A stretch of DNA of 64,000 bases from an uncultured Fibrobacteraceae bacterium (GTDB lineage Bacteria; Krumholzibacteriota; Krumholzibacteriia; LZORAL124-64-63). Below the pieces are notes generated by a model that had not been told where the DNA came from, searched no databases, and saw only the letters and a list, made by a program, of their open reading frames with translations. The stretch is taken from positions 17,006 through 81,005 of the forward strand of contig CAYQTJ010000001.1 of the NCBI GenBank assembly GCA_964420395.1, written 5' to 3'. The position numbers and the translations under genes were made by a program. Below, piece after piece: positions 1 through 64,000 of this stretch. The stretch's first letter is position 1. Every line of letters begins with the position of its first letter.

Positions 1-79
1 AGGCAAGGTGCGCACCTACGACATGGACGGCGGCGCCACGACCCTGGAGATGGGCGAGGCGATCGCCAGGAAGCTGTAG
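1..79 (+). CDS. 3' end of an upstream CDS (partial, ...GKVRTYDMDGGATTLEMGEAIARKL*); function not assignable
   Basis: An open frame runs from the window edge to TAG at 77-79 with GC3-rich codons. It is too short to classify. Confidence 0.3.
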   Translation, partial: GKVRTYDMDGGATTLEMGEAIARKL

Positions 80-83
80 CGCG

Positions 84-983
84 ATGGCGGAAGTCATCAT
101 CCATGAAGTCGGTCCCCGGGACGGCCTGCAGGCCGAGAAGCAGGTGGTCCCGACCGACCAGAAGCTCGGGTGGATCCGGTCGCTGATCGCCGCGGGCGTG
201 GACATCGTCCAGGTCGGCTCGTTCGTGCACCCGGAGAAGGTGCCGCAGATGGCCGACACGGACGCGCTCTTCCACACCCTCGCTGCCGAGCCGAGGGGCG
301 GGACGATCCTCTCGGGCCTCGTGCTCAACGAGAAGGGGCTCGAGCGCGGCCTCGCGTGCGGCGTGGAGATGTTCTGCCTCGGGGTCTCGGCCTCCGAGAC
401 GCACAGCATGAAGAACACCGGCATGGGGTCCGAGGAGGCTCAGCGCCGCATCGTAGCCACGGCCAGGGCGGCGGCAGCGGCCGGCGGAAAGGTCCAGGTG
501 TCGGTGCAGAGCGCCTTCGGCTGCGGCTTCGAGGGCCTCGTGCCCGAACAGCGGGTCCTCGCCATCGTGGGCGCCTATCTCGAGGCCGGGCTCACGAACA
601 TCAGCCTCGCGGACACCGCCGGCCACGCGCATCCCGGGCAGGTGCGACGGCTGTTCGGCAGGATCCGGGAACTCGCACCGGAGATCCGCTGCACGTGCCA
701 CTTCCACGACACCTACGGACTCGGCATGGCCAACGTCTATGCCGCGCTCGAGTCGGGAGTCGTGAGCTTCGAGACTTCGATCGCCGGCCTGGGCGGGTGT
801 CCTTTCACGAAGGTCGCGGCCGGCAACGTGGCGACCGAGGACCTGGTCCACGCTCTCCGACGCGACGGCCTGCGTGCGGACATCAATCTCGACGCGATCA
901 TCGCCGTGGCCCGCGATGTCGCGGCGCATTTCGGCAGGGAGATGCCGGGCCGGGTCCACAAGACCGGACCGCTCTCCTGCTAG
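84..983 (+). CDS. HMG-CoA lyase family (HMGL-like) acyl-CoA lyase; possibly a citramalyl-CoA/HMG-CoA lyase
   Basis: 299-aa ORF. It has the N-terminal EVGPRDGLQ motif and the DTAGHAHP and GLGGCPF motifs typical of the HMGL TIM-barrel family. Confidence 0.85.
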   Translation: MAEVIIHEVGPRDGLQAEKQVVPTDQKLGWIRSLIAAGVDIVQVGSFVHPEKVPQMADTDALFHTLAAEPRGGTILSGLVLNEKGLERGLACGVEMFCLGVSASETHSMKNTGMGSEEAQRRIVATARAAAAAGGKVQVSVQSAFGCGFEGLVPEQRVLAIVGAYLEAGLTNISLADTAGHAHPGQVRRLFGRIRELAPEIRCTCHFHDTYGLGMANVYAALESGVVSFETSIAGLGGCPFTKVAAGNVATEDLVHALRRDGLRADINLDAIIAVARDVAAHFGREMPGRVHKTGPLSC

Positions 984-995
984 GCAGGAGTCCTC

Positions 996-2201
996 ATGAC
1001 TGACCAACCGCGCATTCTCGACGGCATCAAGGTCCTCGACCTCACGAACGTCCTGTCCGGCCCGTTCGCCTCGCTCCACCTGGCGCTCCTGGGCGCCGAG
1101 GTCATCAAGATCGAGAACCCCAGGGACGGCGACCTGGCCCGCAAGCTCGGGATCGTTCCCGAGTACAACAAGCGGCTGATGGGGACGAGCTTCCTGGCGC
1201 AGAACTGCAACAAGAAATCGGTGACCCTCAATACCAAGAGCCCGGAGGGCAAGGAGATCCTCAAACGGCTCGTCAGGGATGCCGACGTGCTGATCGAGAA
1301 TTTCCGGCCCGGCGTCATGGACCGCCTCGGGCTCGGCTACGCCGTCCTGCGCGAGATCAATCCCCGGCTCGTCTACTGCGGGATCTCCGGCTTCGGGCAG
1401 ACCGGTCCGGACGCCGACAAGCCGGCCTACGACCAGATCATCCAGGGCCTGTCCGGCGAGATGGCGATCAACGGCGACGAGCGGCTGACGCCGCTGCGCG
1501 CCGGCTTCCCGGTCTGTGACACCGTGGGCGGGCTGAACGCCGCGTTCGCGGTCATGGCCGCCCTCTTCCACCGCCAGCGCACCGGCGCTGGCCAGTGCAT
1601 CGACGTGGCGCTCCTCGACTCGATCATGCCGCTCATGGGCTGGGTGGTGGCGAATCTCCTGATCGGCGGGCACGAGCCGCCGGTCATGGGCAACGACAAC
1701 TTCACCGCGGCGCCGAGCGGCACTTTCACCACGCTCGACGGCCACATCAACATCGCCGCCAACAAGCAGGAGCAGTGGGAAGCCGTCTGCGATGTCCTCG
1801 AGCTCCCGGAACTGAAGGTCGATCCGCGCTTCCAGGAGCGCGACACCCGCAAGCGGAACCGCAAGGCCCTGACGCCGCTCCTCGAGGCGCGCCTCACCCA
1901 GCAGCCGACGCTGCACTGGGTCGAGGCCCTGAACGCGCGCGACGTGCCGAGCGGCGAGATCCTGAGCCTGAAGCAGGCCTTGCGCCAGCCGCAGATCGCG
2001 CACCGCGGGGTCCTGCAGAAGGTGGATGTGCCGGGCCTGGGGGAAATCGAGGTCTTCGGCCTCACCGCCCTGTTCGACGGCGCTGAGGGCTCGGTCACCA
2101 CCCCGCCGCCGACGCTCGGACAGCACAACGTTGAAATCCTCGGTCGCCTGGGCTTCACCGAGGCCCAGCTCGCGGAACTCAAGCAGAAGGCAGTCATCTG
2201 A
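996..2201 (+). CDS. Family III CoA-transferase (CaiB/BaiF family)
   Basis: 401-aa ORF. The motifs IKVLDLTNVLSGPFAS, LGAEVIKIE and GFPVCDTVGG are typical of CaiB/BaiF transferases. AGGAG lies 7 nt upstream of the ATG. Confidence 0.85.
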   Translation: MTDQPRILDGIKVLDLTNVLSGPFASLHLALLGAEVIKIENPRDGDLARKLGIVPEYNKRLMGTSFLAQNCNKKSVTLNTKSPEGKEILKRLVRDADVLIENFRPGVMDRLGLGYAVLREINPRLVYCGISGFGQTGPDADKPAYDQIIQGLSGEMAINGDERLTPLRAGFPVCDTVGGLNAAFAVMAALFHRQRTGAGQCIDVALLDSIMPLMGWVVANLLIGGHEPPVMGNDNFTAAPSGTFTTLDGHINIAANKQEQWEAVCDVLELPELKVDPRFQERDTRKRNRKALTPLLEARLTQQPTLHWVEALNARDVPSGEILSLKQALRQPQIAHRGVLQKVDVPGLGEIEVFGLTALFDGAEGSVTTPPPTLGQHNVEILGRLGFTEAQLAELKQKAVI

Positions 2202-2227
2202 AACCCCGGCCGTGACGAGGTGCCACG

Positions 2228-3520
2228 ATGGGAATGACAGTGGTCGAGAAGATCCTGGCCAGGGCGGCGGGCGTGGAGGCCGTCAAGGCCCTTGACATCA
2301 CGGAGCCGCGGGTCGATCTCGCGATGTCGCACGAGAACGCGGCCCTGGTCATCAACCAGTTCAAGGAGATCTATCAGGGCACGGGACGCGAGCCCAGGCC
2401 CTGGGATCCCTCCCGCATCGCCATCATCTTCGATCACCGCGTGCCGGCCGAGGGGCCCAAGACCGCCACCAACCAGAAGCTCATCCGCGGTTTCGTGGCG
2501 CAGCACGGCATCGCCAGGTTCCACGACATCCGCGGCGACCTGGGCGGCATCTGCCACCAGATACTGCCCGAGCACGGCTACGTGAGGCCCGGCTACGTGG
2601 TCGTCGGCACCGACAGCCATACGACCAGCCACGGAGCGCTGGGCTCCTTCGCCTTCGGCATCGGCGCCACCGAGATGGCCTCGGTCTGGACGCTCGGCGT
2701 GGCGCTCAACATCGAGGTGCCGCCGACGATCAAGGTCGTCGTCACCGGCAGGTTCCCGCAGCACGTCGGGCCGAAGGACCTGATCCTGCACCTGATCGGT
2801 CGGCTCACGGCGCAGGGCGCGAACTTCCGGGTGCTCGAGTTCCACGGCGACACGATCCGGGCGATGTCCACGAGCGGGCGCCTCACCATCTGCAACATGA
2901 GCGTCGAGGCCGGCGCCACGAGCGGCATCGTTCCCGCCGACGACGAGACCGAGCGCTACCTGCGCCAGGAGGCCGGTGTCTCCGGGCCCGTCGAGCGGGT
3001 CTTGCCGGACGCCGATGCCGTCTACGAGAAGGTCGTCGAGGTGGACGTGTCGCGGCTCGCGCCGCAGATCGCCTGTCCGCACATGGTGGACAACGTGAAG
3101 CCGGTCGGCGAGGTCGCCGGCAAGCCCATCCAGCAGGTCGTGATCGGCAGCTGCACGAACGGCCGCCTGGACGATCTGGAGATCGCCGCCGGGATCCTCA
3201 GGGGCAGGAAGGTGGCGCAGGGCACCCGCATGCTGGTCTTCCCGGCCTCCGGGCGGATCTACGCCCGGGCCCTCGAGGCCGGCTACCTGCAGGACTTCAT
3301 GCAGGCCGGCGCCGTCGTGATGAACTCCGGCTGCGGGCCGTGCCTGGGCATCCATCAGGGGGCGCTCGGGGACGGTGAGGTGGCGCTCGCGACCACGAAT
3401 CGCAACTTCAAGGGGCGCATGGGCAACCCGAAGTCCGAGGTCTACCTGTGCAGCGCCGCCGTCGCCGCGGCCAGCGCCATCACCGGCGTCATCACCGATC
3501 CGCGCGCAGGAGGGCGTTAA
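2228..3520 (+). CDS. Aconitase-family dehydratase, large subunit (LeuC / homoaconitase-like)
   Basis: 430 aa. The motifs GTDSHTTSHGALG, IGSCTNGR and NSGCGPCLG are the three Fe-S ligand motifs of isopropylmalate isomerase-type large subunits. Confidence 0.85.
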   Translation: MGMTVVEKILARAAGVEAVKALDITEPRVDLAMSHENAALVINQFKEIYQGTGREPRPWDPSRIAIIFDHRVPAEGPKTATNQKLIRGFVAQHGIARFHDIRGDLGGICHQILPEHGYVRPGYVVVGTDSHTTSHGALGSFAFGIGATEMASVWTLGVALNIEVPPTIKVVVTGRFPQHVGPKDLILHLIGRLTAQGANFRVLEFHGDTIRAMSTSGRLTICNMSVEAGATSGIVPADDETERYLRQEAGVSGPVERVLPDADAVYEKVVEVDVSRLAPQIACPHMVDNVKPVGEVAGKPIQQVVIGSCTNGRLDDLEIAAGILRGRKVAQGTRMLVFPASGRIYARALEAGYLQDFMQAGAVVMNSGCGPCLGIHQGALGDGEVALATTNRNFKGRMGNPKSEVYLCSAAVAAASAITGVITDPRAGGR

Positions 3521-3521
3521 C

Positions 3522-4019
3522 ATGGGCAAGGTCGTACTCAAGCTCGGCAAGGACATCAGCACCGATGACATCTATCCCGGGCGGTTCATGGCCACGGTCC
3601 TGCCGACGGAGACCCCGCAGTTCTGCTTCAACGATCGCACGGAGTTCAACGGTCGGCTCAAGGCCGGGGCGATTCCGGCGGGCAGCGTCGTCGTCGCCGA
3701 CGAGAACTTCGGCTGCGGCTCGAGCCGCGAGCAGGCGGTAAGCGCCATCCGCGGCCACGAACTCATCATCATCGCCCGGAGCATCGCGCGCATCTTCCTG
3801 CAGAACGCCATCAACCTCGGCCTGAACCTGATCATCTGCCCGACCATCGAGGCGAACGAGGGGGACGAGATCGAACTCGTGCCCGGCAAGGTCGTGAACA
3901 GGACCAGCGGCAGGGAGTTCGCCACCGTGTCGCTGCCGCCGGCGCGCCAGGCGATCATCGACGCGGGCGGGCTCATCCCCTATACGCGCCAGAAGCTGCT
4001 CGAGCTGCCGGCCCGCTGA
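3522..4019 (+). CDS. Aconitase-family dehydratase, small subunit (LeuD-like)
   Basis: The ATG at 3522 starts 1 nt after the large-subunit stop. 165 aa with the swivel-domain motif ENFGCGSSREQA. Confidence 0.8.
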   Translation: MGKVVLKLGKDISTDDIYPGRFMATVLPTETPQFCFNDRTEFNGRLKAGAIPAGSVVVADENFGCGSSREQAVSAIRGHELIIIARSIARIFLQNAINLGLNLIICPTIEANEGDEIELVPGKVVNRTSGREFATVSLPPARQAIIDAGGLIPYTRQKLLELPAR

Positions 4020-4169
4020 GTTCGCCGGCCGCGGCGGTCGCTGTCGCCGGCATGGCCGATGTCCCGTGCCGGCGGGAGTGCGTGTGCCCCGAGGGGAGGA
4101 ACCGGCGGCGTCGTGGCCTTGACGCTGGGGGCGGAGGGACATAGCGTAGGCGTCTGCTTGGGAGGGCGC

Positions 4170-4586
4170 ATGGCGTTCGGTGATGGGCAGCGACGGCAGC
4201 GGCGGGGCGGCGGTGGGCTCATGCTCTTGGCCGCCTTGGCGTTGCTGGGGGTCGGCGGAGTGCCGGTCGTGCTGTGCCATGCGCCGGGGGGGCATCTGGC
4301 GGTCGAGCTGGCGGGGCGGGGGTGTGCGCCGGCCACGGCGGCTGGCGAGGATGCGCCGAACGGCGGTTGTGACGCCTGTGGTGTGGAGGCGGCCGAGGGG
4401 TGCAGTGATTCGCCGGTTTCGCTCAGTGCGGTGTTGATGGGGGGTGGGGCGCGGGTCCTGCCTGTTGTGGCGCCGGTCGTGGTGGCGCCGTTCGCTGCTG
4501 CTGTGATGGACTTGCCGGGGTGGGTGGGGGACGGCTGCGGGCCGGACCTCTTCTTGCCGGCGCGCTCCTGCGTGCTGCGCAGCTGA
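4170..4586 (+). CDS. Small membrane-anchored Cys/His-rich hypothetical protein upstream of the heavy-metal pump
   Basis: Internal ATG at 4170 is preceded by GGGAGGG. The protein has an N-terminal hydrophobic segment (LMLLAALALLGVGGVPVVL), then CHAPGGH and CDAC...C motifs. GC3-rich codons. No family recognised. Confidence 0.4.
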   Translation: MAFGDGQRRQRRGGGGLMLLAALALLGVGGVPVVLCHAPGGHLAVELAGRGCAPATAAGEDAPNGGCDACGVEAAEGCSDSPVSLSAVLMGGGARVLPVVAPVVVAPFAAAVMDLPGWVGDGCGPDLFLPARSCVLRS

Positions 4587-4667
4587 TTTTCCGCGGATCA
4601 TCGTGAATGGGGTCGCTCGCGCGGGGCGCGCGGGTGTGGCTGTCTGCGTGCGCGAGGAGAGGCTGCG

Positions 4668-5939
4668 ATGCGTGCGGATGTCTGTTGGCGGGCGGGGGGC
4701 GGGCTGGCGGTGGCGCTGGGGTGGCTGCTGACGGCGGGGCCGGCGGTCGGGGGGGAGGAACTCACCCTGGCCGAGTGCCGGGCGCGCGTGCTGGCGACGA
4801 GTCCGGTGCTGGCGGCGGCGGGGGCCGATTCGGCGGCGGCGGCGGGGGCGGCGCGGCAGGCGGGGGCAGTGCCTAATCCCGAGCTCTCCTTCGAGGTGGA
4901 GAACTTCGGCGGCGACCTGCCGCGGTGGGGGGAGGCGGAGGTCACCTGGTCGCTGGCGCAGAACCTCGGGTTCCTCGCGCGGCGGGGGGCGGCGGCGGAG
5001 GCGGGGCGGCGGGGACGGGAGGAGGCGGCGGCCGGCCTCGTGGCGACGCGGCGCGATCTGCTCGTCGAGGTCGAGCGGCGGTTCGTGGCGCTGCAGGTCG
5101 CGCAGCGGCGGGCGGAGCTGCTCGACGGCGAGGTGGCCGTGGCGGACTCGCTGCTGGCGGCGGTGGCGGCGCTGGTGGCGGCGGGGGAGGTGTCGCCGGT
5201 GGAGCTGTCGCGTGCGCGGGGGGAGCGGGCGCTGGCGGCGATCGACCGGGACGCGGCGGTGGCGGGGACGCGGCGCGCGGGGACGGCGCTGGCGGAGCTG
5301 TGGGGCGGGGAGGGTGGCGAGCCGGCGCGGGCGGCGGGGGAACTGGCGACGGAGGTCGCGGCGCCGGCGCGGGCGGAGGTGGGCGACTGGCCGGGGGCGA
5401 ACCCGGAGCTGGCGCGGCAGGCGGCCGTGGTGGCGCGGCAGGCGGCGCTGGCGCGGCTGGCGCGGGCGGGGCGGTGGCCCGATCCGACGGCCGCGGGGGG
5501 GGTGCGGCGGTTCGCGGCGAGCGGGGAGCGGGCGCTGGTGGCGTCGGTCGCGCTGCCGCTGCCGCTGTTCGACCGCGGGGGCGGGGCGGTGGCGGAGGCG
5601 GCGGCGCGGGAGGCGCAGGCGCGGCACGAGCTGCAGGCGCTCCGCGATCGGCTGCGCGCGGCGCGGCTGGCGGCGTGGGACGACCTGGACGCGGCGGTCG
5701 CGGCGGAGCGGGCGCTGCGGGAGACGGTGGTGCCGGAGGCGGCGCGGGTGCGGGCCGCGCTGGACGAGGGGTACCGGCGGGGCAAGTTCGGCCTGCTCGA
5801 CGCGCTCGACGCGCGCCGCACGCTGGCGGCGGCGCGGCTGCGGCAGCTCGATGCGCTGGCGGCGCTGCACGCGGCGCGCCTGGAACTGGAATCACTGCTG
5901 GGGACGCCGCTGGCGGCGCCCGGGGGAGAGACGCCATGA
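4668..5939 (+). CDS. Outer-membrane efflux protein (TolC/CzcC family)
   Basis: 423 aa with a signal-like N-terminus. It shows the LTLAECRARVLATSP...NPELSFEVENFGG pattern and the Ala/Leu/Arg-rich coiled repeats typical of OMF/CzcC proteins. It is first in a three-gene pump operon. Confidence 0.8.
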   Translation: MRADVCWRAGGGLAVALGWLLTAGPAVGGEELTLAECRARVLATSPVLAAAGADSAAAAGAARQAGAVPNPELSFEVENFGGDLPRWGEAEVTWSLAQNLGFLARRGAAAEAGRRGREEAAAGLVATRRDLLVEVERRFVALQVAQRRAELLDGEVAVADSLLAAVAALVAAGEVSPVELSRARGERALAAIDRDAAVAGTRRAGTALAELWGGEGGEPARAAGELATEVAAPARAEVGDWPGANPELARQAAVVARQAALARLARAGRWPDPTAAGGVRRFAASGERALVASVALPLPLFDRGGGAVAEAAAREAQARHELQALRDRLRAARLAAWDDLDAAVAAERALRETVVPEAARVRAALDEGYRRGKFGLLDALDARRTLAAARLRQLDALAALHAARLELESLLGTPLAAPGGETP

Positions 5940-7273
5940 CGATCGCCATCATGCACGGACGTCGCCGCCTGGCGGCCACGGCGCTGTTGCTGGCCGCGGC
6001 GGCGGTCGGGGGCGCCGGCTGCGGCGCGCGCGGGAACGCGACGGACGGGGCGGCGCGCGCGCCGGAGTCGGCGGCGCACGCCGAAGAGGCGCCCGAGATC
6101 TCCGACCTGGACCGTGGCGAGGCGGAGCTGTTCGCCGCGGTCTGCGAGCACGACATCGCGCAGCACACGTGCGACGAGTGCCGCTACGAGCTGGGCCTGG
6201 TCAAGGTCGACTCGGCGCTGGCCGGGCCGGACGGGCTGCTGCAGACCGTCACGGTGGCGGAGCGGGGCCTGCCGGCGGTGCTGGAGCTGGACGGCGAGGC
6301 GCAGCTCGACGCGGAGCGGGCCGTGCGGGTGACGTCGCGCGCGGACGGCACGGTGCGCGAGGTGCTGGTGGACGTGGGGAGCGTCGTGAAGAGGGGGCAG
6401 CCGCTGCTGCGGATCGCCAGCCCCGCCTGGGCGCAGGAGCGGGCCGACTGGCTGCAGGCGCGGGCGGGGCACGCGCTGGCGCGGGCGGCGGCGGAGCGCG
6501 AGGCCGAACTCCACGCGCAGGGGATCTGCCCGCAGAAGGACCTCCTGGAGGCGGAGGCGGAGCGGGCGCGCGCGGCGGCCGCCGAGATGGCCGCGGCGGA
6601 GCGGCTGCGGGCGCACGGACTGGACGCGGCCGGGCTGGCGGCGCTGGCGCGCGATCCCGACGGCTCGCCGCTCTTGACCGTGACCGCCCCGCTCGCCGGC
6701 ACCGTGCTCGAGCGCGACCTGGGGCCGGGCCGGCAGGTGGCGGCGGACCAGCCGCTGCTGCTGGTGGCGGACGTCACCCGGATCTGGGTGCTGGCGAGCC
6801 TGCGGGAGCACGAGATCGGGCCGCTGCTGGCGGCGCGCGGGGCGGGGGAGGTGCCGGCGGAGGTGACGCTGCACTTCCTGCCCGGCCGGGTCCTGAACGG
6901 GCGGCTGGAGGCGGTCGGCGGCACGCTCGACGAGAGCACCCGCACCGCGCGGGCGCGCATCGTCGTGGACAACGCGGCGGGGCTGCTGCGGCCCGGGATG
7001 TTCGCGCACGTCCGGCTGCGGCTGCCGGGTGGCGCCGGGGCCCTCGCCGTGCCGGCCGAGGCGGTGCTCGAGGACGCGGGGCGCTCGTTCGTCTTCGTGG
7101 CGGCGCGGCCGGGGTACTTCCTGCGCCGCCCGGTCACGACCGGACGCGCGGAGGACGGCTGGGTGGAGATCGCCGGCGGCCTGGCGCCGGGACAGGTCGT
7201 GGCCGCGCGCGGCGCGTTCCTGCTCAAGTCCGATGTGCTGCGCGCCAAGATGGGCGCCGGCTGCGCCGACTGA
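5936..7273 (+). CDS. RND efflux periplasmic adaptor (CzcB/CusB-type MFP) with a Cys/His N-terminal extension
   Basis: The start forms an ATGA overlap with the OMF stop. It has a lipobox-like GAGC and then CEHDIAQHTCDEC. The barrel-sandwich/lipoyl-like segments GTVREVLVDVGSVVKRGQPLLRI and LTVTAPLAGTVLER follow. Confidence 0.85.
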   Translation: MTIAIMHGRRRLAATALLLAAAAVGGAGCGARGNATDGAARAPESAAHAEEAPEISDLDRGEAELFAAVCEHDIAQHTCDECRYELGLVKVDSALAGPDGLLQTVTVAERGLPAVLELDGEAQLDAERAVRVTSRADGTVREVLVDVGSVVKRGQPLLRIASPAWAQERADWLQARAGHALARAAAEREAELHAQGICPQKDLLEAEAERARAAAAEMAAAERLRAHGLDAAGLAALARDPDGSPLLTVTAPLAGTVLERDLGPGRQVAADQPLLLVADVTRIWVLASLREHEIGPLLAARGAGEVPAEVTLHFLPGRVLNGRLEAVGGTLDESTRTARARIVVDNAAGLLRPGMFAHVRLRLPGGAGALAVPAEAVLEDAGRSFVFVAARPGYFLRRPVTTGRAEDGWVEIAGGLAPGQVVAARGAFLLKSDVLRAKMGAGCAD

Positions 7274-7295
7274 CCCGCACCGGAGGACGACGCCG

Positions 7296-10200
7296 ATGAA
7301 TCGCTGGTTCGCCGCCCTGCTGGCGCGCCGCTGGCCGGTGCTGGTCGCCGGGGCGCTGGTGGCCGCGCTCGGCGCGGCCGTCTGGCTGCGCCTGCCGGTG
7401 GACGCCTTTCCCGACGTCACCAACGTGCAGGTGATGGTCCTGACCCGGGCCGAGGGGCTCGGCGCGGAGGAGGTCGAGCAGCGGGTCTCGTACCCGCTCG
7501 AGCAGCGCATGGGGGGGCTGCCGCGGCTGCAGCTGGTGCGGTCGCTGTCGCGGGCGGGGCTGTCGCAGGTGGTGGTGGTGTTCGCCGACGGCACCGATCC
7601 GTGGTTCGCGCGGCAGGTGGTGTTCGAGCGGCTGCAGGAGGCGCGCGAGGCGCTGCCGGACGGACTCGAGCCGGAGCTGGCGCCGCTGAGCACCGGCCTC
7701 GGGGAGATCTTCCAGTACACGGTCGAGGGGGACAGCCTGTCCCTCGCCGAGCGGCGGGCGATCCAGGACTGGCTGGTGGCGCCGCGGCTGCGCGCGGTGG
7801 CAGGCGTGACCGAGGTGAACAGCTTCGGCGGGCTGGTCCGGCAGATCGAGGTGCGGGCGCACCCGGGGCGCCTGGCCGAGTACGGGCTGTCGCCGCGCGA
7901 CCTGGTGGAGGCGCTGGCGCGCGACAACACGAACGTGGGCGCCGGCTTCATCGTGCACGGCTGGGAGCAGACCTACCTGCTCGGCCGCGGCCAGTTCGCC
8001 GCGCCGGACGACATCGGCCGGGTCGTGCTGCGGGCGCGCGACGGCGCCGCGGTCACGGTGGCCGACGTGGCCGAGGTCGTCGAGGGGGCGATGACGCGGC
8101 AGGGGGCGGTCACCCGCGACGGGCGGGGCGAGACGGTGGCCGGCATGGTCATCATGCTGCGCGGCGAGAACTCCCGCACGGTCGTGGAGCGGGTCAAGGC
8201 GGCGGTGGCGGCCATCGGCGCGGCGCTGCCGGCCGGCGCGCGGCTGGACGTCTTCTACGACCGCACCGGGCTGATCGAGGCGTGCGTGCGCACGGTCACC
8301 GACGCGCTGCTGCAGGGGGGGCTGTTCGTCATCCTCGTGCTCTGCCTGTTCCTGGCCGAGGTGCGCACGGCGCTGATCGTCGTGCTGTCGCTGCCGCTGA
8401 CCTTCCTGGTGGCGTTCCTGATCATGGGGGCCGCCGGCCTTTCGGCCAACCTGATGAGCCTGGGCGGCCTCGCCTTCTCGGTCGGCATGGTGGTCGACGC
8501 CTCGATCGTCATCGTGGAGAACGTGCGGCGGCACCTGGCGCGGGCCGCGCCGGAGCGGTCGCGGCGCGAGGTGGCGGTGGCGGCGCTGACGGAGGTGGCG
8601 CGGCCGGTCGCCTTCTCGGTGCTGATCATGGCGCTGGTGCTGGTGCCGCTGCTGACGCTGCAGGGGGTCGAGGGGAAGATGTTCCGGCCCCTCGCGCTGA
8701 CGCTGCTGTTCGCCCTGCTCGCCTCGCTCGCCGTGGCGCTGACCGTGGTGCCGGTGCTGGCGGAGACGTTCCTGGCGCGGCGGCCGGAGCGGGAGTTCGG
8801 CGCCGTGCGGCGCTTCCACGCCGGCTACCTGGCGCTGCTGCGGGGGGCCCTGGCGCGGCCGCGCCTCACCCTGGCGCTGGCGCTGGCGACCCTGCTGCCG
8901 GCGGTGGCGCTGGTGCCGCGGCTCGGCACGGAGTTCATCCCGACGCTCGACGAGGGGGCGATCGCGATCAACGTCGTGCGGCTGCCGAACGCCTCGCTCG
9001 CCGGCTCGGTGGCGGTGGCGGGGGAGCTGGAGCGGCGGCTGCTGCGCTTCCCGGAGGTGGCCACGGTGGTCGCGAAGAGCGGCCGGGCGGAGATCTCCGA
9101 GGATCCGATGGGGCCGGAGCAGACCGACCTGTTCGTCATGCTCAAGCCGCGCCGCCAGTGGGGCGCCGGACGGGACCGCGAGGCGCTCGTGGCGGCGATG
9201 AACGCCGAGCTGTCGCGCGTACCGGGGCTGCGCTACTCGTTCTCCCAGCCGATCGCCCTGCGGGTGAACGAACTGATCTCGGGCGTGAAGAGCGACCTGG
9301 CGGTGAAGGTGTTCGGGCCGGACCTGGGGCGGCTGAAGGAGATCGCCGACCGCACCGCGTCCATCCTGATGGGGGTGCCCGGCGCCGGCGACATCAAGGT
9401 GGAACAGGTGGTCGGCATGACCGAGATGATCGTCGAGCCGGACCGGCACGCGCTGGCGCGCTACGGCCTGAACGCCGCCGACCTGGGCGAACTGCTCGCG
9501 ATCGGGGTGGCGGGGCGGCAGGTCGGCGCGCTGGTGGAGGGGGAGCGCCGGCACCCGATCGTGGTGCGCTACCCGGAGGCGGAGCGGGGCGACGCGGCGG
9601 CGCTGGCCGGGCTGCTGCTGGTCGCGCCCGGCGGCGCGCGGGTGCCGCTGGGGCAGGTGGCGCGGCTCGTGCCGCGGGAGGGGCCGGCGCAGGTGAGCCG
9701 GGAGAACGGCGCGCGGCGGGTCGTGGTGGAGGCGAACGTGCGGGGGCGCGACCTGGGCGGCTTCGTGGGCGAGGTGCGCGCGCGCCTGCGCGAGGTGGAG
9801 GCGGCACTGCCGCCCGGCTACTGGCTGGCGTACGGCGGCCAGTTCGAGAACCAGCAGCGGGCGATGCGGCAGCTGGCGCTGGTGGTGCCGCTGGCGCTCG
9901 TCCTGATCGCCGGGCTGCTGTACGGGGCGCTCGGCTCGGCGCGCGGCGCGCTGCTGGTGATCCTCAACCTGCCGTTCGCGCTCGTGGGCGGCGTGGCCGC
10001 CGCCGTCGCGCTGCGGATGCACCTGTCGGTGTCGGCGGCGGTGGCGTTCATCGTCCTGCTCGGCATCGCGGTGCAGAACGGCGTGGTGCTGCTGGCGTTC
10101 CTGCGCCAGCTGCGCGAGGCGGGACGGACGCCGGCCGAGGCGGTGGTGGAGGGGTGCGACCTGCGCTTCAAGCCGCTGTTCATGACCGCGCTCACCAGCT

Positions 10201-10379
10201 TCATCGGGCACCTGCCGATGCTGCTGGCGACCGGCTCCGGCGCGGACATCCAGAAGCCGCTGGCGGCGATCGTCATGGGGGGGATCGTGACCTCGACGCT
10301 GCTGACGCTGATCGTGCTGCCGGTGCTGTGGCACGCGCTGGAGCGGCGGTCGGCGGCGGGAGAAACGCGTCTCGTCTGA
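7296..10379 (+). CDS. Heavy-metal efflux RND permease (CzcA/CusA family)
   Basis: About 1027 aa from the ATG at 7296. The N-terminus (MNRWFAALLARRWPVLV...PVDAFPDVTNVQVMVLT) and the 12-TM RND architecture are typical of HME-RND pumps. Confidence 0.9.
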   Translation: MNRWFAALLARRWPVLVAGALVAALGAAVWLRLPVDAFPDVTNVQVMVLTRAEGLGAEEVEQRVSYPLEQRMGGLPRLQLVRSLSRAGLSQVVVVFADGTDPWFARQVVFERLQEAREALPDGLEPELAPLSTGLGEIFQYTVEGDSLSLAERRAIQDWLVAPRLRAVAGVTEVNSFGGLVRQIEVRAHPGRLAEYGLSPRDLVEALARDNTNVGAGFIVHGWEQTYLLGRGQFAAPDDIGRVVLRARDGAAVTVADVAEVVEGAMTRQGAVTRDGRGETVAGMVIMLRGENSRTVVERVKAAVAAIGAALPAGARLDVFYDRTGLIEACVRTVTDALLQGGLFVILVLCLFLAEVRTALIVVLSLPLTFLVAFLIMGAAGLSANLMSLGGLAFSVGMVVDASIVIVENVRRHLARAAPERSRREVAVAALTEVARPVAFSVLIMALVLVPLLTLQGVEGKMFRPLALTLLFALLASLAVALTVVPVLAETFLARRPEREFGAVRRFHAGYLALLRGALARPRLTLALALATLLPAVALVPRLGTEFIPTLDEGAIAINVVRLPNASLAGSVAVAGELERRLLRFPEVATVVAKSGRAEISEDPMGPEQTDLFVMLKPRRQWGAGRDREALVAAMNAELSRVPGLRYSFSQPIALRVNELISGVKSDLAVKVFGPDLGRLKEIADRTASILMGVPGAGDIKVEQVVGMTEMIVEPDRHALARYGLNAADLGELLAIGVAGRQVGALVEGERRHPIVVRYPEAERGDAAALAGLLLVAPGGARVPLGQVARLVPREGPAQVSRENGARRVVVEANVRGRDLGGFVGEVRARLREVEAALPPGYWLAYGGQFENQQRAMRQLALVVPLALVLIAGLLYGALGSARGALLVILNLPFALVGGVAAAVALRMHLSVSAAVAFIVLLGIAVQNGVVLLAFLRQLREAGRTPAEAVVEGCDLRFKPLFMTALTSFIGHLPMLLATGSGADIQKPLAAIVMGGIVTSTLLTLIVLPVLWHALERRSAAGETRLV

Positions 10380-10384
10380 TACCG

Positions 10385-11215
10385 TCAGACGGGGCGGCCG
10401 GTTCCCGGCGGCAGGTGGCGCTGGCGCGCCGCCTCGTACGCCATCAGGGCGGCCGTGACCGAGACGTTGAGCGAGTCGGCCTCGCCGCGCATCGGGATGC
10501 GGACCTGCAGGTCGGCCCGCATGAGCCACTCGTCGGACAGGCCGCGGTCCTCGGCCCCGAGCAGGATGGCGACCGGGCCGCGCAGGTCGGCGTCGGTGTA
10601 GGCCGTGGCGGCGGCGGGGGTGGTGGCCACGCCGCGGATGCGCCGCTCGCGCATCCAGGAGCGGACGCGGCTGGCGTCCTCCTCGACGACCGGCACGGTG
10701 AAGAAGGCGCCGGTGGAGGCGCGCAGGACGTTCGGATTGAAGATGTCGGTGCCGGGGTCGCAGACGATGACGGCGTCGGCGCCGACGCCGTCGGCCACCC
10801 GCAGGACGGCGCCGAGGTTGCCCGGCTTCTCGACCCCCTCGAGCACGAGCAGCAGCGGCCGGTCGCCCAGCGTCAGCCGGTCGAGCGCCAGGCGCCGCTG
10901 CGGCGCGACCACCAGCACCCCCTCCGGCCTCTCCTTGTAGGCGATCTTCGCCATCACCGGCGGGTTGACCTCGATCGCCGCGAACGGCTCGCCGGCGCGC
11001 AGGAACGCCAGCAGCCCGGGGTCCGCGGCGTCGAGCAGCTCGGGGCAGTACCAGACCTCGAGGAACGGGTAACCCGCGGCGCGCGCGCGCCGGATCACGC
11101 GCGGCTCCTCGATGAGCGTGAGGCCGCGGGCGTCCCGGTCGCGGCGGTCGCGCAGGCCGAGCAGCTCCTTCACGCGCGGATTCTGCAGGCTGGTCAGGCG
11201 CTCGGGGGCCGGCAT
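10385..11215 (-). CDS. TrmH/SpoU-family RNA 2'-O-methyltransferase
   Basis: Internal ATG at 11215 (MPAPERLTSLQNPRVKE...). SPOUT motifs are LVLEGVEKPGNLGAVLRVADGVGAD, LGAEDRGLS and IPMRGEADSLNVSVTAAL. Confidence 0.85.
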   Translation of the reverse strand: MPAPERLTSLQNPRVKELLGLRDRRDRDARGLTLIEEPRVIRRARAAGYPFLEVWYCPELLDAADPGLLAFLRAGEPFAAIEVNPPVMAKIAYKERPEGVLVVAPQRRLALDRLTLGDRPLLLVLEGVEKPGNLGAVLRVADGVGADAVIVCDPGTDIFNPNVLRASTGAFFTVPVVEEDASRVRSWMRERRIRGVATTPAAATAYTDADLRGPVAILLGAEDRGLSDEWLMRADLQVRIPMRGEADSLNVSVTAALMAYEAARQRHLPPGTGRPV

Positions 11216-11220
11216 CGGCG

Positions 11221-11658
11221 TCACCCCTCCGGTCCGGCCGCGCAGACCGCGCGGACCGCCGCCGGCAGCGGCACCGGGCGCCCCGCCGCGTAGTCGAAGC
11301 AGACCAGGCCGGTCTCGGCCAGCGCCACCGCGGTCCCGTCCGCGGGGCGGGTCAGCCGGTGATACAGCCGGAAGCCTACGCGGGTCGGCCCGCCGGCCGC
11401 CGTCTCCACGCGCAGCAGGTCGCCGGCGAACGCCTCGGCCTGGAAGACGATCGCGGCGTCGGCCATGATCAGCTCGGCGCCGGCGCAGTCCAGTTCGGAC
11501 CACCCGTGCGCCGCGAGGAAGTCCACGCGCGCCTCGTGCACGAGCGCCAGCAGCCGGTCGTTGCCGAGGTGGCCGCCGTAGTTGAGGTCGGTCGTGCGCA
11601 CGCGGATCTCGCTCGCGAATCCGTATTCGGGCAGTGGCTGCAGCCTCAGGCGGGGCAT
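11221..11658 (-). CDS. Hotdog-fold acyl-CoA thioesterase (4HBT/YbgC-like)
   Basis: 145-aa 3' portion of a long ORF, starting at ATG 11658. The RVRTTDLNYGGHLGNDRLLALVHEARVDFL pattern is typical of 4HBT thioesterases. Confidence 0.75.
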   Translation of the reverse strand: MPRLRLQPLPEYGFASEIRVRTTDLNYGGHLGNDRLLALVHEARVDFLAAHGWSELDCAGAELIMADAAIVFQAEAFAGDLLRVETAAGGPTRVGFRLYHRLTRPADGTAVALAETGLVCFDYAAGRPVPLPAAVRAVCAAGPEG

Positions 11659-11753
11659 CGGGGCTCCCTGGTTGCGTGCGCGGGCGGCCCGGGCGTGCGG
11701 GACGCGCGGGGGATCATAGCATCGCGCCGGCCCCGTGGGAACGGGGCGATGGG

Positions 11754-13520
11754 TCACCAGCCGACCGCGCAGCCGTCGTTGCGCGACTCGCTGCCGCCGC
11801 GCAGGACGCCCCGCTCCCAGTCGATCCAGATCCCCTGGTAGCCGCCGTACGAGACCGCCGCGTCGCCGAGGCGGTGGCCGCGGCGCTGCAGTTCGGCGAT
11901 CGCCTCCGGCGCGAAGCCGCGCTCGAGGTGGAGCAGGCCGCCGTCGGTCATCGTCTCGCCGGTCGGCTCCGCGGAGCCGGTGTGGCGCAGCCGCGGGGCG
12001 TCGCCCGCCTCCTGCACGTCCATGCCGAAGTCGAGGAGGTTGCAGAGCACCTCGACGTGCCCCTGCGGCTGCATGTCTCCCCCCATCACGCCGAACGAGA
12101 AGACGGCGCGACCGTCCCTGGTCACCATGGCCGGGATGATGGTGTGGAAGGGGCGCTTGCCGGGCGCGAGGGCGTTGGCGTGGTTCGGGTCGAGCGAGAA
12201 GAGATTGCCGCGGTTCTGGAGGCCGAAGCCGGCCCCCTCCGGCACGAGGCCGCTGCCGAATCCGGCGTAGTTGCTCTGGATGAGCGAGACGGCGTTGCGG
12301 TCGCCGTCGACGACCGTCAGGTAGACCGTGTCGTTGTCCCGGGGCGGGGCGCCGAGACGGCGCTCCTGCGGGTCGAGCAGGCGCAGCGGCAGGTCGCCCG
12401 GCGGCACCGCGAGCGCGGCGCGCCGCGGGTCGTACAGCGCGAGCCGCTCCCGCGCGTAGTCGCGGCTCAGGAGCCGGGCCAGCGGCAGTTCGGCGAAGGC
12501 GGGGTCGGCATAGAACACCGCGCGGTCCGCGTAGACGATCTTCTTCACCTCGGCCAGCAGGTGCAGGTGGTCGGCCGAGCCGAAGCCGAGCTGCCCGAGG
12601 TCGAACGGCTCGAGCAGGTTGAGCATCTGCAGGACGCACGCCCCCTGGCCGTTGGGGGGCAGTTCCCAGACGTCGCAGCCGCGGTAGGCGGTCGCGACCG
12701 GCTCCACCCACTCCGCGCGGTTCGCGGCGAGGTCCTCCACGGTCAGCCAGCCGCCCGCCTCCTGCACGCAGCCGGCGATGCGCCGCGCGAGGTCGCCGGC
12801 GTAGAACGCGTCGCGGCCGCCGGCGGCGATCGCCTCGAGCGTCGTCGCGAGATCGGGATTGCGGAACGGCTCGCCGGCGCGCGGCGCCCGTCCGCCCGGC
12901 AGGAAGGTGGCGGCGAAGCGGGGGGAGTCGGGGTAGCGCTGCTCGCTGAACGCCCAGTAGTGGGCGATGACCGGCGTGACCGGGAACCCCTCGCGCGCGT
13001 AGCCGATCGCCGGGGCCAGCAGGTCCCGCAGCGGCAGCCGGCCGAAGCGCCCGTGCAGCGCGACCCAGCCGTCCACGCAGCCCGGCACGGTCACGGTGAG
13101 CGGGCCGTAGTCCGGCAGGCGGTCGCCCACGCCGGCCGCGCGCGTCCTCTCGATGGTCATGGCGGCCGGCGCCCGGCCGCTGGCGTTGAGGCCGTGCAGC
13201 CGGCCGTCGCGCGCGTCCCAGACGATGGCGAACAGGTCGCCGCCGACGCCGCAGCTCGTCGGCTCCATCAGGCCGAGCGCCGCGTTCACCGCGATCGCGG
13301 CGTCCACGGCCGAGCCGCCCCGCCGGAGGATGTCGAGGCCGATCTGCGCCGCGAGCGGCTGGCTCGCGCAGACCATCCCGTGCGTGGCCAGGACCGGCGA
13401 GCGGGTGGCGAACTGCCGGCCGGTGGGGCGGTCGGCAGCAGCCGCGGCCGCGGCCGCCACGAGGCAGCCGCCGCACAGCAGGGCGGCGAGCGGGGCGGGA
13501 GCGGTCGGGTGACGGCGCAT
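11754..13520 (-). CDS. ggt: Gamma-glutamyltranspeptidase
   Basis: 588 aa from ATG 13520, with a signal peptide. Motifs include GGSAVDAAIA, LGLMEPTSCGVGGDLF, NDTVYLTVVD (the autoprocessing Thr region) and GVMGGDMQPQGH. Confidence 0.9.
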   Translation of the reverse strand: MRRHPTAPAPLAALLCGGCLVAAAAAAAADRPTGRQFATRSPVLATHGMVCASQPLAAQIGLDILRRGGSAVDAAIAVNAALGLMEPTSCGVGGDLFAIVWDARDGRLHGLNASGRAPAAMTIERTRAAGVGDRLPDYGPLTVTVPGCVDGWVALHGRFGRLPLRDLLAPAIGYAREGFPVTPVIAHYWAFSEQRYPDSPRFAATFLPGGRAPRAGEPFRNPDLATTLEAIAAGGRDAFYAGDLARRIAGCVQEAGGWLTVEDLAANRAEWVEPVATAYRGCDVWELPPNGQGACVLQMLNLLEPFDLGQLGFGSADHLHLLAEVKKIVYADRAVFYADPAFAELPLARLLSRDYARERLALYDPRRAALAVPPGDLPLRLLDPQERRLGAPPRDNDTVYLTVVDGDRNAVSLIQSNYAGFGSGLVPEGAGFGLQNRGNLFSLDPNHANALAPGKRPFHTIIPAMVTRDGRAVFSFGVMGGDMQPQGHVEVLCNLLDFGMDVQEAGDAPRLRHTGSAEPTGETMTDGGLLHLERGFAPEAIAELQRRGHRLGDAAVSYGGYQGIWIDWERGVLRGGSESRNDGCAVGW

Positions 13521-13763
13521 GGGGCCTGCCTCCGGGGTCGGCGTGGCGGACGGTCGGCGCGTCTGCGATGCCGCGCCGGGCGGACGGGGCAGGGTAGCAC
13601 GGCCGGACGGTCGCGGTCTGCGGCTTCGGGGCCTGGCCCGCCGGCCCTCTCGACAGGAGCGCCCCGGGTGTGCTAGGATACTGGACTCATACAGTATCAT
13701 ATTGCGGACTGCTGGCGGGCGCTTCCCCGCCCGCCGGCCTATCTCCTTGAAAAGGAGAGAGAT

Positions 13764-16745
13764 ATGATGCGAAAGGCCACGATCCGACGCAGCCTGGCCG
13801 GTCTCGTGCCGCTCGTCCTCGCCTGCCTCGGCGGGACCCCGGGGGGGGCCGTGGCCGCCCGGGCCACCCGGCAGCCGGAGATCGCGGAGGCCCCGCCGGC
13901 GGTGGTTGGCGCCTCGCGCGCCGGGACCGCGAAGGCGGCGGTGGACACGATCTACATCCTCGGCGGCCCGGACCGCGGCGACGGCAAGTTCCAGGATGAC
14001 CTGTACCCCTGGGTGCCCGACGACGAAGGCTGGATCCCCTCCGTGGCGTCGCCCACCCGGCCGGCCTGGCACGCGGACACCTTCAACGCGGCGCAGCTGG
14101 ATCCCGCGACCGTGCCCAACCACGCGATGTGGCTCGGCGCGAATTACCCCCCGTGCGGGGGCGAGGTCGCCAATCCCGGCTACGAGAACAATCTCGACGA
14201 GTCCCTGGAGTGGAGCCGGAGCGTGGCCGACCCCGGCCTGCCGACGGCCGTGCGCGTGACCGCGCGCCTGAACCACGACATGGAGGAGTACTACGACCGC
14301 CTCACCCTCGAGGTGATGTCCGCCGGCGGCTGGGCGCCGGTGCGATCGTTCGACGGCAGCAACCGGGTCGGCGGAGCCTTCATTCCGGTCGACGTGGACG
14401 CCCAGTTCACCGTGCAGCCGGACGCGTACCAGGGCGCCGCGGGAGACGAGGTCCGCCTGCGCTGGCGCTTCGTCTCGGACGGCGGCTGGTCGGACGCCGA
14501 CTGCCTGTTCGACGGCGAGGGGGCCGCGCAGCTCGACAACGTCGCCGTCTCCTTCGATCAGGGCGGCGGCGCGGCGCCGCAGTCGTTCGACGACTTCGAA
14601 GGGGCCGGGCCGGCCGGCTGGACCGCGGTGAGCAGCGCCTGCAGCTTCGCCCGGATCTGGCCGCGGCTCGACGACGCCGGGCTGTGCGCGCAGAACAACA
14701 CGCCGCAGCTCGCGTTCATCGACGATGGCAGCCTCTGCCCCGCCAGCGACGGCACCCCGGGCGTGACCTGGACCTACGGCCCCGGCGGCTTCGTCGCCCA
14801 CTGCGCCGATCCCCTCGTGTACCCCCTCAGCGAGTTCTGGTCCCCGCCGCTCGCGCTGCCGGGGGGCGCCGTCGCCCACGACGGGTGCGAGCTGGCCTTC
14901 GACGCGTACTCCCACGGGAGCAGCATCCTCACCACGACCATCCGCTGGGCGATCCGCACCAGCGACGATTCCGGGCAGACCTGGTCCGTCTGGAAGAACG
15001 AGGGCTTCGTCTACGAGCAGAACGACCCGGCCTACCGCCGCTTCAGCTTCCCGCTCGACGGCCTGATCCCGGCCGGCGCCGACCGGGTGCAGATCTCGCT
15101 CGGCACGCTCACGCTCGGCGCGTTCTCCGGCAACTGCGCCCAGTTCACGCCGGCCCCGTACTTCGACAACGTCGCGCTCACGGTCTTCCCCCGGACCGGC
15201 CCGGCGATCTCGTTGCAGAGCGCGGGCAGCGACGCCTTTCCGGCCGGGGGCGGGCTCGATCTCGCCGATCTCGGCGCCAACGCCGTGCCGGTGGTGTCGT
15301 GGAGCGGCGGACCGATCGCGGTGCGGACCGTGCCGCGGCAGGGGGCGGTCATGACCGGTCCCCCGCTGCTGCACTGGCGGCTGCGCGCCAATCCGCTGTT
15401 CGACCCGTACCGGGCCGCGCCGCCGCCGAATCCGCTGCCCGGCAGCGCGTCGGTGGCCGATTTCCTGTTCGTGTTTCCCGACTCCGGCTTCCTCTATCCC
15501 GGAGACATCCTCCACTACTGCTTCGAGGCCTCCGACGATCGCGGGGGGGAGATCGGGACGACCTGGCTCCCGGCCGACACCGCGGGGCTGAGCCTGTTCG
15601 ACGGCGATCAGGGCCACCTCGCGGGCCGGTTCCCGCGCGAGCACGAACTGCGCGCGCTGCCGACGCTGCGCGACGCGGCCGGGACCCAGCCGCCGGTGCT
15701 CGTCTGGCAGAACTACGCCGGCGTCGCCGCCGACGACGAGTGGGCCTCGGCTCTGGCCAACCTCGGCTTCACGCCGGGCGTGGACTACGATTCCTATCGG
15801 ACCTTCCATCCCGCCCTGTCGAGGCTGGGCAGCGCCACGCAGATCGCCGGCTACGCGACGATCCTGTACGACGGCGACCGCACGAACCAGGCCGCGCCCC
15901 GGGCCGCGGACCTGGCGACGATCCGGACCTGGACCGCGGCCGGCGGACGGCGGGCCCTGTTCATGGGCGAGGACATCGCGCACGACCTCGTGCGCGCGGG
16001 CGATACCGGGTTCATGCTCGACTACCTCGGCCTGGCCGCCACAGGCAATCCGTTCGTGCCCGGCAACGTGCGCCCGGAGATCGACGACCAGGCGGCCCCC
16101 CGCGTCGTGCCGGTGGCCGGCAACGCGCCCGGCCTGACCACGGTCTTCGTGCCGAACGGGTGCCGTGACCTCAACGATTTCGACGGCCTGCAGCCGTGGG
16201 GCACGGGGGAGGGCCTGCTCTCGTATACCGCGCCCGGCGGCGGCGACGGCGGCTACCTCCACTTCGCCGGCATCTACAACCATCGTCCCGCCGACGACGG
16301 CCGCTTCGTCACGCTCCCGTACGGCCTGCGGCTGGTGGAGTCGGCGCCGGGGGACGCCGGCGGGCCGCTGGCCGCGCGCACCCGGCTGCTGGGCGAGATC
16401 CTGGCCCACTTCGGGACGTCGGGCAGCGGCCCGGCCACCGCCGCGCCGGGCGGGGCGGACGGCGCCACCGACCGCCTGTCGGCGAGGGCCTACCCGAACC
16501 CGTTCAACCCCCGCGTGACCGTCGCGTACGCCATGCCGCGCGCCGGCCGGCTCGTCGTGCGCATCCTCGACGCACGGGGGCGCCCCGTGCGGAACCTGCT
16601 CGACCGCGACGTGCCGGCGGGGACCGGCGAGATCGCGTGGGACGGCCGCGACGACGCGGGCCGGGCGGCGGCGGCCGGCGTCTACCTGTGCGAGACCGGC
16701 GCGTTCGGGACGGTGACGACCCGGAAGCTGGCGCTGGTGCGGTGA
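13764..16745 (+). CDS. Large secreted protein with a C-terminal FlgD-Ig/T9SS-type sorting-like domain; function unknown
   Basis: 993 aa with a strong RBS (AAGGAGAGAG) and a signal peptide. The last ~85 aa (YPNPFNPRVTVAYAMPRAGRLVVRILDARGRPVR...WDGRDDAGRAAAAGVYLCE) match the FlgD-Ig-like C-terminal domain, which is also present on the S8 protease at 50224-53373. Confidence 0.7.
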   Translation: MMRKATIRRSLAGLVPLVLACLGGTPGGAVAARATRQPEIAEAPPAVVGASRAGTAKAAVDTIYILGGPDRGDGKFQDDLYPWVPDDEGWIPSVASPTRPAWHADTFNAAQLDPATVPNHAMWLGANYPPCGGEVANPGYENNLDESLEWSRSVADPGLPTAVRVTARLNHDMEEYYDRLTLEVMSAGGWAPVRSFDGSNRVGGAFIPVDVDAQFTVQPDAYQGAAGDEVRLRWRFVSDGGWSDADCLFDGEGAAQLDNVAVSFDQGGGAAPQSFDDFEGAGPAGWTAVSSACSFARIWPRLDDAGLCAQNNTPQLAFIDDGSLCPASDGTPGVTWTYGPGGFVAHCADPLVYPLSEFWSPPLALPGGAVAHDGCELAFDAYSHGSSILTTTIRWAIRTSDDSGQTWSVWKNEGFVYEQNDPAYRRFSFPLDGLIPAGADRVQISLGTLTLGAFSGNCAQFTPAPYFDNVALTVFPRTGPAISLQSAGSDAFPAGGGLDLADLGANAVPVVSWSGGPIAVRTVPRQGAVMTGPPLLHWRLRANPLFDPYRAAPPPNPLPGSASVADFLFVFPDSGFLYPGDILHYCFEASDDRGGEIGTTWLPADTAGLSLFDGDQGHLAGRFPREHELRALPTLRDAAGTQPPVLVWQNYAGVAADDEWASALANLGFTPGVDYDSYRTFHPALSRLGSATQIAGYATILYDGDRTNQAAPRAADLATIRTWTAAGGRRALFMGEDIAHDLVRAGDTGFMLDYLGLAATGNPFVPGNVRPEIDDQAAPRVVPVAGNAPGLTTVFVPNGCRDLNDFDGLQPWGTGEGLLSYTAPGGGDGGYLHFAGIYNHRPADDGRFVTLPYGLRLVESAPGDAGGPLAARTRLLGEILAHFGTSGSGPATAAPGGADGATDRLSARAYPNPFNPRVTVAYAMPRAGRLVVRILDARGRPVRNLLDRDVPAGTGEIAWDGRDDAGRAAAAGVYLCETGAFGTVTTRKLALVR

Positions 16746-16835
16746 GGCGCGGGCCCGCACGAATCCGTGGCCGGGGATCGGCGGTTGGGGTACGCTCCGC
16801 GGCCGGCGACCGTCCGGCTCCGGGGAGGCCGATCC

Positions 16836-17576
16836 GTGGCGATTCTCGAGAACGACGGCTGGTGCCCCACCTGCGCCAGCAAAACCGTGTTCCGCGCCGA
16901 GCAGCCGTGGCTGCGCGAGCACTATCGCTGCCTCAACTGCGGCAGCCTGCCGCGGGAGCGGGCGCTCATGGCGGTGATCGAGGCGCGGTTCCCCGGCTGG
17001 CGGGACCTGGTCGTGCACGAGTCGTCGCCGGTGGATCGCGGCGTGAGCGCCCGCCTGGCGCGGGACTGCCCCGGCTACCTGCCGTCGCAGTTCTTCCCGG
17101 GGGCGGCCCGGGGGACCGCTGTGGACGGGGTGCGTTGCGAGGATCTCGAGGCGCTCACCTTCGACGACGAGAGCATCGATCTGCACGTGACCCAGGACGT
17201 GATGGAGCACCTGTTCCACCCCGGGCGGGCGCTGCGCGAACTGGCCCGCACGCTGCGTCCCGGCGGGGCGCACCTGTTCACCGTGCCGATCGTCAACCGC
17301 GCGCAGCCGTCGCGCCGGCGGGCCCGGCGGCTGGCCGACGGCCGGGTCGAGCACCTCGAGCCGGCGGTCTACCACGGCAATCCCGTGGACGAGGGCGGCT
17401 CGCTCGTCACGGTCGACTGGGGCTACGACATCTGCCGCCACATCCACGCCGCCTGCGGCCTGTTCACTCACGTCGTGCAGATCGATGATCCGGGCCGGGG
17501 GATCCGCGCGGAGCTGATCGACGTGCTGGTCACCGTGAAGCCGGGCGCCGGACAGGTTCCGATCTGCGACGGGTGA
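16836..17576 (+). CDS. Class I SAM-dependent methyltransferase with an N-terminal 4-Cys zinc ribbon
   Basis: The GTG at 16836 is preceded by GGGGAGG; the ORF track starts at GTG 16767. Motifs are CPTC...CLNC and then DLHVTQDVMEHLFHP and LRPGGAHLFTVP (Methyltransf_11-like). Confidence 0.7.
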   Translation: MAILENDGWCPTCASKTVFRAEQPWLREHYRCLNCGSLPRERALMAVIEARFPGWRDLVVHESSPVDRGVSARLARDCPGYLPSQFFPGAARGTAVDGVRCEDLEALTFDDESIDLHVTQDVMEHLFHPGRALRELARTLRPGGAHLFTVPIVNRAQPSRRRARRLADGRVEHLEPAVYHGNPVDEGGSLVTVDWGYDICRHIHAACGLFTHVVQIDDPGRGIRAELIDVLVTVKPGAGQVPICDG

Positions 17577-17768
17577 GCTGCGGCGTCCGGCGGCGACGCC
17601 GGCCCGCCTCTACGCCCGGGGCCCCCCGGTAAATCCCACTGGAATCCCCCTGTCTGCGGTCACCTCGTGGGGTGCGCCCGGCCGGCCGTGTGCCTATACT
17701 TGCCGGGTTGTTTCGGCGGCGGCCGCCTGCCGGCGGCGCCGGTCCACCCATTTCGGAGGCTTCACTCC

Positions 17769-19400
17769 ATGATGGTGAGCTCACGATTCCCCGCGTGGCG
17801 CCCCGGTGCGGGACGCACGGGGGTCGCGGCGGCGCTGGCCGTCGCGGCCTGCCTGGCCGGCCCGGCGCCGGTCGCCCGGGCCTTCCCGCAGGAGAGCAAT
17901 CCCGACAGCGCGCTGGTGGAGGCGCTCGCGCGCATCGAGGGGGCGCCGCTGACGCTCGAGCGGGCGCTGGTCGAGGCGGCCGACGGCTCGACCGCCGCCC
18001 GCGCCGCCCGCGCCGCGCTCGCCGCCGCGCGGGCCGCCGTGCGCCGGGAGCGGGGGGCCTTCGACCCCGAGCTGATCGGGGAGTGGAAGCGGCTGAGCGC
18101 GGACACCCCGACCGCCTCCCTGTTCGCCGGGGCGGACGTCCTGCTCACCGACGAAACCTCCGGCATGCTGGGCGCCCGCTGGCGGGCGCGCTGGGGGACC
18201 GAGCTGACCGGCACTCTCACGAGCGTGAAGCGCGAGACCAACAACGGGTTCGCCTCGCTGAACCCGGAGTACGACGCCGCGGGGCGGCTCGAGCTGCGCC
18301 AGCCGCTGTTGCGGGGCGCCGGCCCCGCCGCGCGCGCCGCCCTGGACGCGAGCGAGCGGGAGCTGGCGGCGGCGGGGGCGCGCCACGACGACGCCCTGCT
18401 CGGCGTGCGCGCCGCCGTCGAGTCGGCCTACTGGGAGCTCCACGCGGCGACGCGCGACCTCGCCGTGCAGCTCCTGATCCGCGACCGCGCCCAGTCGGTG
18501 CTCAGCGAGACCCGACTGCGGGAGCAGGCCGGCCTGGTCGGGCCGGGCCAGACCGCGAGCGCGCGGGTCTTCCTGGCGGAGCAGGAGCAGGCGCTGCTCG
18601 ATCGCGAGGAACTGCTCGACGCGGCGTCGGACCGCGTGGCCACCCTGGTCGGCCGCCGGCCCGAGGGGACGGCGCGGCGGTTCCTGGCCGTCGACGAGCC
18701 GCCGGCCGGCTTCCCGGAGCCCGACGAGGACCTCCTGGTGGAGGCGGCCCGGCGCGGGAACCTCGAACTGGTCGCGGCGGCGCAGGCCGTGGCGGCGCTG
18801 CGCGCCCGCGAGAAGGCCGCGGCGCGGGACGCGCTGCCGCAGCTCGACCTGTTCGGCAGCCTCGGCGGCAGCGGCCTGACCGGCGAGGGGCGGCAGGTCA
18901 TCATCCCGTTCGGCGATCCGCCCGACACCCTGCAGACCGCCACGACCGGCGGCCGGGGGGAGAGCGTGAGCCAGGTCCTCGACCGGAAGTACCCCGACTG
19001 GACGGTGGGCGTCGGCTTCACGCTGCCGCTGGGGGGGCGCCGCGACCGCGGCGCCCGCGACGTCGCCCGCGCCGAGGTGGCGCGGGCCGAGCACGGCCTC
19101 GAGGCGCAGCGGCGCGGCCTGGAGGAGCGGGTGCGCTCCGCCTGCCGCGAACTGGCGCACGGCCGGCGGCGCCTCGAAGTCGCGGGCGAGGGGGTGGCGG
19201 CGTCGCAGGAGCAGGTGCGCATCGGGGTGCTGGAGTTCCGCGCGGGGCGCACGACCGCCTTCGAGCTGACGCGGCTGGGGGCCGACCTCGCGTCGGCCCA
19301 GCAGCGCTATTCGCAGGCGCTCGTGCGGGCGGCCCGGGCGGCGGCGGAGCTGCGCCGCCTGACCGCCAATGCGTATCCGGGAAAGGAGACGGTGCAGTGA
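17769..19400 (+). CDS. TolC-family outer-membrane efflux protein
   Basis: The ATG at 17769 follows GGAGG. It has a signal peptide and the two-repeat OMF pattern with Ala/Arg/Leu coiled segments. It is first gene of a second tripartite pump operon. Confidence 0.8.
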   Translation: MMVSSRFPAWRPGAGRTGVAAALAVAACLAGPAPVARAFPQESNPDSALVEALARIEGAPLTLERALVEAADGSTAARAARAALAAARAAVRRERGAFDPELIGEWKRLSADTPTASLFAGADVLLTDETSGMLGARWRARWGTELTGTLTSVKRETNNGFASLNPEYDAAGRLELRQPLLRGAGPAARAALDASERELAAAGARHDDALLGVRAAVESAYWELHAATRDLAVQLLIRDRAQSVLSETRLREQAGLVGPGQTASARVFLAEQEQALLDREELLDAASDRVATLVGRRPEGTARRFLAVDEPPAGFPEPDEDLLVEAARRGNLELVAAAQAVAALRAREKAAARDALPQLDLFGSLGGSGLTGEGRQVIIPFGDPPDTLQTATTGGRGESVSQVLDRKYPDWTVGVGFTLPLGGRRDRGARDVARAEVARAEHGLEAQRRGLEERVRSACRELAHGRRRLEVAGEGVAASQEQVRIGVLEFRAGRTTAFELTRLGADLASAQQRYSQALVRAARAAAELRRLTANAYPGKETVQ

Positions 19401-20542
19401 GCCACCTTCGACAGGCGACACTTCTCGCGGCGCTGCTGGCGCTCGCGTCGGTGGCCGGCTGCGCGCGCAAGGCGCAGCAGGGCCAGTTCAAGATGCCCCC
19501 CATGCCGGTCGAGACGGCGACGGTCGGGCGGCAGACGGTGGCCGACCGCTTCGTCGCGGTGGGCACGCTCGAGGCGGTGAACCAGATCGTCGTCGTGACC
19601 GAGATCGACGGCCAGGTGGTCGCCCTGCCGTTCCACGAGGGGGGCGAGATCCGCCGCGGCGGCCTGATCGCCCAGCTCGACGACGTCCAGCTCAGGGCCG
19701 AGGCCGCGCGCGCGGAGGCGCTGCGCGACCAGCGCCTCGCCAGCTACCAGCGGGTGCGGACGGTCGTGGACCAGGGCGCCGGCTCGCCGCAGGACCTCGA
19801 CGACGCGCAGGCCGCCGTCAGGGTGGCGGAGGCGGATCTCGCCCTGGCCACCGCCCGGCTGGGCAAGACCCGCGTGACCGCGCCGTTCGACGGCACGCTC
19901 GGCGCGCGCCGCGTCAGCGTGGGGCACTACCTGCGCGCCGGCGATGCCGTCACGGAGCTGGCGGGGCTGGCGCAGCTGCGGGTCCGCTTCACGGCGCCGG
20001 AGATCCACATGGCGAAGCTGCGCCGTGGCGCCGCGGTGACGGTGTCCACCCCGGCCTTTCCCGAAGCGATTTTGCAGGGCGAGGTCGAGGTCGTCGAGCC
20101 GGTCGTGGACGCGGGCACGCGCAGCGCCCGCGTGGTGGCGCGCCTGGCCAATCCCGGCAGCCTGCTGCGGCCAGGCATGTCGGCCGACGTGACGGTCGTG
20201 CTGAGCGAGCGTCCGGACGCCCTGGTCGTGCCGGGCGAGGCGATCTTCGCGCAGGGCGAGCAGCAGCTGGTCTACGTGATCAAGCCCGACAGCACCGTCG
20301 CGCCGGCCGCGTTGACGCTCGGGCTGCGCCAGGCGGCGACGGTGGAGGTCCTCGGCGGCGTCGTCCAGGGCGATCTGATCGTCCGGACGGGGCACCAGAA
20401 GCTGTTCCCCGGCGCGAAGGTCCTGCCGCTGCCGGCGGGCGGCGGCGGTCCCGGCGGCCCGGGCGGCGCCCCCCCCGCCGCGGCCGACGGCGCGGCGGAG
20501 GCCGGTGGCGCCGATGCTCCCGCCGGGGGAGAGGCGCGATGA
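19397..20542 (+). CDS. RND efflux periplasmic adaptor (MFP, HlyD_D23-like) lipoprotein
   Basis: The GTG at 19397 overlaps the OMF stop (GTGA). It has the lipobox LASVAGC and the motifs GQVVALPFHEGGEIRRGGLIAQLD and TRVTAPFDGTLGARRVSVGHYL. Confidence 0.85.
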   Translation: MSHLRQATLLAALLALASVAGCARKAQQGQFKMPPMPVETATVGRQTVADRFVAVGTLEAVNQIVVVTEIDGQVVALPFHEGGEIRRGGLIAQLDDVQLRAEAARAEALRDQRLASYQRVRTVVDQGAGSPQDLDDAQAAVRVAEADLALATARLGKTRVTAPFDGTLGARRVSVGHYLRAGDAVTELAGLAQLRVRFTAPEIHMAKLRRGAAVTVSTPAFPEAILQGEVEVVEPVVDAGTRSARVVARLANPGSLLRPGMSADVTVVLSERPDALVVPGEAIFAQGEQQLVYVIKPDSTVAPAALTLGLRQAATVEVLGGVVQGDLIVRTGHQKLFPGAKVLPLPAGGGGPGGPGGAPPAAADGAAEAGGADAPAGGEAR

Positions 20543-23500
20543 AGCTCAGCGAAGTCTCCATCAGGCGGCCGGTCTTCGCCACGGTGATGAGCCTGGCGAT
20601 CGTCCTGCTCGGGGTGATCTCCTTCACCCGGCTGCCGGTGCGCGAGTACCCCGACATCGACCCGCCGATCGTGTCGGTGGTGACCATCTACCGCGGCGCG
20701 AGCCCGAGCGTCGTCGAAACGGAGATCACCGAGATCCTCGAGGAGGAGTTCTCCACGCTCGAGGGCGTGAAATCGCTCTCCTCCTCGAGCCGCGAGCAGG
20801 GCTCCGTCATCACGATCGAGTTCGAACTGAACCGCGACGTCGACGAGGCCTCCAACGACGTGCGCGACCGGGTGTCGCGCGTGAGCGGCCGCCTCCCGCG
20901 CGAGGCCGAGGATCCGACGGTCGAGAAGGTGGACACCAACGCCCAGCCGATCGTCTGGCTGGCGCTCGTCAGCGATCGCCACAGCACCCTCGAGCTGTCG
21001 GAGCTGGCCGATCGCGTCCTCAAGGACAAGCTGCAGCGGCTGCCGGGCGTCGGCTCGGTGTTCATCGGCGGAGAGCGGCGCTATGCCATGCGGGTCTGGC
21101 TCGATCCGCGGCGCCTGGCGGCGCGCGGCCTGACGCCGACGGACGTCGAGCGGGCACTGGCCACGGAGAACGCCGAGATCCCGGCCGGGCGCGTGGAGGG
21201 GTCGCAGCGGGAGTTCTCGGTCCGCACGCGGGGGGACCTGACGGCGCCGACGGAATTCGCGGCGATCATCGTGGCGCGCAACGGCGATGACGTCGTCCGG
21301 CTGGGCGACGTGGCCGAGGTCGAGATCGGTCCCGAGGACGAGCGCTCGGTGACCCGCTTCAACGGGCATCCCGCCATCGGTCTCGGCGTGGTGAAGCAGG
21401 GCAAGGCGAGCACGCTCGAGGTGGCCTCCGCGGTGCGCGAGGCGCTGCCGCTCCTGAGGCAGGAGCTGGCGCCCGGCATGACCCTGGAGGTGGCCTACGA
21501 CTCGTCCCTGTTCATCAGCGAGTCGATCCACGAGGTCAAGGACACCCTGCTGATCGCCATCGCACTGGTGGTCCTGGTCATCCTGGTCTTCCTGAAGAGC
21601 CTGCGCGCGACCATCATCCCGGTGCTGGCGATCCCGATCTCGATCGTGGGCGCGGCCACCGTGGCGCTGGCGCTCGGCTTCACCGTCAACATCCTGACCC
21701 TGCTGGCGCTCGTGCTGGCCATCGGGCTGGTTGTGGACGACGCCATCGTCGTGCTGGAGAACGTCTACCGGCACCTGGAGATGGGCAAGACGCGGCGGCG
21801 CGCCACCTTCGACGCGGCGCAGGAGATCGGGTTCGCGATCGTCTCGACCACGGTGGCGCTGGTGGCGGTGTTCATCCCGCTCTCCTTCCTGACGGGGACG
21901 GTGGGACGGCTCTTCCGCGAATTCGGCATCACCGTGGCGGTGGCGGTCCTGATCTCCGGCTTCGTGGCCCTCACGCTGACGCCGATGCTCTGCTCGCGGC
22001 TGTTGCAGCCGCTGATGGGCCGGCGCGACAGCTGGGCGGAGCGGTCGTTCGAGGCCTTCTTCTCCGGTGTCAACCGGATGTACGAGGCAACCCTGCGCTG
22101 GTGCCTGGGGCACCGCGCGCTGGTGCTCGTGTCGGCCCTGCTGATGATCGGGCTGTCGGTGTTCACGTACCGGTTGCTGCCGCGCGAGCTGGTGCCGACC
22201 GAGGACCGCAGCGCGGCGTTCGGCATCGTGCTGGCGCCCGAGGGCTCGACGCTGGAGTACACGGACAACTACATGCGGCAGGTCGAGGAGCGCCTGCTGC
22301 CGCTGCCGGAACGGGAGGGGCTGTTCAGCGCCATCGGTCTGGGGTTCAACGGCCCGGGGCGGGTCACCGACGGCTTCCTCTTCCTGAACCTCAAGCGCGG
22401 CGAAGAGCGGGAGAAGACGCAGCAGCAGCTCGTGCAGGAGCTGTTTCCGCAACTGCTGGCCATTCCGGGCGTGCTCGCCTTCGTGATCGATCCGCCCAGC
22501 CTCGGCGGCCAGTTCAACTCCTCGCCGGTGGAGTACGTGCTGCAGGCCGAGAGCTACGAGCAGCTGGGCCAGGCGGTCGGCATCATGATGGGCAAGGCCC
22601 AGCAGCTCGGGTACCTGGCGAACCTCGACGTGGACCTGCGGCTGAACAAGCCGCAGCTGGACATCACCATCGATCGCGAGCGGGCGGCCCAGCTCGGCGT
22701 CTCGGTGAGCGAGATCGGCGCCGTGCTCGAGTCGATGCTCGGCGGGCGCGTGGTCGGCAACTTCAAGCGCGGGTCGAAGCAGTACGACGTCGTCGTCCAG
22801 ATGCGTCCCGGCGACCGCGCCACCCCCGACGTCATCCCGGAGATCTGGCTGCGGGGGGGTGCCGGGCTGGTGCAGCTGGCCAACGTGGTGCGGGTGCGGG
22901 AGACGGTGTCCCCGAAGGAGCTGAACCACTACAACCGCGTCCGCTCGGCCACCATCACCGCCAGCCTGACCCCCGGCATGGACCTCGGCACCGCCCTCGA
23001 CGCCCTGGACCGGGTGTGGCGGGAGGACCTGCCGGCCGGGGTCAAGCGCGAGCTGAAGGGGCAGTCGCGCGAGTACCGCGAGTCGCAGGGCAGCCTCACG
23101 CTGCTGTTCGGCCTCGCCGTGGTGTTCATCTTCCTGGTCCTGGCGGCGCAGTTCGAGAGCTTCGTCCACCCCTTCACGATCCTGCTCTCGGTGCCGCTGG
23201 CCGTGGTGGGGGCGCTGATTTCCCTCTTCGCGCTGAAGCAGAGCCTGAACATCTACTCGCAGATCGGCCTGATCATGCTGATCGGCCTCGTCACGAAGAA
23301 CGCCATCCTGATCGTGGAGTACGCCAACCAGCGTCGGGCCCGGGGCGAGCCGATCCGCGAGGCGATCCGCAACGCCGCCGCCATCCGGCTGCGGCCGATC
23401 CTGATGACGTCCTTCTCGACGATCTTCGGCATCCTCCCGATCGCGCTCGGCCTGGGGGCCGGCGGCGAGTCGCGCATGCCCCTCGGCGTGGCGGTCGTGG

Positions 23501-23631
23501 GCGGCATGCTGGCGTCGACCTTCCTCACCCTCGTGCTGGTGCCGGTCGTGTACGACCTGCTGGCGCGCTTCACGAATCCGCACCTGGAGGCGGACGACGA
23601 GCCCGGCCCTCCGGGCGCGCCGGCCGGCTGA
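20539..23631 (+). CDS. Multidrug-type RND permease (HAE1/AcrB family)
   Basis: ATGA overlap with the MFP gene. 1030 aa starting MKLSEVSIRRPVFATVMSLAIVLLG..., with 12-TM AcrB-like organisation. Confidence 0.9.
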   Translation: MKLSEVSIRRPVFATVMSLAIVLLGVISFTRLPVREYPDIDPPIVSVVTIYRGASPSVVETEITEILEEEFSTLEGVKSLSSSSREQGSVITIEFELNRDVDEASNDVRDRVSRVSGRLPREAEDPTVEKVDTNAQPIVWLALVSDRHSTLELSELADRVLKDKLQRLPGVGSVFIGGERRYAMRVWLDPRRLAARGLTPTDVERALATENAEIPAGRVEGSQREFSVRTRGDLTAPTEFAAIIVARNGDDVVRLGDVAEVEIGPEDERSVTRFNGHPAIGLGVVKQGKASTLEVASAVREALPLLRQELAPGMTLEVAYDSSLFISESIHEVKDTLLIAIALVVLVILVFLKSLRATIIPVLAIPISIVGAATVALALGFTVNILTLLALVLAIGLVVDDAIVVLENVYRHLEMGKTRRRATFDAAQEIGFAIVSTTVALVAVFIPLSFLTGTVGRLFREFGITVAVAVLISGFVALTLTPMLCSRLLQPLMGRRDSWAERSFEAFFSGVNRMYEATLRWCLGHRALVLVSALLMIGLSVFTYRLLPRELVPTEDRSAAFGIVLAPEGSTLEYTDNYMRQVEERLLPLPEREGLFSAIGLGFNGPGRVTDGFLFLNLKRGEEREKTQQQLVQELFPQLLAIPGVLAFVIDPPSLGGQFNSSPVEYVLQAESYEQLGQAVGIMMGKAQQLGYLANLDVDLRLNKPQLDITIDRERAAQLGVSVSEIGAVLESMLGGRVVGNFKRGSKQYDVVVQMRPGDRATPDVIPEIWLRGGAGLVQLANVVRVRETVSPKELNHYNRVRSATITASLTPGMDLGTALDALDRVWREDLPAGVKRELKGQSREYRESQGSLTLLFGLAVVFIFLVLAAQFESFVHPFTILLSVPLAVVGALISLFALKQSLNIYSQIGLIMLIGLVTKNAILIVEYANQRRARGEPIREAIRNAAAIRLRPILMTSFSTIFGILPIALGLGAGGESRMPLGVAVVGGMLASTFLTLVLVPVVYDLLARFTNPHLEADDEPGPPGAPAG

Positions 23632-23658
23632 CAGGGGACGGGCGCGGTGCGGTTTCGC

Positions 23659-23686
23659 GGCGGCCGGGGGCGTCACCCCGGCCGCC
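23659..23686 (+). terminator. Stem-loop terminator candidate after the RND operon
   Basis: Perfect 11-bp GC stem (GGCGGCCGGGG / CCCCGGCCGCC) with a 6-nt loop, 28 nt after the stop, followed by CTCTTGTAAT. Confidence 0.5.
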
Positions 23687-23797
23687 CTCTTGTAATCCGG
23701 GCCGAAAACCGGCATGCTCCCCACCCGACCGCGGGTCGCGCCGCGGGCCGGCGGACGCGCCGGCAGGGGGAACCGACAGCCGGGGGGACGGTCGATC

Positions 23798-24493
23798 ATG
23801 GGCAGCCGCGCGCGCAGCCTCTTCGTTCTCATCCTGCTCGCCGCGGGGCTGGGGGGGCCGGCCGCGGCGGTCGCCGGGGCGGAAGCGCCGCCGGCCGCCG
23901 GGCCGGGCGATGCGGCGCCGCCGGCCCGGATCGCGCTGCCGGCTCCGCGCACGACCGGCGGCATGCCGCTGCTCGACGCCCTGCGCCTGCGTCATTCGGA
24001 GCGGGATTTCGGCGACCGCATGCTGCCGCCCCAGCTCCTGTCCGACCTGCTCTGGGCCGCCTGCGGGATCAACCGGGCCGGAGTCGGCAAGCGCACCGCC
24101 CCGACCGCGCGCAACTGGCAGGAGATCGACCTCTACGTGGCCCTGCCGGGCGGCGTCTACCGGTACGACGCCGTGGCGCACGCCCTCGAGCCGGTGGCGG
24201 GGGGCGACCTGCGCGGCGTGACCGGCACGCAGCCGTACGTGGCCGTGGCGCCGGTGAACCTGGTCTACGTGGCGGAGACCGCCCGCATGGAGGGGGCGAA
24301 GCCGGAGCAGTTTGAGGCCTACGCGGCCGCGGACGCGGCCTTCATCGCCCAGAACGTCTACCTGTTCTGCGCCTCCGAGGGGCTCGCCACCGTGGTGCGC
24401 GCCTCGATCGACCGGCCGGCCCTGGCGCTGGCCTTCGGCCTGCGGTCCGGCCAGCGCGTCGCGCTGGCGCAGACCGTCGGCTATCCGAGATAG
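23798..24493 (+). CDS. Nitroreductase-family (SagB-type-like) protein with an N-terminal signal-like peptide
   Basis: Internal ATG at 23798 (MGSRARSLFVLILLAAGLGGPAAAVAGAEA). Contains LRHSERDF, LLWAACGINR and a C-terminal nitroreductase-fold pattern. Confidence 0.75.
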   Translation: MGSRARSLFVLILLAAGLGGPAAAVAGAEAPPAAGPGDAAPPARIALPAPRTTGGMPLLDALRLRHSERDFGDRMLPPQLLSDLLWAACGINRAGVGKRTAPTARNWQEIDLYVALPGGVYRYDAVAHALEPVAGGDLRGVTGTQPYVAVAPVNLVYVAETARMEGAKPEQFEAYAAADAAFIAQNVYLFCASEGLATVVRASIDRPALALAFGLRSGQRVALAQTVGYPR

Positions 24494-24508
24494 GGCGGGC
24501 GCGGCGGG

Positions 24509-25141
24509 ATGACGCAGCGCAAGGCACCCGCCGGGCCGGCGGCCCCCCCGACGCCGGGACGCTGCGCCTGGGCGCGCAACGAGCGCCTCGCCGCCTACCA
24601 CGACGCCGAGTGGGGCGTGCCGCTGCGCGACGAGCGGGCGCTGTTCGAGTTCCTGGTGCTCGAGGGGGCGCAGGCCGGCCTCAGCTGGGACCTCGTGCTG
24701 TCCCGGCGCGCCGCCTACCGCGAGGCGTTCGACGGCTTCGACCCGGCGCGCGTGGCGCGTTACACGGAGCGCCGCGTGGAGTCGCTGCTCGGGAACCCGG
24801 GCCTGATCCGCAACCGGCTCAAGATCGCCTCCGCGGTCACGAACGCGCGCGCGTTCCTGCGGGTGCAGGACGAATTCGGCGGGTTCGCCGCGTACCAGTG
24901 GGCATTCGTGGGCGGCGTCCCGCGCCAGAACGCCTGGCGCGCGCTCGCCGAGATCCCCGCGCGCACCGCCGAGTCCGACGCCCTGAGCCGCGACCTGATC
25001 CGGCGCGGCTTCAAGTTCGTCGGCTCGACCATCGTCTACGCGCACATGCAGGCGGTCGGCATGGTGAACGACCACACCGTGGATTGTCGCCGCCACGCCG
25101 AGCTCGGCGGCCGCGCGCCGTCGCGGCGACGGGGAGGCTGA
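24509..25141 (+). CDS. tag: DNA-3-methyladenine glycosylase I
   Basis: 210 aa with CAW....Y.AYHD.EWGVP..DERALFEFLVLEGAQAGLSW and the C-terminal H..DC zinc motif typical of Tag. Confidence 0.9.
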   Translation: MTQRKAPAGPAAPPTPGRCAWARNERLAAYHDAEWGVPLRDERALFEFLVLEGAQAGLSWDLVLSRRAAYREAFDGFDPARVARYTERRVESLLGNPGLIRNRLKIASAVTNARAFLRVQDEFGGFAAYQWAFVGGVPRQNAWRALAEIPARTAESDALSRDLIRRGFKFVGSTIVYAHMQAVGMVNDHTVDCRRHAELGGRAPSRRRGG

Positions 25142-25142
25142 G

Positions 25143-26858
25143 GTGGCGCCGTCGCGGGAGGCGCGGCCGCTGCCGGCGGTCTGGTTGCGGGCGGCCGTGC
25201 TCGGCAGCATCTGGGCGGCGGTCGAGATCGTCCTGGGCAGCTTCCTGCACAACGTGCGCTTTCCCCTGACAGGCGCGGCGCTCTCCGCGATCGGGGTCTG
25301 CCTCTGCGTCTCGGGCAGCCGGCTCTGGCCCGATCGGGGGCTGATCTGGCGCGCCGGCGTGGTCTGCGCCCTGCTCAAGTCGCTCTCGCCCAGCGCGGTG
25401 ATCTTCGGCCCGATGATCGCGATCGCGGCGGAGGGCTTCCTGCTCGAGGCGGGGGTGCGGCTGCTGGGCCGCAACGCCGTCGGGTGGCTGGTGGGCGGCG
25501 CCCTGGCCACGCTCGAGCCGCTGGCGCACAAGGCGGCCGGCCTGCTGGTCACCTACGGGCCGGATGCCGGGCGGCTCTACGTGGCGCTCTGCGCCTTCGC
25601 CGCCCGCGTGCTGCGGGTGGAGGCGCTCGGGCCGGGGAACCTCCTGGCGGCGCTGGCGGGGCTGAGTGCCCTGGCCGGCCTGCTGGCGGCGTGGCTCGGC
25701 ATGGCGGTGGGACGGAGCGCCGCCGCGACCCCGGCCGCGGCGCTGCCGGCGGCGTCCGGCGCCGCGCGCGATCCGTTCGCCGCGACCGGGCAGCGCTACG
25801 CCCCGTTCCTGCTGGCGGTCCACGCCGCGGCGCTGGCGGGGGGGGTGGCGGCGCTGGCGCGCCTGCCGCTGGCGGTGTCGGCCGGCGCGATCCTCGTCTA
25901 CCTCGGGCTCGCCCTCGCGCGCTACCCGCGCCTGCGCGCGCGGCTGGCGCGCCCGCGGCTCTGGGTGGAGATCGTGGCGGTGTCGCTGCTGGCGGGGCTG
26001 GTGCTGGGCCGGCTGTCGGGCAGGGGCGGGGCGGCGGGGCTCGTGACCGGCACGACCATGGCGCTGCGCGCGATGCTGGTCGTGACCGCCTTCGCCGCGG
26101 TGGGGATCGAACTGCGCAACCCGGCGGTCCTGCGGCGCTGCCTGGGCGGGCCGCTGGGGCGCCTGCCGGAGGCGCTCGGCATCGCCTTCGAGGCGCTGCC
26201 GGTGATGACCGCCCTGCTCGGCGACCAGCGGCGCCTGTTGCGCCACCCCGTGCAGGTGCTCGGCGGGGTGCTGGCCGGGGGGGCCGCCTGGCTGGAGCGG
26301 ATGGCGGTCGCTCCCGGGCGGGGCGCCGCGGTGGTGGTCCTGACCGGGGACCGCGGCGCGGGCAAGACCACGCTGCTGCTCGGCCTGGCCGACCGCCTGC
26401 GCGCCGCGGGGCTGTCGGTGGGGGGGATCGCCGCCCCGGTCGTCCTCGCCGACGGGGGCCGCGCCGGCTACGACGTCGTCGCCCTGGCCACCGGCGCCCG
26501 GGCGCCGCTCTGCCGGACGGAGGGTGACGCGGCGGAACCGGCCGTCGGGCCGTTCCGGTTCCGCGCCGAGGGGCTCGCGCTGGGGCTCGCGGCGCTGGCG
26601 GCGGCGGACCGCTGCGACGTCGTCCTGGTCGACGAGATCGGCCCGCTGGAGCTGCGGGGGGAGGGGTGGGCGCAGGCGCTGCCGCCGCTCCTGGCGCGCG
26701 ACGGCGCCGTGGTCGTGCTGGCGGTGCGCCCCGCCCTGGCCGGACCGGTGACGTCCCGCTGGGACCTGCGTCCCCGCCTGACCTGGCGGGCCGGCGCCCT
26801 GACGCCGGAGGCGGCGACCGCGGCGCTGCGCGCCCTGCGCGCGGAGGGGACGACATGA
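25143..26858 (+). CDS. Fusion protein: polytopic membrane domain plus C-terminal THEP1/DUF2478-type P-loop NTPase
   Basis: The GTG at 25143 lies 5 nt after GGAGG. About 380 aa contain many hydrophobic helices. The C-terminal part has VVVLTGDRGAGKTTLL (Walker A), VLVDEIGPLELRG (Walker B-like) and VVVLAVRP. Confidence 0.65.
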   Translation: MAPSREARPLPAVWLRAAVLGSIWAAVEIVLGSFLHNVRFPLTGAALSAIGVCLCVSGSRLWPDRGLIWRAGVVCALLKSLSPSAVIFGPMIAIAAEGFLLEAGVRLLGRNAVGWLVGGALATLEPLAHKAAGLLVTYGPDAGRLYVALCAFAARVLRVEALGPGNLLAALAGLSALAGLLAAWLGMAVGRSAAATPAAALPAASGAARDPFAATGQRYAPFLLAVHAAALAGGVAALARLPLAVSAGAILVYLGLALARYPRLRARLARPRLWVEIVAVSLLAGLVLGRLSGRGGAAGLVTGTTMALRAMLVVTAFAAVGIELRNPAVLRRCLGGPLGRLPEALGIAFEALPVMTALLGDQRRLLRHPVQVLGGVLAGGAAWLERMAVAPGRGAAVVVLTGDRGAGKTTLLLGLADRLRAAGLSVGGIAAPVVLADGGRAGYDVVALATGARAPLCRTEGDAAEPAVGPFRFRAEGLALGLAALAAADRCDVVLVDEIGPLELRGEGWAQALPPLLARDGAVVVLAVRPALAGPVTSRWDLRPRLTWRAGALTPEAATAALRALRAEGTT

Positions 26859-27328
26859 GCGCGGCGGCGATCGTCGTGGGGTTGATTTCGGACACGCACG
26901 GGCTGCTGCGCCCCGAGGCGGTGGCGGCGCTCGCCGGCAGCGACCTGATCGTGCACGCCGGCGACATCGTCGGCGCGCACGTGCTCGACGAGCTGCGCCG
27001 GCTCGCCCCGCTCCACGCCGTCCGCGGCAACTGCGACGGCGCGTGGGCCCGGGCGCTGCCGGAGGAGGAGACGATCGCCGTCGGCGGGCTGCTGCTCCAC
27101 GTGCGCCACGATCTCGCCCGGCTCGCGCTGAACCCGGTCGCGGCCGGGGTGGCGGTGGTCGTCAGCGGACACACCCACCGGCCCGAGGTGGCGCGCCGCG
27201 GCGGCGTGCTCTACGTCAACCCGGGTGGCGCCGGCCCGCGCCGCTTCGCCCTGCCGGCGACCGTGGCGAGCCTGAGCATCGCCGACGGCGCGGCGGAGGC
27301 CCGGATCGTGAAGCTGGCGGGGGGCTGA
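26855..27328 (+). CDS. YfcE/MJ0936-family metallophosphoesterase
   Basis: ATGA overlap with the upstream gene. Motifs are ISDTHG, HAGDIV, VRGNCD and VSGHTH. Confidence 0.85.
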   Translation: MSAAAIVVGLISDTHGLLRPEAVAALAGSDLIVHAGDIVGAHVLDELRRLAPLHAVRGNCDGAWARALPEEETIAVGGLLLHVRHDLARLALNPVAAGVAVVVSGHTHRPEVARRGGVLYVNPGGAGPRRFALPATVASLSIADGAAEARIVKLAGG

Positions 27329-27532
27329 GGCGGCCGCGCCGGCGCCGGCCGCCGCGGCGGGCCGTCATCCGGTCCGCGGGACGGGAAGGGCCCCGCCAGC
27401 ACCAGCCCAGGCTCGCCCAACCCAGGTCAGCACCGACAGGGCCCCCTTCAGCGCGTCCTCGACGCCCGGGGGATCATACGTCAGGCACAGTCTCACCAGA
27501 TGATGCTACGGCAAAAAAATCCGGCCCCCGCC

Positions 27533-28513
27533 TCAGGCCCCGTACTGGCCGCCGGCGAGGCGCAGTTCGCGGGCCACCGCCTCCCGCAGCGGCGCCGGCG
27601 CGACGACCTCGACCGCGGCGCCGTGGCGCAGCACCTCCATGATCAGCTCCGTGGGATTCGTGAAGGGGAACCGCAACTCGTAGCGGCCGTCGGCGAGGGT
27701 GGCGCCGGACTGCTGCGGGTGCCACGCCTCGTCCCGGACCCAGCGCGCGCGCTCGGCGCTGAAGCGGAGCACCGCGGTGCGCTCGCGCCCGGTCCGGCCG
27801 GTCGCGGGGAAGATGCCGAACCCGGCGCCGAGCATCGCCTCGATCTCCGGCGCCGGTACGCTGCGCGCACGGCCCGGCAGCAGCTCCGCGCGCCGGATGC
27901 GGTCGCAGGCGAAGACCCGCGACTCGCGCGACTGGCGGCACCAGGCGAGCAGGTACCAGTTGTCGCGGTGGAACAGCAGGCGCAGCGGGTCGATCTCGCG
28001 CTCCGTCACCCGGTCGTTGTAGCGCGCGTGATAGGCGATGCGGAGCCGGCGCCGCTTCATGACCGCCTCGGCGACCCGCCGGAACACGCCGGGCGAGCCG
28101 GCCCGCGCGCCCATCGGCTGCAGCGCCACGCGTCCGGCGACCTGCCTGGGATCGTAACCGTGGTTCGCCAGAAGTTCCTGCAGGCGCTTGCGGATCGACT
28201 CCAGCCCGAAGGCGAGGATCCCCTCCTGCAGACCGTCGAGGATCTCGGAGGCGGCCAGCAGCCCCCACAGCTCCCCCTCGCTCAGCCAGAAGCCGGGCAG
28301 TTCGAAGCGCCCCGCGGTCTGGTCATAGGCGTAGCCGGCGGGCGGCCCCCGCCGGTACAGGAGCGGCGCCTCGAGGAAGTCGCGCAGGTACTGGAGGTCG
28401 CGCATCAGCGTGGCGCGCGACACTTCGAGTTCCTCCTGCAGGCGCCGCGCCGGCACCGGCCGCCCCCGTGACAGCTGCCGGTGGATCTTGTAGAGACGTT
28501 CGAGCCGGTCCAT
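27533..28513 (-). CDS. HTH + WYL-domain transcriptional regulator (YafY-like)
   Basis: 326 aa from ATG 28513. It has an N-terminal wHTH (RRLQEELEVSRATLMRDLQYLRD), the WYL motif FHRDNWYLLAWC and a C-terminal WCX-like segment. Confidence 0.85.
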   Translation of the reverse strand: MDRLERLYKIHRQLSRGRPVPARRLQEELEVSRATLMRDLQYLRDFLEAPLLYRRGPPAGYAYDQTAGRFELPGFWLSEGELWGLLAASEILDGLQEGILAFGLESIRKRLQELLANHGYDPRQVAGRVALQPMGARAGSPGVFRRVAEAVMKRRRLRIAYHARYNDRVTEREIDPLRLLFHRDNWYLLAWCRQSRESRVFACDRIRRAELLPGRARSVPAPEIEAMLGAGFGIFPATGRTGRERTAVLRFSAERARWVRDEAWHPQQSGATLADGRYELRFPFTNPTELIMEVLRHGAAVEVVAPAPLREAVARELRLAGGQYGA

Positions 28514-28533
28514 GCCGCTCCCCTCCGCGCAGG

Positions 28534-29826
28534 CTACCTCGTCAGAATCCCCGCGATGGTGGCCGTCATCCAGGAGGCCAGTTCGCCGGCGAACATCGCC
28601 CTCAGGCCGAGCCTGGCCACGTCGGAGCGCCGCTCGGGCGCGATCGAGCCGATGCCGCCGATCTGGATCGCGATGCTGCTGAAGTTGGCGAAGCCGCAGA
28701 GGGCGTAGGTCCCGATCACCACGCTGCGGGGGCTCAGGGTGCCGTCGCCGGCGGCCCGCGTCAGGTCGAGGTAGGCCACGAACTCGTTGAGGGCCACCTT
28801 CGTGCCGAGCAGGTTGCCGAAGGCGCTGGCCTCCCCCCACGGCACCCCCATCGCCCAGGCGAACGGCGCGAAGACGATGCCGAAGATCTGCTGCAGCGAG
28901 GTGTGCAGCCAGCCGAGCCCGTAGTTCATCATCGCCACGAGGGCGATGAACGCCAGCAGCATGGCCGAGACGTTGGCGGCCAGCCGCAGGCCGACGCCGG
29001 CGCCGCCGGCGGCCGCGTCGATCACGTTGGCGTACTCGCGCGGGATGTCCAGGCGCGCGCCGCCCGCCGTGCGCGGGCGCTCCTTCTCGGGGTACATCAC
29101 CTTCGCCATGACCAGCGCCGCCGGCGCCGACATCACGCTCGCCGCCAGCAGGTGGCCCGGATCGACGCCGAAGCGCACGTAGGCCACCATCACCCCGCCG
29201 GCGATGGTGGCGAAGCCGCCCACCATGACCGCCATCAGCTCGGACATCGTCATCGTGGCGACGTAGGGCCGGATCACCATCGGCGCCTCGGTCTGGCCCA
29301 CGAAGATGTTCGCCGCGCAGGAGAGCGATTCGGCGCCGCTCGTGCCCATGGAGCGCCGCATCACCCAGGCCACCCCGCCGATCAGGCGCTGCATGATGCC
29401 GAGGTGGTAGAGGACCGCCATCAGGCTGGAGAAGAAGATGATCGTCGGCAGGACGTGGATCACGAAGACGGTGCCGAGCGGGATGAGCTGGCCGGAGACC
29501 GAGTCGGTCGCCTGCCAGTAGCCGGGGCCCATCGGCCCGGAGCCGATGTGCTGCACCAGATCGGGCCCGGTGCGGAAGAGATTGCCCCAGAGGAAGGCGC
29601 TGCCGGCGTCCGTGAAGCCGAGGATCCGGTTGATGGCGGTGCGCATCCCGTCGAAAACCGCGCGCCCCCAGGGGGTGCGCAGCAGGATCAGCGCGAACGC
29701 GAACTGCAGGCCCAGGCCCCAGAGGGCGACGCGCCAGGGGAACCGGCGGCGGTCGTTGCTGAGCAGCCAGGCGACGCCGACCAGGACCACCACCCCGAAC
29801 AGGGAAACGACGTTGTTGACGGTCAT
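28534..29826 (-). CDS. nupC: Concentrative nucleoside transporter (NupC/CNT family)
   Basis: Internal ATG at 29826 with a GGAGG RBS. 430 aa, polytopic. The motifs GTKVALNEFVAY and YALCGFANFSSIAIQIGGIG are typical of the NupC family. Confidence 0.85.
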   Translation of the reverse strand: MTVNNVVSLFGVVVLVGVAWLLSNDRRRFPWRVALWGLGLQFAFALILLRTPWGRAVFDGMRTAINRILGFTDAGSAFLWGNLFRTGPDLVQHIGSGPMGPGYWQATDSVSGQLIPLGTVFVIHVLPTIIFFSSLMAVLYHLGIMQRLIGGVAWVMRRSMGTSGAESLSCAANIFVGQTEAPMVIRPYVATMTMSELMAVMVGGFATIAGGVMVAYVRFGVDPGHLLAASVMSAPAALVMAKVMYPEKERPRTAGGARLDIPREYANVIDAAAGGAGVGLRLAANVSAMLLAFIALVAMMNYGLGWLHTSLQQIFGIVFAPFAWAMGVPWGEASAFGNLLGTKVALNEFVAYLDLTRAAGDGTLSPRSVVIGTYALCGFANFSSIAIQIGGIGSIAPERRSDVARLGLRAMFAGELASWMTATIAGILTR

Positions 29827-29923
29827 GGAGCCTCCGCGGCGGAGTTCGGGAAAACGTCCGGGCGGGGCGGACCGGTCCGGGAAGCCCCGCCACGGCCCGC
29901 ATCCTAGCCTGTCCGCGGCCCGA

Positions 29924-29952
29924 TTGACAGGCCCGAGAGGACCGGGTATCTT
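29924..29952 (+). promoter_or_regulatory. Sigma70-type promoter for udk-hpt: TTGACA-N17-TATCTT
   Basis: TTGACA at 29924-29929, an exact 17-nt spacer, then TATCTT at 29947-29952. The udk ATG (29960) begins only 7 nt after the -10 and has no SD, implying a leaderless or near-leaderless mRNA. Confidence 0.55.
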
Positions 29953-29959
29953 CGCCGCC

Positions 29960-30640
29960 ATGGATGTCAACAATGGCGCCCATCTGCCGCCGGTCATCAT
30001 CGGGATCGCCGGCGGCTCGGGCTCGGGCAAGACCACGGTCGCCCACCGGGTGCGCGAAGCCGCGCCCGGAAAGACCGTGCTGATCATCCATCACGACTCC
30101 TACTACCACGATAATTCCCGCCTGCCGCTCGAAGAGCGCGCCCGCATCAACTACGACCACCCGGCCGCTTTCGAGACGTCGCTGCTGGTGGCGCACCTGC
30201 AGGCGATCAAGCGCGGCGAGCCGGTCGAGGTGCCGACCTACGACTACGCGCTGCACTCGCGCCGGGTCGACACCGTCCGCCTCGAGCCCGCCGACATCGT
30301 CTTCGTCGAGGGGATCCTGGTGCTCGAGGACGAGCGGCTGCGCGACATGATGGACATCCGGCTCTACGTGGACGTCGACGCGGACGAACGCTTCATCCGG
30401 CGGCTCGGCCGCGACACCATCGAGCGCGGCCGCACCGTGCAGTCGGTCATCGAGCAGTATTTGGGGGTGGTGCGTCCGATGCACCTGCAGTTCGTGGAGC
30501 CGTCGAAGCGCTACGCCCACATCATCATACCCGAGGGGGGCCACAACACCGTGGCCATCGACCTGATCGCGGTGAAGATCGCCGACATCATCCGCGAGCG
30601 CACGCGCCTGCGCGCGCCGCAGTCCGGAGGCCGGCCGTGA
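29960..30640 (+). CDS. udk: Uridine kinase
   Basis: 226 aa with IIGIAGGSGSGKTT (P-loop), HDSYY, NYDHPAAF, PTYDY and VEGIL motifs. Confidence 0.9.
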   Translation: MDVNNGAHLPPVIIGIAGGSGSGKTTVAHRVREAAPGKTVLIIHHDSYYHDNSRLPLEERARINYDHPAAFETSLLVAHLQAIKRGEPVEVPTYDYALHSRRVDTVRLEPADIVFVEGILVLEDERLRDMMDIRLYVDVDADERFIRRLGRDTIERGRTVQSVIEQYLGVVRPMHLQFVEPSKRYAHIIIPEGGHNTVAIDLIAVKIADIIRERTRLRAPQSGGRP

Positions 30641-31191
30641 CCTGGGACGACGACGACCTGCTGCGCAAGCATCCGCAGCTCGAGCGGATCCTCATCCGCT
30701 CGGACGAGATCCACAAGCGCGTGCGCCAGCTCGGCAACGAGATCAGCCGGGACTACGCCGACGACGTGCCGGTGCTCGTGAGCATCCTCAAGGGGTCGTA
30801 CGTCTTCCTGGCGGACCTCACCCGCTGCCTGACGATCCCCCACGAGGTGGACTTCATGGCCATCTCGAGCTACCACGGCGGCACGCAGAGCACCGGCGTG
30901 GTGAAGATCGAGAAGGACCTGAAGACGAACATCACCGGGCGCGACGTCCTCATCGTCGAGGACATCGTCGACACCGGGCTGACGATCAGCTACCTGCTCG
31001 ACCTGCTGGGCACCCGCTCGCCGCGCAGCCTGCGCGTCTGCACCCTGCTCGACAAGACGCGCGCCCGGACGAAGGACGTGGCGGTCGCCTACAGCGGCTT
31101 CGAAATCCCCAGCGAGTTCGTCATCGGCTACGGCCTGGACTATGACGAGAAGTTCCGCAACCTGCCCTTCATCGGCGTCATGAGGGGTTGA
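30637..31191 (+). CDS. hpt: Hypoxanthine(-guanine) phosphoribosyltransferase
   Basis: GTG start overlaps the udk stop (GTGA). Contains LKGSYVFLADL and the PRPP motif VLIVEDIVDTGLT. Confidence 0.9.
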   Translation: MTWDDDDLLRKHPQLERILIRSDEIHKRVRQLGNEISRDYADDVPVLVSILKGSYVFLADLTRCLTIPHEVDFMAISSYHGGTQSTGVVKIEKDLKTNITGRDVLIVEDIVDTGLTISYLLDLLGTRSPRSLRVCTLLDKTRARTKDVAVAYSGFEIPSEFVIGYGLDYDEKFRNLPFIGVMRG

Positions 31192-31230
31192 CCGCGGCGG
31201 CGTCCGCCGCCCAGCTCAGGGGGACGAGGC

Positions 31231-32724
31231 ATGCCCAGCCGTCCGAGTCGGCCCGCCGTCACGCGGGGGGCGCTCCGCGAAGCTCTCACCTTCGACGACA
31301 TCCTCCTGCTGCCCGAATACTCCGAGGTACTGCCGCGGGACGTGGACACCTCCACGCGCGTCGCCCGCGACATCGCCCTGCCGGTGCCGTTCCTCTCCGC
31401 CGCTATGGACACCGTCACCGAGACCGACATGGCGATCGCCATGGCGCGCTCCGGCGGGCTGGGCGTGGTCCACAAGAACATGCCGCCCGCGGACCAGGCC
31501 GAGCACGTGGACGCGGTCAAGCGCAGCGAGTCCGGCATGATCACCGAGCCGATCACCCTCGGTCCGGACAGGCCGATCCACGAGGCCATGGCGATGATGA
31601 AGCGCTTCCGCATCTCGGGCGTGCCGATCACGCGGGGCCGCCGGCTGGTGGGCATCCTGACGAACCGCGACCTCCGTTTCGTCGAGGACACGTCGCGACC
31701 GGTGTCGGCGGTCATGACCAGCGAAGGGCTGGTGACGGCCCCCGAGGGGACCACGCTCGAGGAGGCGGCGCGCATCCTCCACCGCCATCGCATCGAGAAG
31801 CTGCCGGTCGTCAACGCGAAGGGCGAACTGCGCGGTCTGATCACGGTGAAGGACATCCAGAAGCGCATCGACTACCCGGACGCCTGCAAGGACCGGCTGG
31901 GGCGGCTGCGGGTGGCGGCCGCCGTCGGCACCGGGGAGGGGACCGCGGAGCGGATCGGGCTGCTCCTCGAGGCGGGGGCCGACCTGATCGTGATCGACAC
32001 GGCGCACGGTCATTCGCGCAACGTGATCGACGTCGTGAAGGCGGCGCGCAGGGCGCACCCGAAGGCGCGCCTGATGGCGGGCAACATCGGCACCGCGGAG
32101 GGGGCCGAGGCGCTGATCGCCGCCGGGGCGAACGCGCTCAAGGTGGGCATCGGTCCCGGCTCGATCTGCACGACCCGGGTGGTGTCGGGGGTGGGGGTGC
32201 CCCAGGTGACGGCCATCATGGACGTCGCGGCGGTGGCGCGCCCGCGCGGCGTGCCGGTGATCGCCGACGGCGGCATCAAGTACTCCGGCGACGTGACCAA
32301 GGCGCTGGCCGTGGGCGCCGACGCCGTCATGATCGGCTCGCTGTTCGCCGGCACGGAGGAGTCGCCGGGCGAGAAAGTCCTGTACGAGGGGCGCGTGTTC
32401 AAGTCGTACCGCGGCATGGGCTCGATTGCCGCCATGCGGGCCGGCAGCCGCGACCGGTACGGCCAGGAGGGGATCGACGATCCCGCGAAGCTGGTGCCGG
32501 AGGGGATCGAGGGGCAGGTCCCGTACAAGGGACAGGTGCGCGAGGTGCTGTTCCAGCTCGTGGGCGGGGTCCGCTCCGGCATGGGCTACTGCGGCTGTCG
32601 CACCATCGCCGATCTCCAGGCGCGGGCGCGGATCGTGCGCGTCACCGGCGCCGGGCTGCGCGAGAGCCATCCGCACGACGTGCGCATCACCAAGGAGGCC
32701 CCCAACTACGGCAAGGACCGCTGA
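31231..32724 (+). CDS. guaB: IMP dehydrogenase
   Basis: 497 aa with [10 protein letters not shown], a CBS pair and [11 protein letters not shown] (catalytic Cys loop); GGIKYSGD and the C-terminal YGKDR-type end follow. Confidence 0.95.
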
Positions 32725-32751
32725 CGCGGGCGCGGCGAAGGAGCAGCACGG

Positions 32752-33486
32752 ATGCCCCGTGTCCCCGAGAAGAGCGAGGTCACGCTCATCGCCGGCCGTC
32801 CCGCGCGCTACCGCGTGCGGCGCAGCGACCGGGCGCGGCGGCTCACCCTCCGGATCACCCACGACGACGGGCTGGTGGTGGTGCTGCCGCGCCGGATGGG
32901 GCGCTCCGAGGTGGCGCGCGCCCTGAGCGAGCACGAGGCCTGGCTCGACCGGCAGCTCGAGATCTACGGCGTGAGGCTGGGGCCGGTGCGGCGCGAGGTG
33001 GCCACGGGGCGGGAGATCCCGGTGCTCGGGGAGCCGCGGCGCCTCCTGGTCGCCCCGCTCGCGGAGGGCCGGGTCCGGACGCGGATCGACCTGCTGGGCG
33101 GCACGCTGGAGGCCCGGCTGCCGGCCGCCCGCCTGCTCGATCCCCGGCCCGATCTCGAGCGCTGGCTGCGCGGCCTCGCCCGCGAGGTGATCACGGGGCG
33201 CGTACTGCTGCTCTGGCCGCGCGTCGGCGTGACGCCGCGCCGGATCGTGATCGGCGAGCGCTCCACCCGCTGGGGCAGCTGCTCGCACGACGGCACCCTC
33301 TCGTTCTGCTACCGCCTCGTGATGGCGCCGGTCGGGGTGATCGACGCCATCGTGCTGCACGAGCTGTGCCACCTCGTGCACTTCGACCACAGCCGGCGCT
33401 TCCACGCCCTGCTGCGCGAGGTCTGCCCCGACTACCCGGAGCAGCGCGCGTGGCTGCGGGCGCACGCCGGCGAACTCACCCTGTAG
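32752..33486 (+). CDS. YgjP-like (DUF45/M48-like) metal-dependent hydrolase
   Basis: 244 aa. Contains the HELCHLVHFDHSRRF zinc motif and RWGSCS upstream, typical of the YgjP/SprT-like family. Confidence 0.8.
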   Translation: MPRVPEKSEVTLIAGRPARYRVRRSDRARRLTLRITHDDGLVVVLPRRMGRSEVARALSEHEAWLDRQLEIYGVRLGPVRREVATGREIPVLGEPRRLLVAPLAEGRVRTRIDLLGGTLEARLPAARLLDPRPDLERWLRGLAREVITGRVLLLWPRVGVTPRRIVIGERSTRWGSCSHDGTLSFCYRLVMAPVGVIDAIVLHELCHLVHFDHSRRFHALLREVCPDYPEQRAWLRAHAGELTL

Positions 33487-33519
33487 CGGCGCCGCGCGCC
33501 GCCGTCCGGAAGGAACCCG

Positions 33520-34083
33520 ATGAGCGGATTGTACGCCCGCGAGAACGCCCTGGCCCTGCTGCACGAGTTCACGGCCGGCGAGGCGCTCCGCCGCCACGCC
33601 TACGCCGTCGAGGCGGCCATGCGCGCCGCCGCCCTGCGCACCGGCAACGATCCCGAATCCTGGGGCGCCGCCGGCCTCCTGCACGACTTCGACTACGAGC
33701 GCTGGCCCGACGTCCCCGACCATGCCAACCAGGGGGCCGTCATCCTGCGGGAACGGGGCTATCCGGAGGAGTTCGTGCGCACGATCCTCTCGCACGCCTC
33801 CTACACCGGCGTGCCGCGCGACACCGACCGCGCCCGCTGGCTGTTCGCCGTCGACGAGCTGTGCGGCTTCTGCATGGCCTGCGCGATGGTCCAGCCCGAC
33901 CGCGCGATCGCCGCCGTGAAGGTCGAGTCGGTGAAGAAGAAGCTGAAGAAGAAGGACTTCGCCGCCAAGGTCAACCGGGCGGAGATCGCCGAGGGCGCCG
34001 CCGCGCTCGGCCTGGAGGTGGACGAGGTCATCGCCCACGTGCTCGCGGCGCTGAACGGCATCTCCGGCGAGCTCGGGCTCTGA
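33520..34083 (+). CDS. HD-domain phosphohydrolase
   Basis: 187 aa with RHAYAVE...AAGLLHDFDYE (the H...HD signature). Confidence 0.8.
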   Translation: MSGLYARENALALLHEFTAGEALRRHAYAVEAAMRAAALRTGNDPESWGAAGLLHDFDYERWPDVPDHANQGAVILRERGYPEEFVRTILSHASYTGVPRDTDRARWLFAVDELCGFCMACAMVQPDRAIAAVKVESVKKKLKKKDFAAKVNRAEIAEGAAALGLEVDEVIAHVLAALNGISGELGL

Positions 34084-34093
34084 TCGGCCGTCG

Positions 34094-36346
34094 CTACGGC
34101 CGGAACAGGTACTGCAGCTTGACGAAGTAGCTGCGGTCGGTCAGGTCCCATTGCTCCGGGCCGTCGGCGGCCACCGCCAGCCGCGCGTAGTCGCGGGTCG
34201 AGCCGGCGTAGAAGATGGAGAACGGGCTGATCCGATAGGTGACGAGCGGATCGACCTCCCAGGTCCGCGAGAAGTCGTTGTACTGCGCCACGAGGCGGGT
34301 GGACAGTTCCCGCGTGACCTGCAGGCCGAGCTTGCCGCGGGCGATGTAGCCGTCGAAGAACTCCCCGCCCGTGGCCGGGTCCTCGCTGCGCGACGACACG
34401 TAGCTGAGCCCGGCCGTGAGGCGGGCGATCGGGCGCAGCTCGAGGCTCGCGCTCAGGTCGGTCTGGTCGCCGAAGCGCAGGTAACGGCGGGCGATCCGGT
34501 GGGAGCGCGTCGCCCCGAGGTGGGCGCTCAGGCCGTCCCTGAGCGTGACGTCGAAGCAGCTGTGCAGCACCCACACCCCGTCGAACTGCCGGCCCTCGAA
34601 CAGCTCGTTCTCGCGGGTGTACTGCACGTGCCCGTTGAACTGCGCCCACCTCAGCTGCGGCGCCACGTCGGCCTGCCAGCCGGCGTTCTTGACGTCGCCG
34701 GCGAAGTTCCAGGCGCGATACAGGTAGAGATGGTTGCTGAGCCGCCGCAGCAGGCCGCGGTCGGTGTGGATGTTGTAGCCGTTGATGACGTAGGCTTCGC
34801 GACGGTCGTTCTGCGGTTCGAAGCCGCTGTCCGCCCGGAAGGTCGGGCTCTTCTCCCAGTAGTCGAGGTTCAGGTTCCAGTGCCGCGCCCGGCGCTGGAA
34901 GCTGCCGTAAAGCGCGCGGCCCGTAAAGGTCTCGCCGTCGAAGATGGCGGTGCGCCGGCCGCCGTCGAAGGTGACCCCCGCGAGTCCGTCCGTGAGCCCG
35001 GGGTCGTCGGGCTCGGCGGTGCGGCTCGCCAGCGCCTGCCACGAGAAGCGGTAATTGCGGCCCAGGCGGACCAGCCCGTCCGCGCCCGCCACGCTGCCCG
35101 CGCCGCCGCCCTCGAGACGGCGGTCGGTGACGATGGCCCCGATCTGCGACTCCTGCCCCCAGGCGTGCTTCAGGCGGAGGATGTTGGAGTAGCTGCGCCC
35201 GGCCCCCACCAGGGAGCTGCCGTCCTCGAACGGCAGCAGGATCGGCGTGGTGGCGTCGATCGCGGAGAGCAGCGCTACCGCGTTGTGGTCGGGCCGCCCC
35301 ATCAGCTTCACCGCGACGTCGGGATCGTTGATGCTGCGGGTGTAGAGCACCGTGAACGGCGTGACGAACAGGTCGCTCCCCTCCTGGAAGAAGGGGCGCT
35401 TCTCGGGATAGGCGAGGGCGAACGCCGAGTTGACGTCGATCTGGGCCGCGTCCGACTCGACCTGGCTGAAGTCCGGATTGAGCGTCGCCTCCGCGGTGAG
35501 CTGCGAGGAGAGCGCGTACCGGGCGCCCAGCGACGGCTCGCCCAGGAGATCGCCGTCGTCGAACCGGCCGTCGCCGTCGCGCCGGCCGGTCTGGGTGGCG
35601 GTCCAGGCCGGCAGCAGTTCCAGCCCGTTGCCCGGCCTGACGTTGGCGATGCCGGTGAGGGTGCCCCACTGGCAGGGCCAGCAGGGATTGTCGCGGCTCT
35701 GGGCGGCCCAGGCGTACTGGCCCTGCACGGCGCGCGGGTGGTTGCGCCAGAAGTTGATGCGCCAGGACTGCTCCGGGCGGTCGGGGAAGCGCAGGCTCGC
35801 GAACGGCACCGCCATCTCGACCTCGTAGCCTTCGGCGGTGGCGCGGCCGGCCGAGTGGTAGACCAGGTCGTAGCCCGAGTCCTCGCCGCCGTTGGCCGAG
35901 AACAGCAGATCCCCCTGGATGCCGTAGGGGTTCGCGCAGATCTCGTAGGCCCACTGCTGCGCGCCGTAGGTGTCGAGCAGCAGGAAGACGCAGTCGTCCG
36001 CGAAGATCTGGTCCCGCTCGCAGTACGTGGCGCGCACCTGCGACGGATCGTCGGCGCAGATGAAGGCCACGTAGAGATTGCGGTCGTCGTAGGTGACGAG
36101 GACCTCCGTGTCGACCGGCGGCCGGGCCTGCTCGTTCGGCTCGATCTCGCTGAAGCCGGCCACGCGAGCGGCGCCGGTCCAGCCGGCGTCGTCGAGGCGG
36201 CCGTCGACGGCGATCCTCCCGGCGGCGCGCGTGATCGCGAGCGAGGGGAGGACCTGCGGGACGAAGCCGTCGGCGGCAAGGCAGGCGGAGGCGGCGCACA
36301 GCAGCGCGAGCGGCAGCCAGATGACACGGCGGTTCTGGATGGTCAT
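34094..36346 (-). CDS. Outer-membrane-type protein with an N-terminal CBM9-like domain and a DUF5916-like beta-rich C-terminal region
   Basis: 750 aa with a signal peptide. Contains GRIAVDGRLDDAGW....F.E.EP, DDRNLYVAF and GYEVEMAVPF (CBM9 pattern). The long region with alternating polarity ends in ...YFVKLQYLFRP, an OMP-like C-terminus. Confidence 0.7.
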   Translation of the reverse strand: MTIQNRRVIWLPLALLCAASACLAADGFVPQVLPSLAITRAAGRIAVDGRLDDAGWTGAARVAGFSEIEPNEQARPPVDTEVLVTYDDRNLYVAFICADDPSQVRATYCERDQIFADDCVFLLLDTYGAQQWAYEICANPYGIQGDLLFSANGGEDSGYDLVYHSAGRATAEGYEVEMAVPFASLRFPDRPEQSWRINFWRNHPRAVQGQYAWAAQSRDNPCWPCQWGTLTGIANVRPGNGLELLPAWTATQTGRRDGDGRFDDGDLLGEPSLGARYALSSQLTAEATLNPDFSQVESDAAQIDVNSAFALAYPEKRPFFQEGSDLFVTPFTVLYTRSINDPDVAVKLMGRPDHNAVALLSAIDATTPILLPFEDGSSLVGAGRSYSNILRLKHAWGQESQIGAIVTDRRLEGGGAGSVAGADGLVRLGRNYRFSWQALASRTAEPDDPGLTDGLAGVTFDGGRRTAIFDGETFTGRALYGSFQRRARHWNLNLDYWEKSPTFRADSGFEPQNDRREAYVINGYNIHTDRGLLRRLSNHLYLYRAWNFAGDVKNAGWQADVAPQLRWAQFNGHVQYTRENELFEGRQFDGVWVLHSCFDVTLRDGLSAHLGATRSHRIARRYLRFGDQTDLSASLELRPIARLTAGLSYVSSRSEDPATGGEFFDGYIARGKLGLQVTRELSTRLVAQYNDFSRTWEVDPLVTYRISPFSIFYAGSTRDYARLAVAADGPEQWDLTDRSYFVKLQYLFRP

Positions 36347-36432
36347 GGCGGTCCTTCTGCTTGGCCTGGGCGTGGGGCCGGGGGAATTTCGAATCTACGG
36401 AATCATCCGCCCCGGGTTGCGCGGCGGAAACG

Positions 36433-36470
36433 GAAGGGCCCGACCCGCGCCAGGCGGGGTCGGGCCCTTC
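36433..36470. other. Strong orphan stem-loop in a divergent intergenic region
   Basis: GAAGGGCCCGACCC / GGGTCGGGCCCTTC form a perfect 14-bp stem, extendable by 3 bp across a 1-nt bulge. On the minus strand it is followed by CGTTTCC. It lies about 90 nt upstream of the minus-strand OMP-like gene. Confidence 0.4.
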
Positions 36471-36804
36471 GTTCCGACGGGCGGCGGTCGTGCCCCGCCT
36501 CTGTTTCAACAGGATCATCCAGCGCGCATGATGAGCACCTCCGGTTCGGCAAACCCCCACGGTGCCTCCCGCCGAACCGGTGGTGCTGAACATGAAGAGC
36601 CGGAATCATGGCGGAAATCACACGCCTCCCGCGGCCGGACCGCGATCGCGCGGCGCCGACGACGCGGGGCTTCGATAATCCACGACCATTCTCGTTGCGG
36701 TTTGACGGTCCTGCCGTAGCGTGGTGGGGCTGGCCGGTCGGGGGGGCGCGGCCGGCGCGCTGCCGCCCCGTGACCTTTCCGCCGCCGGCCGGCCAGGAGG
36801 GACC

Positions 36805-38472
36805 TTGCTCGAATTGAGGGGATCGCTCGCGGGCCGGGAGATCCGCGTGCCGCTGCGGCCGGGCCGGCACCGCCTCGGCCGGGCGCCGCTCAACGACATC
36901 GTGCTCGATGACCGTTCGGTCTCGCGGGAGCACGCCGAGATCGCGGTCGGGGAGCACCGCGCGTCGGTCCACGACCTCGGCAGCAAGAACGGCACCTGGC
37001 TGAACGACCTGCCGGTGACCGAGCCGGTGCCGCTCGCCCGCGGCGACCGTCTCAGCCTCGGCTCGGTCCTGCTGACGGTCGCGTCGGACACCGGCGAAAC
37101 GACCCTGGGCCGGACCCTCTTCGCCGATTCGCTCGCCGGGCCGATCGGGCCGGGGGCGGAGCTGTCCGTGGTGGCCGCCTCGCGGGTCAGCCTCGACCAG
37201 GTGAGCGTGTCGCCCGCCTCGCTGCCCGAGGGCGATCGCCTGCTGATGAACGCCCTGACGAAGGTCGGGCAGTTCCTCGTCCTGCCGAGCCCCCTGAACG
37301 AGACCTGCGACCGCCTGCTCGGCCTGGTGGAGCAACTGGTGCAGGCGCGGCGGTACCTGCTCCTGCTCTCGCGGGAGGACGGCAGGGACTTCACGGTCTT
37401 CGCGTCCCGCCCGGCGCAGACGTCGCACGCGTCCAACCTCATCCTCAGCCGCACGCTCCTCGACACCGTGCTCGAGGGCCGGGAGGCGCTGGTCCTCAAC
37501 GACGCGCCGTCTGACGCCCGCTTCAGCGCGCACGAGAGCATCGTGGCCTCGCGGCTGCGCTCGGCGATGGTCGCGCCGCTGGTCGACAGCGAGCGGGTGA
37601 TCGGCCTGCTCTACGCCGACAGCGACGATCCCTCGGCGCGCTACGACTCCGAGAAGCTGCGCCTCTTCTCGTTCCTGGCCAACCTGATCGCGGTGAAGAT
37701 CGCCAACGCGCGCCTGCTCGAGCTCAAGGCGGAGAAGGACCGCATGGCGCGCGAGGCCGCGGCCGCGGCGCAGGTCCAGCGCCACCTGCTGCCGACCACG
37801 CGGCCCGAGGTGCCCGGCTACGACATCCTGGCCCGTCAGATCCCCTGCTACGAGGTGGGGGGGGACCTGCACGACACGGCGGTGCTCGACGACGGGCGGG
37901 TGGTGGTGGTCGTGGGGGACGTGACCGGCAAGGGGATGGGGGCGGCGCTGCTGATGTCCAACACGCTGGCCGCGCTGCGGGTGCTCTACACCGAGCCGGG
38001 CGCGCTCGAGACGGTCGTGGAGCGGGTGCACCGCGAGCTGCTGCAGGCGTCGGACGACATGCACTTCGTGACGCTGTTCATCGGCGTGCTCGATCCGCGG
38101 GAGCACCGGCTGACCTACGTCAACGCGGGGCACAATCCGCCGATCCTGCTCGGCGCCGCCGCCGCCCCCCTCCGGCTCACGCCGACCGGCCTGCCGCTCG
38201 GCCTGATCCCCGGGGCGGTCTACCGGAGCGCGGAGGTCGACCTCCCGCCGTCCGCCCTGCTCTGCATCCACACCGACGGCATCCCCGAGGCGGCGCTGGG
38301 CGAGGAGTTCTACGAGGACGAGCGCCTGATCGCCACGCTGCGCAACGGCCGCGCCGGTCCGATCGAGACGATCGCCGAGGCGATCGTGGGCGACCTGCGC
38401 GCCTTCCTGGGCGAGGCCCCCTTCGACGACGACGTCACCTTCCTGCTCGTGCGGCGCGGCGACGCGGCCTGA
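36805..38472 (+). CDS. FHA - GAF - PP2C (SpoIIE/RsbU-type) serine phosphatase
   Basis: Probable TTG start at 36805, 4 nt after AGGAGG; the ORF track starts at 36721. FHA pattern: GRAPLNDIVLDDRSVSREHAEI...GSKNGTWLN. A GAF-like middle region follows. PP2C pattern: VGGDLHD, VVVGDVTGKGMGAALLM, VNAGHNPP and IHTDGI. Confidence 0.8.
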   Translation: MLELRGSLAGREIRVPLRPGRHRLGRAPLNDIVLDDRSVSREHAEIAVGEHRASVHDLGSKNGTWLNDLPVTEPVPLARGDRLSLGSVLLTVASDTGETTLGRTLFADSLAGPIGPGAELSVVAASRVSLDQVSVSPASLPEGDRLLMNALTKVGQFLVLPSPLNETCDRLLGLVEQLVQARRYLLLLSREDGRDFTVFASRPAQTSHASNLILSRTLLDTVLEGREALVLNDAPSDARFSAHESIVASRLRSAMVAPLVDSERVIGLLYADSDDPSARYDSEKLRLFSFLANLIAVKIANARLLELKAEKDRMAREAAAAAQVQRHLLPTTRPEVPGYDILARQIPCYEVGGDLHDTAVLDDGRVVVVVGDVTGKGMGAALLMSNTLAALRVLYTEPGALETVVERVHRELLQASDDMHFVTLFIGVLDPREHRLTYVNAGHNPPILLGAAAAPLRLTPTGLPLGLIPGAVYRSAEVDLPPSALLCIHTDGIPEAALGEEFYEDERLIATLRNGRAGPIETIAEAIVGDLRAFLGEAPFDDDVTFLLVRRGDAA

Positions 38473-38488
38473 GCGCGGGTCTCGCCGG

Positions 38489-39376
38489 TCAGGGCGGGGA
38501 ACCGTCCGCCGGGTCGGCCGGCGCGAGGCCGGCGGGCGACGGCAGCTCGCCCAGGCGCGTCACGACCCGGGCCTGCGGCAGGGCCGCGGCCACGGTCGGG
38601 GGCGCCGCGGCGCGGCCGCCCACGATCAGACGGGCGCCGACCTCCAGCGCCGCCGCGGCCACGGGGGCGGCGCTGTCCGCCAGGCTCGCGCCGGCCGGCA
38701 GCGCGGACACGCTCAGCCAGCAAAGCCGCGGGCGCAGGCGCCGGGCCGCCGCGGCGAGCTGGTCGGGCGGCAGCCCGCAGCCGCAGTTGATGGTCCGCCA
38801 TCCCAGCTCGCGCAGCCCCAGTTCGACCATCGCGTTGGGCAGCGTGTACGGGTCGCCCGCGAACGTGCCGCCCAGCGCCATGGGGGCGTCCCCGGCCGGC
38901 GCGGGCAGCACGTGGCGCAGCTCGTGCAGCAGGCCGAGGGCGATCTCGCAGCCGCGCCGCTCCTCGTACACCTCCAGCGCCCCGTGCTGCCACCGCTCGC
39001 CCAGCGCCGCGAACGCCGGCGCGATCGCCTCGTCGCAGAGGTCGCCCAGGGTCAGGCCGCTCAGGTAGAGGTTGAGGGCCAGGCCGCGGAAGCGCTCCTC
39101 CTCGCCGCCGGCCAGGGACTCGATCATCTCCCGGCGCGTCCGCGAAACCACCACCCGCCCCTGCGCCACGGCCGAGGGCAGGCCGAGCAGCTCGGGGTGG
39201 GGCAGCGGGTGGCCGCTCTCGCGCAGGTACTGTACGACGCCGCTGAGGGTCAGCCGCCGGTGCCCTCCCGGCGTGCGCACCGATGGCAACAATCCCTTGT
39301 CGCACCACCGCTTCAACGAGGCCTCGCTGACGCCGATCGCGCGCGCCACCTGCCGCGGGGAGAGCTGCTCGGTCAT
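38489..39376 (-). CDS. MerR/HTH_17 + cobalamin-binding-like domain regulator (CarH/LitR family, His-less variant)
   Basis: 295 aa. N-terminal HTH is LSPRQVARAIGVSEASLKRWCDKGLL...GHRR. The helical-bundle motif reads W129-x9-E-R (canonical Wx9EH). The Rossmann-like motif reads GDPYTLPNAMVELGLRELGW, with Tyr where the lower-axial His normally sits. Confidence 0.8.
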   Translation of the reverse strand: MTEQLSPRQVARAIGVSEASLKRWCDKGLLPSVRTPGGHRRLTLSGVVQYLRESGHPLPHPELLGLPSAVAQGRVVVSRTRREMIESLAGGEEERFRGLALNLYLSGLTLGDLCDEAIAPAFAALGERWQHGALEVYEERRGCEIALGLLHELRHVLPAPAGDAPMALGGTFAGDPYTLPNAMVELGLRELGWRTINCGCGLPPDQLAAAARRLRPRLCWLSVSALPAGASLADSAAPVAAAALEVGARLIVGGRAAAPPTVAAALPQARVVTRLGELPSPAGLAPADPADGSPP

Positions 39377-39411
39377 GTCGCCCTTTCCGTTCCGTTTGGA
39401 TGATATGAACG

Positions 39412-39440
39412 AATTTTAATGCAAAAGGGGCAGATCGGCA
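39412..39440 (-). promoter_or_regulatory. Sigma70-type promoter for the LitR-like gene (minus strand): TTGCCG-N17-TAAAAT
   Basis: On the reverse complement, TTGCCG (39440-39435) is followed by a 17-nt spacer and TAAAAT (39417-39412). The -10 overlaps a TGAACGAATTT repeat copy. Confidence 0.5.
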
Positions 39441-39554
39441 AGGCGTTTTCGCCACGGCGGGCGCCACGGGCACACGCGAAAAGCGTACAAATTGTTCATA
39501 AAGAACAGCTTACGTCGAAAGGGAAAGGATATGAACGATTTGCACGAATTTACA

Positions 39555-39583
39555 CTTGACGGACCGGAGAGGCTTCGCTATCT
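39555..39583 (+). promoter_or_regulatory. Sigma70-type promoter for folE: TTGACG-N17-TATCTT
   Basis: TTGACG at 39555-39560, an exact 17-nt spacer, then TATCTT at 39578-39583. It has the same architecture as the udk promoter and is flanked on both sides by the repeat motif. Confidence 0.55.
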
Positions 39584-39621
39584 TGGCTGTGGTCGATTTG
39601 AACGAATTTGGAGGTTGGACG

Positions 39622-40245
39622 ATGATCATGAAGCAGGCAGGGATGGTCGATCCCGCGAAGCCGGACGCAGCCACGCCGGAGGTCGTGGACATGCCACGCG
39701 CGGAGGCAGCGGTGCGCGAACTGCTCGCCGCGCTGGGCGAGGACCCCGACCGGCCGGGGCTGCTCGACACGCCGCGCCGCGTGGCGCGGATGTACCGGGA
39801 GCTGTTCGCCGGCATCCAGGCCGATCCGCGACCGCACCTGCTGCGGACGTTCGACGAGGCGCACGAGGAGATCGTCCTGGTGCGCGACATCGATTTCTCC
39901 TCCCTCTGCGAGCATCACCTGCTGCCGTTCATGGGGCGGGCCCACGTGGCTTACCTGCCGCGCAGCAAAGTCGTCGGGCTGTCGAAGCTGGCGCGCACCG
40001 TGGACCTGTTCGGGCGCCGCCCGCAGGTGCAGGAGCGGATGACCGCGCAGATCGCCGACGCGCTCATGGAGCACCTCGAGCCGCACGGCGCGATGGTGGT
40101 CCTGGAGGCCGAGCACCTCTGCATGCGGGTGCGCGGCGTGGCCAAGCCGAACGCCGTGACGGTCACCTCGGCCGTGCGCGGCGCCTTCAAGGACAGCCCC
40201 GCCGCGCGCGCCGAGGCGATGGCGCTGCTCCAGCGGCGGAGCTAG
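39622..40245 (+). CDS. folE: GTP cyclohydrolase I
   Basis: The ATG at 39622 follows GGAGG. 207 aa with [29 protein letters not shown] and the HLCM motif. Confidence 0.9.
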
Positions 40246-40383
40246 CGGACGAGGGGCCGCCTCCCCGCGCGGGCGGCCGACGGGTGGTGGATGGGATGGG
40301 AGCGCGGGTCCGGAAGTCGCGGCGGGGTCGGCGCAGCCGGCCTCCGCTCTAAAGAAGCACAACGATCCTCCTGGAGGCCTGAC

Positions 40384-40905
40384 ATGATGAAGTTCCAGAA
40401 ACTGTCGATCGCCGCCCTGACCGTGGCCTGCGCGCTGGGCGGTGTCGATGCGGCTCACGCGGGCGGCAACGGCGCGAAGCCGAAGGAGGCCGCCGTCGCG
40501 GCCGAGACGCAGGACATCGTCGCCACGGCTGTCGCCGCGGGCTCGTTCAAGACGCTGGTGGCCGCGGCCCAGGCCGCGGGCCTGGTCGATCTGCTCAAGA
40601 GCGAGGGGCCGTTCACGGTCTTCGCGCCGACGGACGAGGCGTTCGCGAAGCTGCCCGCCGGCACCGTCGAGGCGCTCCTGAAGGACAAGGCGAAGCTGAG
40701 CACGATCCTCACCTATCACGTGGTTCCGGGCAGGGTGCTGGCCGCGGACGTGGTGAAGCTGAAGGAGGCGAAGACCGCCGAGGGGCGTTCCGTCGCCATC
40801 GATGTGAAGGACGGCGTGAAGGTCGGCGGCGCGACGGTGGTCAAGACCGACATCCTGTGCACGAACGGTGTCATTCACGTCATCGACAGCGTACTGCTGC
40901 CGTAA
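40384..40905 (+). CDS. Secreted fasciclin (FAS1) domain protein
   Basis: The ATG follows GGAGG, and a signal peptide is present. FAS1 motifs are [23 protein letters not shown] and [14 protein letters not shown]. Confidence 0.85.
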
Positions 40906-40924
40906 CGCAAGGAAAGGGACTATC

Positions 40925-41164
40925 ATGAAGACGATGGACATCCTGGTGGCCGTGCTGGTCGTGGTGGGAGCCCTGAACTGGGGACTCGTGGGCGCCTTCC
41001 GTTTCGATCTGGTCGCCACCCTGTTGGGTGACGGCACGATGGCGGCCCGCGCGGTGTACGTGCTGGTGGGGCTCGCGGGCCTGTTCCAGGCGGCCAGCTG
41101 GAAGGCGATCCAGCGGCGCTGGGGCGGTGCGATGACGCCGGTGCCGCTGCGGGCCGCGCGGTAG
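40925..41164 (+). CDS. DUF378-family small membrane protein
   Basis: 79 aa. The pattern VGALNWGLVGAFRFDLVATLLG...YVLVGLAGL is typical of DUF378. Confidence 0.75.
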   Translation: MKTMDILVAVLVVVGALNWGLVGAFRFDLVATLLGDGTMAARAVYVLVGLAGLFQAASWKAIQRRWGGAMTPVPLRAAR

Positions 41165-41185
41165 CGCGACGGCGGCAGGGGCGGA

Positions 41186-41244
41186 CCCCGCGTCGCCGAC
41201 GCGGGGCGATCACGAGGGCGGCGGCCTCTCCGGAGGCCGCCGCC
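41186..41244 (+). terminator. Two tandem perfect GC hairpins after the folE-fasciclin-DUF378 unit
   Basis: 41186-41206: 9-bp stem CCCCGCGTC/GACGCGGGG with a 3-nt loop. 41217-41244: 12-bp stem GGCGGCGGCCTC/GAGGCCGCCGCC with loop TCCG. There is no U-tract. Confidence 0.5.
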
Positions 41245-41334
41245 GCCGGGTGACGGTCGCCTGGTGAGACCACCTCGTCGGGGTCGGAGGAGATCGGCGG
41301 TCTGGGGCACGGCCGAAGCGGGTGTTGAACACAC

Positions 41335-41410
41335 GGATCGAAGCCCGGCCAGCCCCGGGTTGCAGCAGCGGGCCTTTGCGGCTTCGATCCTTGTGTTCAA
41401 GGGCCGACTT
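41335..41410. repeat. 21-bp imperfect inverted repeat (20/21) with a 34-nt spacer upstream of the SDR/DUF2867 gene
   Basis: TTGAACACACGGATCGAAGCC (41335-41355) pairs with GGCTTCGATCCTTGTGTTCAA (41390-41410). Confidence 0.7.
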
Positions 41411-41461
41411 CTGGCGGCACGTGTGGGCGTCGTGGCGCCGGCCACGGCGAAAGGGGGCGGC

Positions 41462-42955
41462 ATGGCGAGTCCGACGCTGAGGAACGGGGAGCGCGGCGCC
41501 GAGGGTAGCCCGCTGATCCTGCTGACCGGCGCCACGGGGTACGTCGGCGGCAGGTTGCTCGACACCCTGCAGACGGCCGGCGCGCGGCTGCGCTGCCTGG
41601 CGCGCCGGCCCGCGCACCTGGCCGGACGCGCGGCCGCCGGCACGGAGGTCGTCGAGGGCGACGCGCGCGACGCGTCCGCGCTGCGCCGGGCCCTGGCCGG
41701 CGTGCACACCGCCTGCTATCTCGTGCACTCGCTCGGCGAGGGGCGCGACTTCGCCGCGCACGAGAGAGAGGGGGCCGCCCGTTTCGCCGCCGCCGCGCGG
41801 GAGGCGGGGGTGCGCCGCATCGTCTACCTGGGGGGCCTGGGGCGCGGGCCCGGGCTGTCGCCCCACCTGGCCAGCCGGCAGGAGGTGGGGCGGGTGCTCG
41901 CGGCGGGCGGCGTGCCGGTGGTCGAACTGCGCGCGTCGATCATCATCGGCTCGGGCAGCCTCTCGTTCGAGATGATCCGCGCGCTCGTGGAGAAACTGCC
42001 GTTCATGATCGTGCCGCGCTGGGCCTCGCTCCGGGCGCAGCCGATCGCGATCGAGGACGTCATCGCCTACCTCCAGGCCGCGCTGACCCGGGCCGATGTC
42101 CCGGCCGGCATCTACGAGATCGGCGGTGCCGACCGCGTCACCTACCTCGACATCATGCGGGAGTACGCCCGGCAGCGCCGGTTGCGGCGGGTCATGCAGC
42201 CGGTGCCGGTCCTGACGCCGCGGCTGTCGGGCCTGTGGCTCGGCCTGGTCACGCCGGTGCAGGCGCGCGTCGGGCGGCAGCTGGTGCTGAGCCTGACCAA
42301 CGAGACCGTCGTGACCGACGACGCCGCGCTGCGACGGTTCGCGGTGAGGCCGCGCGGACTGCGGGAGGCGATCGCGCGGGCGCTCGCCAACGAGGACCGC
42401 GAGTTCGCGCTGACGCGCTGGACCGATGCGCTGTCGTCGCATCCCCCGGTCGCCGGCCGGGCAGGGCGCCGGTTCGGCCACCGCTTCGTCGATTCGCACG
42501 TGCGCCGCGTGGGGGCCGCTCCGGCGCGGGCCTTCGCGCCGGTGACCCGGCTCGGCGGGCGGACCGGCTGGTACTTCGGCGACTGGCTCTGGCGCCTGCG
42601 CGGCTGGCTCGACCTCTGCGTGGGGGGGCCGGGCCTGCGGCGCGGCCGGCGCGATCCGGTCGACCTGCGGGTCGGCGACAGCCTCGACTTCTGGCGGGTG
42701 GAGGCGGTCGAGCCGGGCCACCTCCTGCGGCTCGCGGCCGAGATGCGCCTGCCGGGCCGGGCCTGGCTGCAGTTCGAGGTGGTGCCCGACGGCGCCGGCT
42801 CGCTGATCCGCCAGACCGCCCTGTTCGACCCGCTCGGCCTGGGCGGTCTGCTCTACTGGTACGCCCTCTATCCGCTGCACGCGGTCATGTTCCGCGGCAT
42901 GCTGCGGGGGCTGGCGGCGGCCATCGCGCCGGAGCCTGCGCCGCCGCACGCCTGA
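41462..42955 (+). CDS. NAD(P)-binding atypical SDR (NmrA-like) fused to a DUF2867 domain
   Basis: 497 aa from the internal ATG at 41462. Contains ILLTGATGYVGGRL (Rossmann). The C-terminal half (VGDSLDFWRVE..., LRLAAEMRLPGRAWLQFEV) is typical of DUF2867. Confidence 0.8.
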   Translation: MASPTLRNGERGAEGSPLILLTGATGYVGGRLLDTLQTAGARLRCLARRPAHLAGRAAAGTEVVEGDARDASALRRALAGVHTACYLVHSLGEGRDFAAHEREGAARFAAAAREAGVRRIVYLGGLGRGPGLSPHLASRQEVGRVLAAGGVPVVELRASIIIGSGSLSFEMIRALVEKLPFMIVPRWASLRAQPIAIEDVIAYLQAALTRADVPAGIYEIGGADRVTYLDIMREYARQRRLRRVMQPVPVLTPRLSGLWLGLVTPVQARVGRQLVLSLTNETVVTDDAALRRFAVRPRGLREAIARALANEDREFALTRWTDALSSHPPVAGRAGRRFGHRFVDSHVRRVGAAPARAFAPVTRLGGRTGWYFGDWLWRLRGWLDLCVGGPGLRRGRRDPVDLRVGDSLDFWRVEAVEPGHLLRLAAEMRLPGRAWLQFEVVPDGAGSLIRQTALFDPLGLGGLLYWYALYPLHAVMFRGMLRGLAAAIAPEPAPPHA

Positions 42956-42978
42956 AGAACCCGTCTGGCAATGGTCGA

Positions 42979-44343
42979 TCAGCCGCCGCGCGCGGCCCGG
43001 CCCATGGACCAATGGCCCGACTCGAACCACACGGCGCGCGGCAGCCATTCGCGCTGCAGCCAATCCTGACGCGGGAAGCCCCTGAGCGCGGTGACGGAGT
43101 CAGGCCAGGTCTGCGCCACGGATATCACGCGATCCGAAGGTTGCACGCGCAGGGGATGCAGGTTCATGTCCATGGTGACGATCGCGCCCAGGCCATCGAC
43201 TCCGACGCTGACCGCGATTCGGGTGGCGCCATCCGATTCCCTGAAGACCATCAGGTCGGTGGCCTCGATGCGCCTGCGTTGGAGCAGGGTCATGTACGGC
43301 TCGCCGAATTGCGGCAGGACCAGGCGGAAGCGGGCCGAGTCGGGAATCGCGGGATTGCCGCCGGCCAGGGAGTCCTGCGCCACGCCCCGCAGGCAAACAT
43401 CGTCGAGCAGAATGACCGTCGCGCCCTGGTAGCATGGCTCGTTGTTCGTGCCGGCTGCCAGCAGTTCCTCCCTGCCATCCCCATCGACGTCCTCGCCGAG
43501 CAGATCGTAAAGGTGCCCCTTGGTGTCGTACTGCCCGAGCCGGTGCCCGTCTCGCTCCACCATCACGAGGCTGGATGGGCAGAAGCGACCGTGAATGAAC
43601 AGCAGCGCGAGTTCCGGTGTTCTGTCGCCGTCGATGTCCGTCGCCTCGTTGCGGAAGGCAGTGAAACCGCCGCCGGAATCGAGCAGGTCGGGGCCGTAGG
43701 CGGCTCGGATGCGGTCCTGCGCAGGCGAGATCTCCCAAATCATCCTTCCTGACCGCTCCTCCAGCAGCAGTGTGCGGCCGCCGTCCGAGCCGTCGCCGCG
43801 CAGTCCGACCAGGATGGTGCCGTCATGCCACGGGCTCTCGTCCAGATACTCGATCGTGGCCTTCGCCGAGAAGCGCCAGACGACCTCGCCGCGTGCATCG
43901 TGCGCCACAAGGCCGCCGTTGCCCCGCTCCACCCGGACGCCGCCGGGCCGTGGGCGCAGGGCAAATGCCGCCGCCGCGACCAGCAGCAGGAGCACGAGGG
44001 CCGCGATCGCGGCCAAACGTCGGCGGGGGTGGGGGCTGGAACCGTTGTCGGTGGCGGCGGGGGGAAGAACCGGGATCGGCAGTGCGTCGTCCGGCTGCCC
44101 CGGCTCCCCCAGCAACTCCGCCAGCGGGATGTCGAGCGCCTTCGCGATGCAGAGCAGGGTCTTCTCGAGAACGCGATCGCGCTTGCCGGCCTCGATGGCC
44201 TCGACGGTCTTCCGGCTGATGCCGGCCTCATTCGCCAGGTCCGTGGCCGTCATCGCCCGGTTCCGGCGCAAGAGCGGGAGCCGGCCGGGCAGTTCGGCCC
44301 GCCTGATGTCGATGTTGCGATCGCGCTTCTTGGCAGATGTCAT
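42979..44343 (-). CDS. Membrane-anchored XRE-family HTH protein with an extracytoplasmic FG-GAP/VCBS-like repeat domain
   Basis: 454 aa. HTH is MTATDLANEAGISRKTVEAIEAGKR. A single TM segment follows (LAAIAALVLLLLVAAAAFAL). Ca-binding-type DxDGD repeats are DIDGDRTPELAL and DVDGDGREELLAAG. GC content is visibly lower than in the flanks. Confidence 0.7.
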   Translation of the reverse strand: MTSAKKRDRNIDIRRAELPGRLPLLRRNRAMTATDLANEAGISRKTVEAIEAGKRDRVLEKTLLCIAKALDIPLAELLGEPGQPDDALPIPVLPPAATDNGSSPHPRRRLAAIAALVLLLLVAAAAFALRPRPGGVRVERGNGGLVAHDARGEVVWRFSAKATIEYLDESPWHDGTILVGLRGDGSDGGRTLLLEERSGRMIWEISPAQDRIRAAYGPDLLDSGGGFTAFRNEATDIDGDRTPELALLFIHGRFCPSSLVMVERDGHRLGQYDTKGHLYDLLGEDVDGDGREELLAAGTNNEPCYQGATVILLDDVCLRGVAQDSLAGGNPAIPDSARFRLVLPQFGEPYMTLLQRRRIEATDLMVFRESDGATRIAVSVGVDGLGAIVTMDMNLHPLRVQPSDRVISVAQTWPDSVTALRGFPRQDWLQREWLPRAVWFESGHWSMGRAARGG

Positions 44344-44523
44344 GACGGCGCCGGAATCGGCGCCTCGCTGTCGGCGAGCGGATCCGGTGACAACAGCATA
44401 TCACGACTGCTGGGCGATGTATCAGCAATGAAATAATGGAGTGGATCGCTGTCTTGTTTGTCCCGTCCTCCGACGGTTTCTCATGCGGTCGGTGAGGCCC
44501 GCGAGACCCGGTCGTTTCCCGCC

Positions 44524-44550
44524 GTTTCCCCCGGTTTCCCACCGCTTCGC
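44524..44550. repeat. Three helically phased (10-bp period) direct repeats of GTTTCCC in a 547-nt divergent intergenic region
   Basis: GTTTCCC occurs at 44524-44530, 44534-44540 and 44544-44550 (GGGAAAC on the minus strand). Confidence 0.75.
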
Positions 44551-44890
44551 TGGACCGCCTCTTGGATCGCGGCCCATGCTTGAGCGCGTTGGGTGATCGG
44601 GCAGGGGCCGTCTGGTCCATGCCTGACCGGGCCGATTTCGGGGGACGACGCGCCGGGGAATCGCCTCCGGAAGTTGTCCTCCGCGCTGGGGCGTTCCTTG
44701 GGCGAGGGGGCGCCCCGGCGGAATCGGCGGGCCCGAGGTGCGGGACCTCGGGCTCGCGGAGCACCGGTCAGGGGCGCCTCAAGGGCGGCAGGAGCCCGAA
44801 TCCAGTTTGGCGGACACCGCCCCATCGCGACCGATCTGTCAGCGATATGCGCGGGTCCGTTCTGCAAGACACGGAAAGGGGAAGTGACTC

Positions 44891-45553
44891 ATGAGAATGC
44901 AGAAAACGATCCGGGTGGGCCATCTGGTCGCATCGCTGGTTCTGGCGGTCGCCATTCCCGCGGTCGCCTTCGCCGACTACCCTCTGGTGTTCGACAGCGC
45001 ACACTTCGAGGGTGTCGAGTATTGCCAGAACGAGCTTCAGGGGCCGTGGTTGCCGATCTTCTCCGGTGGGACGGCAACCTTCGCAACCAGTGACGAATGC
45101 TGGGGCATGGCTCGCACCCGCTTCGAGATCGGCCGGGACATGGGTGTGGAACTGGAGGTGACGCCTCACCTTTCGTCGGGCGGCACCCACACCGATGACG
45201 CCCACATCGGTTTCGGTGACGGCTACACGCATTATCAGGGGCAGTTCGTCGGCATCTCGCTGACGGGGGGCATCGTTTACCTGGGAACGTCCGCCGACCT
45301 CTACCAGCAGCAGATCGGCACCTACACGCCGCATGCCACGATGATCGTGACCCTGTTCGTCGGCGCGGATGGGCTGCTGACCGTCAGTGGCGAGGGCCTG
45401 AGCGGCAGCCTCGACGCCAGTGGGATCCTCCCCGATCGGTTCCGTTTCATGCTGGATGTGGCCGACAGCGTGGATGGCATCACGTACGGCGAGCGTGCCG
45501 TCGTGCCCACGCAGTCGGAGAGTTGGGGCACGGTGAAGGCCAGCTATCGATAG
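44891..45553 (+). CDS. Secreted hypothetical protein (220 aa)
   Basis: RBS GGAAAGGGGAAG and signal peptide (LVASLVLAVAIPAVAFA). Ordinary amino-acid composition, with lower GC than the window average. It ends in ...SWGTVKASYR. No family recognised. Confidence 0.6.
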   Translation: MRMQKTIRVGHLVASLVLAVAIPAVAFADYPLVFDSAHFEGVEYCQNELQGPWLPIFSGGTATFATSDECWGMARTRFEIGRDMGVELEVTPHLSSGGTHTDDAHIGFGDGYTHYQGQFVGISLTGGIVYLGTSADLYQQQIGTYTPHATMIVTLFVGADGLLTVSGEGLSGSLDASGILPDRFRFMLDVADSVDGITYGERAVVPTQSESWGTVKASYR

Positions 45554-45571
45554 AACCGCTGCGAACGGCAC

Positions 45572-45599
45572 GGGGCCACCTCCCTGGCGAGGTGGCCCC
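45572..45599 (+). terminator. Stem-loop terminator candidate
   Basis: Perfect 11-bp stem GGGGCCACCTC/GAGGTGGCCCC with a 6-nt loop, 19 nt after the stop of the 220-aa gene. Confidence 0.55.
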
Positions 45600-45818
45600 G
45601 ATGCTTCGGCACATCGTGAGCGCGCAGATCCACGCTTCGGAGGCCCGCTGAGTTTGCAACTCCAAGTGCAACGGTGAATTGACCAAGCGGCGCCAGTCAT
45701 GCGATCGTGAAGCGCCTCGTCCGGCGGTCCCCTCGCCAGTCCCCGGCGTGCTAATCTGGCCGGCGTGCGACGGCGGCGTCGGCGCGCCGCGACGGCGTCG
45801 TTGCCCGGAAGGAGCCCG

Positions 45819-46784
45819 ATGAGCACCCGCTGGACCGGAAACCGCGTCTGCGCGCTGTTCGGCATCGAGCATCCGATCGTCCAGGCCGGCATGGTCTACA
45901 ATTCCGGGGCGCGGCTGGCGGCGGCGGCCGCGGAGGCCGGCTGCCTCGGGCTGCTCGGGGCCGGGTCGATGCGACCCGAGCTGCTGCGCGAGCAGATCCG
46001 CGCGACGCGCGCGCTCACCGCCCGCCCCTTCGGCGTGAACCTGCCGCTGTTCCACGCGCACGCGGCGGCCTGCCTCGACGTGGCGCTGGCGGAAGGGGTG
46101 CGGATCTTCGTCACCTCGGCCGGGTCGCCGAAGCGGATCGTGGGCCGGCTCAAGGGCGAGGGGTGCCTCTGCGCGCACGTGGTGGCGCATCCCGACCTGG
46201 CGCGCAAGTGCGAGGAGGCGGGGTGCGACGCGGTGGTGTGCGAGGGGTTCGAGGCGGGGGGGCACAACGGGCGCGACGAGCTGACGACGATGGTGCTCGT
46301 GCCGCAGTGCGCCGGCGCGGTGGGGATCCCGGTGATCGCGGCGGGCGGCATCGCCACGGGCGCGCAGCTGGCGGCGGCGCTGGCGCTCGGGGCGGAGGGG
46401 GCGCAGGTCGGGTCGCGGTTCGCGATCACGGAGGAGTCGTCGGGGCATCCGGACTGGAAGCGGGCCGTGGTGGCGGCCGGGCCGGCCGACACGCAGCTCT
46501 GCCTCAAGCCGCTGATCCCGGTGCGGCTGCTGCGCAACCGCTTCCGCGACGAGATCGTGCGGCTCGAGGCGGCCGGCGCGCCGCGGGAGGCGCTGGCGGA
46601 GCTGCTGGGCGAGGGGCGGGCCCGCCGCGGGATGCTCGAAGGGGACCTCGAGGATGGCGAGTTGGAGGTCGGCCAGGTGGCCGGCCTGATCGACGACGTG
46701 CCGACCGTGGCGGAGGTCGTGGCGCGGCTGCTCGCCGGCTACGACGCCGCCGTGGCGCGGCTGGCCCCGCCGGGGGGCTCCTGA
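45819..46784 (+). CDS. Nitronate monooxygenase / FabK-like FMN oxidoreductase (NMO family)
   Basis: The internal ATG at 45819 follows GGAAGGAG. Motifs are IEHPIVQAGM, EGFEAGGH, IPVIAAGGIATG and GAEGAQVGSRF. Confidence 0.85.
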   Translation: MSTRWTGNRVCALFGIEHPIVQAGMVYNSGARLAAAAAEAGCLGLLGAGSMRPELLREQIRATRALTARPFGVNLPLFHAHAAACLDVALAEGVRIFVTSAGSPKRIVGRLKGEGCLCAHVVAHPDLARKCEEAGCDAVVCEGFEAGGHNGRDELTTMVLVPQCAGAVGIPVIAAGGIATGAQLAAALALGAEGAQVGSRFAITEESSGHPDWKRAVVAAGPADTQLCLKPLIPVRLLRNRFRDEIVRLEAAGAPREALAELLGEGRARRGMLEGDLEDGELEVGQVAGLIDDVPTVAEVVARLLAGYDAAVARLAPPGGS

Positions 46785-46794
46785 GGGGGAATCC

Positions 46795-47889
46795 ATGCCG
46801 GAACCGCGCGTCACGGCGGGGCGCCTGGCCGGGCTGCTGGGCGAGCTCTGCCCGCCGCGCGGGATCGCGCTGGCCGGCGCGGTGGCGCTGCCCTGCCCGC
46901 TGCCGCACGCCGCCGCGTTCCGCGCCTGGCTGGCCGCCGGCCGGCACGCCGGCCTCCCGTACCTCGCCCGCGATCCCGCCGCGCGCCTCGACCCGGCCGT
47001 GCAGCGCCCCTGGGCGCGGGCCGTGCTGGTCTTCGCGCAGCGCTACGCGGCCGGCTGGTCGCCCGACGACCGCTCGCCGTGGGACGGCGCCGCGCCGGGT
47101 CGCCCCTGGACCGACGGCGTGGCCCGCTACGCGCGCGGCCTCGACTACCACGACCTGCTGCTCGCCGACGTGAAGGGGGTGGTCGACGGCCTGCGCGGGC
47201 GGCTCGGCCCGTTCCGCGCGCACTGTGCGGTCGACACCGGTCCCTACCTGGAGCGGGAGTACGGCTGGCTCGCCGGACTCGGCTTCTTCGGCCGGAACAG
47301 CTGCCTGATCCACGAGCGACTCGGGTCGGGGCTGTTCCTCGGCGTGGCCGTGGTCGGGCTGGCGGTGGACGGCCTGCCGGCGGCCGGGGAGCCGGCGGCG
47401 GCGCCGCTCTGGGGCGAGGCGCCGCGCGCGGCCGCCGGGGCGGAGCCTCGCGCCGCCGGGCCGGGGCCGGCCTCGCGCTGCGGCTCCTGCCGGCTCTGCC
47501 AGGAGGCCTGCCCCACCGGTGCCCTCGACGCGCCGTTCGCGCTCGACGCCAACCGCTGCATCTCCACATGGACCATCGAATGGCGCGGGCGCGCGCCGGC
47601 CGGCGAGGAGCCGCGCCAGGGGGGACGGCTGTTCGGGTGCGACATCTGCCAGGCGGTCTGCCCCTGGAACCGTCGGGCCGCTCGCGCCGGCGGGGCGGTC
47701 CGCCCGGAGTACGGGGTCGACCCGGCGCACGCCGGCGTGAGCCTGGCCGATCTGCTCGGGATCGGCCCGGAGGAGTTCCGCCGCCGCTTCCGCCGTTCGC
47801 CGCTCTGGCGCGCGCACCCTGACGGCCTGCGGCGCAACGCCGCCACCGTCGCGTCCCACGGCCAACGGCCGTCGGAGGAGTCGCCATGA
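46795..47889 (+). CDS. queG: Epoxyqueuosine reductase
   Basis: 364 aa. Contains ARYARG.DYH, GLGFFGRNSCLI, two ferredoxin motifs (CGSCRLCQEACPTGAL and CDICQAVCPWN) and C-terminal LRRNAA. Confidence 0.85.
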   Translation: MPEPRVTAGRLAGLLGELCPPRGIALAGAVALPCPLPHAAAFRAWLAAGRHAGLPYLARDPAARLDPAVQRPWARAVLVFAQRYAAGWSPDDRSPWDGAAPGRPWTDGVARYARGLDYHDLLLADVKGVVDGLRGRLGPFRAHCAVDTGPYLEREYGWLAGLGFFGRNSCLIHERLGSGLFLGVAVVGLAVDGLPAAGEPAAAPLWGEAPRAAAGAEPRAAGPGPASRCGSCRLCQEACPTGALDAPFALDANRCISTWTIEWRGRAPAGEEPRQGGRLFGCDICQAVCPWNRRAARAGGAVRPEYGVDPAHAGVSLADLLGIGPEEFRRRFRRSPLWRAHPDGLRRNAATVASHGQRPSEESP

Positions 47890-48899
47890 AGGTCCCGGAG
47901 GCCGCCTGGTGGAGCGCCCTGCCCGACCGCGCGGTCCGGTGCGAGCTGTGCCCGCACGGCTGCCGGCTGGCGGACGGGCACGACGGTCCCTGCGGCACCC
48001 GCGCGAATGCCGGCGGGCGCATGGTGCCGAAGGAGTACGGGCGGCTCGTCTCGACCGCGGTCGATCCGATCGAGAAGAAGCCGCTCTACCACTTCCACCC
48101 CGGCTCGTCGATCCTGTCGATCGCCGCCCAGGGCTGCAACCTCCACTGCCGGTTCTGCCAGAACTGGACGATCAGCCAGGGGCGCGACGCGGCCGCCGCC
48201 GCCGCGGCGCCGGAGGAGGTGGTCGCCCTGGCGCTGGCGCGCCGCTCGCCCGGCGTGGCCTACACCTACAGCGAGCCGCTCGTCTGGTACGAATTCGTGC
48301 GGGACACGGCGCGGCTGGCCCGCGCGGCCGGGTTGCGCAACGTCATCGTGTCGAACGGCTACCTGAACGAGGCGCCGCTGCGCGCCCTGCTGCCGCTGAT
48401 CGACGCCGCCAACATCGACCTCAAGGCGATGGACGACCGTTTCTACCGGGAGATCTGCGGGGCGAGCCTGGCGCCGGTGCTGGCGACGATCCGGACCTGC
48501 CGGGAGATGGGGGTGCACCTCGAGGTGACCAATCTCGTCATCCCGGGCTGCAACGACGGGGACGGCCAGATCGGGCGCCTGGTCGATTTCGTGGCCGGCG
48601 TCGGACGCGACGTGCCGCTGCACTTCTCCGCCTACCGGCCCGACTGGAAGTTCGACGCGCCGCCCACGCCGCCGGCCACGCTCGCCCGCGCGGCGGCGCT
48701 CGCGCGACGGAAGCTGGACTACGTCTACGTGGGGAACGTGCGGCTGCCGGGCGGCTCGGACACCGTCTGCCCGGACTGCGGCGCGTCGTGCGTCGTGCGC
48801 GACGGGTTCTCCGCGCGGGTGCTGCTGCGCGACGGTGCGCGCTGCCCCGGCTGCGGCCGCACGCTGCCGATCGTCGTGACGGAGGCGCTCAGCCCGTGA
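47886..48899 (+). CDS. AmmeMemoRadiSam-system-type radical SAM enzyme
   Basis: ATGA overlap with queG. The N-terminal Cys cluster is CELCPHGCRL..G..G.CG. Also present are KPLYHFHPGS and the radical SAM motif GCNLHCRFCQNW. A C-terminal CPDCG...CPGCG zinc-ribbon-like end is present. Confidence 0.85.
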   Translation: MKVPEAAWWSALPDRAVRCELCPHGCRLADGHDGPCGTRANAGGRMVPKEYGRLVSTAVDPIEKKPLYHFHPGSSILSIAAQGCNLHCRFCQNWTISQGRDAAAAAAAPEEVVALALARRSPGVAYTYSEPLVWYEFVRDTARLARAAGLRNVIVSNGYLNEAPLRALLPLIDAANIDLKAMDDRFYREICGASLAPVLATIRTCREMGVHLEVTNLVIPGCNDGDGQIGRLVDFVAGVGRDVPLHFSAYRPDWKFDAPPTPPATLARAAALARRKLDYVYVGNVRLPGGSDTVCPDCGASCVVRDGFSARVLLRDGARCPGCGRTLPIVVTEALSP

Positions 48900-49686
48900 C
48901 GCTGCCGTCGATGATGAGGTCGGCTCCGGTGACGCCGCTCGATTCGTCCGACGCGAGGTAGAGGATGGCCTGCGCGACCTCGTCGGGCGTGGCGATGCGG
49001 CGCGGGGGAGCCGGCTCGTCGTGCGCCGGGGCGTCGCCTCCGGTCGCCGCGGGCGCGACGACCCGCTCCCAGATCGGCGCGTGCACGGCGCCCGGCAGCA
49101 CGCAGTTGACCCGGATGCCGTCGCCGCGCGCCGCGCACTCCAGCGCCACGACCTTGCTGAACAGCGAGACGGCCGCCTTGCTGGCGCCGTAGGCGCTCAC
49201 CCCCGGGCTGGCCCGGCGGCTCGAGGCCGACGACATGTTGACGATGCTGCCGCCCTGGCCGCGGCGCATCGCGATGACCCCCTGCTTCGTGCCGAGGAAG
49301 ACGCCGTCGAGGTTGACCGCCATGACCGCCCGCCAGGCGTCGAGGGACATCGTCTCGAGCGGCATCGCCACCGCCACGGCGGCATTGTTGACCAGGACGT
49401 CGAGCGAGCCCCACTGCTTGACCAGCGCGTCGATGGTCCCCTTCCAGTTCTCCTCGGAGGTGACGTCGAGCGGCGCGGCCAAGCCCATCCGGCCCGAGGC
49501 GCGGATCTCCGCCGCCGTGCGCTCGGCGCCCGCCGTGTCGCGGTCGGTGGCCAGGACGATCGCCCCCTCCCGCGCCAGGGCCAGCGCGGTCGAGCGGCCG
49601 ATGCCGGACGCGGCGCCGGTCACGAGGGCCACCTTGCCCTGCACCCGCCCGCGCGGCGGCGCATCGCTGCCGGGGATCCCGCTCAT
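48889..49686 (-). CDS. Short-chain dehydrogenase/reductase (classical SDR)
   Basis: 265 aa with [14 protein letters not shown] and S...YxxxK (YGASK). Its ATG overlaps the queF stop (ATGA on the minus strand). Its 3' end overlaps the convergent radical SAM gene by 11 nt. Confidence 0.85.
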
Positions 49687-50063
49687 GGGGCGTCCTCCGC
49701 GCCGGAGCCGGCCTGGCCGTAGGTGACGAGGACCCGCGTGGCGATCCCCCCGCGCACGAACCAGTCGCCGGCCACCGCGAGCCGCCGCGGCCGCACCGCC
49801 GCGATCAGGTCGTCGGCGATCCGGTTGGTGACCGCCTCGTGGAAGGCCCCCTCGTTCCGGTACGACCAGAGGTAGAGCTTGAGCGACTTCAGCTCCACGC
49901 AGGTCCCGTCCGGCACGTAGGTGATCTGGAAGCGGGCGAAGTCGGGCTGCCCGGTCAGCGGGCAGAGGCAGGTGAACTCCGGGCAGTCGAAGGTGATCTC
50001 GTAGTCCCGCTCCGGATTCGGATTGGGAAAGGTCTCGAGTTCGCGCGCCGGGCTGGAGGGCAT
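49683..50063 (-). CDS. queF: NADPH-dependent 7-cyano-7-deazaguanine (preQ0) reductase, type I
   Basis: 126 aa from the internal ATG at 50063. Contains the catalytic Cys context [15 protein letters not shown] and the QueF motif [20 protein letters not shown]. Confidence 0.9.
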
Positions 50064-50161
50064 GGCGAAGCGGTCCTTTCGGGCGGTCGGAGGGAGGGTG
50101 CTGCCGCGGCGCAGGATAAGCCGGCTCCCGCGGTCGCGCAAGCGGCCCGCCGCCGGCCCGC

Positions 50162-50195
50162 GGACGGACCGTGGGCCGGTGCCCACGGTCCGTCC
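50162..50195 (-). terminator. Perfect 15-bp hairpin after the S8 protease gene
   Basis: GGACGGACCGTGGGC / GCCCACGGTCCGTCC with a 4-nt loop, about 30 nt downstream of the protease stop (minus strand). There is no U-tract. Confidence 0.55.
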
Positions 50196-50223
50196 CGGGC
50201 CGCGCAGCGGGGGCAGGGCCCCG

Positions 50224-53200
50224 CTACTTGACGAGCGCCATGCGGCCCGTGTACGAGTCGGCCCCCGCCGTCACCCGGTAGAAGTACACCCCGGAGGAGA
50301 CCGCGTGGCCGGCGTCGTCGCGGCCGTTCCACTGCGTCTCGTGGGCGGCGGCCGGCAGGACGGCGTCCACGAGGACGCGCACCAGCCGTCCGGCCAGGTC
50401 GTACACGTTCACGCTGACGCGGCCGGCGGCCGGCAGCGTGAAGCGGATCCTGGTCAGCGGGTTGAACGGGTTGGGAGCCGCGTTCTCGACGCGGAAGACG
50501 AGCGCCGGCAGGTCCGGGTCGTCGAGGACCGGAACCAGCGCGCACATCACGCCGAGGGCGCCGATCAGGCCGCAGGCGCCGCTGACGGCCGGCTCGCACG
50601 GCGAGAGCGGCTTGAGGCCGTAGCCGCCGTCCGCGGGGAAGCAGAACTGCGGGTCGAGCGCGATGTTGCCGGCGGTGCCGGTGGGATCGGCCACGCCGGT
50701 GTAGCTCGTGCCGGTGTTGCTCCAGGCGTCGTTGCAGGTGAACGTCGGCGTGGACGACTGGGCGTGCACGGCGTTGCCGAACGTGGTGCCGCCGGTGTTG
50801 AGCGCGAAGATGTTGTTGGCGATGCCCGGGCTGGCGGCGTTCAGGTAGAGGCCGGCGGCGCCGACGCCGGCCGTGTTGGCGGCGAAGGTGTTGCCTCGCA
50901 CCTCGCCGGCCGCCACGGTCTGGCTGCTCAGGCCGCCGCCGAAGATGTCGGCCGCGTTGGCGCTGAAGACGCAGTGGCGCACGTCGGACTGCGGACTGCT
51001 GGTGACGGCTCCGCCCGCGCCGACCTGGGCGGTGTTGGCGCGCGAGAGCACGCTGTCGAGCGTGACGGTGGCGTTCTCGACGGCGAATGCGCCGCCGACC
51101 ATGAAGGTGGCCCCGGCCGCCTTGCCGTTGTCGTGCAGGTCGTCGCGGAGCATCGTGATGGCGTTGCCGCTCATCGCCAGGCCGCCGCCCTTGACGCGGG
51201 CCGTGTTGTGGTGGATCCGGTTGCCGACCAGGGCCAGCGAGGTCGTCGCGAGGGTGTTGGCCGCGTAGATGCCGCCGCCCGCCTCCGCGTCGACGTGGCC
51301 GCTGATCTCGCAGCCGTCCAGCAGCAGCGTGGTGTCGGTCGCGTAGATGCCGCCGCCGCGCGGCGGGTACGAGCCGTTGTCCTGCACCAAGACGTTGTCG
51401 TAGATGCGGCAGTCGCGCAGGGTGGGGGCGCCCAGGTAAGCGTAGACGCCGGCGCCCTGGACCGCGCTGTTGCCGTGCACCGTCACGTTCTCGAGCAGCG
51501 CCGAGGAGTTGGACAGCATGATGCCGCCGCCGCCGCCGAACTCGGAGGTGCCGCCCACGGAATTGCCGGTCACCTCGATGTTGCGCAGGGTGGGGGAGGT
51601 GCCGTTGCAGATGATCCCGCCGCCGTAGCGGCCGGTCTGCGGGCTGGAGAAGACCTGGCCGCCGCCGCCGCTGATGAGCAGGCCGTCGACCACGGTGCCC
51701 AGCCCGGTGCCGGTCTGGAAGAGCAGGCCGCTGCCGGAGAGGGAGGCGTTCAGGGGCGTGGGCGTGCCGACCGGATCGCGGGAGGCGAAGTCGGCGGCAT
51801 AGCCGCCGAGCAGGTAGAAGGACTTGTTCGCGACCGTCAGCGGACCGGTCAGCGGGGACGCGGCGCTGAGCGCGACGGTGTCGCCGGGGGCGGCCTCGTT
51901 CTGGGCGTCGAGCAGGCTGGAGAATTCGTCGGGGTACTTCAGCAGGCGGTCGCCGAGAGCCCGCAGCAGGTTCACCCGGCCGGAGCCGAGCTTGCCGGCC
52001 AGCCCCGGATTGAGCGCGTCGATGTTGTCGGCGGTCGACATGAGGCGGGTTCCCACCCCGAGGGCGGTCAGGCCCGGCTCGGCCGACATGATCAGCGCCG
52101 CCGCGCCGCAGGTCAGCGGCGAGCTGAACGACGTCCCGGCGACGGTGTTGTAGCCGTGCGAGCCGTCGGAGGCGACGTACCAGGTGGTGTAGATCCCGGT
52201 GCCGGGCGCGCTCAGTTCCACCCAGGTGCCGTAGCTCGAGAAGCTGGTCTTGCCGTCGTTGGCGTCGGTGGCGGCCACCGCGATCACGCCGGGGTAGTCG
52301 GCGAGGAACGAGGGCACTTCGTTGGCGTCGTTGCCGGCGGCGGTGATCACGAGGGCGCCGGCGGCCAGGCAGTAGTCCGCCGCCGTCTGCAGGTACTCGG
52401 TGGAGCCCCAGCTGCAGTTGATGAACTTGGCGCCGTTGGCCGCCGCGTAGATCATGCCCTGGGAGGCGAAGTCCATCCGCACCACGCCGGTCGTGGCGCC
52501 GTTCTGCAGCCAGCCGACGCGCACCGGCATGATCTTGCAGCCCCAGGAGGCGCCCGAGATGCCGACGCCGTTGTTGGTGATGGCGGCCGCCACGCCGGCG
52601 CAGGCCGTGCCGTGGCTCTCCCAGTCCGAGGGATCGTTGTCCGGCACGCTGACGTCCTCGCCCGGTTCGCCGGTCACGCCGGTGACGAAGTCCCAGCCGC
52701 GGGAGTCGTCGACCTTGCCGTTGCCGTCGTCGTCGACGCCGGCCACGCCGTTGGCCTCCGGCCAGTTGGTCCAGATCGCCCCGCGCCGGTAGTTGGGGCC
52801 GGAGCCGCCGAGGTCGGGGTGGCGCCAGTCGACGCCGGAGTCGACGATGGCGATGATCACGTTGCTGTCGCCCTGCGCCTCGGCCCAGCCGCCCACGGCG
52901 CGGATGTCCTTGGCGCCGAGCGTGAGATTGCGCAGGTACCACTGGGAGCCGAGGAACGGATCGTTGGGCAGCGCCGTCTGCGCGCAGATGTCCACCGCCT
53001 CCGCCCGGGCCACCTCCGGCAGCGCGGCGTAGGCCGCGAGCACGGCGTCGAGATCGACCGCCGTGGCGAAATCGACGGCCCAGACCAGGCTCAGGTCGGG
53101 CAGGCCCGCCTTCTTCGCGGGCGGCACCCCCTCGTAGAGGCGCGACATGTCGTGCGCCCCGAAGCGGTCGGCCAGCGCCTGGAGGGCGGGCCGATCGACC

Positions 53201-53373
53201 GTCACGCCGCCGGCCCGCTTGGCGACCGTCGGCTGCACGCCCGGCCGCAGGGTGATCACGACACGATCCGGCACGCGGGAGCCGGGCCCCCCCGCGGGGG
53301 CCGCGGGCGACGCGGCGGCCGACAGGGCGGAAATGGCGCAGGCGCCAACGAGGATGGCGAGACGCAGCTTCAT
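50224..53373 (-). CDS. Secreted S8 (subtilisin-family) serine protease with a right-handed beta-helix repeat region and a C-terminal FlgD-Ig/T9SS-type domain
   Basis: 1049 aa with a signal peptide. Catalytic triad contexts are [20 protein letters not shown] and [16 protein letters not shown] long Gly/Asn-rich repeat region (GGGIYA...N, typical of pectate-lyase-like helices) follows. The C-terminal domain is [31 protein letters not shown]...WNGRDDAG...SGVYFYRV. Confidence 0.85.
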
Positions 53374-53432
53374 GGGTCGTCCTCTCTGCAGGGAAGACAG
53401 GCACGGGATGTCGATACGCGCCCGACGGCGGG

Positions 53433-53462
53433 TTGATGGCGCATGGGCGCTTCAAGTATAAA
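53433..53462 (+). promoter_or_regulatory. Sigma70-type promoter candidate for the DUF3524 operon: TTGATG-N18-TATAAA
   Basis: TTGATG at 53433-53438, an 18-nt spacer, then TATAAA at 53457-53462, in an AT-richer patch. It overlaps the ATG at 53443, which argues against that ATG being the start. Confidence 0.4.
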
Positions 53463-53544
53463 GAAACCGAACGGTCGCATCAACGCGCAGCTTGGCAGGC
53501 CACGGCCCCGGCTCCGCCGCGACAGGCCTGGGAAGGACAAGACA

Positions 53545-54720
53545 TTGCCGCCATTGGACATCCTGTTCATCGAGCCGTATGACGGCGGTTCGCACCGCGC
53601 CTTCCGCGAGGGGCTCGCGAGCCGCTCCGGGCACCGCATCCGCTCCTGGACGCTGCCGGCGCGGTTCTGGAAGTGGCGCCTGCGGGGGGCCGCCCCGTGG
53701 TTCGCCGACGCGATCAACGCCGCGCGGCCGCCGTGCGACCTGATCCTGGCCACCGACTTCCTGAACGTGGCCGACTTCCGCGGGCTGCTGGACCCCCCCT
53801 ACGACCGCCGGCCCCTTCTTCTATATATGCACGAGAACCAGCTGACCTATCCCCTCTCTCCGGACGAGGAATTCGACTTTCATTTCGGGGCCACCAACAT
53901 CGTCTCGGCGCTGGCGGCCGACCGGGTGATCTTCAATTCCGAGTACCACCGGGCGCTGTTCCTGGACGGGATTCCGGCCTATCTCGGCCGGATGCCGGAG
54001 GCGATCCCGCGCGGCGTGCGGGCCCGGCTGGAGGCCAGGAGCGGCGTCCTGCCGGTCGGACTCGCCCGCCCCTGCCGCCCCGAGGGCGTCGGCGCGCCGT
54101 ACCTGGGGGGGGCGTGCGCGGCCGAGGCCGGACCGGCCTGGCCCCGCGACGGCGACTCGCCGCTCATCCTCTGGAATCACCGCTGGGAGTTCGACAAGCG
54201 CCCTGAGTGGCTGGCCGGCGCGCTGCGGCGCCTGGCGGCCGAGGAGGTGCCGTTCCGGGTCGCGCTGCTCGGCGATCCGCGCGGCCGCGCCGAGGCGTTC
54301 GCCCCGCTGCGCGAGTCGCTGGGCCGGCGGGTGGCGGCCTGGGGGGAGGCGCCGGCCGGGGAGGCCTACGCCGCCTGGCTCGCGCGGGCCGACGTGGTCG
54401 TCAGTTGCGCGGCGCAGGAGTATTTTGGCATTGCGGTCGCCGAGGCGGTGCACGCCGGCGCCTACGCGGTGCTGCCGCGCGAGCAGGTCTATCCTTCGCT
54501 CTATGGCCGCGCCTGCCGGGGCCGGCATCTCTACGACGGCGAGGCGGGATTGACGGGGCTGCTGCGCGACCTCCTGGCGGGGCGCTGCGGCCACGTCTGC
54601 GGCCTGCCCCCCGCGTGCGATGCCTTCTGCTGGGAGCGACTGGCGCCCCGCTTCGACGCCGAGCTGGCCGCCCTGGCGGCGACCGGCGGAAAGGACGGTC
54701 CGCGTGCCGCCACCCCGTGA
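53545..54720 (+). CDS. DUF3524 + GT1-type glycosyltransferase, homologue of eukaryotic GTDC1/QTMAN (tRNA-queuosine mannosyltransferase)
   Basis: Probable TTG start at 53545 after GGAAGGA; the ORF track ATG is at 53443. Colinear motifs shared with GTDC1, as I recall it: ILFIEPYDGGSH, TLPARFWKWRLRG, YMHENQLTYP, FDFHFGATNIVSALAADRVIFNS, WNHRWEFDKRPE and EYFGIAVAEAVHAG. Confidence 0.8.
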   Translation: MPPLDILFIEPYDGGSHRAFREGLASRSGHRIRSWTLPARFWKWRLRGAAPWFADAINAARPPCDLILATDFLNVADFRGLLDPPYDRRPLLLYMHENQLTYPLSPDEEFDFHFGATNIVSALAADRVIFNSEYHRALFLDGIPAYLGRMPEAIPRGVRARLEARSGVLPVGLARPCRPEGVGAPYLGGACAAEAGPAWPRDGDSPLILWNHRWEFDKRPEWLAGALRRLAAEEVPFRVALLGDPRGRAEAFAPLRESLGRRVAAWGEAPAGEAYAAWLARADVVVSCAAQEYFGIAVAEAVHAGAYAVLPREQVYPSLYGRACRGRHLYDGEAGLTGLLRDLLAGRCGHVCGLPPACDAFCWERLAPRFDAELAALAATGGKDGPRAATP

Positions 54721-55558
54721 GTACCGGGCATACCTGTGCGATGTCGAAGGGGTGCTGGTGCGGGACAAGGGCTACCGCGCGGTGCCGGGATCGGTGGCGT
54801 GGTTCAACCGGCTGGCGGCGCGCGGCATCGCCTCCTGCCTCGTCAGCAACAACAGCACCCACACTCCGGCCGAGCTGGGCGAGGCCCTGCGCGCCGCCGG
54901 CTTCGCCGTGGCGCCGGAGCGGATCGTCACCGCCCTGGAACTCGCCGCCGGGCGACTGGCGTCCGACGGCCGGCGGCGGCTGCTCTGGCTGGGGCACCCG
55001 CGCCTGGCCGGCTGGTGGCGGGAGCGCGGGTTCACGCTCGTGGGCGAGCCTCCCCCCGGCGGGGCGGCCGGCGCGGCCGGCGGGGCGCCCGGCGGGGCCA
55101 CGGCGGCAGGCGGGGAGGCCGACGCCGTCGTGCTGGGGGTCAACCCGACCCTCGGCGTGCCGGAACTCGAGCGGGCGCTCGGCTGCCTGCTGGCGGGGCA
55201 GACGGCGCTGATCGCGCTGCACCGCAACCATTTCTGGCTGGACGAGCGGGGGGAGCGCCGGCTGGGGCCGGGCGCCTGGTGCGCCGCCCTGGAGACCGCC
55301 GCCGGCTGCGCGGCGGTCACGATCGGCAAGCCGGAGGAGCCGATCTACCGGGAAGCGCTGGAAAGGGTTGGCGTCGCCGCGCCGGAGGCCCTATTCATTT
55401 CAGATGATCCCCTGGCGGATCTGCCGACCGCGAAGCGGCTCGGCATGGGGACCGCCTTCGTCCTGAGCGGCAAGCACGCGGATCATGCGGTGCTGCGCCG
55501 CCTCGAGCAGGCGGAGTGGCCGGACGTCATCTGCGACCGGCCCGAACACGTCGGTTGA
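54704..55558 (+). CDS. HAD-IIA (NagD-like) hydrolase-family protein
   Basis: The GTG at 54704 overlaps the glycosyltransferase 3' end by 17 nt. Motif I reads LCDVEGVL (DxE instead of DxD). Also SNNS (motif II) and GKPE...FISDD (motifs III/IV). Confidence 0.75.
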   Translation: MPPPREYRAYLCDVEGVLVRDKGYRAVPGSVAWFNRLAARGIASCLVSNNSTHTPAELGEALRAAGFAVAPERIVTALELAAGRLASDGRRRLLWLGHPRLAGWWRERGFTLVGEPPPGGAAGAAGGAPGGATAAGGEADAVVLGVNPTLGVPELERALGCLLAGQTALIALHRNHFWLDERGERRLGPGAWCAALETAAGCAAVTIGKPEEPIYREALERVGVAAPEALFISDDPLADLPTAKRLGMGTAFVLSGKHADHAVLRRLEQAEWPDVICDRPEHVG

Positions 55559-55587
55559 GCGGCCCGCGCCGCGGACGGGGAGCGGAT

Positions 55588-56508
55588 TTGGCGCTCGAGA
55601 GCGACAGCGCGGTGCGGTACGGCGGCCCGTCATCCGGCGGCCCACCCCCGGCCGAGGAGAAGGAACGCGAACGGGCGGTCCGGCCGGAGACGATCCGCCA
55701 CGCCCTCACCGCCTGGGAACTGGAATCCACCCGCGGACAGCGGCCCGACACGCCGCGCGCCCGGGCCAGCCTGCTGCGCGCCCACCAGCGGCTGCGCGCG
55801 GAGATGGAAGAACGGCGGGGCGTCCCGCCGGCCGACCGATCGATCATGCTCGCCGGGGAGGAGGGGGCGGACGCGGTGCTGGTCATCCACGGCGCCACCT
55901 CCACGCCGGCCGAGATGCGGCCGCTCGCCGAGGCGATCCACGCCGCCGGCTTCACCGTCTACGCCCCGCTCTTGCCGACCCGCGCCAATCTCGCGCCGGG
56001 CCTCGGCGACGTCCTCTGGCGGGCCTGCCTGCAGGAGGCCCGGCTGCGGCTGCGCTTCCTGCGCGAGGTGGGCCCGCGCGTGCACGTCGTCGGCCTGAGC
56101 TTCGGCGCCGCGATCGCCATCCACCTCGCCGGCGAGGAGAAGCCGCAGGGGGTGGTCCTGCTCGCGCCGGCCCTCGAGCCGCGCCTGCCGCTCTACGTGC
56201 GGCTGCTGCTGCGGCTGAACGTGCACCGGTTGCAGTGGGTGCGGCGCAAGTACGGCTGGAGCCTCGAGGTGCTCGAGGCGATGGAGAGGGCGCGGCCGCT
56301 GCTCTCCCGGCTCGACATGCCGGTCTACGCGGCGCAGTGCCAGGACGACGAGCGGATCGCGGCCGTCTCCCTGCGGATGGTCCAGCGCAAGGCCAGGCAC
56401 AAGGCCTCCCGCTTCCGCCTCTACCCCCGCGGAGGGCACCGGATCCTGCAGGCCCACGGTCCCGCCGGCCTCCACGCCGAAATCGTCGACTTCCTGCGGG
56501 AGATCTGA
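55588..56508 (+). CDS. Alpha/beta-hydrolase (carboxylesterase-like)
   Basis: The start is uncertain: TTG 55588, GTG 55516 or ATG 55804. Contains VLVIHGATSTP, the nucleophile elbow VVGLSFGAAIA and a C-terminal GGHRIL (His). Confidence 0.7.
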   Translation: MALESDSAVRYGGPSSGGPPPAEEKERERAVRPETIRHALTAWELESTRGQRPDTPRARASLLRAHQRLRAEMEERRGVPPADRSIMLAGEEGADAVLVIHGATSTPAEMRPLAEAIHAAGFTVYAPLLPTRANLAPGLGDVLWRACLQEARLRLRFLREVGPRVHVVGLSFGAAIAIHLAGEEKPQGVVLLAPALEPRLPLYVRLLLRLNVHRLQWVRRKYGWSLEVLEAMERARPLLSRLDMPVYAAQCQDDERIAAVSLRMVQRKARHKASRFRLYPRGGHRILQAHGPAGLHAEIVDFLREI

Positions 56509-56681
56509 CCCCGGGAGCGGCCCGCCGCCGCTCCCCGTTTCGCGCCAGAATCCGCTACGGTCCGCCGATTCCCGGTCGAAATGCACAGAGAGCCGGGGCG
56601 CCCCGGCCGCGCCAGGATCCCGTGTCCGGCGGGCGCGGCCGCGCGTTGCGGTCCCGCTGTGAGCAACGAAAGGAAGCCGGG

Positions 56682-58541
56682 ATGAGCGAGCGTGAGGACG
56701 AGTTCGGCGCGGACCCCGACGCCGAGGCCTGGAAGGACTCGCCCGCGGCCGGAGATTCGCCGGCCGTCACGGGCTGGGAAGCGTGGGATACGAAGCCGGA
56801 GCCCGCCGCCGCGCCGACGGCGCCTCACCGCCACGGACCGCTGGGCGGCTTGCAGCCGCCGTGGCTGCCGGGCGCGCTGAGCGCCCTGCTCGTGGTGCTC
56901 GCGGGCGCGGTCGCCTTCGGGGCGGCGCGCGGCGGCTTCAGGGGGCCGCTCGACGTGCGCGGCCTGGTCGGTCTCGGCTTCGCCGCGGGCGGCGCGCTGG
57001 CGCTGGCGGCGCTCGCCGGGTGGGCGGTCAGCACGCTGGCGGCCCGCTACGAGCGCGAGCACCGGCGGCACCGCGCCCTGCTGGCCCGGCTGGGGACGCT
57101 CGACCTGGACAGCGACAGCGGCTGGCAGGATCCGTCGCTGCGCGCCGAGGGGGACCTGTCGCGGTTCCTCGACGCCGTGCGGGCCCGCGATCGCCTGCAG
57201 CGGTCGGCGCTGGCCAGGTCCGCGGTCCTCGAGGGGGAACTGACCCGCCTCGGCAAGGGGCTGCTCGCGGGCGAACGGTCCGCCGTCACCGAGGCGTACG
57301 AGATGCCGCTGGTCGGCCGGGCCGCGTCGGGAGCGGCGCTGCTGCACGAGGAGATCGACCGGCTGCGCGTCGCGCAGGCGGAACTGGAAGCGAAGCTGCA
57401 GGAGGCCGGCGGCCAGGCCACGACCGCCGCCGCCGAGGCGCGGCGCTGGCAGGCCCAGGCCGGCGGGCGCCTGGGCGCCCTGCAGACCGCCCTGCAGCGC
57501 GTCGGGTCCGAGACCCAGCGGCTGGCCGGCGCCTTCGCGGAGAAGCTGCGCGCGCTCGAGGAGATCGAGCAGCGCGGGGTGCCTTCGCTCGTCGACGTGC
57601 GGGGCGCCCTGCCGGCGGAGGCCGCCGGCGCCCAGGCGGGGCAGTTGATCCAGACCGCGCACGCCATCAAGGACCTGGTCGCCCGCGGCGGCAGCCTGGC
57701 GATCCAGACCGCCCTCGAGGTGACGCGGCTGGGCGATCGGGGGGAGACTCTCTTCCCGCTCACGGAGAGCCTCAAGAGCCTGGTCACGGAGTTCCAGGGC
57801 ATCGCGACCCGCCTCGAGAGGGCGGCGCGCGACCAGGAGTCGACCGGGTCGGCGCTGGCCCGCGCGCAGGCCCAGATGGACGAAATCGTCGCCGCCTCCG
57901 GGCGCGACATCCCCGAGCCGGAAGCGTGGCGCCGCGGCGCCGCGCGGGCCGGCGAGCTCCGGGCCGCCCTCGTGCGGATCGGCGCCGACGCCGACGCCCT
58001 CGTGCAGGCCTTCGCGGAGCAGGGCGCGCGCCTCGAGGCGCTCGCCGGGGCGCTGTCCGAGCTGACCGGAGTCGCCTGCGAGGCGATCGACGCGACGGCG
58101 CCCGGCGCCGGCGGCTTCGAGATCGAGGCGTTCGGCGGCCCGGCGCTCGGCGAGTCGGATCCCGCGTTCCCGGCCCGGGCCCCGGCGGCACCGCCGGCAA
58201 CGCCCGCGCCGGCCGCGCCGACGGCGGCCGCCCCCGCGCACGACCGCCTCTTCGCGGTGGACGCGCCTCCGGCCGGGGCGCCCGCGGCGCCGGCCGCGCC
58301 GCGCGGCGGATCGATCTTCGCGCCGGAGGAGCCGCGGCTCGATGGCGGCGAACCGGACGCGCCGGCGACCCCGGAGGCTCCCGCGGAGGCTGCCGCGGAG
58401 GCGGAGCGCATCTACGAGCTGGCGGAGTTCGGCGCCGTCGCGCTCGACGCTCCGTCGGCGGCGCCGGCGGCACCGCCGGCGATGGAGGAGGAGGATCACA
58501 TTTACGATCTTCACGAACTGGGCGCCGTGGCCCTCGGCTGA
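56682..58541 (+). CDS. Two-TM membrane protein with a long coiled-coil and a divergent MCP signalling-tip-like segment; twin C-terminal IY(E/D)L.E(F/L)GAVAL motifs
   Basis: The ATG at 56682 follows AAAGGAAG. 619 aa. TM helices span about aa 61-82 and 94-117. Residues 339-368 (LAIQTALEVTRLGDRGETLFPLTESLKSLV) align by eye to the MCP tip [30 protein letters not shown]. Confidence 0.6.
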   Translation: MSEREDEFGADPDAEAWKDSPAAGDSPAVTGWEAWDTKPEPAAAPTAPHRHGPLGGLQPPWLPGALSALLVVLAGAVAFGAARGGFRGPLDVRGLVGLGFAAGGALALAALAGWAVSTLAARYEREHRRHRALLARLGTLDLDSDSGWQDPSLRAEGDLSRFLDAVRARDRLQRSALARSAVLEGELTRLGKGLLAGERSAVTEAYEMPLVGRAASGAALLHEEIDRLRVAQAELEAKLQEAGGQATTAAAEARRWQAQAGGRLGALQTALQRVGSETQRLAGAFAEKLRALEEIEQRGVPSLVDVRGALPAEAAGAQAGQLIQTAHAIKDLVARGGSLAIQTALEVTRLGDRGETLFPLTESLKSLVTEFQGIATRLERAARDQESTGSALARAQAQMDEIVAASGRDIPEPEAWRRGAARAGELRAALVRIGADADALVQAFAEQGARLEALAGALSELTGVACEAIDATAPGAGGFEIEAFGGPALGESDPAFPARAPAAPPATPAPAAPTAAAPAHDRLFAVDAPPAGAPAAPAAPRGGSIFAPEEPRLDGGEPDAPATPEAPAEAAAEAERIYELAEFGAVALDAPSAAPAAPPAMEEEDHIYDLHELGAVALG

Positions 58542-58592
58542 CGACCGCGTGCCGCGCGTCCGCCCGGACGGGCGCGCGGCGCGACATCGCCC

Positions 58593-60695
58593 ATGAACGA
58601 TCACATCCAGCTCTTCACCCTGCAGTTGCGCGAGCAGCTGGCGGGGCTGCGCGAAGTGTCGGTGCAGGGCCGCTGGGACGGGCCGGCCCCCGCGTCGCTG
58701 CCCCGCGCCGTCATCGCGACCCGTCTGCTCGCCGGCAGCAGCGAACTGCTCGGCGTGACGGCGCTGCGCGACTGGCTGCGCATCCTGCTCGAGCTCCTGA
58801 ACTGGATCGCCGAGAACCCGCACGGCGCCCTGGCCGCCTACGAGCCGGTGCTGCGCGAGATCGTGGCGTTCGAGGAGGCGCTCATCGAGGGGCTGGACGG
58901 CGGGGGGGCGCCGGAGGACCTGGTGTCGCCGGAGCGCGTGGCCCGCCTGCGCCAGGGTTTCGCCGCCGCGGCGCGGGAGCATGCCACCGCGCGCGCGCGG
59001 GCGGCGTCCGGCGCGCCGCCGCGTCCGGAGCCGGAGCCGGTCCGGCTGCGTCTGGAGGGTCTCGACGACCCGCGGGCGGTCGTCTCGTGGGAGTCGATGC
59101 TGGCGATCATCGAACGGCTCGTCACCAAGGTGCCCCATCCCCGGCCGAGCGATGACCCGCAGGCCGACGAGGAGCGCTCGCGGCGCCAGCAGCGCTGGCG
59201 GCAGGTCCGTGCGCTCGGCGACTCGCTGTTCGAAACCGAGGACTACGAGCGCGACGCCGCGCCGGCGGAGGCCGAGGCGAAGGATCCCCACGAGGCGCTG
59301 CCGCTCCTGCCCGGCGGGGCCCTGTTCCGGGAGGCGCTCGGGGCGGGGTGGCGCGAGGGGCTGACCGCCGTGAAGGGGGACCAGCCGGCCGGCGGCGACG
59401 GCCGCGAGCCGTGGACGCTGCGCTGGCGCGTGCCGGGGCTGACCGTGGAGGGGGCGCCGCCGGGATCGCCCGGGGTGGACGAGCTGTTCCCGGAGGAGGA
59501 GCAGCGGCGCTACGGACGGCTGCTCGGGCTGATGGCGACCGATCTCTGCCAGGCGATCGGGCCCGCCGCGCCGCGCTGGCTGCTGCTGGTGGATCTGGGC
59601 GCGGAGCGGGTGACCGCCGAGTTCCGCCGTCCTCCGGGCCGGATGCCGGCCGAGGCGGCGCGGGCGCTCGGCCATCTGCTGGAGGAGGACTTCCTCATCG
59701 AGTCCCCCAGCCTGCGCGCCGCGCTGCGGCGGCTGCGGCGGGACGGCGCGCTCGTGCACGCGCATTTCGGACCGCGCGGCGAGGGCTGCCTCCAGGTGGT
59801 GCTGCCGCTGCACCTCGCCGGCGCGCCCGAGGTGTGCGTGCTGTCGCTCGCGGACGCGGAGGTGGCGGCCCCCCTGCACCTCGTGGAGGCGGTCGTGCCG
59901 GCGGAGGGGTGGCAGCGGCGCAGCGCGCACGACGGCGATACGCTGGTCCGCCAGGGGCAGAGCCTGCTCGCCGCCGACCTCGCCTCCTGGGTGGAACTGC
60001 TCATGCCGACCTCCACGACCGAGCCGGGCGGCCACCTCGCCCTCGTCGGTCTGGTGGAGAAGCGGGTGGCACTGCTCACCACCGGCCCGGCCCGGCGCGC
60101 CGCCGTGGTCCGCTACGTGGAGACCCCGGCCGGCTGGGAGGCGGTCGCCAGGAGCGGCGTGGAGACGGCGGGCGGGATCGTGCTGCCGCTGCTGGACATC
60201 GAGAAGGTCCTGTCGCTGCGGTTGAGCCGCGCCGAGCCGGTCGACGGGGCCGGCGGGGACCTGGCGGCCGACTGGAGTCCCGGCGGCCCCGCTCCGGCGG
60301 GCGCCGCGTCCGCCGCGTCGGACGGCGCGCCCGCGGGGGGACCGGGGGCGCGCATCCTGCTGCTGGTGGCGAGCCGATTCCGCGCGGGCGACCTGGAGGA
60401 GAAGCTGGCCAAGTCCGGCTATGCGGTCAGCGTCTGCACCGAGCCGGGCGAGGCGCGCGGCCGCCTGCGGTCCGGGGACATCGACGCGATCGTCTGCGAC
60501 AACGCGGAGCCGGCCCGCTGCCTGGACGGACTCCTCGCCCTGCTGGCGCAGCACGGCGAGACGGCGCCCGGCCCGGTCATCCTGGCGACCGGCAGCAGCG
60601 GCGAACCGGCGCGCCGCCTGGCGCGGCGGCTCGGGGCCACCGGCGTCTGGACCCCCCCCTACCTCGTGGACGAACTGCGGTCCCAACTGGTCTGA
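58593..60695 (+). CDS. CheA-like scaffold without a recognisable kinase domain: Hpt-like (His-less) N-terminus, CheW-like domain and pseudo-receiver
   Basis: 700 aa. The N-terminal four-helix-like segment ...RAVIATRLLAGSSELLGV... lies where Hpt has RxxHxxKG. The CheW-like pattern spans about aa 412-540 (VRQGQSLLAADLASW..., HLALVGLVEKRVALL, GGIVLPLLDIEKVL). In the C-terminal REC-like fold, LLLVAS replaces DD and TPP replaces KP. No N/G1/G2 ATP-binding boxes were seen. Confidence 0.55.
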   Translation: MNDHIQLFTLQLREQLAGLREVSVQGRWDGPAPASLPRAVIATRLLAGSSELLGVTALRDWLRILLELLNWIAENPHGALAAYEPVLREIVAFEEALIEGLDGGGAPEDLVSPERVARLRQGFAAAAREHATARARAASGAPPRPEPEPVRLRLEGLDDPRAVVSWESMLAIIERLVTKVPHPRPSDDPQADEERSRRQQRWRQVRALGDSLFETEDYERDAAPAEAEAKDPHEALPLLPGGALFREALGAGWREGLTAVKGDQPAGGDGREPWTLRWRVPGLTVEGAPPGSPGVDELFPEEEQRRYGRLLGLMATDLCQAIGPAAPRWLLLVDLGAERVTAEFRRPPGRMPAEAARALGHLLEEDFLIESPSLRAALRRLRRDGALVHAHFGPRGEGCLQVVLPLHLAGAPEVCVLSLADAEVAAPLHLVEAVVPAEGWQRRSAHDGDTLVRQGQSLLAADLASWVELLMPTSTTEPGGHLALVGLVEKRVALLTTGPARRAAVVRYVETPAGWEAVARSGVETAGGIVLPLLDIEKVLSLRLSRAEPVDGAGGDLAADWSPGGPAPAGAASAASDGAPAGGPGARILLLVASRFRAGDLEEKLAKSGYAVSVCTEPGEARGRLRSGDIDAIVCDNAEPARCLDGLLALLAQHGETAPGPVILATGSSGEPARRLARRLGATGVWTPPYLVDELRSQLV

Positions 60696-60918
60696 GCCCG
60701 AGGTGCGAAACCTTCCCGGCGCGAGTTGCGGTTTGCAATGCCACGCGCGTCCGCAGCGTGGCGCGCCCTGCCCCGCCGTGCCGCCGAACACCCGCCAGAG
60801 GCCCCGCCGCGGCCTTTGGGGCCCGATCCGGCCGTCGTCTACCCCGGGCATGGGAGTTGCTGTTCAGTCCGCCGCACCCATCGATCGCGCATCCCGGGGG
60901 TTGAGAGGAGCCGGAGCC

Positions 60919-61143
60919 ATGGACGAGCGCTTCAAAGACTACGCGAACATCTACATCGGAGGGGAGGACTCCGCCGTCAGCAAGGTCATGACCTCGGTGG
61001 AGGCGGCCGACTACCTGAAGATGCATGTCAAGACGGTGTGCCGGCTCGCCAAGGAAGGCAAGATCCCCGCGAAGAAGGTCGGCAGCGAATGGCGGTTCCT
61101 GCGCAGCGTGCTCGATCGCTGGCTGGCCGAGGAACTCGTTTAG
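60919..61143 (+). CDS. Small HTH_17 (excisionase/MerR-superfamily) DNA-binding protein
   Basis: 74 aa with RBS GAGAGGAG. The pattern MTSVEAADYLKMHVKTVCRLAKEGKIPAKKVGSEWRF is typical of helix-turn-helix domain 17. Lower GC than the neighbouring genes. Confidence 0.75.
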   Translation: MDERFKDYANIYIGGEDSAVSKVMTSVEAADYLKMHVKTVCRLAKEGKIPAKKVGSEWRFLRSVLDRWLAEELV

Positions 61144-61254
61144 CATGAGCGGCGCCGACCGCCGCGGCCCGGCAGGGCAGCGTCGCGGCGGCCGGCAGGG
61201 CGTCCCTCGGAGATCGTTTTCGACGGACGCGGCGGCGCCAGGGGGGCGGGTGTC

Positions 61255-63588
61255 GTGTCGATCAACTTCGAGTCGCTGAAACTGGCGCAGCCCGGCCTGT
61301 TCGGGGTGCGCCTGTGCGGCTCGGTGGGGCGCGCGGAGAAGGAGCGGCTGCGCGAGTTCACGGCCAAGTGCCTCGCCAACGGCAAGCTGCACCTGATCCT
61401 CGACATGACGGAGCTCGAAGCGGTCGGCGGCGGCGCGGCGGCCCTGATCGCCGGCTTCCAGCGCGACCTGACGGCCCGCGGCGGCGAGGCGGTGTTCGTC
61501 GGCGTGAACGACGTCGTGCGGCGCTTCCTGACGCTGCAGTTCGGCGACATCCCCTTCCGCAACTTCCCCACCGTCGGCGACGCCGAGACCGCGCTCGCGG
61601 CCTCCCGGGTCGGGACTTCGCAGCCGACCGGCGGGGCGGAGGCGACGGGGCCGGAGGCGACCGCGGCGGCCGTGCCGGCCGGGCCCGCCCCCGCGGCGAC
61701 GGTCGGTGGCGACGCCGACGGGCCGCCGGCGGAGCCGGGGACGCCACACTCCGACCGCGCGCTCGACATGCTGCTCGATTCCTTCGCGACGCGCGCCGGC
61801 TCCGCGACGAGGCCCGCCGCCGAGCCGGTCGCCGCGGACGGCGCCGGGGAGACCGTCCCCGGCCGCGTGCGGAACAAGGAGCGGGAGGCCGTCCCCTCCG
61901 CCGGTCCGGTTGCCGCCGGCGCCGGCGGGGCCTCCCGCCCCAGATTCGTCCCGCTCGACAGCGCCCTGCAGGCGCTGCGCGACGCGCCCGACGCCGCCGC
62001 CATGGCGGGACCGCTGCGCGACCTGCTGCACAGCTTCGACCTCGCGGGCGAGGTGACCTTCTGCGTCCGGCAGGGGGACGCGCTGGTCGATCCCGACAGC
62101 GGCGCCGCGTTCCCGGCCGCCGGCCGCCTGGCGGCGGCGCTGGCCGCGGCGGAGCGCCCGCTCTCGCTGCTGGACGCGGGCGAGCTCGACCTCGCCGAGG
62201 GCGAGATCCGCCTGCTGGCCGAACTGCGCGCCGACATGGTGCTGCCGGTCCTGCGCGACGGCGCGCTGGTCGCCGCGGCCGTGGTGCGCCGGGGCGGCGA
62301 AGGGCGCGAGTACGGGGTGAGCGACACCTTCGCCCTCTCGCTGCTGGCCCGCTGGCTCGCCACGCCCGGCGCGTCGGCGGATGCGGAGGCCGTGCCCGTC
62401 GCGCCGTCCCCCGAGGCGGCGGGCGCCGGCACGCCGGCCGGTGCCGGCGCGGCCGGCCGGGACCTGCCGGCCGAACTGCGCCGCAAGGTCGTGCAGATGC
62501 AGGCGCTGTTCTCGCTGTCCGAGGACTTCGCGCGGGTGCGCGACGGCGCCCGGCTGATGGACCTGCTCTGCGTGACGGTGACCGCGCAGCTCGGCGTGCG
62601 CGCGGTGGCGGTGCTGGAACTGGAGGGGGACCTGCTCACGCCGCGCATCTGCCGCGGCATCGAGATCGAGCAGGTGCCGCCGCTCGCCCCGTTCGGGGCG
62701 CAGATGCAGGGCTGGTTCGCCGAGCAGCCGCTGCCGGTGCCGGTCGAGGAGCTGCCGCCGCTGCTGCATCGCTTCCAGGGCCCGCTGGCGCAGGCCGGGT
62801 TCACGTTCGTGGCCCCCCTGCGCACGCGGGGCCAGCTGCTCGGCGTGCTCCTGCTCGGAGGCAGCGTGCGGGGCAGCCGGCCCGACCTCGACCTCGACTT
62901 CCTCTCCACCCTGCTCAACCAGGCCGCCATCGCGATGGACAACGCGCGCATGCTCCAGCAGACGCACGAGCAGAACATCGGCGTGATCCGCACCCTCGTC
63001 TCGCTGATCGAGCAGCGCCACCAGGCCGGCAGTTCGGTGACCGAGCGGGTGTCGGGCCTGGTGGCCGAGGTGGCGCGCGAGATGAGCTTCCCGACCGAGA
63101 AGATGCGCGATCTCGTCTACGGCACCGTGCTGCGCGACATCGGCATGATTCCGATCAGCGACCTGGTGCTGCGCTCCCCGCGCAAGCTGACCGAGAACGA
63201 GTGGAAGCAGGTCAAGGGGCACCCCGAGACCGGCGTGGAGCTGCTCGGTCCCCTGCAACTGCCGCCGACCATCCACGAGGTCGTGCTCTGCCACCACGAG
63301 CGCTTCAACGGGGAGGGATATCCGCGCGGGCTGCAGGGGCGGGCCATCCCGCTGAGCGCGCGCATCGTGGCGGTCGTCGAGAGCTACGTGGCGATGGTGT
63401 CGGAGCTGCCGTACCGCACCGCCCTGTCCGACGCCGAGGCGATCAGCATCCTCAACGAGAACTGGGGCATGCGCTACGATCCGGACATCGTCGAGGCGTT
63501 CCTGCGCGTTCTCGCGCGCGAGGACCGGTCCACGCGCCGTGACCCGTCCCCCGTGGACGCGGAGAGGCCCGTGGAGGCGGCGGTATGA
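61255..63588 (+). CDS. STAS - GAF - GAF - HD-GYP multidomain protein (HD-GYP apparently degenerate)
   Basis: 777 aa with a GTG start. The STAS-like N-terminus is LILDMTELEAVGGGAAALI. Two GAF-like regions follow (the second ends LLGVLLLGG). The HD-GYP region (aa ~575-752) has HHERFNGEGYPRGL, but reads VLRDIGM in place of LHDIGK and VTERV in place of H..RV. Confidence 0.8.
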   Translation: MSINFESLKLAQPGLFGVRLCGSVGRAEKERLREFTAKCLANGKLHLILDMTELEAVGGGAAALIAGFQRDLTARGGEAVFVGVNDVVRRFLTLQFGDIPFRNFPTVGDAETALAASRVGTSQPTGGAEATGPEATAAAVPAGPAPAATVGGDADGPPAEPGTPHSDRALDMLLDSFATRAGSATRPAAEPVAADGAGETVPGRVRNKEREAVPSAGPVAAGAGGASRPRFVPLDSALQALRDAPDAAAMAGPLRDLLHSFDLAGEVTFCVRQGDALVDPDSGAAFPAAGRLAAALAAAERPLSLLDAGELDLAEGEIRLLAELRADMVLPVLRDGALVAAAVVRRGGEGREYGVSDTFALSLLARWLATPGASADAEAVPVAPSPEAAGAGTPAGAGAAGRDLPAELRRKVVQMQALFSLSEDFARVRDGARLMDLLCVTVTAQLGVRAVAVLELEGDLLTPRICRGIEIEQVPPLAPFGAQMQGWFAEQPLPVPVEELPPLLHRFQGPLAQAGFTFVAPLRTRGQLLGVLLLGGSVRGSRPDLDLDFLSTLLNQAAIAMDNARMLQQTHEQNIGVIRTLVSLIEQRHQAGSSVTERVSGLVAEVAREMSFPTEKMRDLVYGTVLRDIGMIPISDLVLRSPRKLTENEWKQVKGHPETGVELLGPLQLPPTIHEVVLCHHERFNGEGYPRGLQGRAIPLSARIVAVVESYVAMVSELPYRTALSDAEAISILNENWGMRYDPDIVEAFLRVLAREDRSTRRDPSPVDAERPVEAAV

Positions 63589-64000
63589 GCGCCGCCCACG
63601 GCGAGGAACACCGCATTCTGCTGGCCGGGCCACCGGGCGGAGCGTGCGAGAAGATCGCCGCGACGCTGCGGCAGGCCGGCTACGCCTGCCTGCGCGCCGG
63701 CACCGGTCCGGAAGCGATCAGCCTCTTCTGCGTCGAAACGCCCCCGGTCGTGCTGATCGACGTCGATCTGCCGGGGGGGGGCGTGCTCGTCTGCCGCGAC
63801 CTGTTCGAAGCCGAAGCGGGGATCGACACGATCGTGCTGATGCTGCTGCCCGACAACGAGCAGGCGACGCGCGAAGCGGCCTTCGCCGCCGGCGCCCACG
63901 ACGCCTTCCCCCGCGACTGCGGACCGCAGGAGGTCCTCGGGCGGGTGGCCTACGCGCTGCGCGGCTGGGCGGTCTCCGCCGACCTGCGGGTGCGCAACCT
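63585..64000 (+). CDS. Receiver-like (pseudo-receiver?) domain protein, 3' end outside the window
   Basis: ATGA overlap with the upstream gene, and the frame stays open to the window end. It has the REC fold pattern (ILLAG..., VVLIDVDLPGGG, IVLMLLP, GAHDAFPRD). The DD pair, T/S and K positions appear substituted. Confidence 0.6.
   Translation, partial: MSAAHGEEHRILLAGPPGGACEKIAATLRQAGYACLRAGTGPEAISLFCVETPPVVLIDVDLPGGGVLVCRDLFEAEAGIDTIVLMLLPDNEQATREAAFAAGAHDAFPRDCGPQEVLGRVAYALRGWAVSADLRVRN

Follow-up and report, generated by a model that had tools for sequence, protein, structure and literature searches.

A bacterial homologue of the tRNA-queuosine mannosyltransferase QTMAN (GTDC1) and its possible role in queuosine glycosylation

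Introduction

Glycosylation of queuosine (Q) in vertebrates affects the rate of translation and protects tRNA from cleavage, and the understanding of its roles is just beginning. In bacteria, the known hypermodification of Q34 in tRNA-Asp is that carried out by GluQRS (YadB) of E. coli, an aminoacyl-tRNA-synthetase paralogue that transfers glutamate. Glycosyltransferases of the GT4 family that act on small acceptors provide a further term of comparison, some of them forming a two-step pathway together with a phosphatase, as in the sucrose-phosphate synthase/phosphatase, MshA/MshA2 and glucosylglycerate synthase/phosphatase systems.

QTMAN, the sole characterized member of its family, acts on Q34 of tRNA-Asp; in the human enzyme, lysine 296 is reported to be needed for manQ formation and has been proposed to be the catalytic residue (10.64898/2026.06.28.735034). 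The other known Q-glycosylating enzyme, QTGAL (B3GNTL1), is the vertebrate galactosyltransferase of tRNA-Tyr Q34, which forms a beta-glycoside from UDP-galactose in an SN2-type reaction (10.64898/2026.06.28.735034). The linkage therefore distinguishes the two, being beta in QTGAL and alpha in QTMAN, and QTGAL did not surface in searches with the bacterial protein described here. Searches of a paper library found nothing on bacterial QTMAN homologues and no report of glycosylated Q in any bacterium; the latter agrees with an earlier sequence-only reading of the same DNA, which had proposed that a gene of this locus encodes such a homologue.

The locus

The window (the whole 64-kb stretch of DNA that was analysed) contains the following features around the glycosyltransferase gene.

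39535–40245, plus strand: folE, GTP cyclohydrolase I (PF01227, E=6.6e-76; NF006826, 273 bits)
46795–47889, plus strand: queG, epoxyqueuosine reductase (QueG_DUF1730 and Fer4_16; TIGR00276, 184.8 bits, just below the cut-off of 200)
49683–50186, minus strand: queF, unimodular preQ1 synthase (PF14489, E=1.1e-30; TIGR03139, 175.5 bits, cut-off 86.9)
50224–53373, minus strand: secreted S8 subtilase gene (Peptidase_S8, E=5.5e-43; Beta_helix; FlgD_ig C-terminal domain)
53374–53544, no strand: divergent intergenic region of 171 nt between the S8-queF-SDR unit (minus) and the glycosyltransferase-HAD-hydrolase unit (plus)
53545–54720, plus strand: QTMAN/GTDC1-family glycosyltransferase gene, 391 aa, TTG start
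54704–55558, plus strand: HAD-IIA family hydrolase gene (TIGR01460), 284 aa, GTG start
55612–56508, plus strand: alpha/beta-hydrolase-fold gene, approximately 298 aa, start uncertain, the ORF opening at 55516

The open reading frame enclosing the glycosyltransferase gene spans 53443-54720. The TTG at 53545, with GGGAAGGA just upstream, yields a product of 391 aa, which is also the length of the database protein P0001 (91% identity, 100% query coverage); the homology to QTMAN had already been flagged by automated annotation in the NCBI name of the latter. The GTG at 54704 places the start of the HAD-IIA gene 17 nt inside the end of the glycosyltransferase gene, in the same direction, so that the overlap described in the sequence-only reading is borne out. 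In the intergenic region, the minus strand carries a single sigma-70-like site (53483-53455), and no Rfam family was found at gathering score anywhere in the window.

The queF gene lies downstream of the S8 gene, on the strand opposite to that of the glycosyltransferase gene, and overlaps an SDR gene (48889-49686) by 4 nt. Likewise, queG overlaps by 4 nt a gene for an AmmeMemoRadiSam-type radical SAM protein (47886-48899; TIGR04337, 333 bits), with which, and with a FabK-like gene, it forms a unit. The distances from the glycosyltransferase gene, initially given as 3.5 kb for queF, about 6 kb for queG and about 14 kb for folE, were measured as 3.4, 5.7 and 13.3 kb, respectively, folE being upstream. 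None of the three belongs to the transcription unit of the glycosyltransferase gene, and tgt, queA and queC/D/E are absent from the 64-kb window. That QueG acts on tRNA-bound epoxy-Q implies a Q pathway in the host and, with both queF and queG in the window, the host would make Q itself.

The glycosyltransferase and its vertebrate counterpart

The PF12038 (QTMAN_N, DUF3524) profile of Pfam matches the N-terminal half of the protein end to end (profile positions 2-168 of 168; 194.3 bits versus a cut-off of 25; E=1.8e-57), and a GT1-type Rossmann domain follows. For this C-terminal half the outcome of the profile searches is divided, PF13692 being above its cut-off (29.1 bits versus 27; E=1.3e-6) and PF00534 below it (23.3 bits versus 26.4). 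All six motifs quoted in the sequence-only reading are present (ILFIEPYDGGSH, TLPARFWKWRLRG, YMHENQLTYP, FDFHFGATNIVSALAADRVIFNS, WNHRWEFDKRPE and EYFGIAVAEAV), and those given there for human GTDC1 are real, since they are found in P0286, a primate QTMAN-type database protein of 458 aa, the macaque orthologues of which (96% identity) are named tRNA-queuosine alpha-mannosyltransferase. In BLASTP, P0286 and the bacterial protein align in two segments with 30-34% identity (E=7e-30 for the N-terminal and 7e-25 for the C-terminal domain), and the similarity holds both ways, P0286 as a query matching the bacterial protein and all 150 of the 150 listed family representatives. The GTDC1-like architecture that had been proposed is thus confirmed for both domains, and it is virtually certain that this bacterial protein genuinely belongs to the QTMAN (GTDC1/DUF3524) family.

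Besides the domain composition, the bacterial and vertebrate proteins have in common the proposed catalytic lysine (K218, which aligns with human K296), an E-x7-E motif (E292-x7-E300 in the bacterial protein) and the signature motifs GGSH, WxWR, HENQxxYP, FNS, HRWExDK and FGxxxxEA. In an alignment of 141 sequences (137 bacterial representatives, one per 50%-identity cluster, and 4 vertebrate proteins), R45, H96, E97, Q99, R213 and G295 are invariant, whereas S16, H17, W42, W44, Y102, P103, N131, S132, W210, D217, K218 and E300 are kept in at least 135 sequences (K218 and E300 in 140 each), and position 292 is E or D in all 141. Each of these signature residues is identical to the human residue at the same position, and the majority fall in the N-terminal, putative acceptor domain, where they speak for conservation of the site that binds the acceptor; in this alignment the signature residues of that domain hardly vary between bacteria and human. 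On the other hand, the bacterial protein is shorter by approximately 70 aa and lacks most of the vertebrate inter-domain insertion (roughly human residues 180-285). The source of Q would also differ, being de novo synthesis in the bacterial host versus queuine salvage for vertebrate QTMAN.

The AF2 model (pLDDT 86.5) consists of two Rossmann-like halves, and its best fold matches in the PDB are all retaining GT-B enzymes of family GT4 (Foldseek E approx. 1e-10, TM 0.55-0.67), with sequence identity of only 11-18%. The enzyme is therefore predicted to be a retaining, GT4-like GT-B glycosyltransferase, a fold that would be consistent with formation of an alpha-linkage. The top solved matches are small-molecule enzymes (MshA, GlgM, SenB, SPS, BshA and a tetrahydrobiopterin glucosyltransferase); phmmer against the PDB gave no sequence match. 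The GT4 enzymes acting on small acceptors, among them also the GDP-Man-dependent PimA, share the fold with the bacterial protein, but their N-terminal domains do not carry the QTMAN_N signature.

Homologues are widespread in bacteria: at E<=1e-30 they come from at least 598 GTDB species and form at least 772 clusters (50% identity). The phyla represented number ten or more, among them Desulfobacterota, Spirochaetota, Planctomycetota, Chloroflexota, Krumholzibacteriota and Omnitrophota, and some Gammaproteobacteria also carry the gene. Of the carriers, Desulfatibacillum alkenivorans DSM 16219, Geomonas diazotrophica Red69 and Aestuariirhabdus haliotis are in culture. The protein described here is one more representative of an established family, and its locus offers no independent evidence on function.

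The partner genes and the genomic context

The HAD protein scores 114.5 bits with TIGR01460 (cut-off 100.15), and the unusual motif I that had been reported for it, D-V-E-G, was read again: Glu is found at Asp+2, giving D-x-E instead of D-x-D, and D-[VI]-E-G is invariant in the 8 orthologues of the clade, while motifs II-IV (S/T, K, DD) are intact. Its closest solved relatives are HDHD2, the PLP phosphatase/chronophin and NagD-type phosphatases. The third protein of the unit has the alpha/beta-hydrolase fold (Hydrolase_4, E=4.6e-13; Abhydrolase_6, E=5.1e-9) with an N-terminal extension of roughly 80 aa, and, among proteins of solved structure, small carboxylesterases and monoacylglycerol lipases are the closest to it. 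Fold and position after the HAD gene agree with its original description as esterase-like; the catalytic machinery does not, because a G-x-S-x-G elbow completing a Ser-Asp-His triad is not conserved. The G-L-S-F-G sequence is found in the window, L001 and L005, but in 8 of 11 orthologues Gly replaces the nucleophilic Ser (G-x-G-x-G) with Asp and His retained, making the suggested removal of an acyl group from an intermediate unlikely as a conserved step.

The conservation of these associations was evaluated within a Krumholzibacteriota-like clade (12 loci, 59-74% identity) and in about 70 carriers of other phyla. The operon and its proximity to queF and queG are confined to the clade, where they sit within a longer stretch of conserved synteny. 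The hydrolase-fold gene is downstream of the glycosyltransferase gene in all clade loci, and the HAD gene is adjacent to the latter in the window and 8 loci; four of the 12 loci (L003, L004, L009 and L038) lack it. Only 7 of the 10 distinct loci of the clade show linkage to Q-pathway genes, and unrelated genes are equally syntenic, namely those for the S8 protease (adjoining the glycosyltransferase gene, in divergent orientation, in L001-L011 and L038), two large proteins that no Pfam model matches and a STAS-HD protein.

In the carriers of other phyla, the 10 kb around the gene contain no hydrolase gene and no queF, queG, folE, tgt, queA, queD or queE; a single queC corresponds to about chance level. 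The HAD partner is likewise absent near the gene, 3 of the 131 immediate neighbours matching PF00702. No conserved partner gene emerged, the 131 neighbours comprising 146 Pfam families, the commonest of which occurs only 6 times; only 2 of the 131 neighbours are GT1 genes, and polysaccharide-export or polymerase families are not among the 25 commonest. An isolated gene with variable contexts and so few GT1 neighbours is usual for tRNA modification but not for polysaccharide synthesis. Genes for tRNAs with a GUN anticodon are not enriched nearby, the 14 tRNA genes found in 82 loci including 1 for tRNA-Asp. Four spirochaete loci have a gene for an RsmB/F-type RNA m5C methyltransferase directly next to the glycosyltransferase gene or overlapping it.

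Thus, the HAD-IIA and hydrolase-fold partners are lineage-specific and not part of the core function of the family; such partners have not been described for vertebrate QTMAN. The glycosyltransferase-HAD-hydrolase triad did not prove to be a general feature, and the queuosine-gene neighbourhood, on which the sequence-only reading drew, does not hold as evidence, with queF and queG in other units. As these context arguments fail, homology is what carries the proposal of glycosyl-Q in bacteria.

Proposed reaction and alternative explanations

By homology, the C-terminal Rossmann domain would bind a nucleotide sugar, GDP-mannose being the likeliest donor, and the family-specific N-terminal domain would bind the acceptor, putatively the cyclopentenediol of Q34 in a tRNA with a GUN anticodon (by analogy with the vertebrate enzyme, tRNA-Asp), to yield a hexosyl-queuosine. 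By taking into account the near invariance of the signature residues of the acceptor domain, glycosylation of Q34 of tRNA is the best reading of the enzyme's function and is modestly favoured, as is Q-tRNA as the acceptor; that the product is specifically mannosyl-Q formed from GDP-mannose is a more doubtful proposition. The substrate class would be that of GluQRS, also encoded by a stand-alone bacterial gene, although fold and chemistry are unrelated. Against Q-tRNA count the identity of just 30-34% to the vertebrate enzyme, the small-molecule nature of the closest solved structures, the median pI of the family proteins (6.2, not notably basic) and the lack of genomic association with Q genes outside one clade and of nearby enrichment in GUN-anticodon tRNA genes. 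That glycosylated Q is not reported from any bacterium counts against it as well.

The co-directional overlap of the glycosyltransferase and HAD genes, the kinship of the HAD-IIA protein with small-molecule phosphatases and the structural matches themselves would fit an operon for the two-step synthesis of a small-molecule glycoside, in which the glycosyltransferase acts on a phosphorylated small acceptor and the HAD phosphatase removes the phosphate, to give a compatible solute or a cofactor with the hydrolase-fold protein as an accessory. This seems unlikely, however, when it is considered that the HAD gene is missing in four clade loci and in nearly all other phyla, that a consistent pairing with a phosphatase of the SPS/SPP or MshA/MshA2 type was not found across the family, that an apparent glycosyltransferase-HAD fusion (P0122) was rejected as a frameshift artefact, and that no NCBIfam model of small-molecule glycoside synthases is matched. 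The distant identity to the GT4 enzymes and an N-terminal domain that is specifically QTMAN_N, with signature residues invariant to human, point in the same direction.

The homology arguments for Q34 apply equally to a different nucleic acid or nucleoside acceptor, such as a different modified base with a diol, epoxy-Q or another precursor of Q, queuosine or queuine in free form, or a nucleoside of rRNA. The methyltransferase gene of the spirochaetes and the lack of Q-gene linkage in most phyla would agree with it, but the only characterized member works on Q34 of tRNA-Asp and the acceptor-domain residues are invariant family-wide. Furthermore, 7-deazaguanine DNA modification is common in phages and viruses, and no homologues were found in phage and viral collections. 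Such acceptors are regarded as improbable. Least credible is the role of an ordinary envelope enzyme that glycosylates a polysaccharide or glycolipid, as the GT1/GT4 C-terminal domain, the automatic JGI name of homologues ('glycosyltransferase involved in cell wall biosynthesis') and the adjoining secreted S8 protease gene might suggest: the neighbours are not polysaccharide genes, no NCBIfam EPS/LPS model is above its cut-off (the best being HpsP, 26.9 bits versus 550) and the N-terminal domain is QTMAN-specific.

Concluding remarks

Returning to glycosylation of Q34, the chances appear evenly balanced that glycosylated queuosine is a widespread bacterial tRNA hypermodification, introduced by QTMAN-family enzymes in at least 598 species rather than being a vertebrate invention, with the animal enzyme descended from the bacterial family and the Krumholzibacteriota enzyme working with a D-x-E HAD and an often nucleophile-less hydrolase-fold partner. 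Should the bacterial enzymes not glycosylate Q34, a highly conserved acceptor pocket would have been re-used for another substrate, which would also be informative. The existence of cultured carriers makes the Q34 hypothesis directly testable. If it is correct, a new modified nucleoside would be added to the repertoire of bacterial tRNA, manQ-type chemistry would be older than animals, and simple bacterial systems would become available in which to ask what glycosylation of Q does.

Family assignment and distribution

The glycosyltransferase gene that the sequence-only reading placed at 53545-54720 is real, with a TTG start at 53545 preceded by GGGAAGGA and a frame of 391 aa in a window of about 74% G+C, and all six motifs quoted for the product are found in the translation. 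The DUF3524 and GT1 architecture recognized from these motifs was borne out by Pfam searches: the whole PF12038 profile (QTMAN_N, formerly DUF3524) is matched by the N-terminal domain of the protein (E = 1.8e-57; 194 bits, cut-off 25), and GT1-type models match in its C-terminal half (PF13692, 29.1 bits; PF00534, 23.3 bits). Its nearest match in the databases, P0001 of a Candidatus Krumholzibacteria MAG, is 91% identical, has the same length and carries the NCBI name 'tRNA-queuosine alpha-mannosyltransferase domain-containing protein'; homology to QTMAN is already flagged in databases.

The proposed homology to human GTDC1 holds in both search directions. The human sequence used as query is 100% identical to a primate QTMAN-type protein (P0286, 458 aa), whose macaque orthologues, at 96% identity, are named tRNA-queuosine alpha-mannosyltransferase or GTDC1, as are many other vertebrate proteins. 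The alignment of the window protein with P0286 extends across both domains, in one segment of 245 positions at 30% identity (E = 7e-30) and another of 166 positions at 34% (E = 7e-25), and a long interdomain insertion sets the vertebrate protein apart. The reverse search with P0286 retrieved the window protein and 150 of the 150 family representatives listed. A chimeric query, the window protein with human motifs, aimed at eukaryotic homologues, returned the same bacterial matches. Assignment of the window protein to the QTMAN family is secure.

An exhaustive search of representatives yielded 2414 family clusters at E ≤ 1e-3, of which 772 reach E ≤ 1e-30, and the scan of one genome per species gave at least 598 GTDB species as carriers. 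Among the matches listed, these include members of Desulfobacterota, Spirochaetota, Planctomycetota, Chloroflexota, Bacteroidota, KSB1, TA06, Acidobacteriota, Acidimicrobiia and Myxococcota, besides the Krumholzibacteriota-like clade. Cluster look-ups added an Omnitrophota MAG, beside a protein of which the vertebrates were placed in a crude neighbour-joining tree, and a gammaproteobacterium in culture, Aestuariirhabdus haliotis. Further cultured carriers are Desulfatibacillum alkenivorans DSM 16219 and Geomonas diazotrophica Red69. Phage and viral collections gave no QTMAN-family homologue. A literature search, whose results did not include the original 2023 paper identifying QTMAN, brought up no paper on QTMAN homologues or glycosyl-queuosine in bacteria.

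Predicted fold and conserved residues

The AlphaFold2 model of the window protein, built from 29 sequences (mean pLDDT 86.5, pTM 0.87), has two Rossmann-like halves. Foldseek comparison with the PDB returned solely retaining GT-B enzymes of the GT4 type, 11-18% identical, among them MshA, GlgM, SenB, sucrose-phosphate synthase, PimA, BshA and tetrahydrobiopterin glucosyltransferase, and on this model the fold class is settled as GT4-type retaining GT-B. A PDB search with the sequence of the window protein gave zero matches, so that there is no QTMAN structure to compare residue by residue.

In a family alignment of 141 sequences (137 bacterial representatives, one per 50%-identity cluster, and four vertebrates) R45, H96, E97, Q99, R213 and G295 (window protein numbering) are invariant, and S16, H17, W42, W44, Y102, P103, N131, S132, W210, D217, K218 and E300 are kept in at least 135. 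The E-x7-E motif that characterizes retaining GT4 enzymes is E292-x7-E300. The signature residues lie mostly within the N-terminal domain, and at every one of the conserved positions listed the window residue is also the human one. According to a preprint, human QTMAN takes mannose from GDP-mannose and attaches it in alpha linkage to the allylic hydroxyl of queuosine (Q), and its lysine 296, proposed to be catalytic, is required for the formation of mannosyl-queuosine (10.64898/2026.06.28.735034). In the alignment with P0286 this lysine corresponds to K218 of the window protein.

Gene neighbourhood within the Krumholzibacteriota-like clade

Genes of the window discussed with the glycosyltransferase
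within 39535-40245: folE
46795-47889: queG
47886-48899: AmmeMemoRadiSam-type radical SAM gene (TIGR04337, 333 bits), overlapping the queG stop by 4 nt
49683-50186, minus strand: queF, in an S8-queF-SDR unit
53545-54720, plus strand: QTMAN-family glycosyltransferase gene
54704-55558, plus strand: HAD-IIA gene (TIGR01460 passed), GTG start, overlapping the glycosyltransferase stop by 17 nt, motif I D-V-E-G
55516-56508 (open reading frame; probable start about 55612), plus strand: alpha/beta-hydrolase-fold gene, third in the same direction after the glycosyltransferase and HAD genes

The HAD overlap and the DVEG motif were thus read correctly from the sequence, and queF, queG and folE lie at roughly the distances first given. 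When the window HAD, hydrolase, queF, queG, folE, radical SAM, SDR and S8 proteins were used as tblastn queries against 84 loci, their relatives proved to be confined to the Krumholzibacteriota-like clade, represented by 12 loci, 10 of them distinct, with glycosyltransferases 59-74% identical. Throughout these loci the hydrolase-fold gene lies 3' of the glycosyltransferase gene; the HAD gene is present in eight and missing from L003, L004, L009 and L038. The triad read as a functional operon is therefore kept only locally. The queF, queG and radical SAM genes are found near the glycosyltransferase gene in seven of the 10 distinct loci, queF being transcribed away from it. A divergent S8 protease, two large Pfam-less proteins and a STAS-HD protein are syntenic as well and, since such unrelated genes are equally conserved, the region is an inherited synteny block in which co-location is weak evidence for shared function. 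The neighbourhood lends no independent support to the Q function that had been argued from it. Scanning the operon for promoters and terminators was uninformative on the plus strand.

The surroundings hold some further features. The S8-queF-SDR unit (48889-53373, minus strand), conserved in locus L001, is an unusual setting for a preQ1 synthase gene: the S8 protein is a 1049-aa secreted subtilase with a beta-helix and a FlgD_ig C-terminal domain, and queF lies 37 nt past the S8 stop and shares 4 nt with the SDR gene. The radical SAM gene was considered as a Q enzyme and rejected because of its AmmeMemoRadiSam type; its pairing with queG recurs in seven clade loci, and the annotated window genes include neither an AMMECR1 nor a Memo partner. 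Downstream of the operon, 56709-58541 (610 aa, Ala/Glu-rich, recurring in 11 loci) and 58542-60695 (717 aa, in four loci) encode large proteins lacking significant Pfam or NCBIfam matches, the latter with one sub-threshold Response_reg match. Rfam detected neither a riboswitch or other RNA element nor a tRNA in the window at gathering score, so that, of the two ARAGORN calls, tRNA-Glu(CTC) (87 nt, 18613-18699, within an outer-membrane efflux protein gene) and tRNA-Ser(GCT) (97 nt, 28200-28296), at least the former is probably false. A purine-salvage cluster at 28534-32724 (CNT-family nucleoside transporter on the minus strand, phosphoribosyltransferase and IMP dehydrogenase, then YgjP-like and HD-domain genes) is unrelated to the QTMAN finding.

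The HAD and hydrolase-fold partners

Outside the Asp+2 position all motifs of the HAD protein (nucleophile Asp, S/T, Lys and DD) are intact. The Glu at Asp+2, the general acid/base position, is invariant in eight of eight orthologues (the window and seven others), which indicates a selected feature rather than decay. Such a Glu need not abolish activity, since enolase-phosphatase E1, with D-x-E-G, is an active enzyme of the HAD type. Among solved structures, HDHD2, PLP phosphatase/chronophin and NagD-type phosphatases come closest to the HAD protein.

The partner described as esterase-like does have the hydrolase fold, being most similar to small carboxylesterases and monoacylglycerol lipases, and an N-terminal extension some 80 aa long, with an invariant Trp, is conserved among its orthologues. 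The G-x-S-x-G nucleophile motif is, however, found only in the window, L001 and L005, while eight of the 11 orthologues (L003, L006-L011 and L038) have G-x-G-x-G with the Asp and His positions kept. This pattern makes a conserved esterase step in Q glycosylation unlikely and, judging from these substitutions, in most of the clade the protein may be non-catalytic and serve as an adaptor or be a pseudoenzyme.

An apparent glycosyltransferase-HAD fusion in a database protein (P0122, 589 aa) was rejected as a read-through across a frameshift: translation is out of the HAD frame over motif I and rejoins it later. An assembly indel or a pseudogene probably accounts for this protein. The N-terminal extensions of two further proteins (P0138 and P0202) contain no Pfam domain.

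Gene context in other phyla

Outside the clade, about 70 loci with glycosyltransferases 35-45% identical were inspected with 10-kb flanks, and no relatives of the window HAD, hydrolase, queF, queG or folE genes were found within this distance. Probes for E. coli Tgt, QueA, QueC, QueD and QueE, whose negatives are slightly less certain, gave a single queC (L053), about the chance expectation for 1.27 Mb of DNA; this queC match doubled as a partial positive control for the probes. Genes for tRNAs with GUN anticodons, the Q-bearing class, are not enriched near the homologues. De novo clustering of open reading frames and a count of Pfam families in the 131 immediate neighbours revealed no conserved partner, these neighbours falling into 146 Pfam families of which response regulators, found six times, are the commonest. 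The family is a stand-alone gene in variable contexts, and gene context outside the clade offers no positive link to Q. The isoelectric point was uninformative as a proxy for RNA binding (median 6.2; N-terminal domain 7.1, C-terminal 5.5).

Four spirochaete loci (L017, L019, L045 and L070) have a small RsmB/F-type RNA m5C methyltransferase gene (around 10000-11900) abutting or overlapping the glycosyltransferase gene, with gaps of 2 nt in L019, -18 nt in L045 and -43 nt in L070; upstream, genes for a phosphogluco/phosphomannomutase and a HAD-IA protein turn up repeatedly in spirochaete loci, in sets that overlap. These neighbours are a small, lineage-specific hint of an RNA substrate and a hexose-phosphate supply.

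Proposed function

A stand-alone gene in variable contexts is what is expected of a tRNA-modification gene and argues against a glycosyltransferase of a polysaccharide locus; with GT1 proteins as just two of the 131 neighbours, an envelope glycosyltransferase is very improbable. A small-molecule acceptor remains a rival since the best Foldseek matches of the model are mostly small-molecule GT4 enzymes, and a two-step pathway to a small-molecule glycoside, shared by the glycosyltransferase and the HAD protein, is conceivable though unlikely; another nucleic acid or nucleoside as the acceptor is less likely still.

Q-bearing tRNA is the acceptor that we favour, by a little over an even chance. 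The enzyme would be a retaining GT-B transferase moving a hexose, probably mannose from GDP-mannose, onto Q34 of tRNA. In GT-B enzymes the N-terminal domain binds the acceptor, and the main in silico argument is that signature residues of this domain are conserved up to human, which would mean an acceptor site kept from bacteria to human and so, probably, a conserved acceptor in the QTMAN family.

Follow-up and report, generated by a model that had tools for sequence, protein, structure and literature searches.

A conserved five-gene cluster combining a CheA-like pseudokinase with a degenerate HD-GYP protein and its presumably active paralogue

Chemosensory arrays are the textbook example of kinase-based signalling in bacteria. 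In the Wsp system of Pseudomonas (WspA/WspE/WspR), a membrane protein of the MCP type works with a hybrid CheA-receiver kinase (domain order P1, P3, P4, P5 and REC) in an active phosphorelay that ends in a GGDEF cyclase fused to a receiver. Signalling folds may also persist after catalysis is lost, as in Caulobacter DivL, the pseudo-receiver of ShkA and RetS, which retain the kinase or receiver fold for protein or ligand signalling, and in Pseudomonas aeruginosa PA2572, an enzymatically inactive HD-GYP protein (YN-GYP).

Here we describe a locus with features of all these systems. The window, that is, the whole 64,000-nt stretch of DNA analyzed, ends in five consecutive genes, all on the plus strand (as are all features given below) and spanning 56682-64000, as ORF calls and translation confirmed. 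They encode an MCP-like membrane protein (g1, 56682-58541, 619 aa), a CheA-like pseudokinase (g2, 58593-60695, 700 aa) with a P1-like bundle, a P3/P4-like region, a CheW-like P5 domain and a pseudo-receiver, an HTH_17 (excisionase/MerR-like) DNA-binding protein (g3, 60919-61143, 74 aa), a STAS-GAF-GAF-degenerate HD-GYP protein (g4, 61255-63588, 777 aa; domains from Pfam and orthologue alignment) and the 5' part of a gene opening with a degenerate receiver (g5, 63585-64000, 138 codons up to the window end). The g1-g2-g3-g4 block was contiguous in 18/18 related loci (L numbers below) and accompanied by g5 in most; wherever the record gives a taxon, these are Krumholzibacteriota. The anatomy of the cluster is well supported, and from it we infer how the parts may be coupled: we give an even chance to the reading that a chemosensory core has become a phosphorylation-independent scaffold tied to local c-di-GMP sensing and hydrolysis.

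The first gene, g1, encodes a coiled-coil protein that is anchored in the membrane, lacks a periplasmic sensor and probably derives from an MCP. A two-helix membrane hairpin forms its N terminus, followed by a long helical region and a tail rich in Pro and Ala. The hairpin (56865-57044), with hydrophobic helices at aa 62-82 and 95-121 and a 12-residue loop read from the sequence, is conserved in orthologues as RIVLTSPWKLGLFVFLLV..., and the same reading found no periplasmic sensor domain. The proposed MCP-like nature was invisible to Pfam, which gave zero matches for the window protein, and a profile search of the PDB was negative; orthologue profiles lend it support. Thirteen homologues were found, and two orthologues score MCPsignal at E=8.8e-6 and 1.1e-4, under the 34.6-bit gathering score. 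The most conserved stretch of the alignment, IKDLVARGGSLAIQTALEVTRLGDRGETLFPLTESLKSLV (57666-57785), resembles the MCP hairpin tip, as compared with what we take to be the tip consensus; its counterpart in distant orthologues, EEANKLAITAALQISRLGD...AEEMRSLS, is the part that Pfam MCPsignal matches. This tip is lost in L011, L012 and L015. At the end of the disordered Pro/Ala-rich linker lies a C-terminal twin motif, RIYELAEFGAVAL and HIYDLHELGAVAL (58407-58535), of which both copies are kept in 11 aligned close homologues. At least the C-terminal copy, (I/V)YDLxEFGAV(E/A)L, is present in nine of nine distant orthologues, including the three tip-less proteins. In analogy to the NWETF pentapeptide, the twin motif might serve to tether a partner protein. 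No locus for which a gene table was consulted encodes CheR or CheB, which serve MCP adaptation.

For g2, Pfam detected only a weak Response_reg match in the window protein (E=9e-4) and no HATPase_c. Its CheA-like character, recognized initially by eye, emerged from structure and profile comparisons. An AF2 model built from the orthologue alignment (mean pLDDT 77) retrieved CheA P3-P4-P5 structures as all of its top eight Foldseek matches in the PDB (E 2e-12 to 2e-8), the orthologue profile matches Thermotoga maritima CheA P4-P5 (E=5e-8), and the orthologues themselves give weak Pfam HATPase_c, CheW and Response_reg matches. The nearest matches of the profile outside the family are canonical hybrid CheAs with Hpt, H-kinase_dim, HATPase_c, CheW and REC domains. 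The P5/CheW-like domain (59820-60227, aa about 410-545, block pLDDT 80-95) carries the conserved motif GxVEKRxA and matches CheW and CheA P5 structures at TM 0.65-0.68 (4jpb_A at TM 0.68; 2ho9; 9a72_B). The P3-P4-P5 architecture of CheA and its CheW-like P5 domain are, hence, present in g2. The protein retains the whole CheA-receiver fold but neither the phospho-His nor the residues that bind Mg/ATP nor the ATP lid. Databases name this family 'response regulator' or 'CheY-like chemotaxis protein', labels that would be corrected to CheA-like.

In g4, Pfam identified a STAS domain (E=1.2e-7; 31.9 bits, over the cut-off), two GAF_2 stretches (E=1.9e-9) and HD_5 (E=3e-34). The STAS loop, AVGGGAAAL, lacks Ser and Thr, as first noted by eye, and has Gly where what we take to be the SpoIIAA sequence has D-S-S (seen in the close orthologue L001); it reads GGG(A/G) in the window clade and GGS, GGG or GGV in distant orthologues, with the SpoIIAA register set by eye. 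Alignment of the HD-GYP domain (62944-63519) to the solved structures 5z7c, 4r8z and 4mcw located replacements of GH by VT (SVTERV, the first His being lost to Thr/Val), of HD by RD and Lys by Met (VLRDIGM) and of DxxD by ExxV (VVESYVAM), with GHP, HHE and GYP still present. The RD motif and the missing first His had been called correctly, and 15/15 g4 orthologues share the substitutions, while 11/11 g5 paralogues are canonical. Compared with the metal ligands H...HD...H...HH...D, a list that we presume to hold from PmGH, the g4 set is incomplete, with two residues lost and Glu in place of Asp at a third. The NCBIfam model 'response regulator c-di-GMP phosphodiesterase' matches this domain at E=5e-40, a score under its cut-off. 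The HD-GYP domain is also the most constrained part of the protein (dN/dS 0.16 vs 0.80 in the linker). Inactivated HD-GYP domains are described as an accepted class of c-di-GMP targets (PMC12448109). It is plausible that g4 or the scaffold may sense c-di-GMP.

The 138 codons of g5 inside the window match Response_reg at E=2.8e-8. Relative to CheY, the receiver has GP for the DD pair, Leu for Thr and Arg for Lys and keeps Asp57. The initial description of a receiver-like protein without DD, Thr and Lys thus held for these residues but missed the remainder of the protein, because the orthologues run on as REC-GAF-HD-GYP proteins of 515-524 aa. These carry RGHTARV, LHD(I/V)GK, HP, RHHHER, GYP and AD(A/S)FDAMT (L001, L004, L005, L007 and others), and the HD-GYP catalytic motifs are complete in 11/11 of them, with L005 visibly the closest along the 138 residues that can be compared. 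In the window's own g5, this part falls past base 64000. The cluster therefore has a catalytic output, and g5 presumably is an active c-di-GMP phosphodiesterase whose catalytic domain in the window is deduced from its orthologues. Together with the fully canonical g5 receiver of L018 (DD, D, S, K), this makes the earlier impression that nearly every domain is dead an overstatement.

Intergenic gaps measure 51 nt (g1-g2), 223 nt (g2-g3) and 111 nt (g3-g4), and only g4 and g5 overlap, sharing ATGA between stop and start; the suggested partial translational coupling would apply to this pair but not to the others. Ahead of g3, at 60847-60861 and 57 nt 5' of its start codon, lies the sigma-54-type promoter GGCATGGGAGTTGCT (-24 GG/-12 GC), the single match within the 64-kb window, with 0.10 expected by chance. 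It does not vary among five orthologous intergenic regions whose remaining sequence does, and nine distant loci have TGGCA(T/C)-N6-TTGC(T/A) at -76 to -84 relative to the start of g3; the L018 version is weaker. A further motif, GCGGTTTGCAAT (60728-60739), lies 108 nt before the -24 element and is again unique in the window; a related GCACxTTGCAA(T/C) element occurs about 120 nt 5' of the promoter in 8/10 distant loci, L016 carries the close variant GCACGATGCAAC and L018 none. The region before g3 thereby combines the -24 GG, the -12 GC, canonical spacing and an upstream motif. We infer that GCGGTTTGCAAT is a candidate site for an activator (enhancer-binding protein), for which motif searches found no gene in the window or any related locus. 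As promoter and upstream motif are conserved across the phylum, there are two predicted transcription units: a g3-g4-g5 operon driven by the sigma-54-type promoter and a separate g1-g2 unit with its own promoter. The scaffold ending at a DNA-binding protein that was initially envisaged is not supported; g3 heads the operon containing the two HD-GYP genes. The product of g3 matches HTH_17 (E=2.7e-14, as first read) and TIGR01764 (47.8 bits, over its cut-off) and is 82-92% identical across the phylum, vs a drop to about 25% for g2, with dN/dS 0.05-0.14.

This arrangement lends itself to the alternative that survives best, namely that two unrelated neighbors, a g1-g2 membrane scaffold and an independent sigma-54 c-di-GMP module of g3-g4-g5, stay together by synteny. 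The promoter and upstream motif of g3 and the 223-nt gap before it favor such a separation, as does the similar conservation of housekeeping neighbors (an abhydrolase gene upstream; cdaA, folP and ftsH downstream), which makes adjacency alone weak evidence. Yet neither the contiguity nor the order of the five genes breaks down as g2 identity falls from about 90% to about 25%, despite changes just outside: insertions and losses hit the flanks rather than the block, L018 having gained CN_hydrolase and M16 peptidase genes, and the window and L005 lacking the divergent upstream gene. A hybrid CheA-receiver beside a receiver-fused c-di-GMP enzyme is, moreover, the Wsp-type layout. The order, which might have proved private to the window, is kept in every relative, and we regard two independent modules as somewhat improbable. 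Not every part of the cluster is indispensable: g5 is missing from L009, L013 and L016 and the g1 tip from three other loci, and neither can therefore be essential to it.

A phosphorylation-independent scaffold also has to be weighed against a cryptic phosphorelay, in which an unlinked kinase or acetyl phosphate phosphorylates the receiver Asp residues of g2 and g5, with g2 acting as a phosphate sink or kinase docking platform. The folds of both receivers match REC structures. In the g2 pseudo-receiver (60348-60692, aa 586-700), alignments to PDB entries and to a sequence that we take to be CheY show AS in place of DD and Pro in place of Lys109, consistent with the losses reported initially, and retention of Asp57 (D636) and Thr87 (T666). 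The proposed loss of phospho-acceptors is accordingly correct for the g2 Hpt His and the g4 STAS Ser but not for the two window receivers, both of which keep the acceptor Asp. This Asp, the g2 Thr, the canonical receiver of L018 and the Lys retained in the g5 receivers of L010, L014 and L017 speak for a relay, and some phosphorylation input may exist given the acceptor Asp in both receivers and the L018 sequence. Phosphoryl transfer in response regulators requires the Mg-binding acids and the Lys, however, and window-clade receivers lack the Lys as well as both of these acids. Glu even replaces the acceptor in a low-GC g2 subgroup (SEFRMP) and in the g5 receivers of L011 and L015, and none of the 18 clusters contains a kinase, CheW, CheR, CheB, CheY or PP2C gene. 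A cryptic phosphorelay is, in our judgment, unlikely.

Still less probable is that g2 catalyzes a reaction of an unconventional kind, for instance by binding nucleotide through an invariant Asp317 and using a different acceptor residue. The P3/P4-like region (59157-59816, aa about 189-408) has a GHKL-type fold whose nucleotide site is disabled; an intact HATPase_c domain did not come to light, and alignment to T. maritima CheA substantiated the reported lack of ATP-binding boxes. Asp317 occupies the column of the N-box Asn (HLLRNAIDHG pairs with hLleDvvea), and RRPPGR stands in for the G1 box DDGRG (in the profile, eDDGrG pairs with rDnapr), which places Arg at the adenine-contacting Asp in the window clade. 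The lid comprises 18 profile positions vs 52 CheA residues, about 34 residues including the F and G2 boxes being missing family-wide. The invariance of D317 in 23/23 sequences and the partial G1 box of relatives beyond the window clade (RDDGPR/SDDGDN) could be taken as signs of residual activity, and GHKL domains can bind other ligands (the CA domain of CckA with c-di-GMP, 5idm_B, was among the Foldseek matches of the first model). Against this stand the family-wide lid deletion, the Arg in G1 and an N-terminal bundle (58593-59003, aa 1-137; motif RAVIATRLLAGSSELLG; five predicted helices, block pLDDT mostly 76-89) in which orthologue alignments contain no conserved His, such as the H-x-x-K-G site of P1. 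The bundle is Hpt-like: an hhalign run against canonical Hpt domains in profile form (single comparison, P=0.0025; probability 12%; 87 collinear columns) places Arg44 in the phospho-His column, in keeping with the missing His noted at the outset, and T43/R44 are nearly invariant among orthologues. A PDB profile search with the bundle reached CheA P1 structures at only E=0.4-0.6, and the Hpt assignment is weakly supported.

The kinase, His, Ser and acid-pocket residues have truly been lost, in a pattern that is conserved and on which purifying selection acts. Pseudogene decay or faulty assembly, for which nothing speaks beyond the degeneracy itself, is refuted by the conservation data and hardly credible, given intact frames in 18 loci from independent assemblies, identical substitutions throughout the orthologues and dN/dS values far under 1 (0.05-0.49 across the four complete genes, g1-g4), lowest in g3 and the degenerate HD-GYP domain of g4.

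Under the favored reading of a phosphorylation-independent scaffold, g1 and g2 would form a membrane-bound, array-like assembly that relays a conformational or occupancy signal through protein-protein contact rather than phosphotransfer. The twin motif of g1 might tether a partner, and the pseudo-receiver and P1-like domains of g2 might contact the STAS or receiver modules of g4 and g5. In turn, g4 would be a non-catalytic c-di-GMP sensor or a regulatory partner of its live paralogue g5, their pairing making local control of c-di-GMP hydrolysis the output, and g3 could act as a transcriptional effector or autoregulator. Only tentatively do we extend this to a whole chemoreceptor-CheA core converted into a kinase-independent allosteric scaffold and kept through the history of the phylum, in which a new C-terminal twin peptide of g1 would tether partners, the dead P1, P4 and receiver domains of g2 would dock or bind ligand, the dead/live HD-GYP pair would be the readout, sensing c-di-GMP and degrading it locally, and the near-invariant HTH_17 protein would be the genetic output. 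If true, it would be the first chemosensory array to signal wholly free of phosphotransfer. A branch in which the receptor/CheA/receiver plan stays under purifying selection although every phosphotransfer residue is lost would demonstrate that an array lattice is able to signal, or just to organize partners, without catalysis, in parallel with eukaryotic pseudokinases, which likewise work without it. The dead/live HD-GYP pair would offer a natural case for how inactive HD-GYP domains act as c-di-GMP sensors. Krumholzibacteriota are known here from metagenome assemblies alone, and transfer of this defined five-gene, two-promoter unit to a tractable host would for that reason be useful.

Compared with known systems, the cluster shares single components with several regulators. 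With the SpoIIAA/RsbV antagonists, g4 has an N-terminal STAS fold in common but differs in its GGG loop without a phosphorylatable Ser, in its fused GAF and HD-GYP domains and in a cluster without a SpoIIAB-type kinase or PP2C. The g5 orthologues resemble RpfG-type regulators as receiver-fused HD-GYP proteins with all catalytic motifs, but have a GAF domain between the two, a receiver that in the window clade lacks DD, Thr and Lys, and no linked sensor kinase. Inactive HD-GYP proteins such as PA2572 have a parallel in g4, which keeps GYP and HHE, has lost HD and the first His and is conserved as a regulatory pseudoenzyme would be; g4 is set apart by its STAS-GAF-GAF N terminus, the phylum-wide RD/T(E/D)/E..V pattern and the adjoining live paralogue. 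DivL, ShkA and RetS parallel g2 in retaining the fold after catalytic loss, and the structural searches returned ShkA (6qrj) and RetS (6dk7), but these proteins belong to the classical DHp-CA class and have no MCP-like partner, whereas g2 is of the CheA class. Wsp is closest in layout, with its MCP-type membrane protein, its hybrid CheA-receiver with the same domain order and its output protein fusing a receiver to a c-di-GMP-metabolizing domain. Unlike the active Wsp relay, the cluster has lost its His and ATP site, and its receivers have lost their acid pockets. Of the Wsp-like (ACF) core, CheW and CheR/CheB are absent, the CheA is disabled and the output receiver of the clade is degenerate; an HTH_17 gene and a sigma-54 promoter have been added, and the GGDEF cyclase has its counterpart in an HD-GYP phosphodiesterase with a dead paralogue. 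The cluster is best explained as a Krumholzibacteriota-specific module whose ancestor was a chemosensory system of Wsp-like layout that used a hybrid CheA-receiver kinase.

The five co-oriented genes, here g1 to g5, lie on the forward strand in DNA of ~75% G+C. Judged from sequence, they bring together a CheA/MCP-derived pair devoid of phosphotransfer chemistry, a conserved, apparently inactive HD-GYP domain beside an active-looking one and a sigma-54 promoter; purifying selection acts on the CheA/MCP-derived pair, the HD-GYP pair and the promoter. The membrane protein g1 (56682-58541, +, 619 aa) yielded no Pfam match and g2 (58593-60695, +, 700 aa) a weak receiver match alone (E=9e-4), with NCBIfam likewise returning nothing useful for either. 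Pfam assigned HTH_17 to the short g3 (60919-61143, +, 74 aa; E=2.7e-14), STAS, two GAF stretches and HD_5 (E=3e-34) to g4 (61255-63588, +, 777 aa) and Response_reg (E=2.8e-8) to g5 (from 63585, +), which the window end cuts after 138 codons. The initial annotation described the cluster as partly translationally coupled; this applies to g4 and g5, where the start ATG overlaps the preceding stop codon (ATGA), and not to the other pairs, separated by 51 nt (g1-g2), 223 nt (g2-g3) and 111 nt (g3-g4).

Close relatives of g2 are few and are labeled Candidatus Krumholzibacteriia, ‘CheY-like chemotaxis protein’ or not at all. An exhaustive profile search delimited a family of ~650-760-aa proteins with the entire architecture in common. 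Pfam matches to HATPase_c, CheW and Response_reg were weak in the members scanned, and Hpt and H-kinase_dim were not found in them. Outside its own family, the g2 profile reached canonical hybrid CheA-receiver kinases (Hpt, H-kinase_dim, HATPase_c, CheW, REC). An AlphaFold2 model from 23 family members (mean pLDDT 77) superseded a poor one from six sequences (pLDDT 51; generic GHKL kinases as Foldseek matches). The best eight PDB matches of the new model in Foldseek were all CheA P3-P4-P5 (E 2e-12 to 2e-8), the CheA structures being 8c5v, 6s1k, 1b3q, 3ja6, 2ch4 and 3ur1, with CheW and receiver domains ranked below. Searches of the PDB by sequence and by profile, run with g1, g2 and two family alignments, returned receivers or designed helical bundles only; a sequence profile of more distant g2 family members matched T. 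maritima CheA P4-P5 at E=5e-8.

Throughout the family, the N-box Asn is replaced by Asp. Alignment to T. maritima CheA places RDNAPR (distant relatives) or RRPPGR (window clade) at the DDGRG of the G1 box. The 52-residue ATP lid of CheA is covered by just 18 profile positions, which means that the F and G2 boxes have been lost. The description of g2 as a CheA-like scaffold without ATP-binding kinase boxes was thus borne out, the fold by Foldseek and the N-box, G1 and lid defects by residue alignment. The N-terminal 137 residues are predicted to form a five-helix bundle and can be aligned collinearly, over 87 columns, to a profile built from true Hpt domains (hhalign, P=0.0025). At the phospho-His column stands a nearly invariant Arg44, and family alignments contain no conserved His anywhere in these 137 residues, in agreement with the Hpt-like helix lacking His that had been noted. 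Homology of the bundle to Hpt is suggestive rather than proven, because CheA P1 structures reach just E=0.4-0.6 in the PDB profile search; a comparison of the N-terminal profile with E. coli CheA P1 was not significant (hhalign, E=0.16).

Two hydrophobic helices open g1, followed by a long helical region; as the loop between them has 12 residues, a periplasmic sensor is absent. Its most conserved stretch, IKDLVARGGSLAIQTALEVTRLGDRGETLFPLTESLKSLV, corresponds to EEANKLAITAALQISRLGD...AEEMRSLS in distant orthologues, where Pfam MCPsignal is just sub-threshold (E=8.8e-6 and 1.1e-4), and we class g1 as MCP-like by these resemblances. Every orthologue ends in a Pro/Ala-rich linker followed by (I/V)YDLxEFGAV(E/A)L, twice in most, and this peptide is kept even in three orthologues (L011, L012 and L015) whose g1, only ~270-290 aa, wholly lacks the coiled-coil tip. 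The twin peptide (58407-58535) is the most persistent feature among g1 orthologues. Enteric chemoreceptors carry an NWETF tether and, by analogy, (I/V)YDLxEFGAV(E/A)L may be a docking peptide. Upstream of g1 by ~100-130 nt, a motif partly conserved in five orthologous loci, GCTACGGT...CGGTCGAAA (56550-56580), is a possible promoter for g1-g2.

Compared to solved HD-GYP enzymes, g4 reads SVTERV for GHxxRV, VLRDIGM for LHDIGK and VVESYVAM for xxDxxDAx, with GHP, HHE and GYP kept. The very same substitutions occur in 15 of 15 orthologues, which extends to the whole set the earlier observation of RD for HD and loss of the first His. Within g4, constraint is strongest on this degenerate domain (dN/dS 0.16 versus 0.80 in the linker). 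The HD-GYP domain of g5 is canonical in all 11 orthologues (RGHTARV, LHD(I/V)GK, HP, RHHHER, GYP and AD(A/S)FDAMT). With ~30% identity over GAF and HD-GYP, g4 and g5 are, by their sequences, a dead/live paralogue pair. The STAS loop of g4, previously described as lacking a phosphorylatable Ser/Thr, indeed reads GGG(A/G) at the site aligned by eye with the SpoIIAA loop, which reads DSS; distant orthologues have GGS, GGG or GGV, so that Ser is not conserved there in this by-eye register. SpoIIE-class (PP2C) phosphatases usually act on phospho-STAS proteins; the window encodes an FHA-GAF-SpoIIE (PP2C) phosphatase (36706-38472, +), and the g4 STAS domain has no Ser to phosphorylate.

Surveying gene neighborhoods in relatives, we found the order g1-g2-g3-g4(-g5) in 18 of 18 related loci retrieved, all Krumholzibacteriota where a taxon is named, down to ~25% g2 identity; g5 is absent from L009, L013 and L016. 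The block is intact despite changes outside it, such as insertion of CN_hydrolase and M16 peptidase genes in L018. A conserved ~250-aa gene without a Pfam match is divergent from g1 in most loci (L001 7011-7772, L004 6147-6983 and L018 5894-6667, all -) and missing in the window and L005, where an abhydrolase gene directly precedes g1. Across loci in which g2 falls to ~25% identity, g3 remains 82-92% identical (dN/dS 0.05-0.14); so strong a constraint is unusual in a regulator of this small size. Gene tables of the related loci list no CheW, CheR, CheB, CheY, kinase or PP2C genes in the cluster, and no GGDEF or enhancer-binding protein genes turned up when the window and all loci were searched by motif. 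Because a Krumholzibacteriota MAG has been reported with flagellar and chemotaxis genes (PMC10936416), the cluster probably represents an additional, divergent system and not the pathway that serves motility. An anti-phage role was rejected, PADLOC giving only weak HTH (mad1) and HD (Cas3) matches amid chromosomal housekeeping synteny, which also ruled out g3 as a mobile-element excisionase.

The g2-g3 spacer contains a sigma-54-type promoter of -24/-12 pattern, GGCATGGGAGTTGCT (60847-60861), the sole such match in the 64-kb window (0.10 expected by chance) and unchanged in five orthologous spacers of otherwise variable sequence. Nine distant loci have TGGCA(T/C)-N6-TTGC(T/A) at positions -76 to -84 relative to the g3 start; L018 has a weaker form. 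A phylum-wide motif, GCGGTTTGCAAT (60728-60739), lies ~110-120 nt upstream of GGCATGGGAGTTGCT, the usual distance of an activator site at a sigma-54 promoter, and is a candidate for such a site. Promoter and upstream motif therefore define g3-g4-g5 as a sigma-54-dependent unit distinct from g1-g2. No sigma-70 promoters or intrinsic terminators were found, and a riboswitch was ruled out, with nothing relevant from Rfam in 55000-64000. Elsewhere, the window encodes another regulator of the HTH_17/MerR type, which is joined to a B12-binding domain in a CarH-like layout (38489-39415, -), two large secreted-type proteins with an FlgD_ig-like C-terminal domain (50224-53373, -; 13677-16745, +), one of them an S8 peptidase syntenic in all relatives, and, in its left part, efflux genes encoding RND (AcrB-type) and outer-membrane (OEP) domains (4587-10379 and 17577-19400).

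We favor, at about even chances, a coupled, phosphorylation-independent system in which g1 and g2 would form a membrane scaffold passing a signal by contact, g4 would be a c-di-GMP sensor or a regulator of g5, and g3 would serve as the transcriptional arm. Two independent modules that are neighbors only, a possible but distinctly weaker reading, would fit the separate sigma-54 unit; against it stands the persistent gene order, whose weight as proof is limited because the housekeeping flanks are syntenic too (abhydrolase upstream; convergent cdaA, folP and ftsH downstream). Natural variants, three loci without the g1 tip and three without g5, are useful for judging the interdependence of the parts. 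The c-di-AMP synthase gene cdaA lies just beyond the window end (L001 17155-17958, -), a position shared by most loci extending that far, with folP, ftsH and tilS next; two cyclic-dinucleotide functions thus adjoin, which may be mere synteny.

That an unlinked donor phosphorylates the Asp residues still present is rather unlikely. The g2 receiver keeps its acceptor Asp and Thr, and has AS for the DD pair and Pro for the conserved Lys, both reported as lost in the initial annotation. That annotation also listed a second receiver-like protein without DD, Thr and Lys. The residues are GP, Leu and Arg in the g5 receiver, with Asp kept; the protein itself is more than a receiver, since orthologues continue to the canonical HD-GYP. 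This receiver is fully canonical in L018, from another branch of the phylum, and intermediate states exist; its degeneration is therefore recent and clade-specific, and the g2 defects are family-wide. It seems improbable that g2, where the substituted N-box residue D317 is invariant and the lid is reduced, has an unconventional chemistry involving a ligand or nucleotide. Gene decay, set beside the purifying selection, is effectively refuted.

Taken singly, pseudo-histidine kinases, pseudo-receivers and inactive HD-GYP proteins all have precedents. The literature searched contained nothing relevant on a kinase-dead CheA or this five-gene cluster, and we did not find there the phylum-wide combination of a complete CheA-class pseudokinase, an MCP-like protein and a dead/live HD-GYP pair. 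By membership tests, the cluster does not qualify as having an active CheA, a phosphorylatable receiver or a complete chemosensory core. Its layout is closest to that of Wsp-type systems, in which an MCP is accompanied by a hybrid CheA-receiver and by a c-di-GMP enzyme fused to a receiver.
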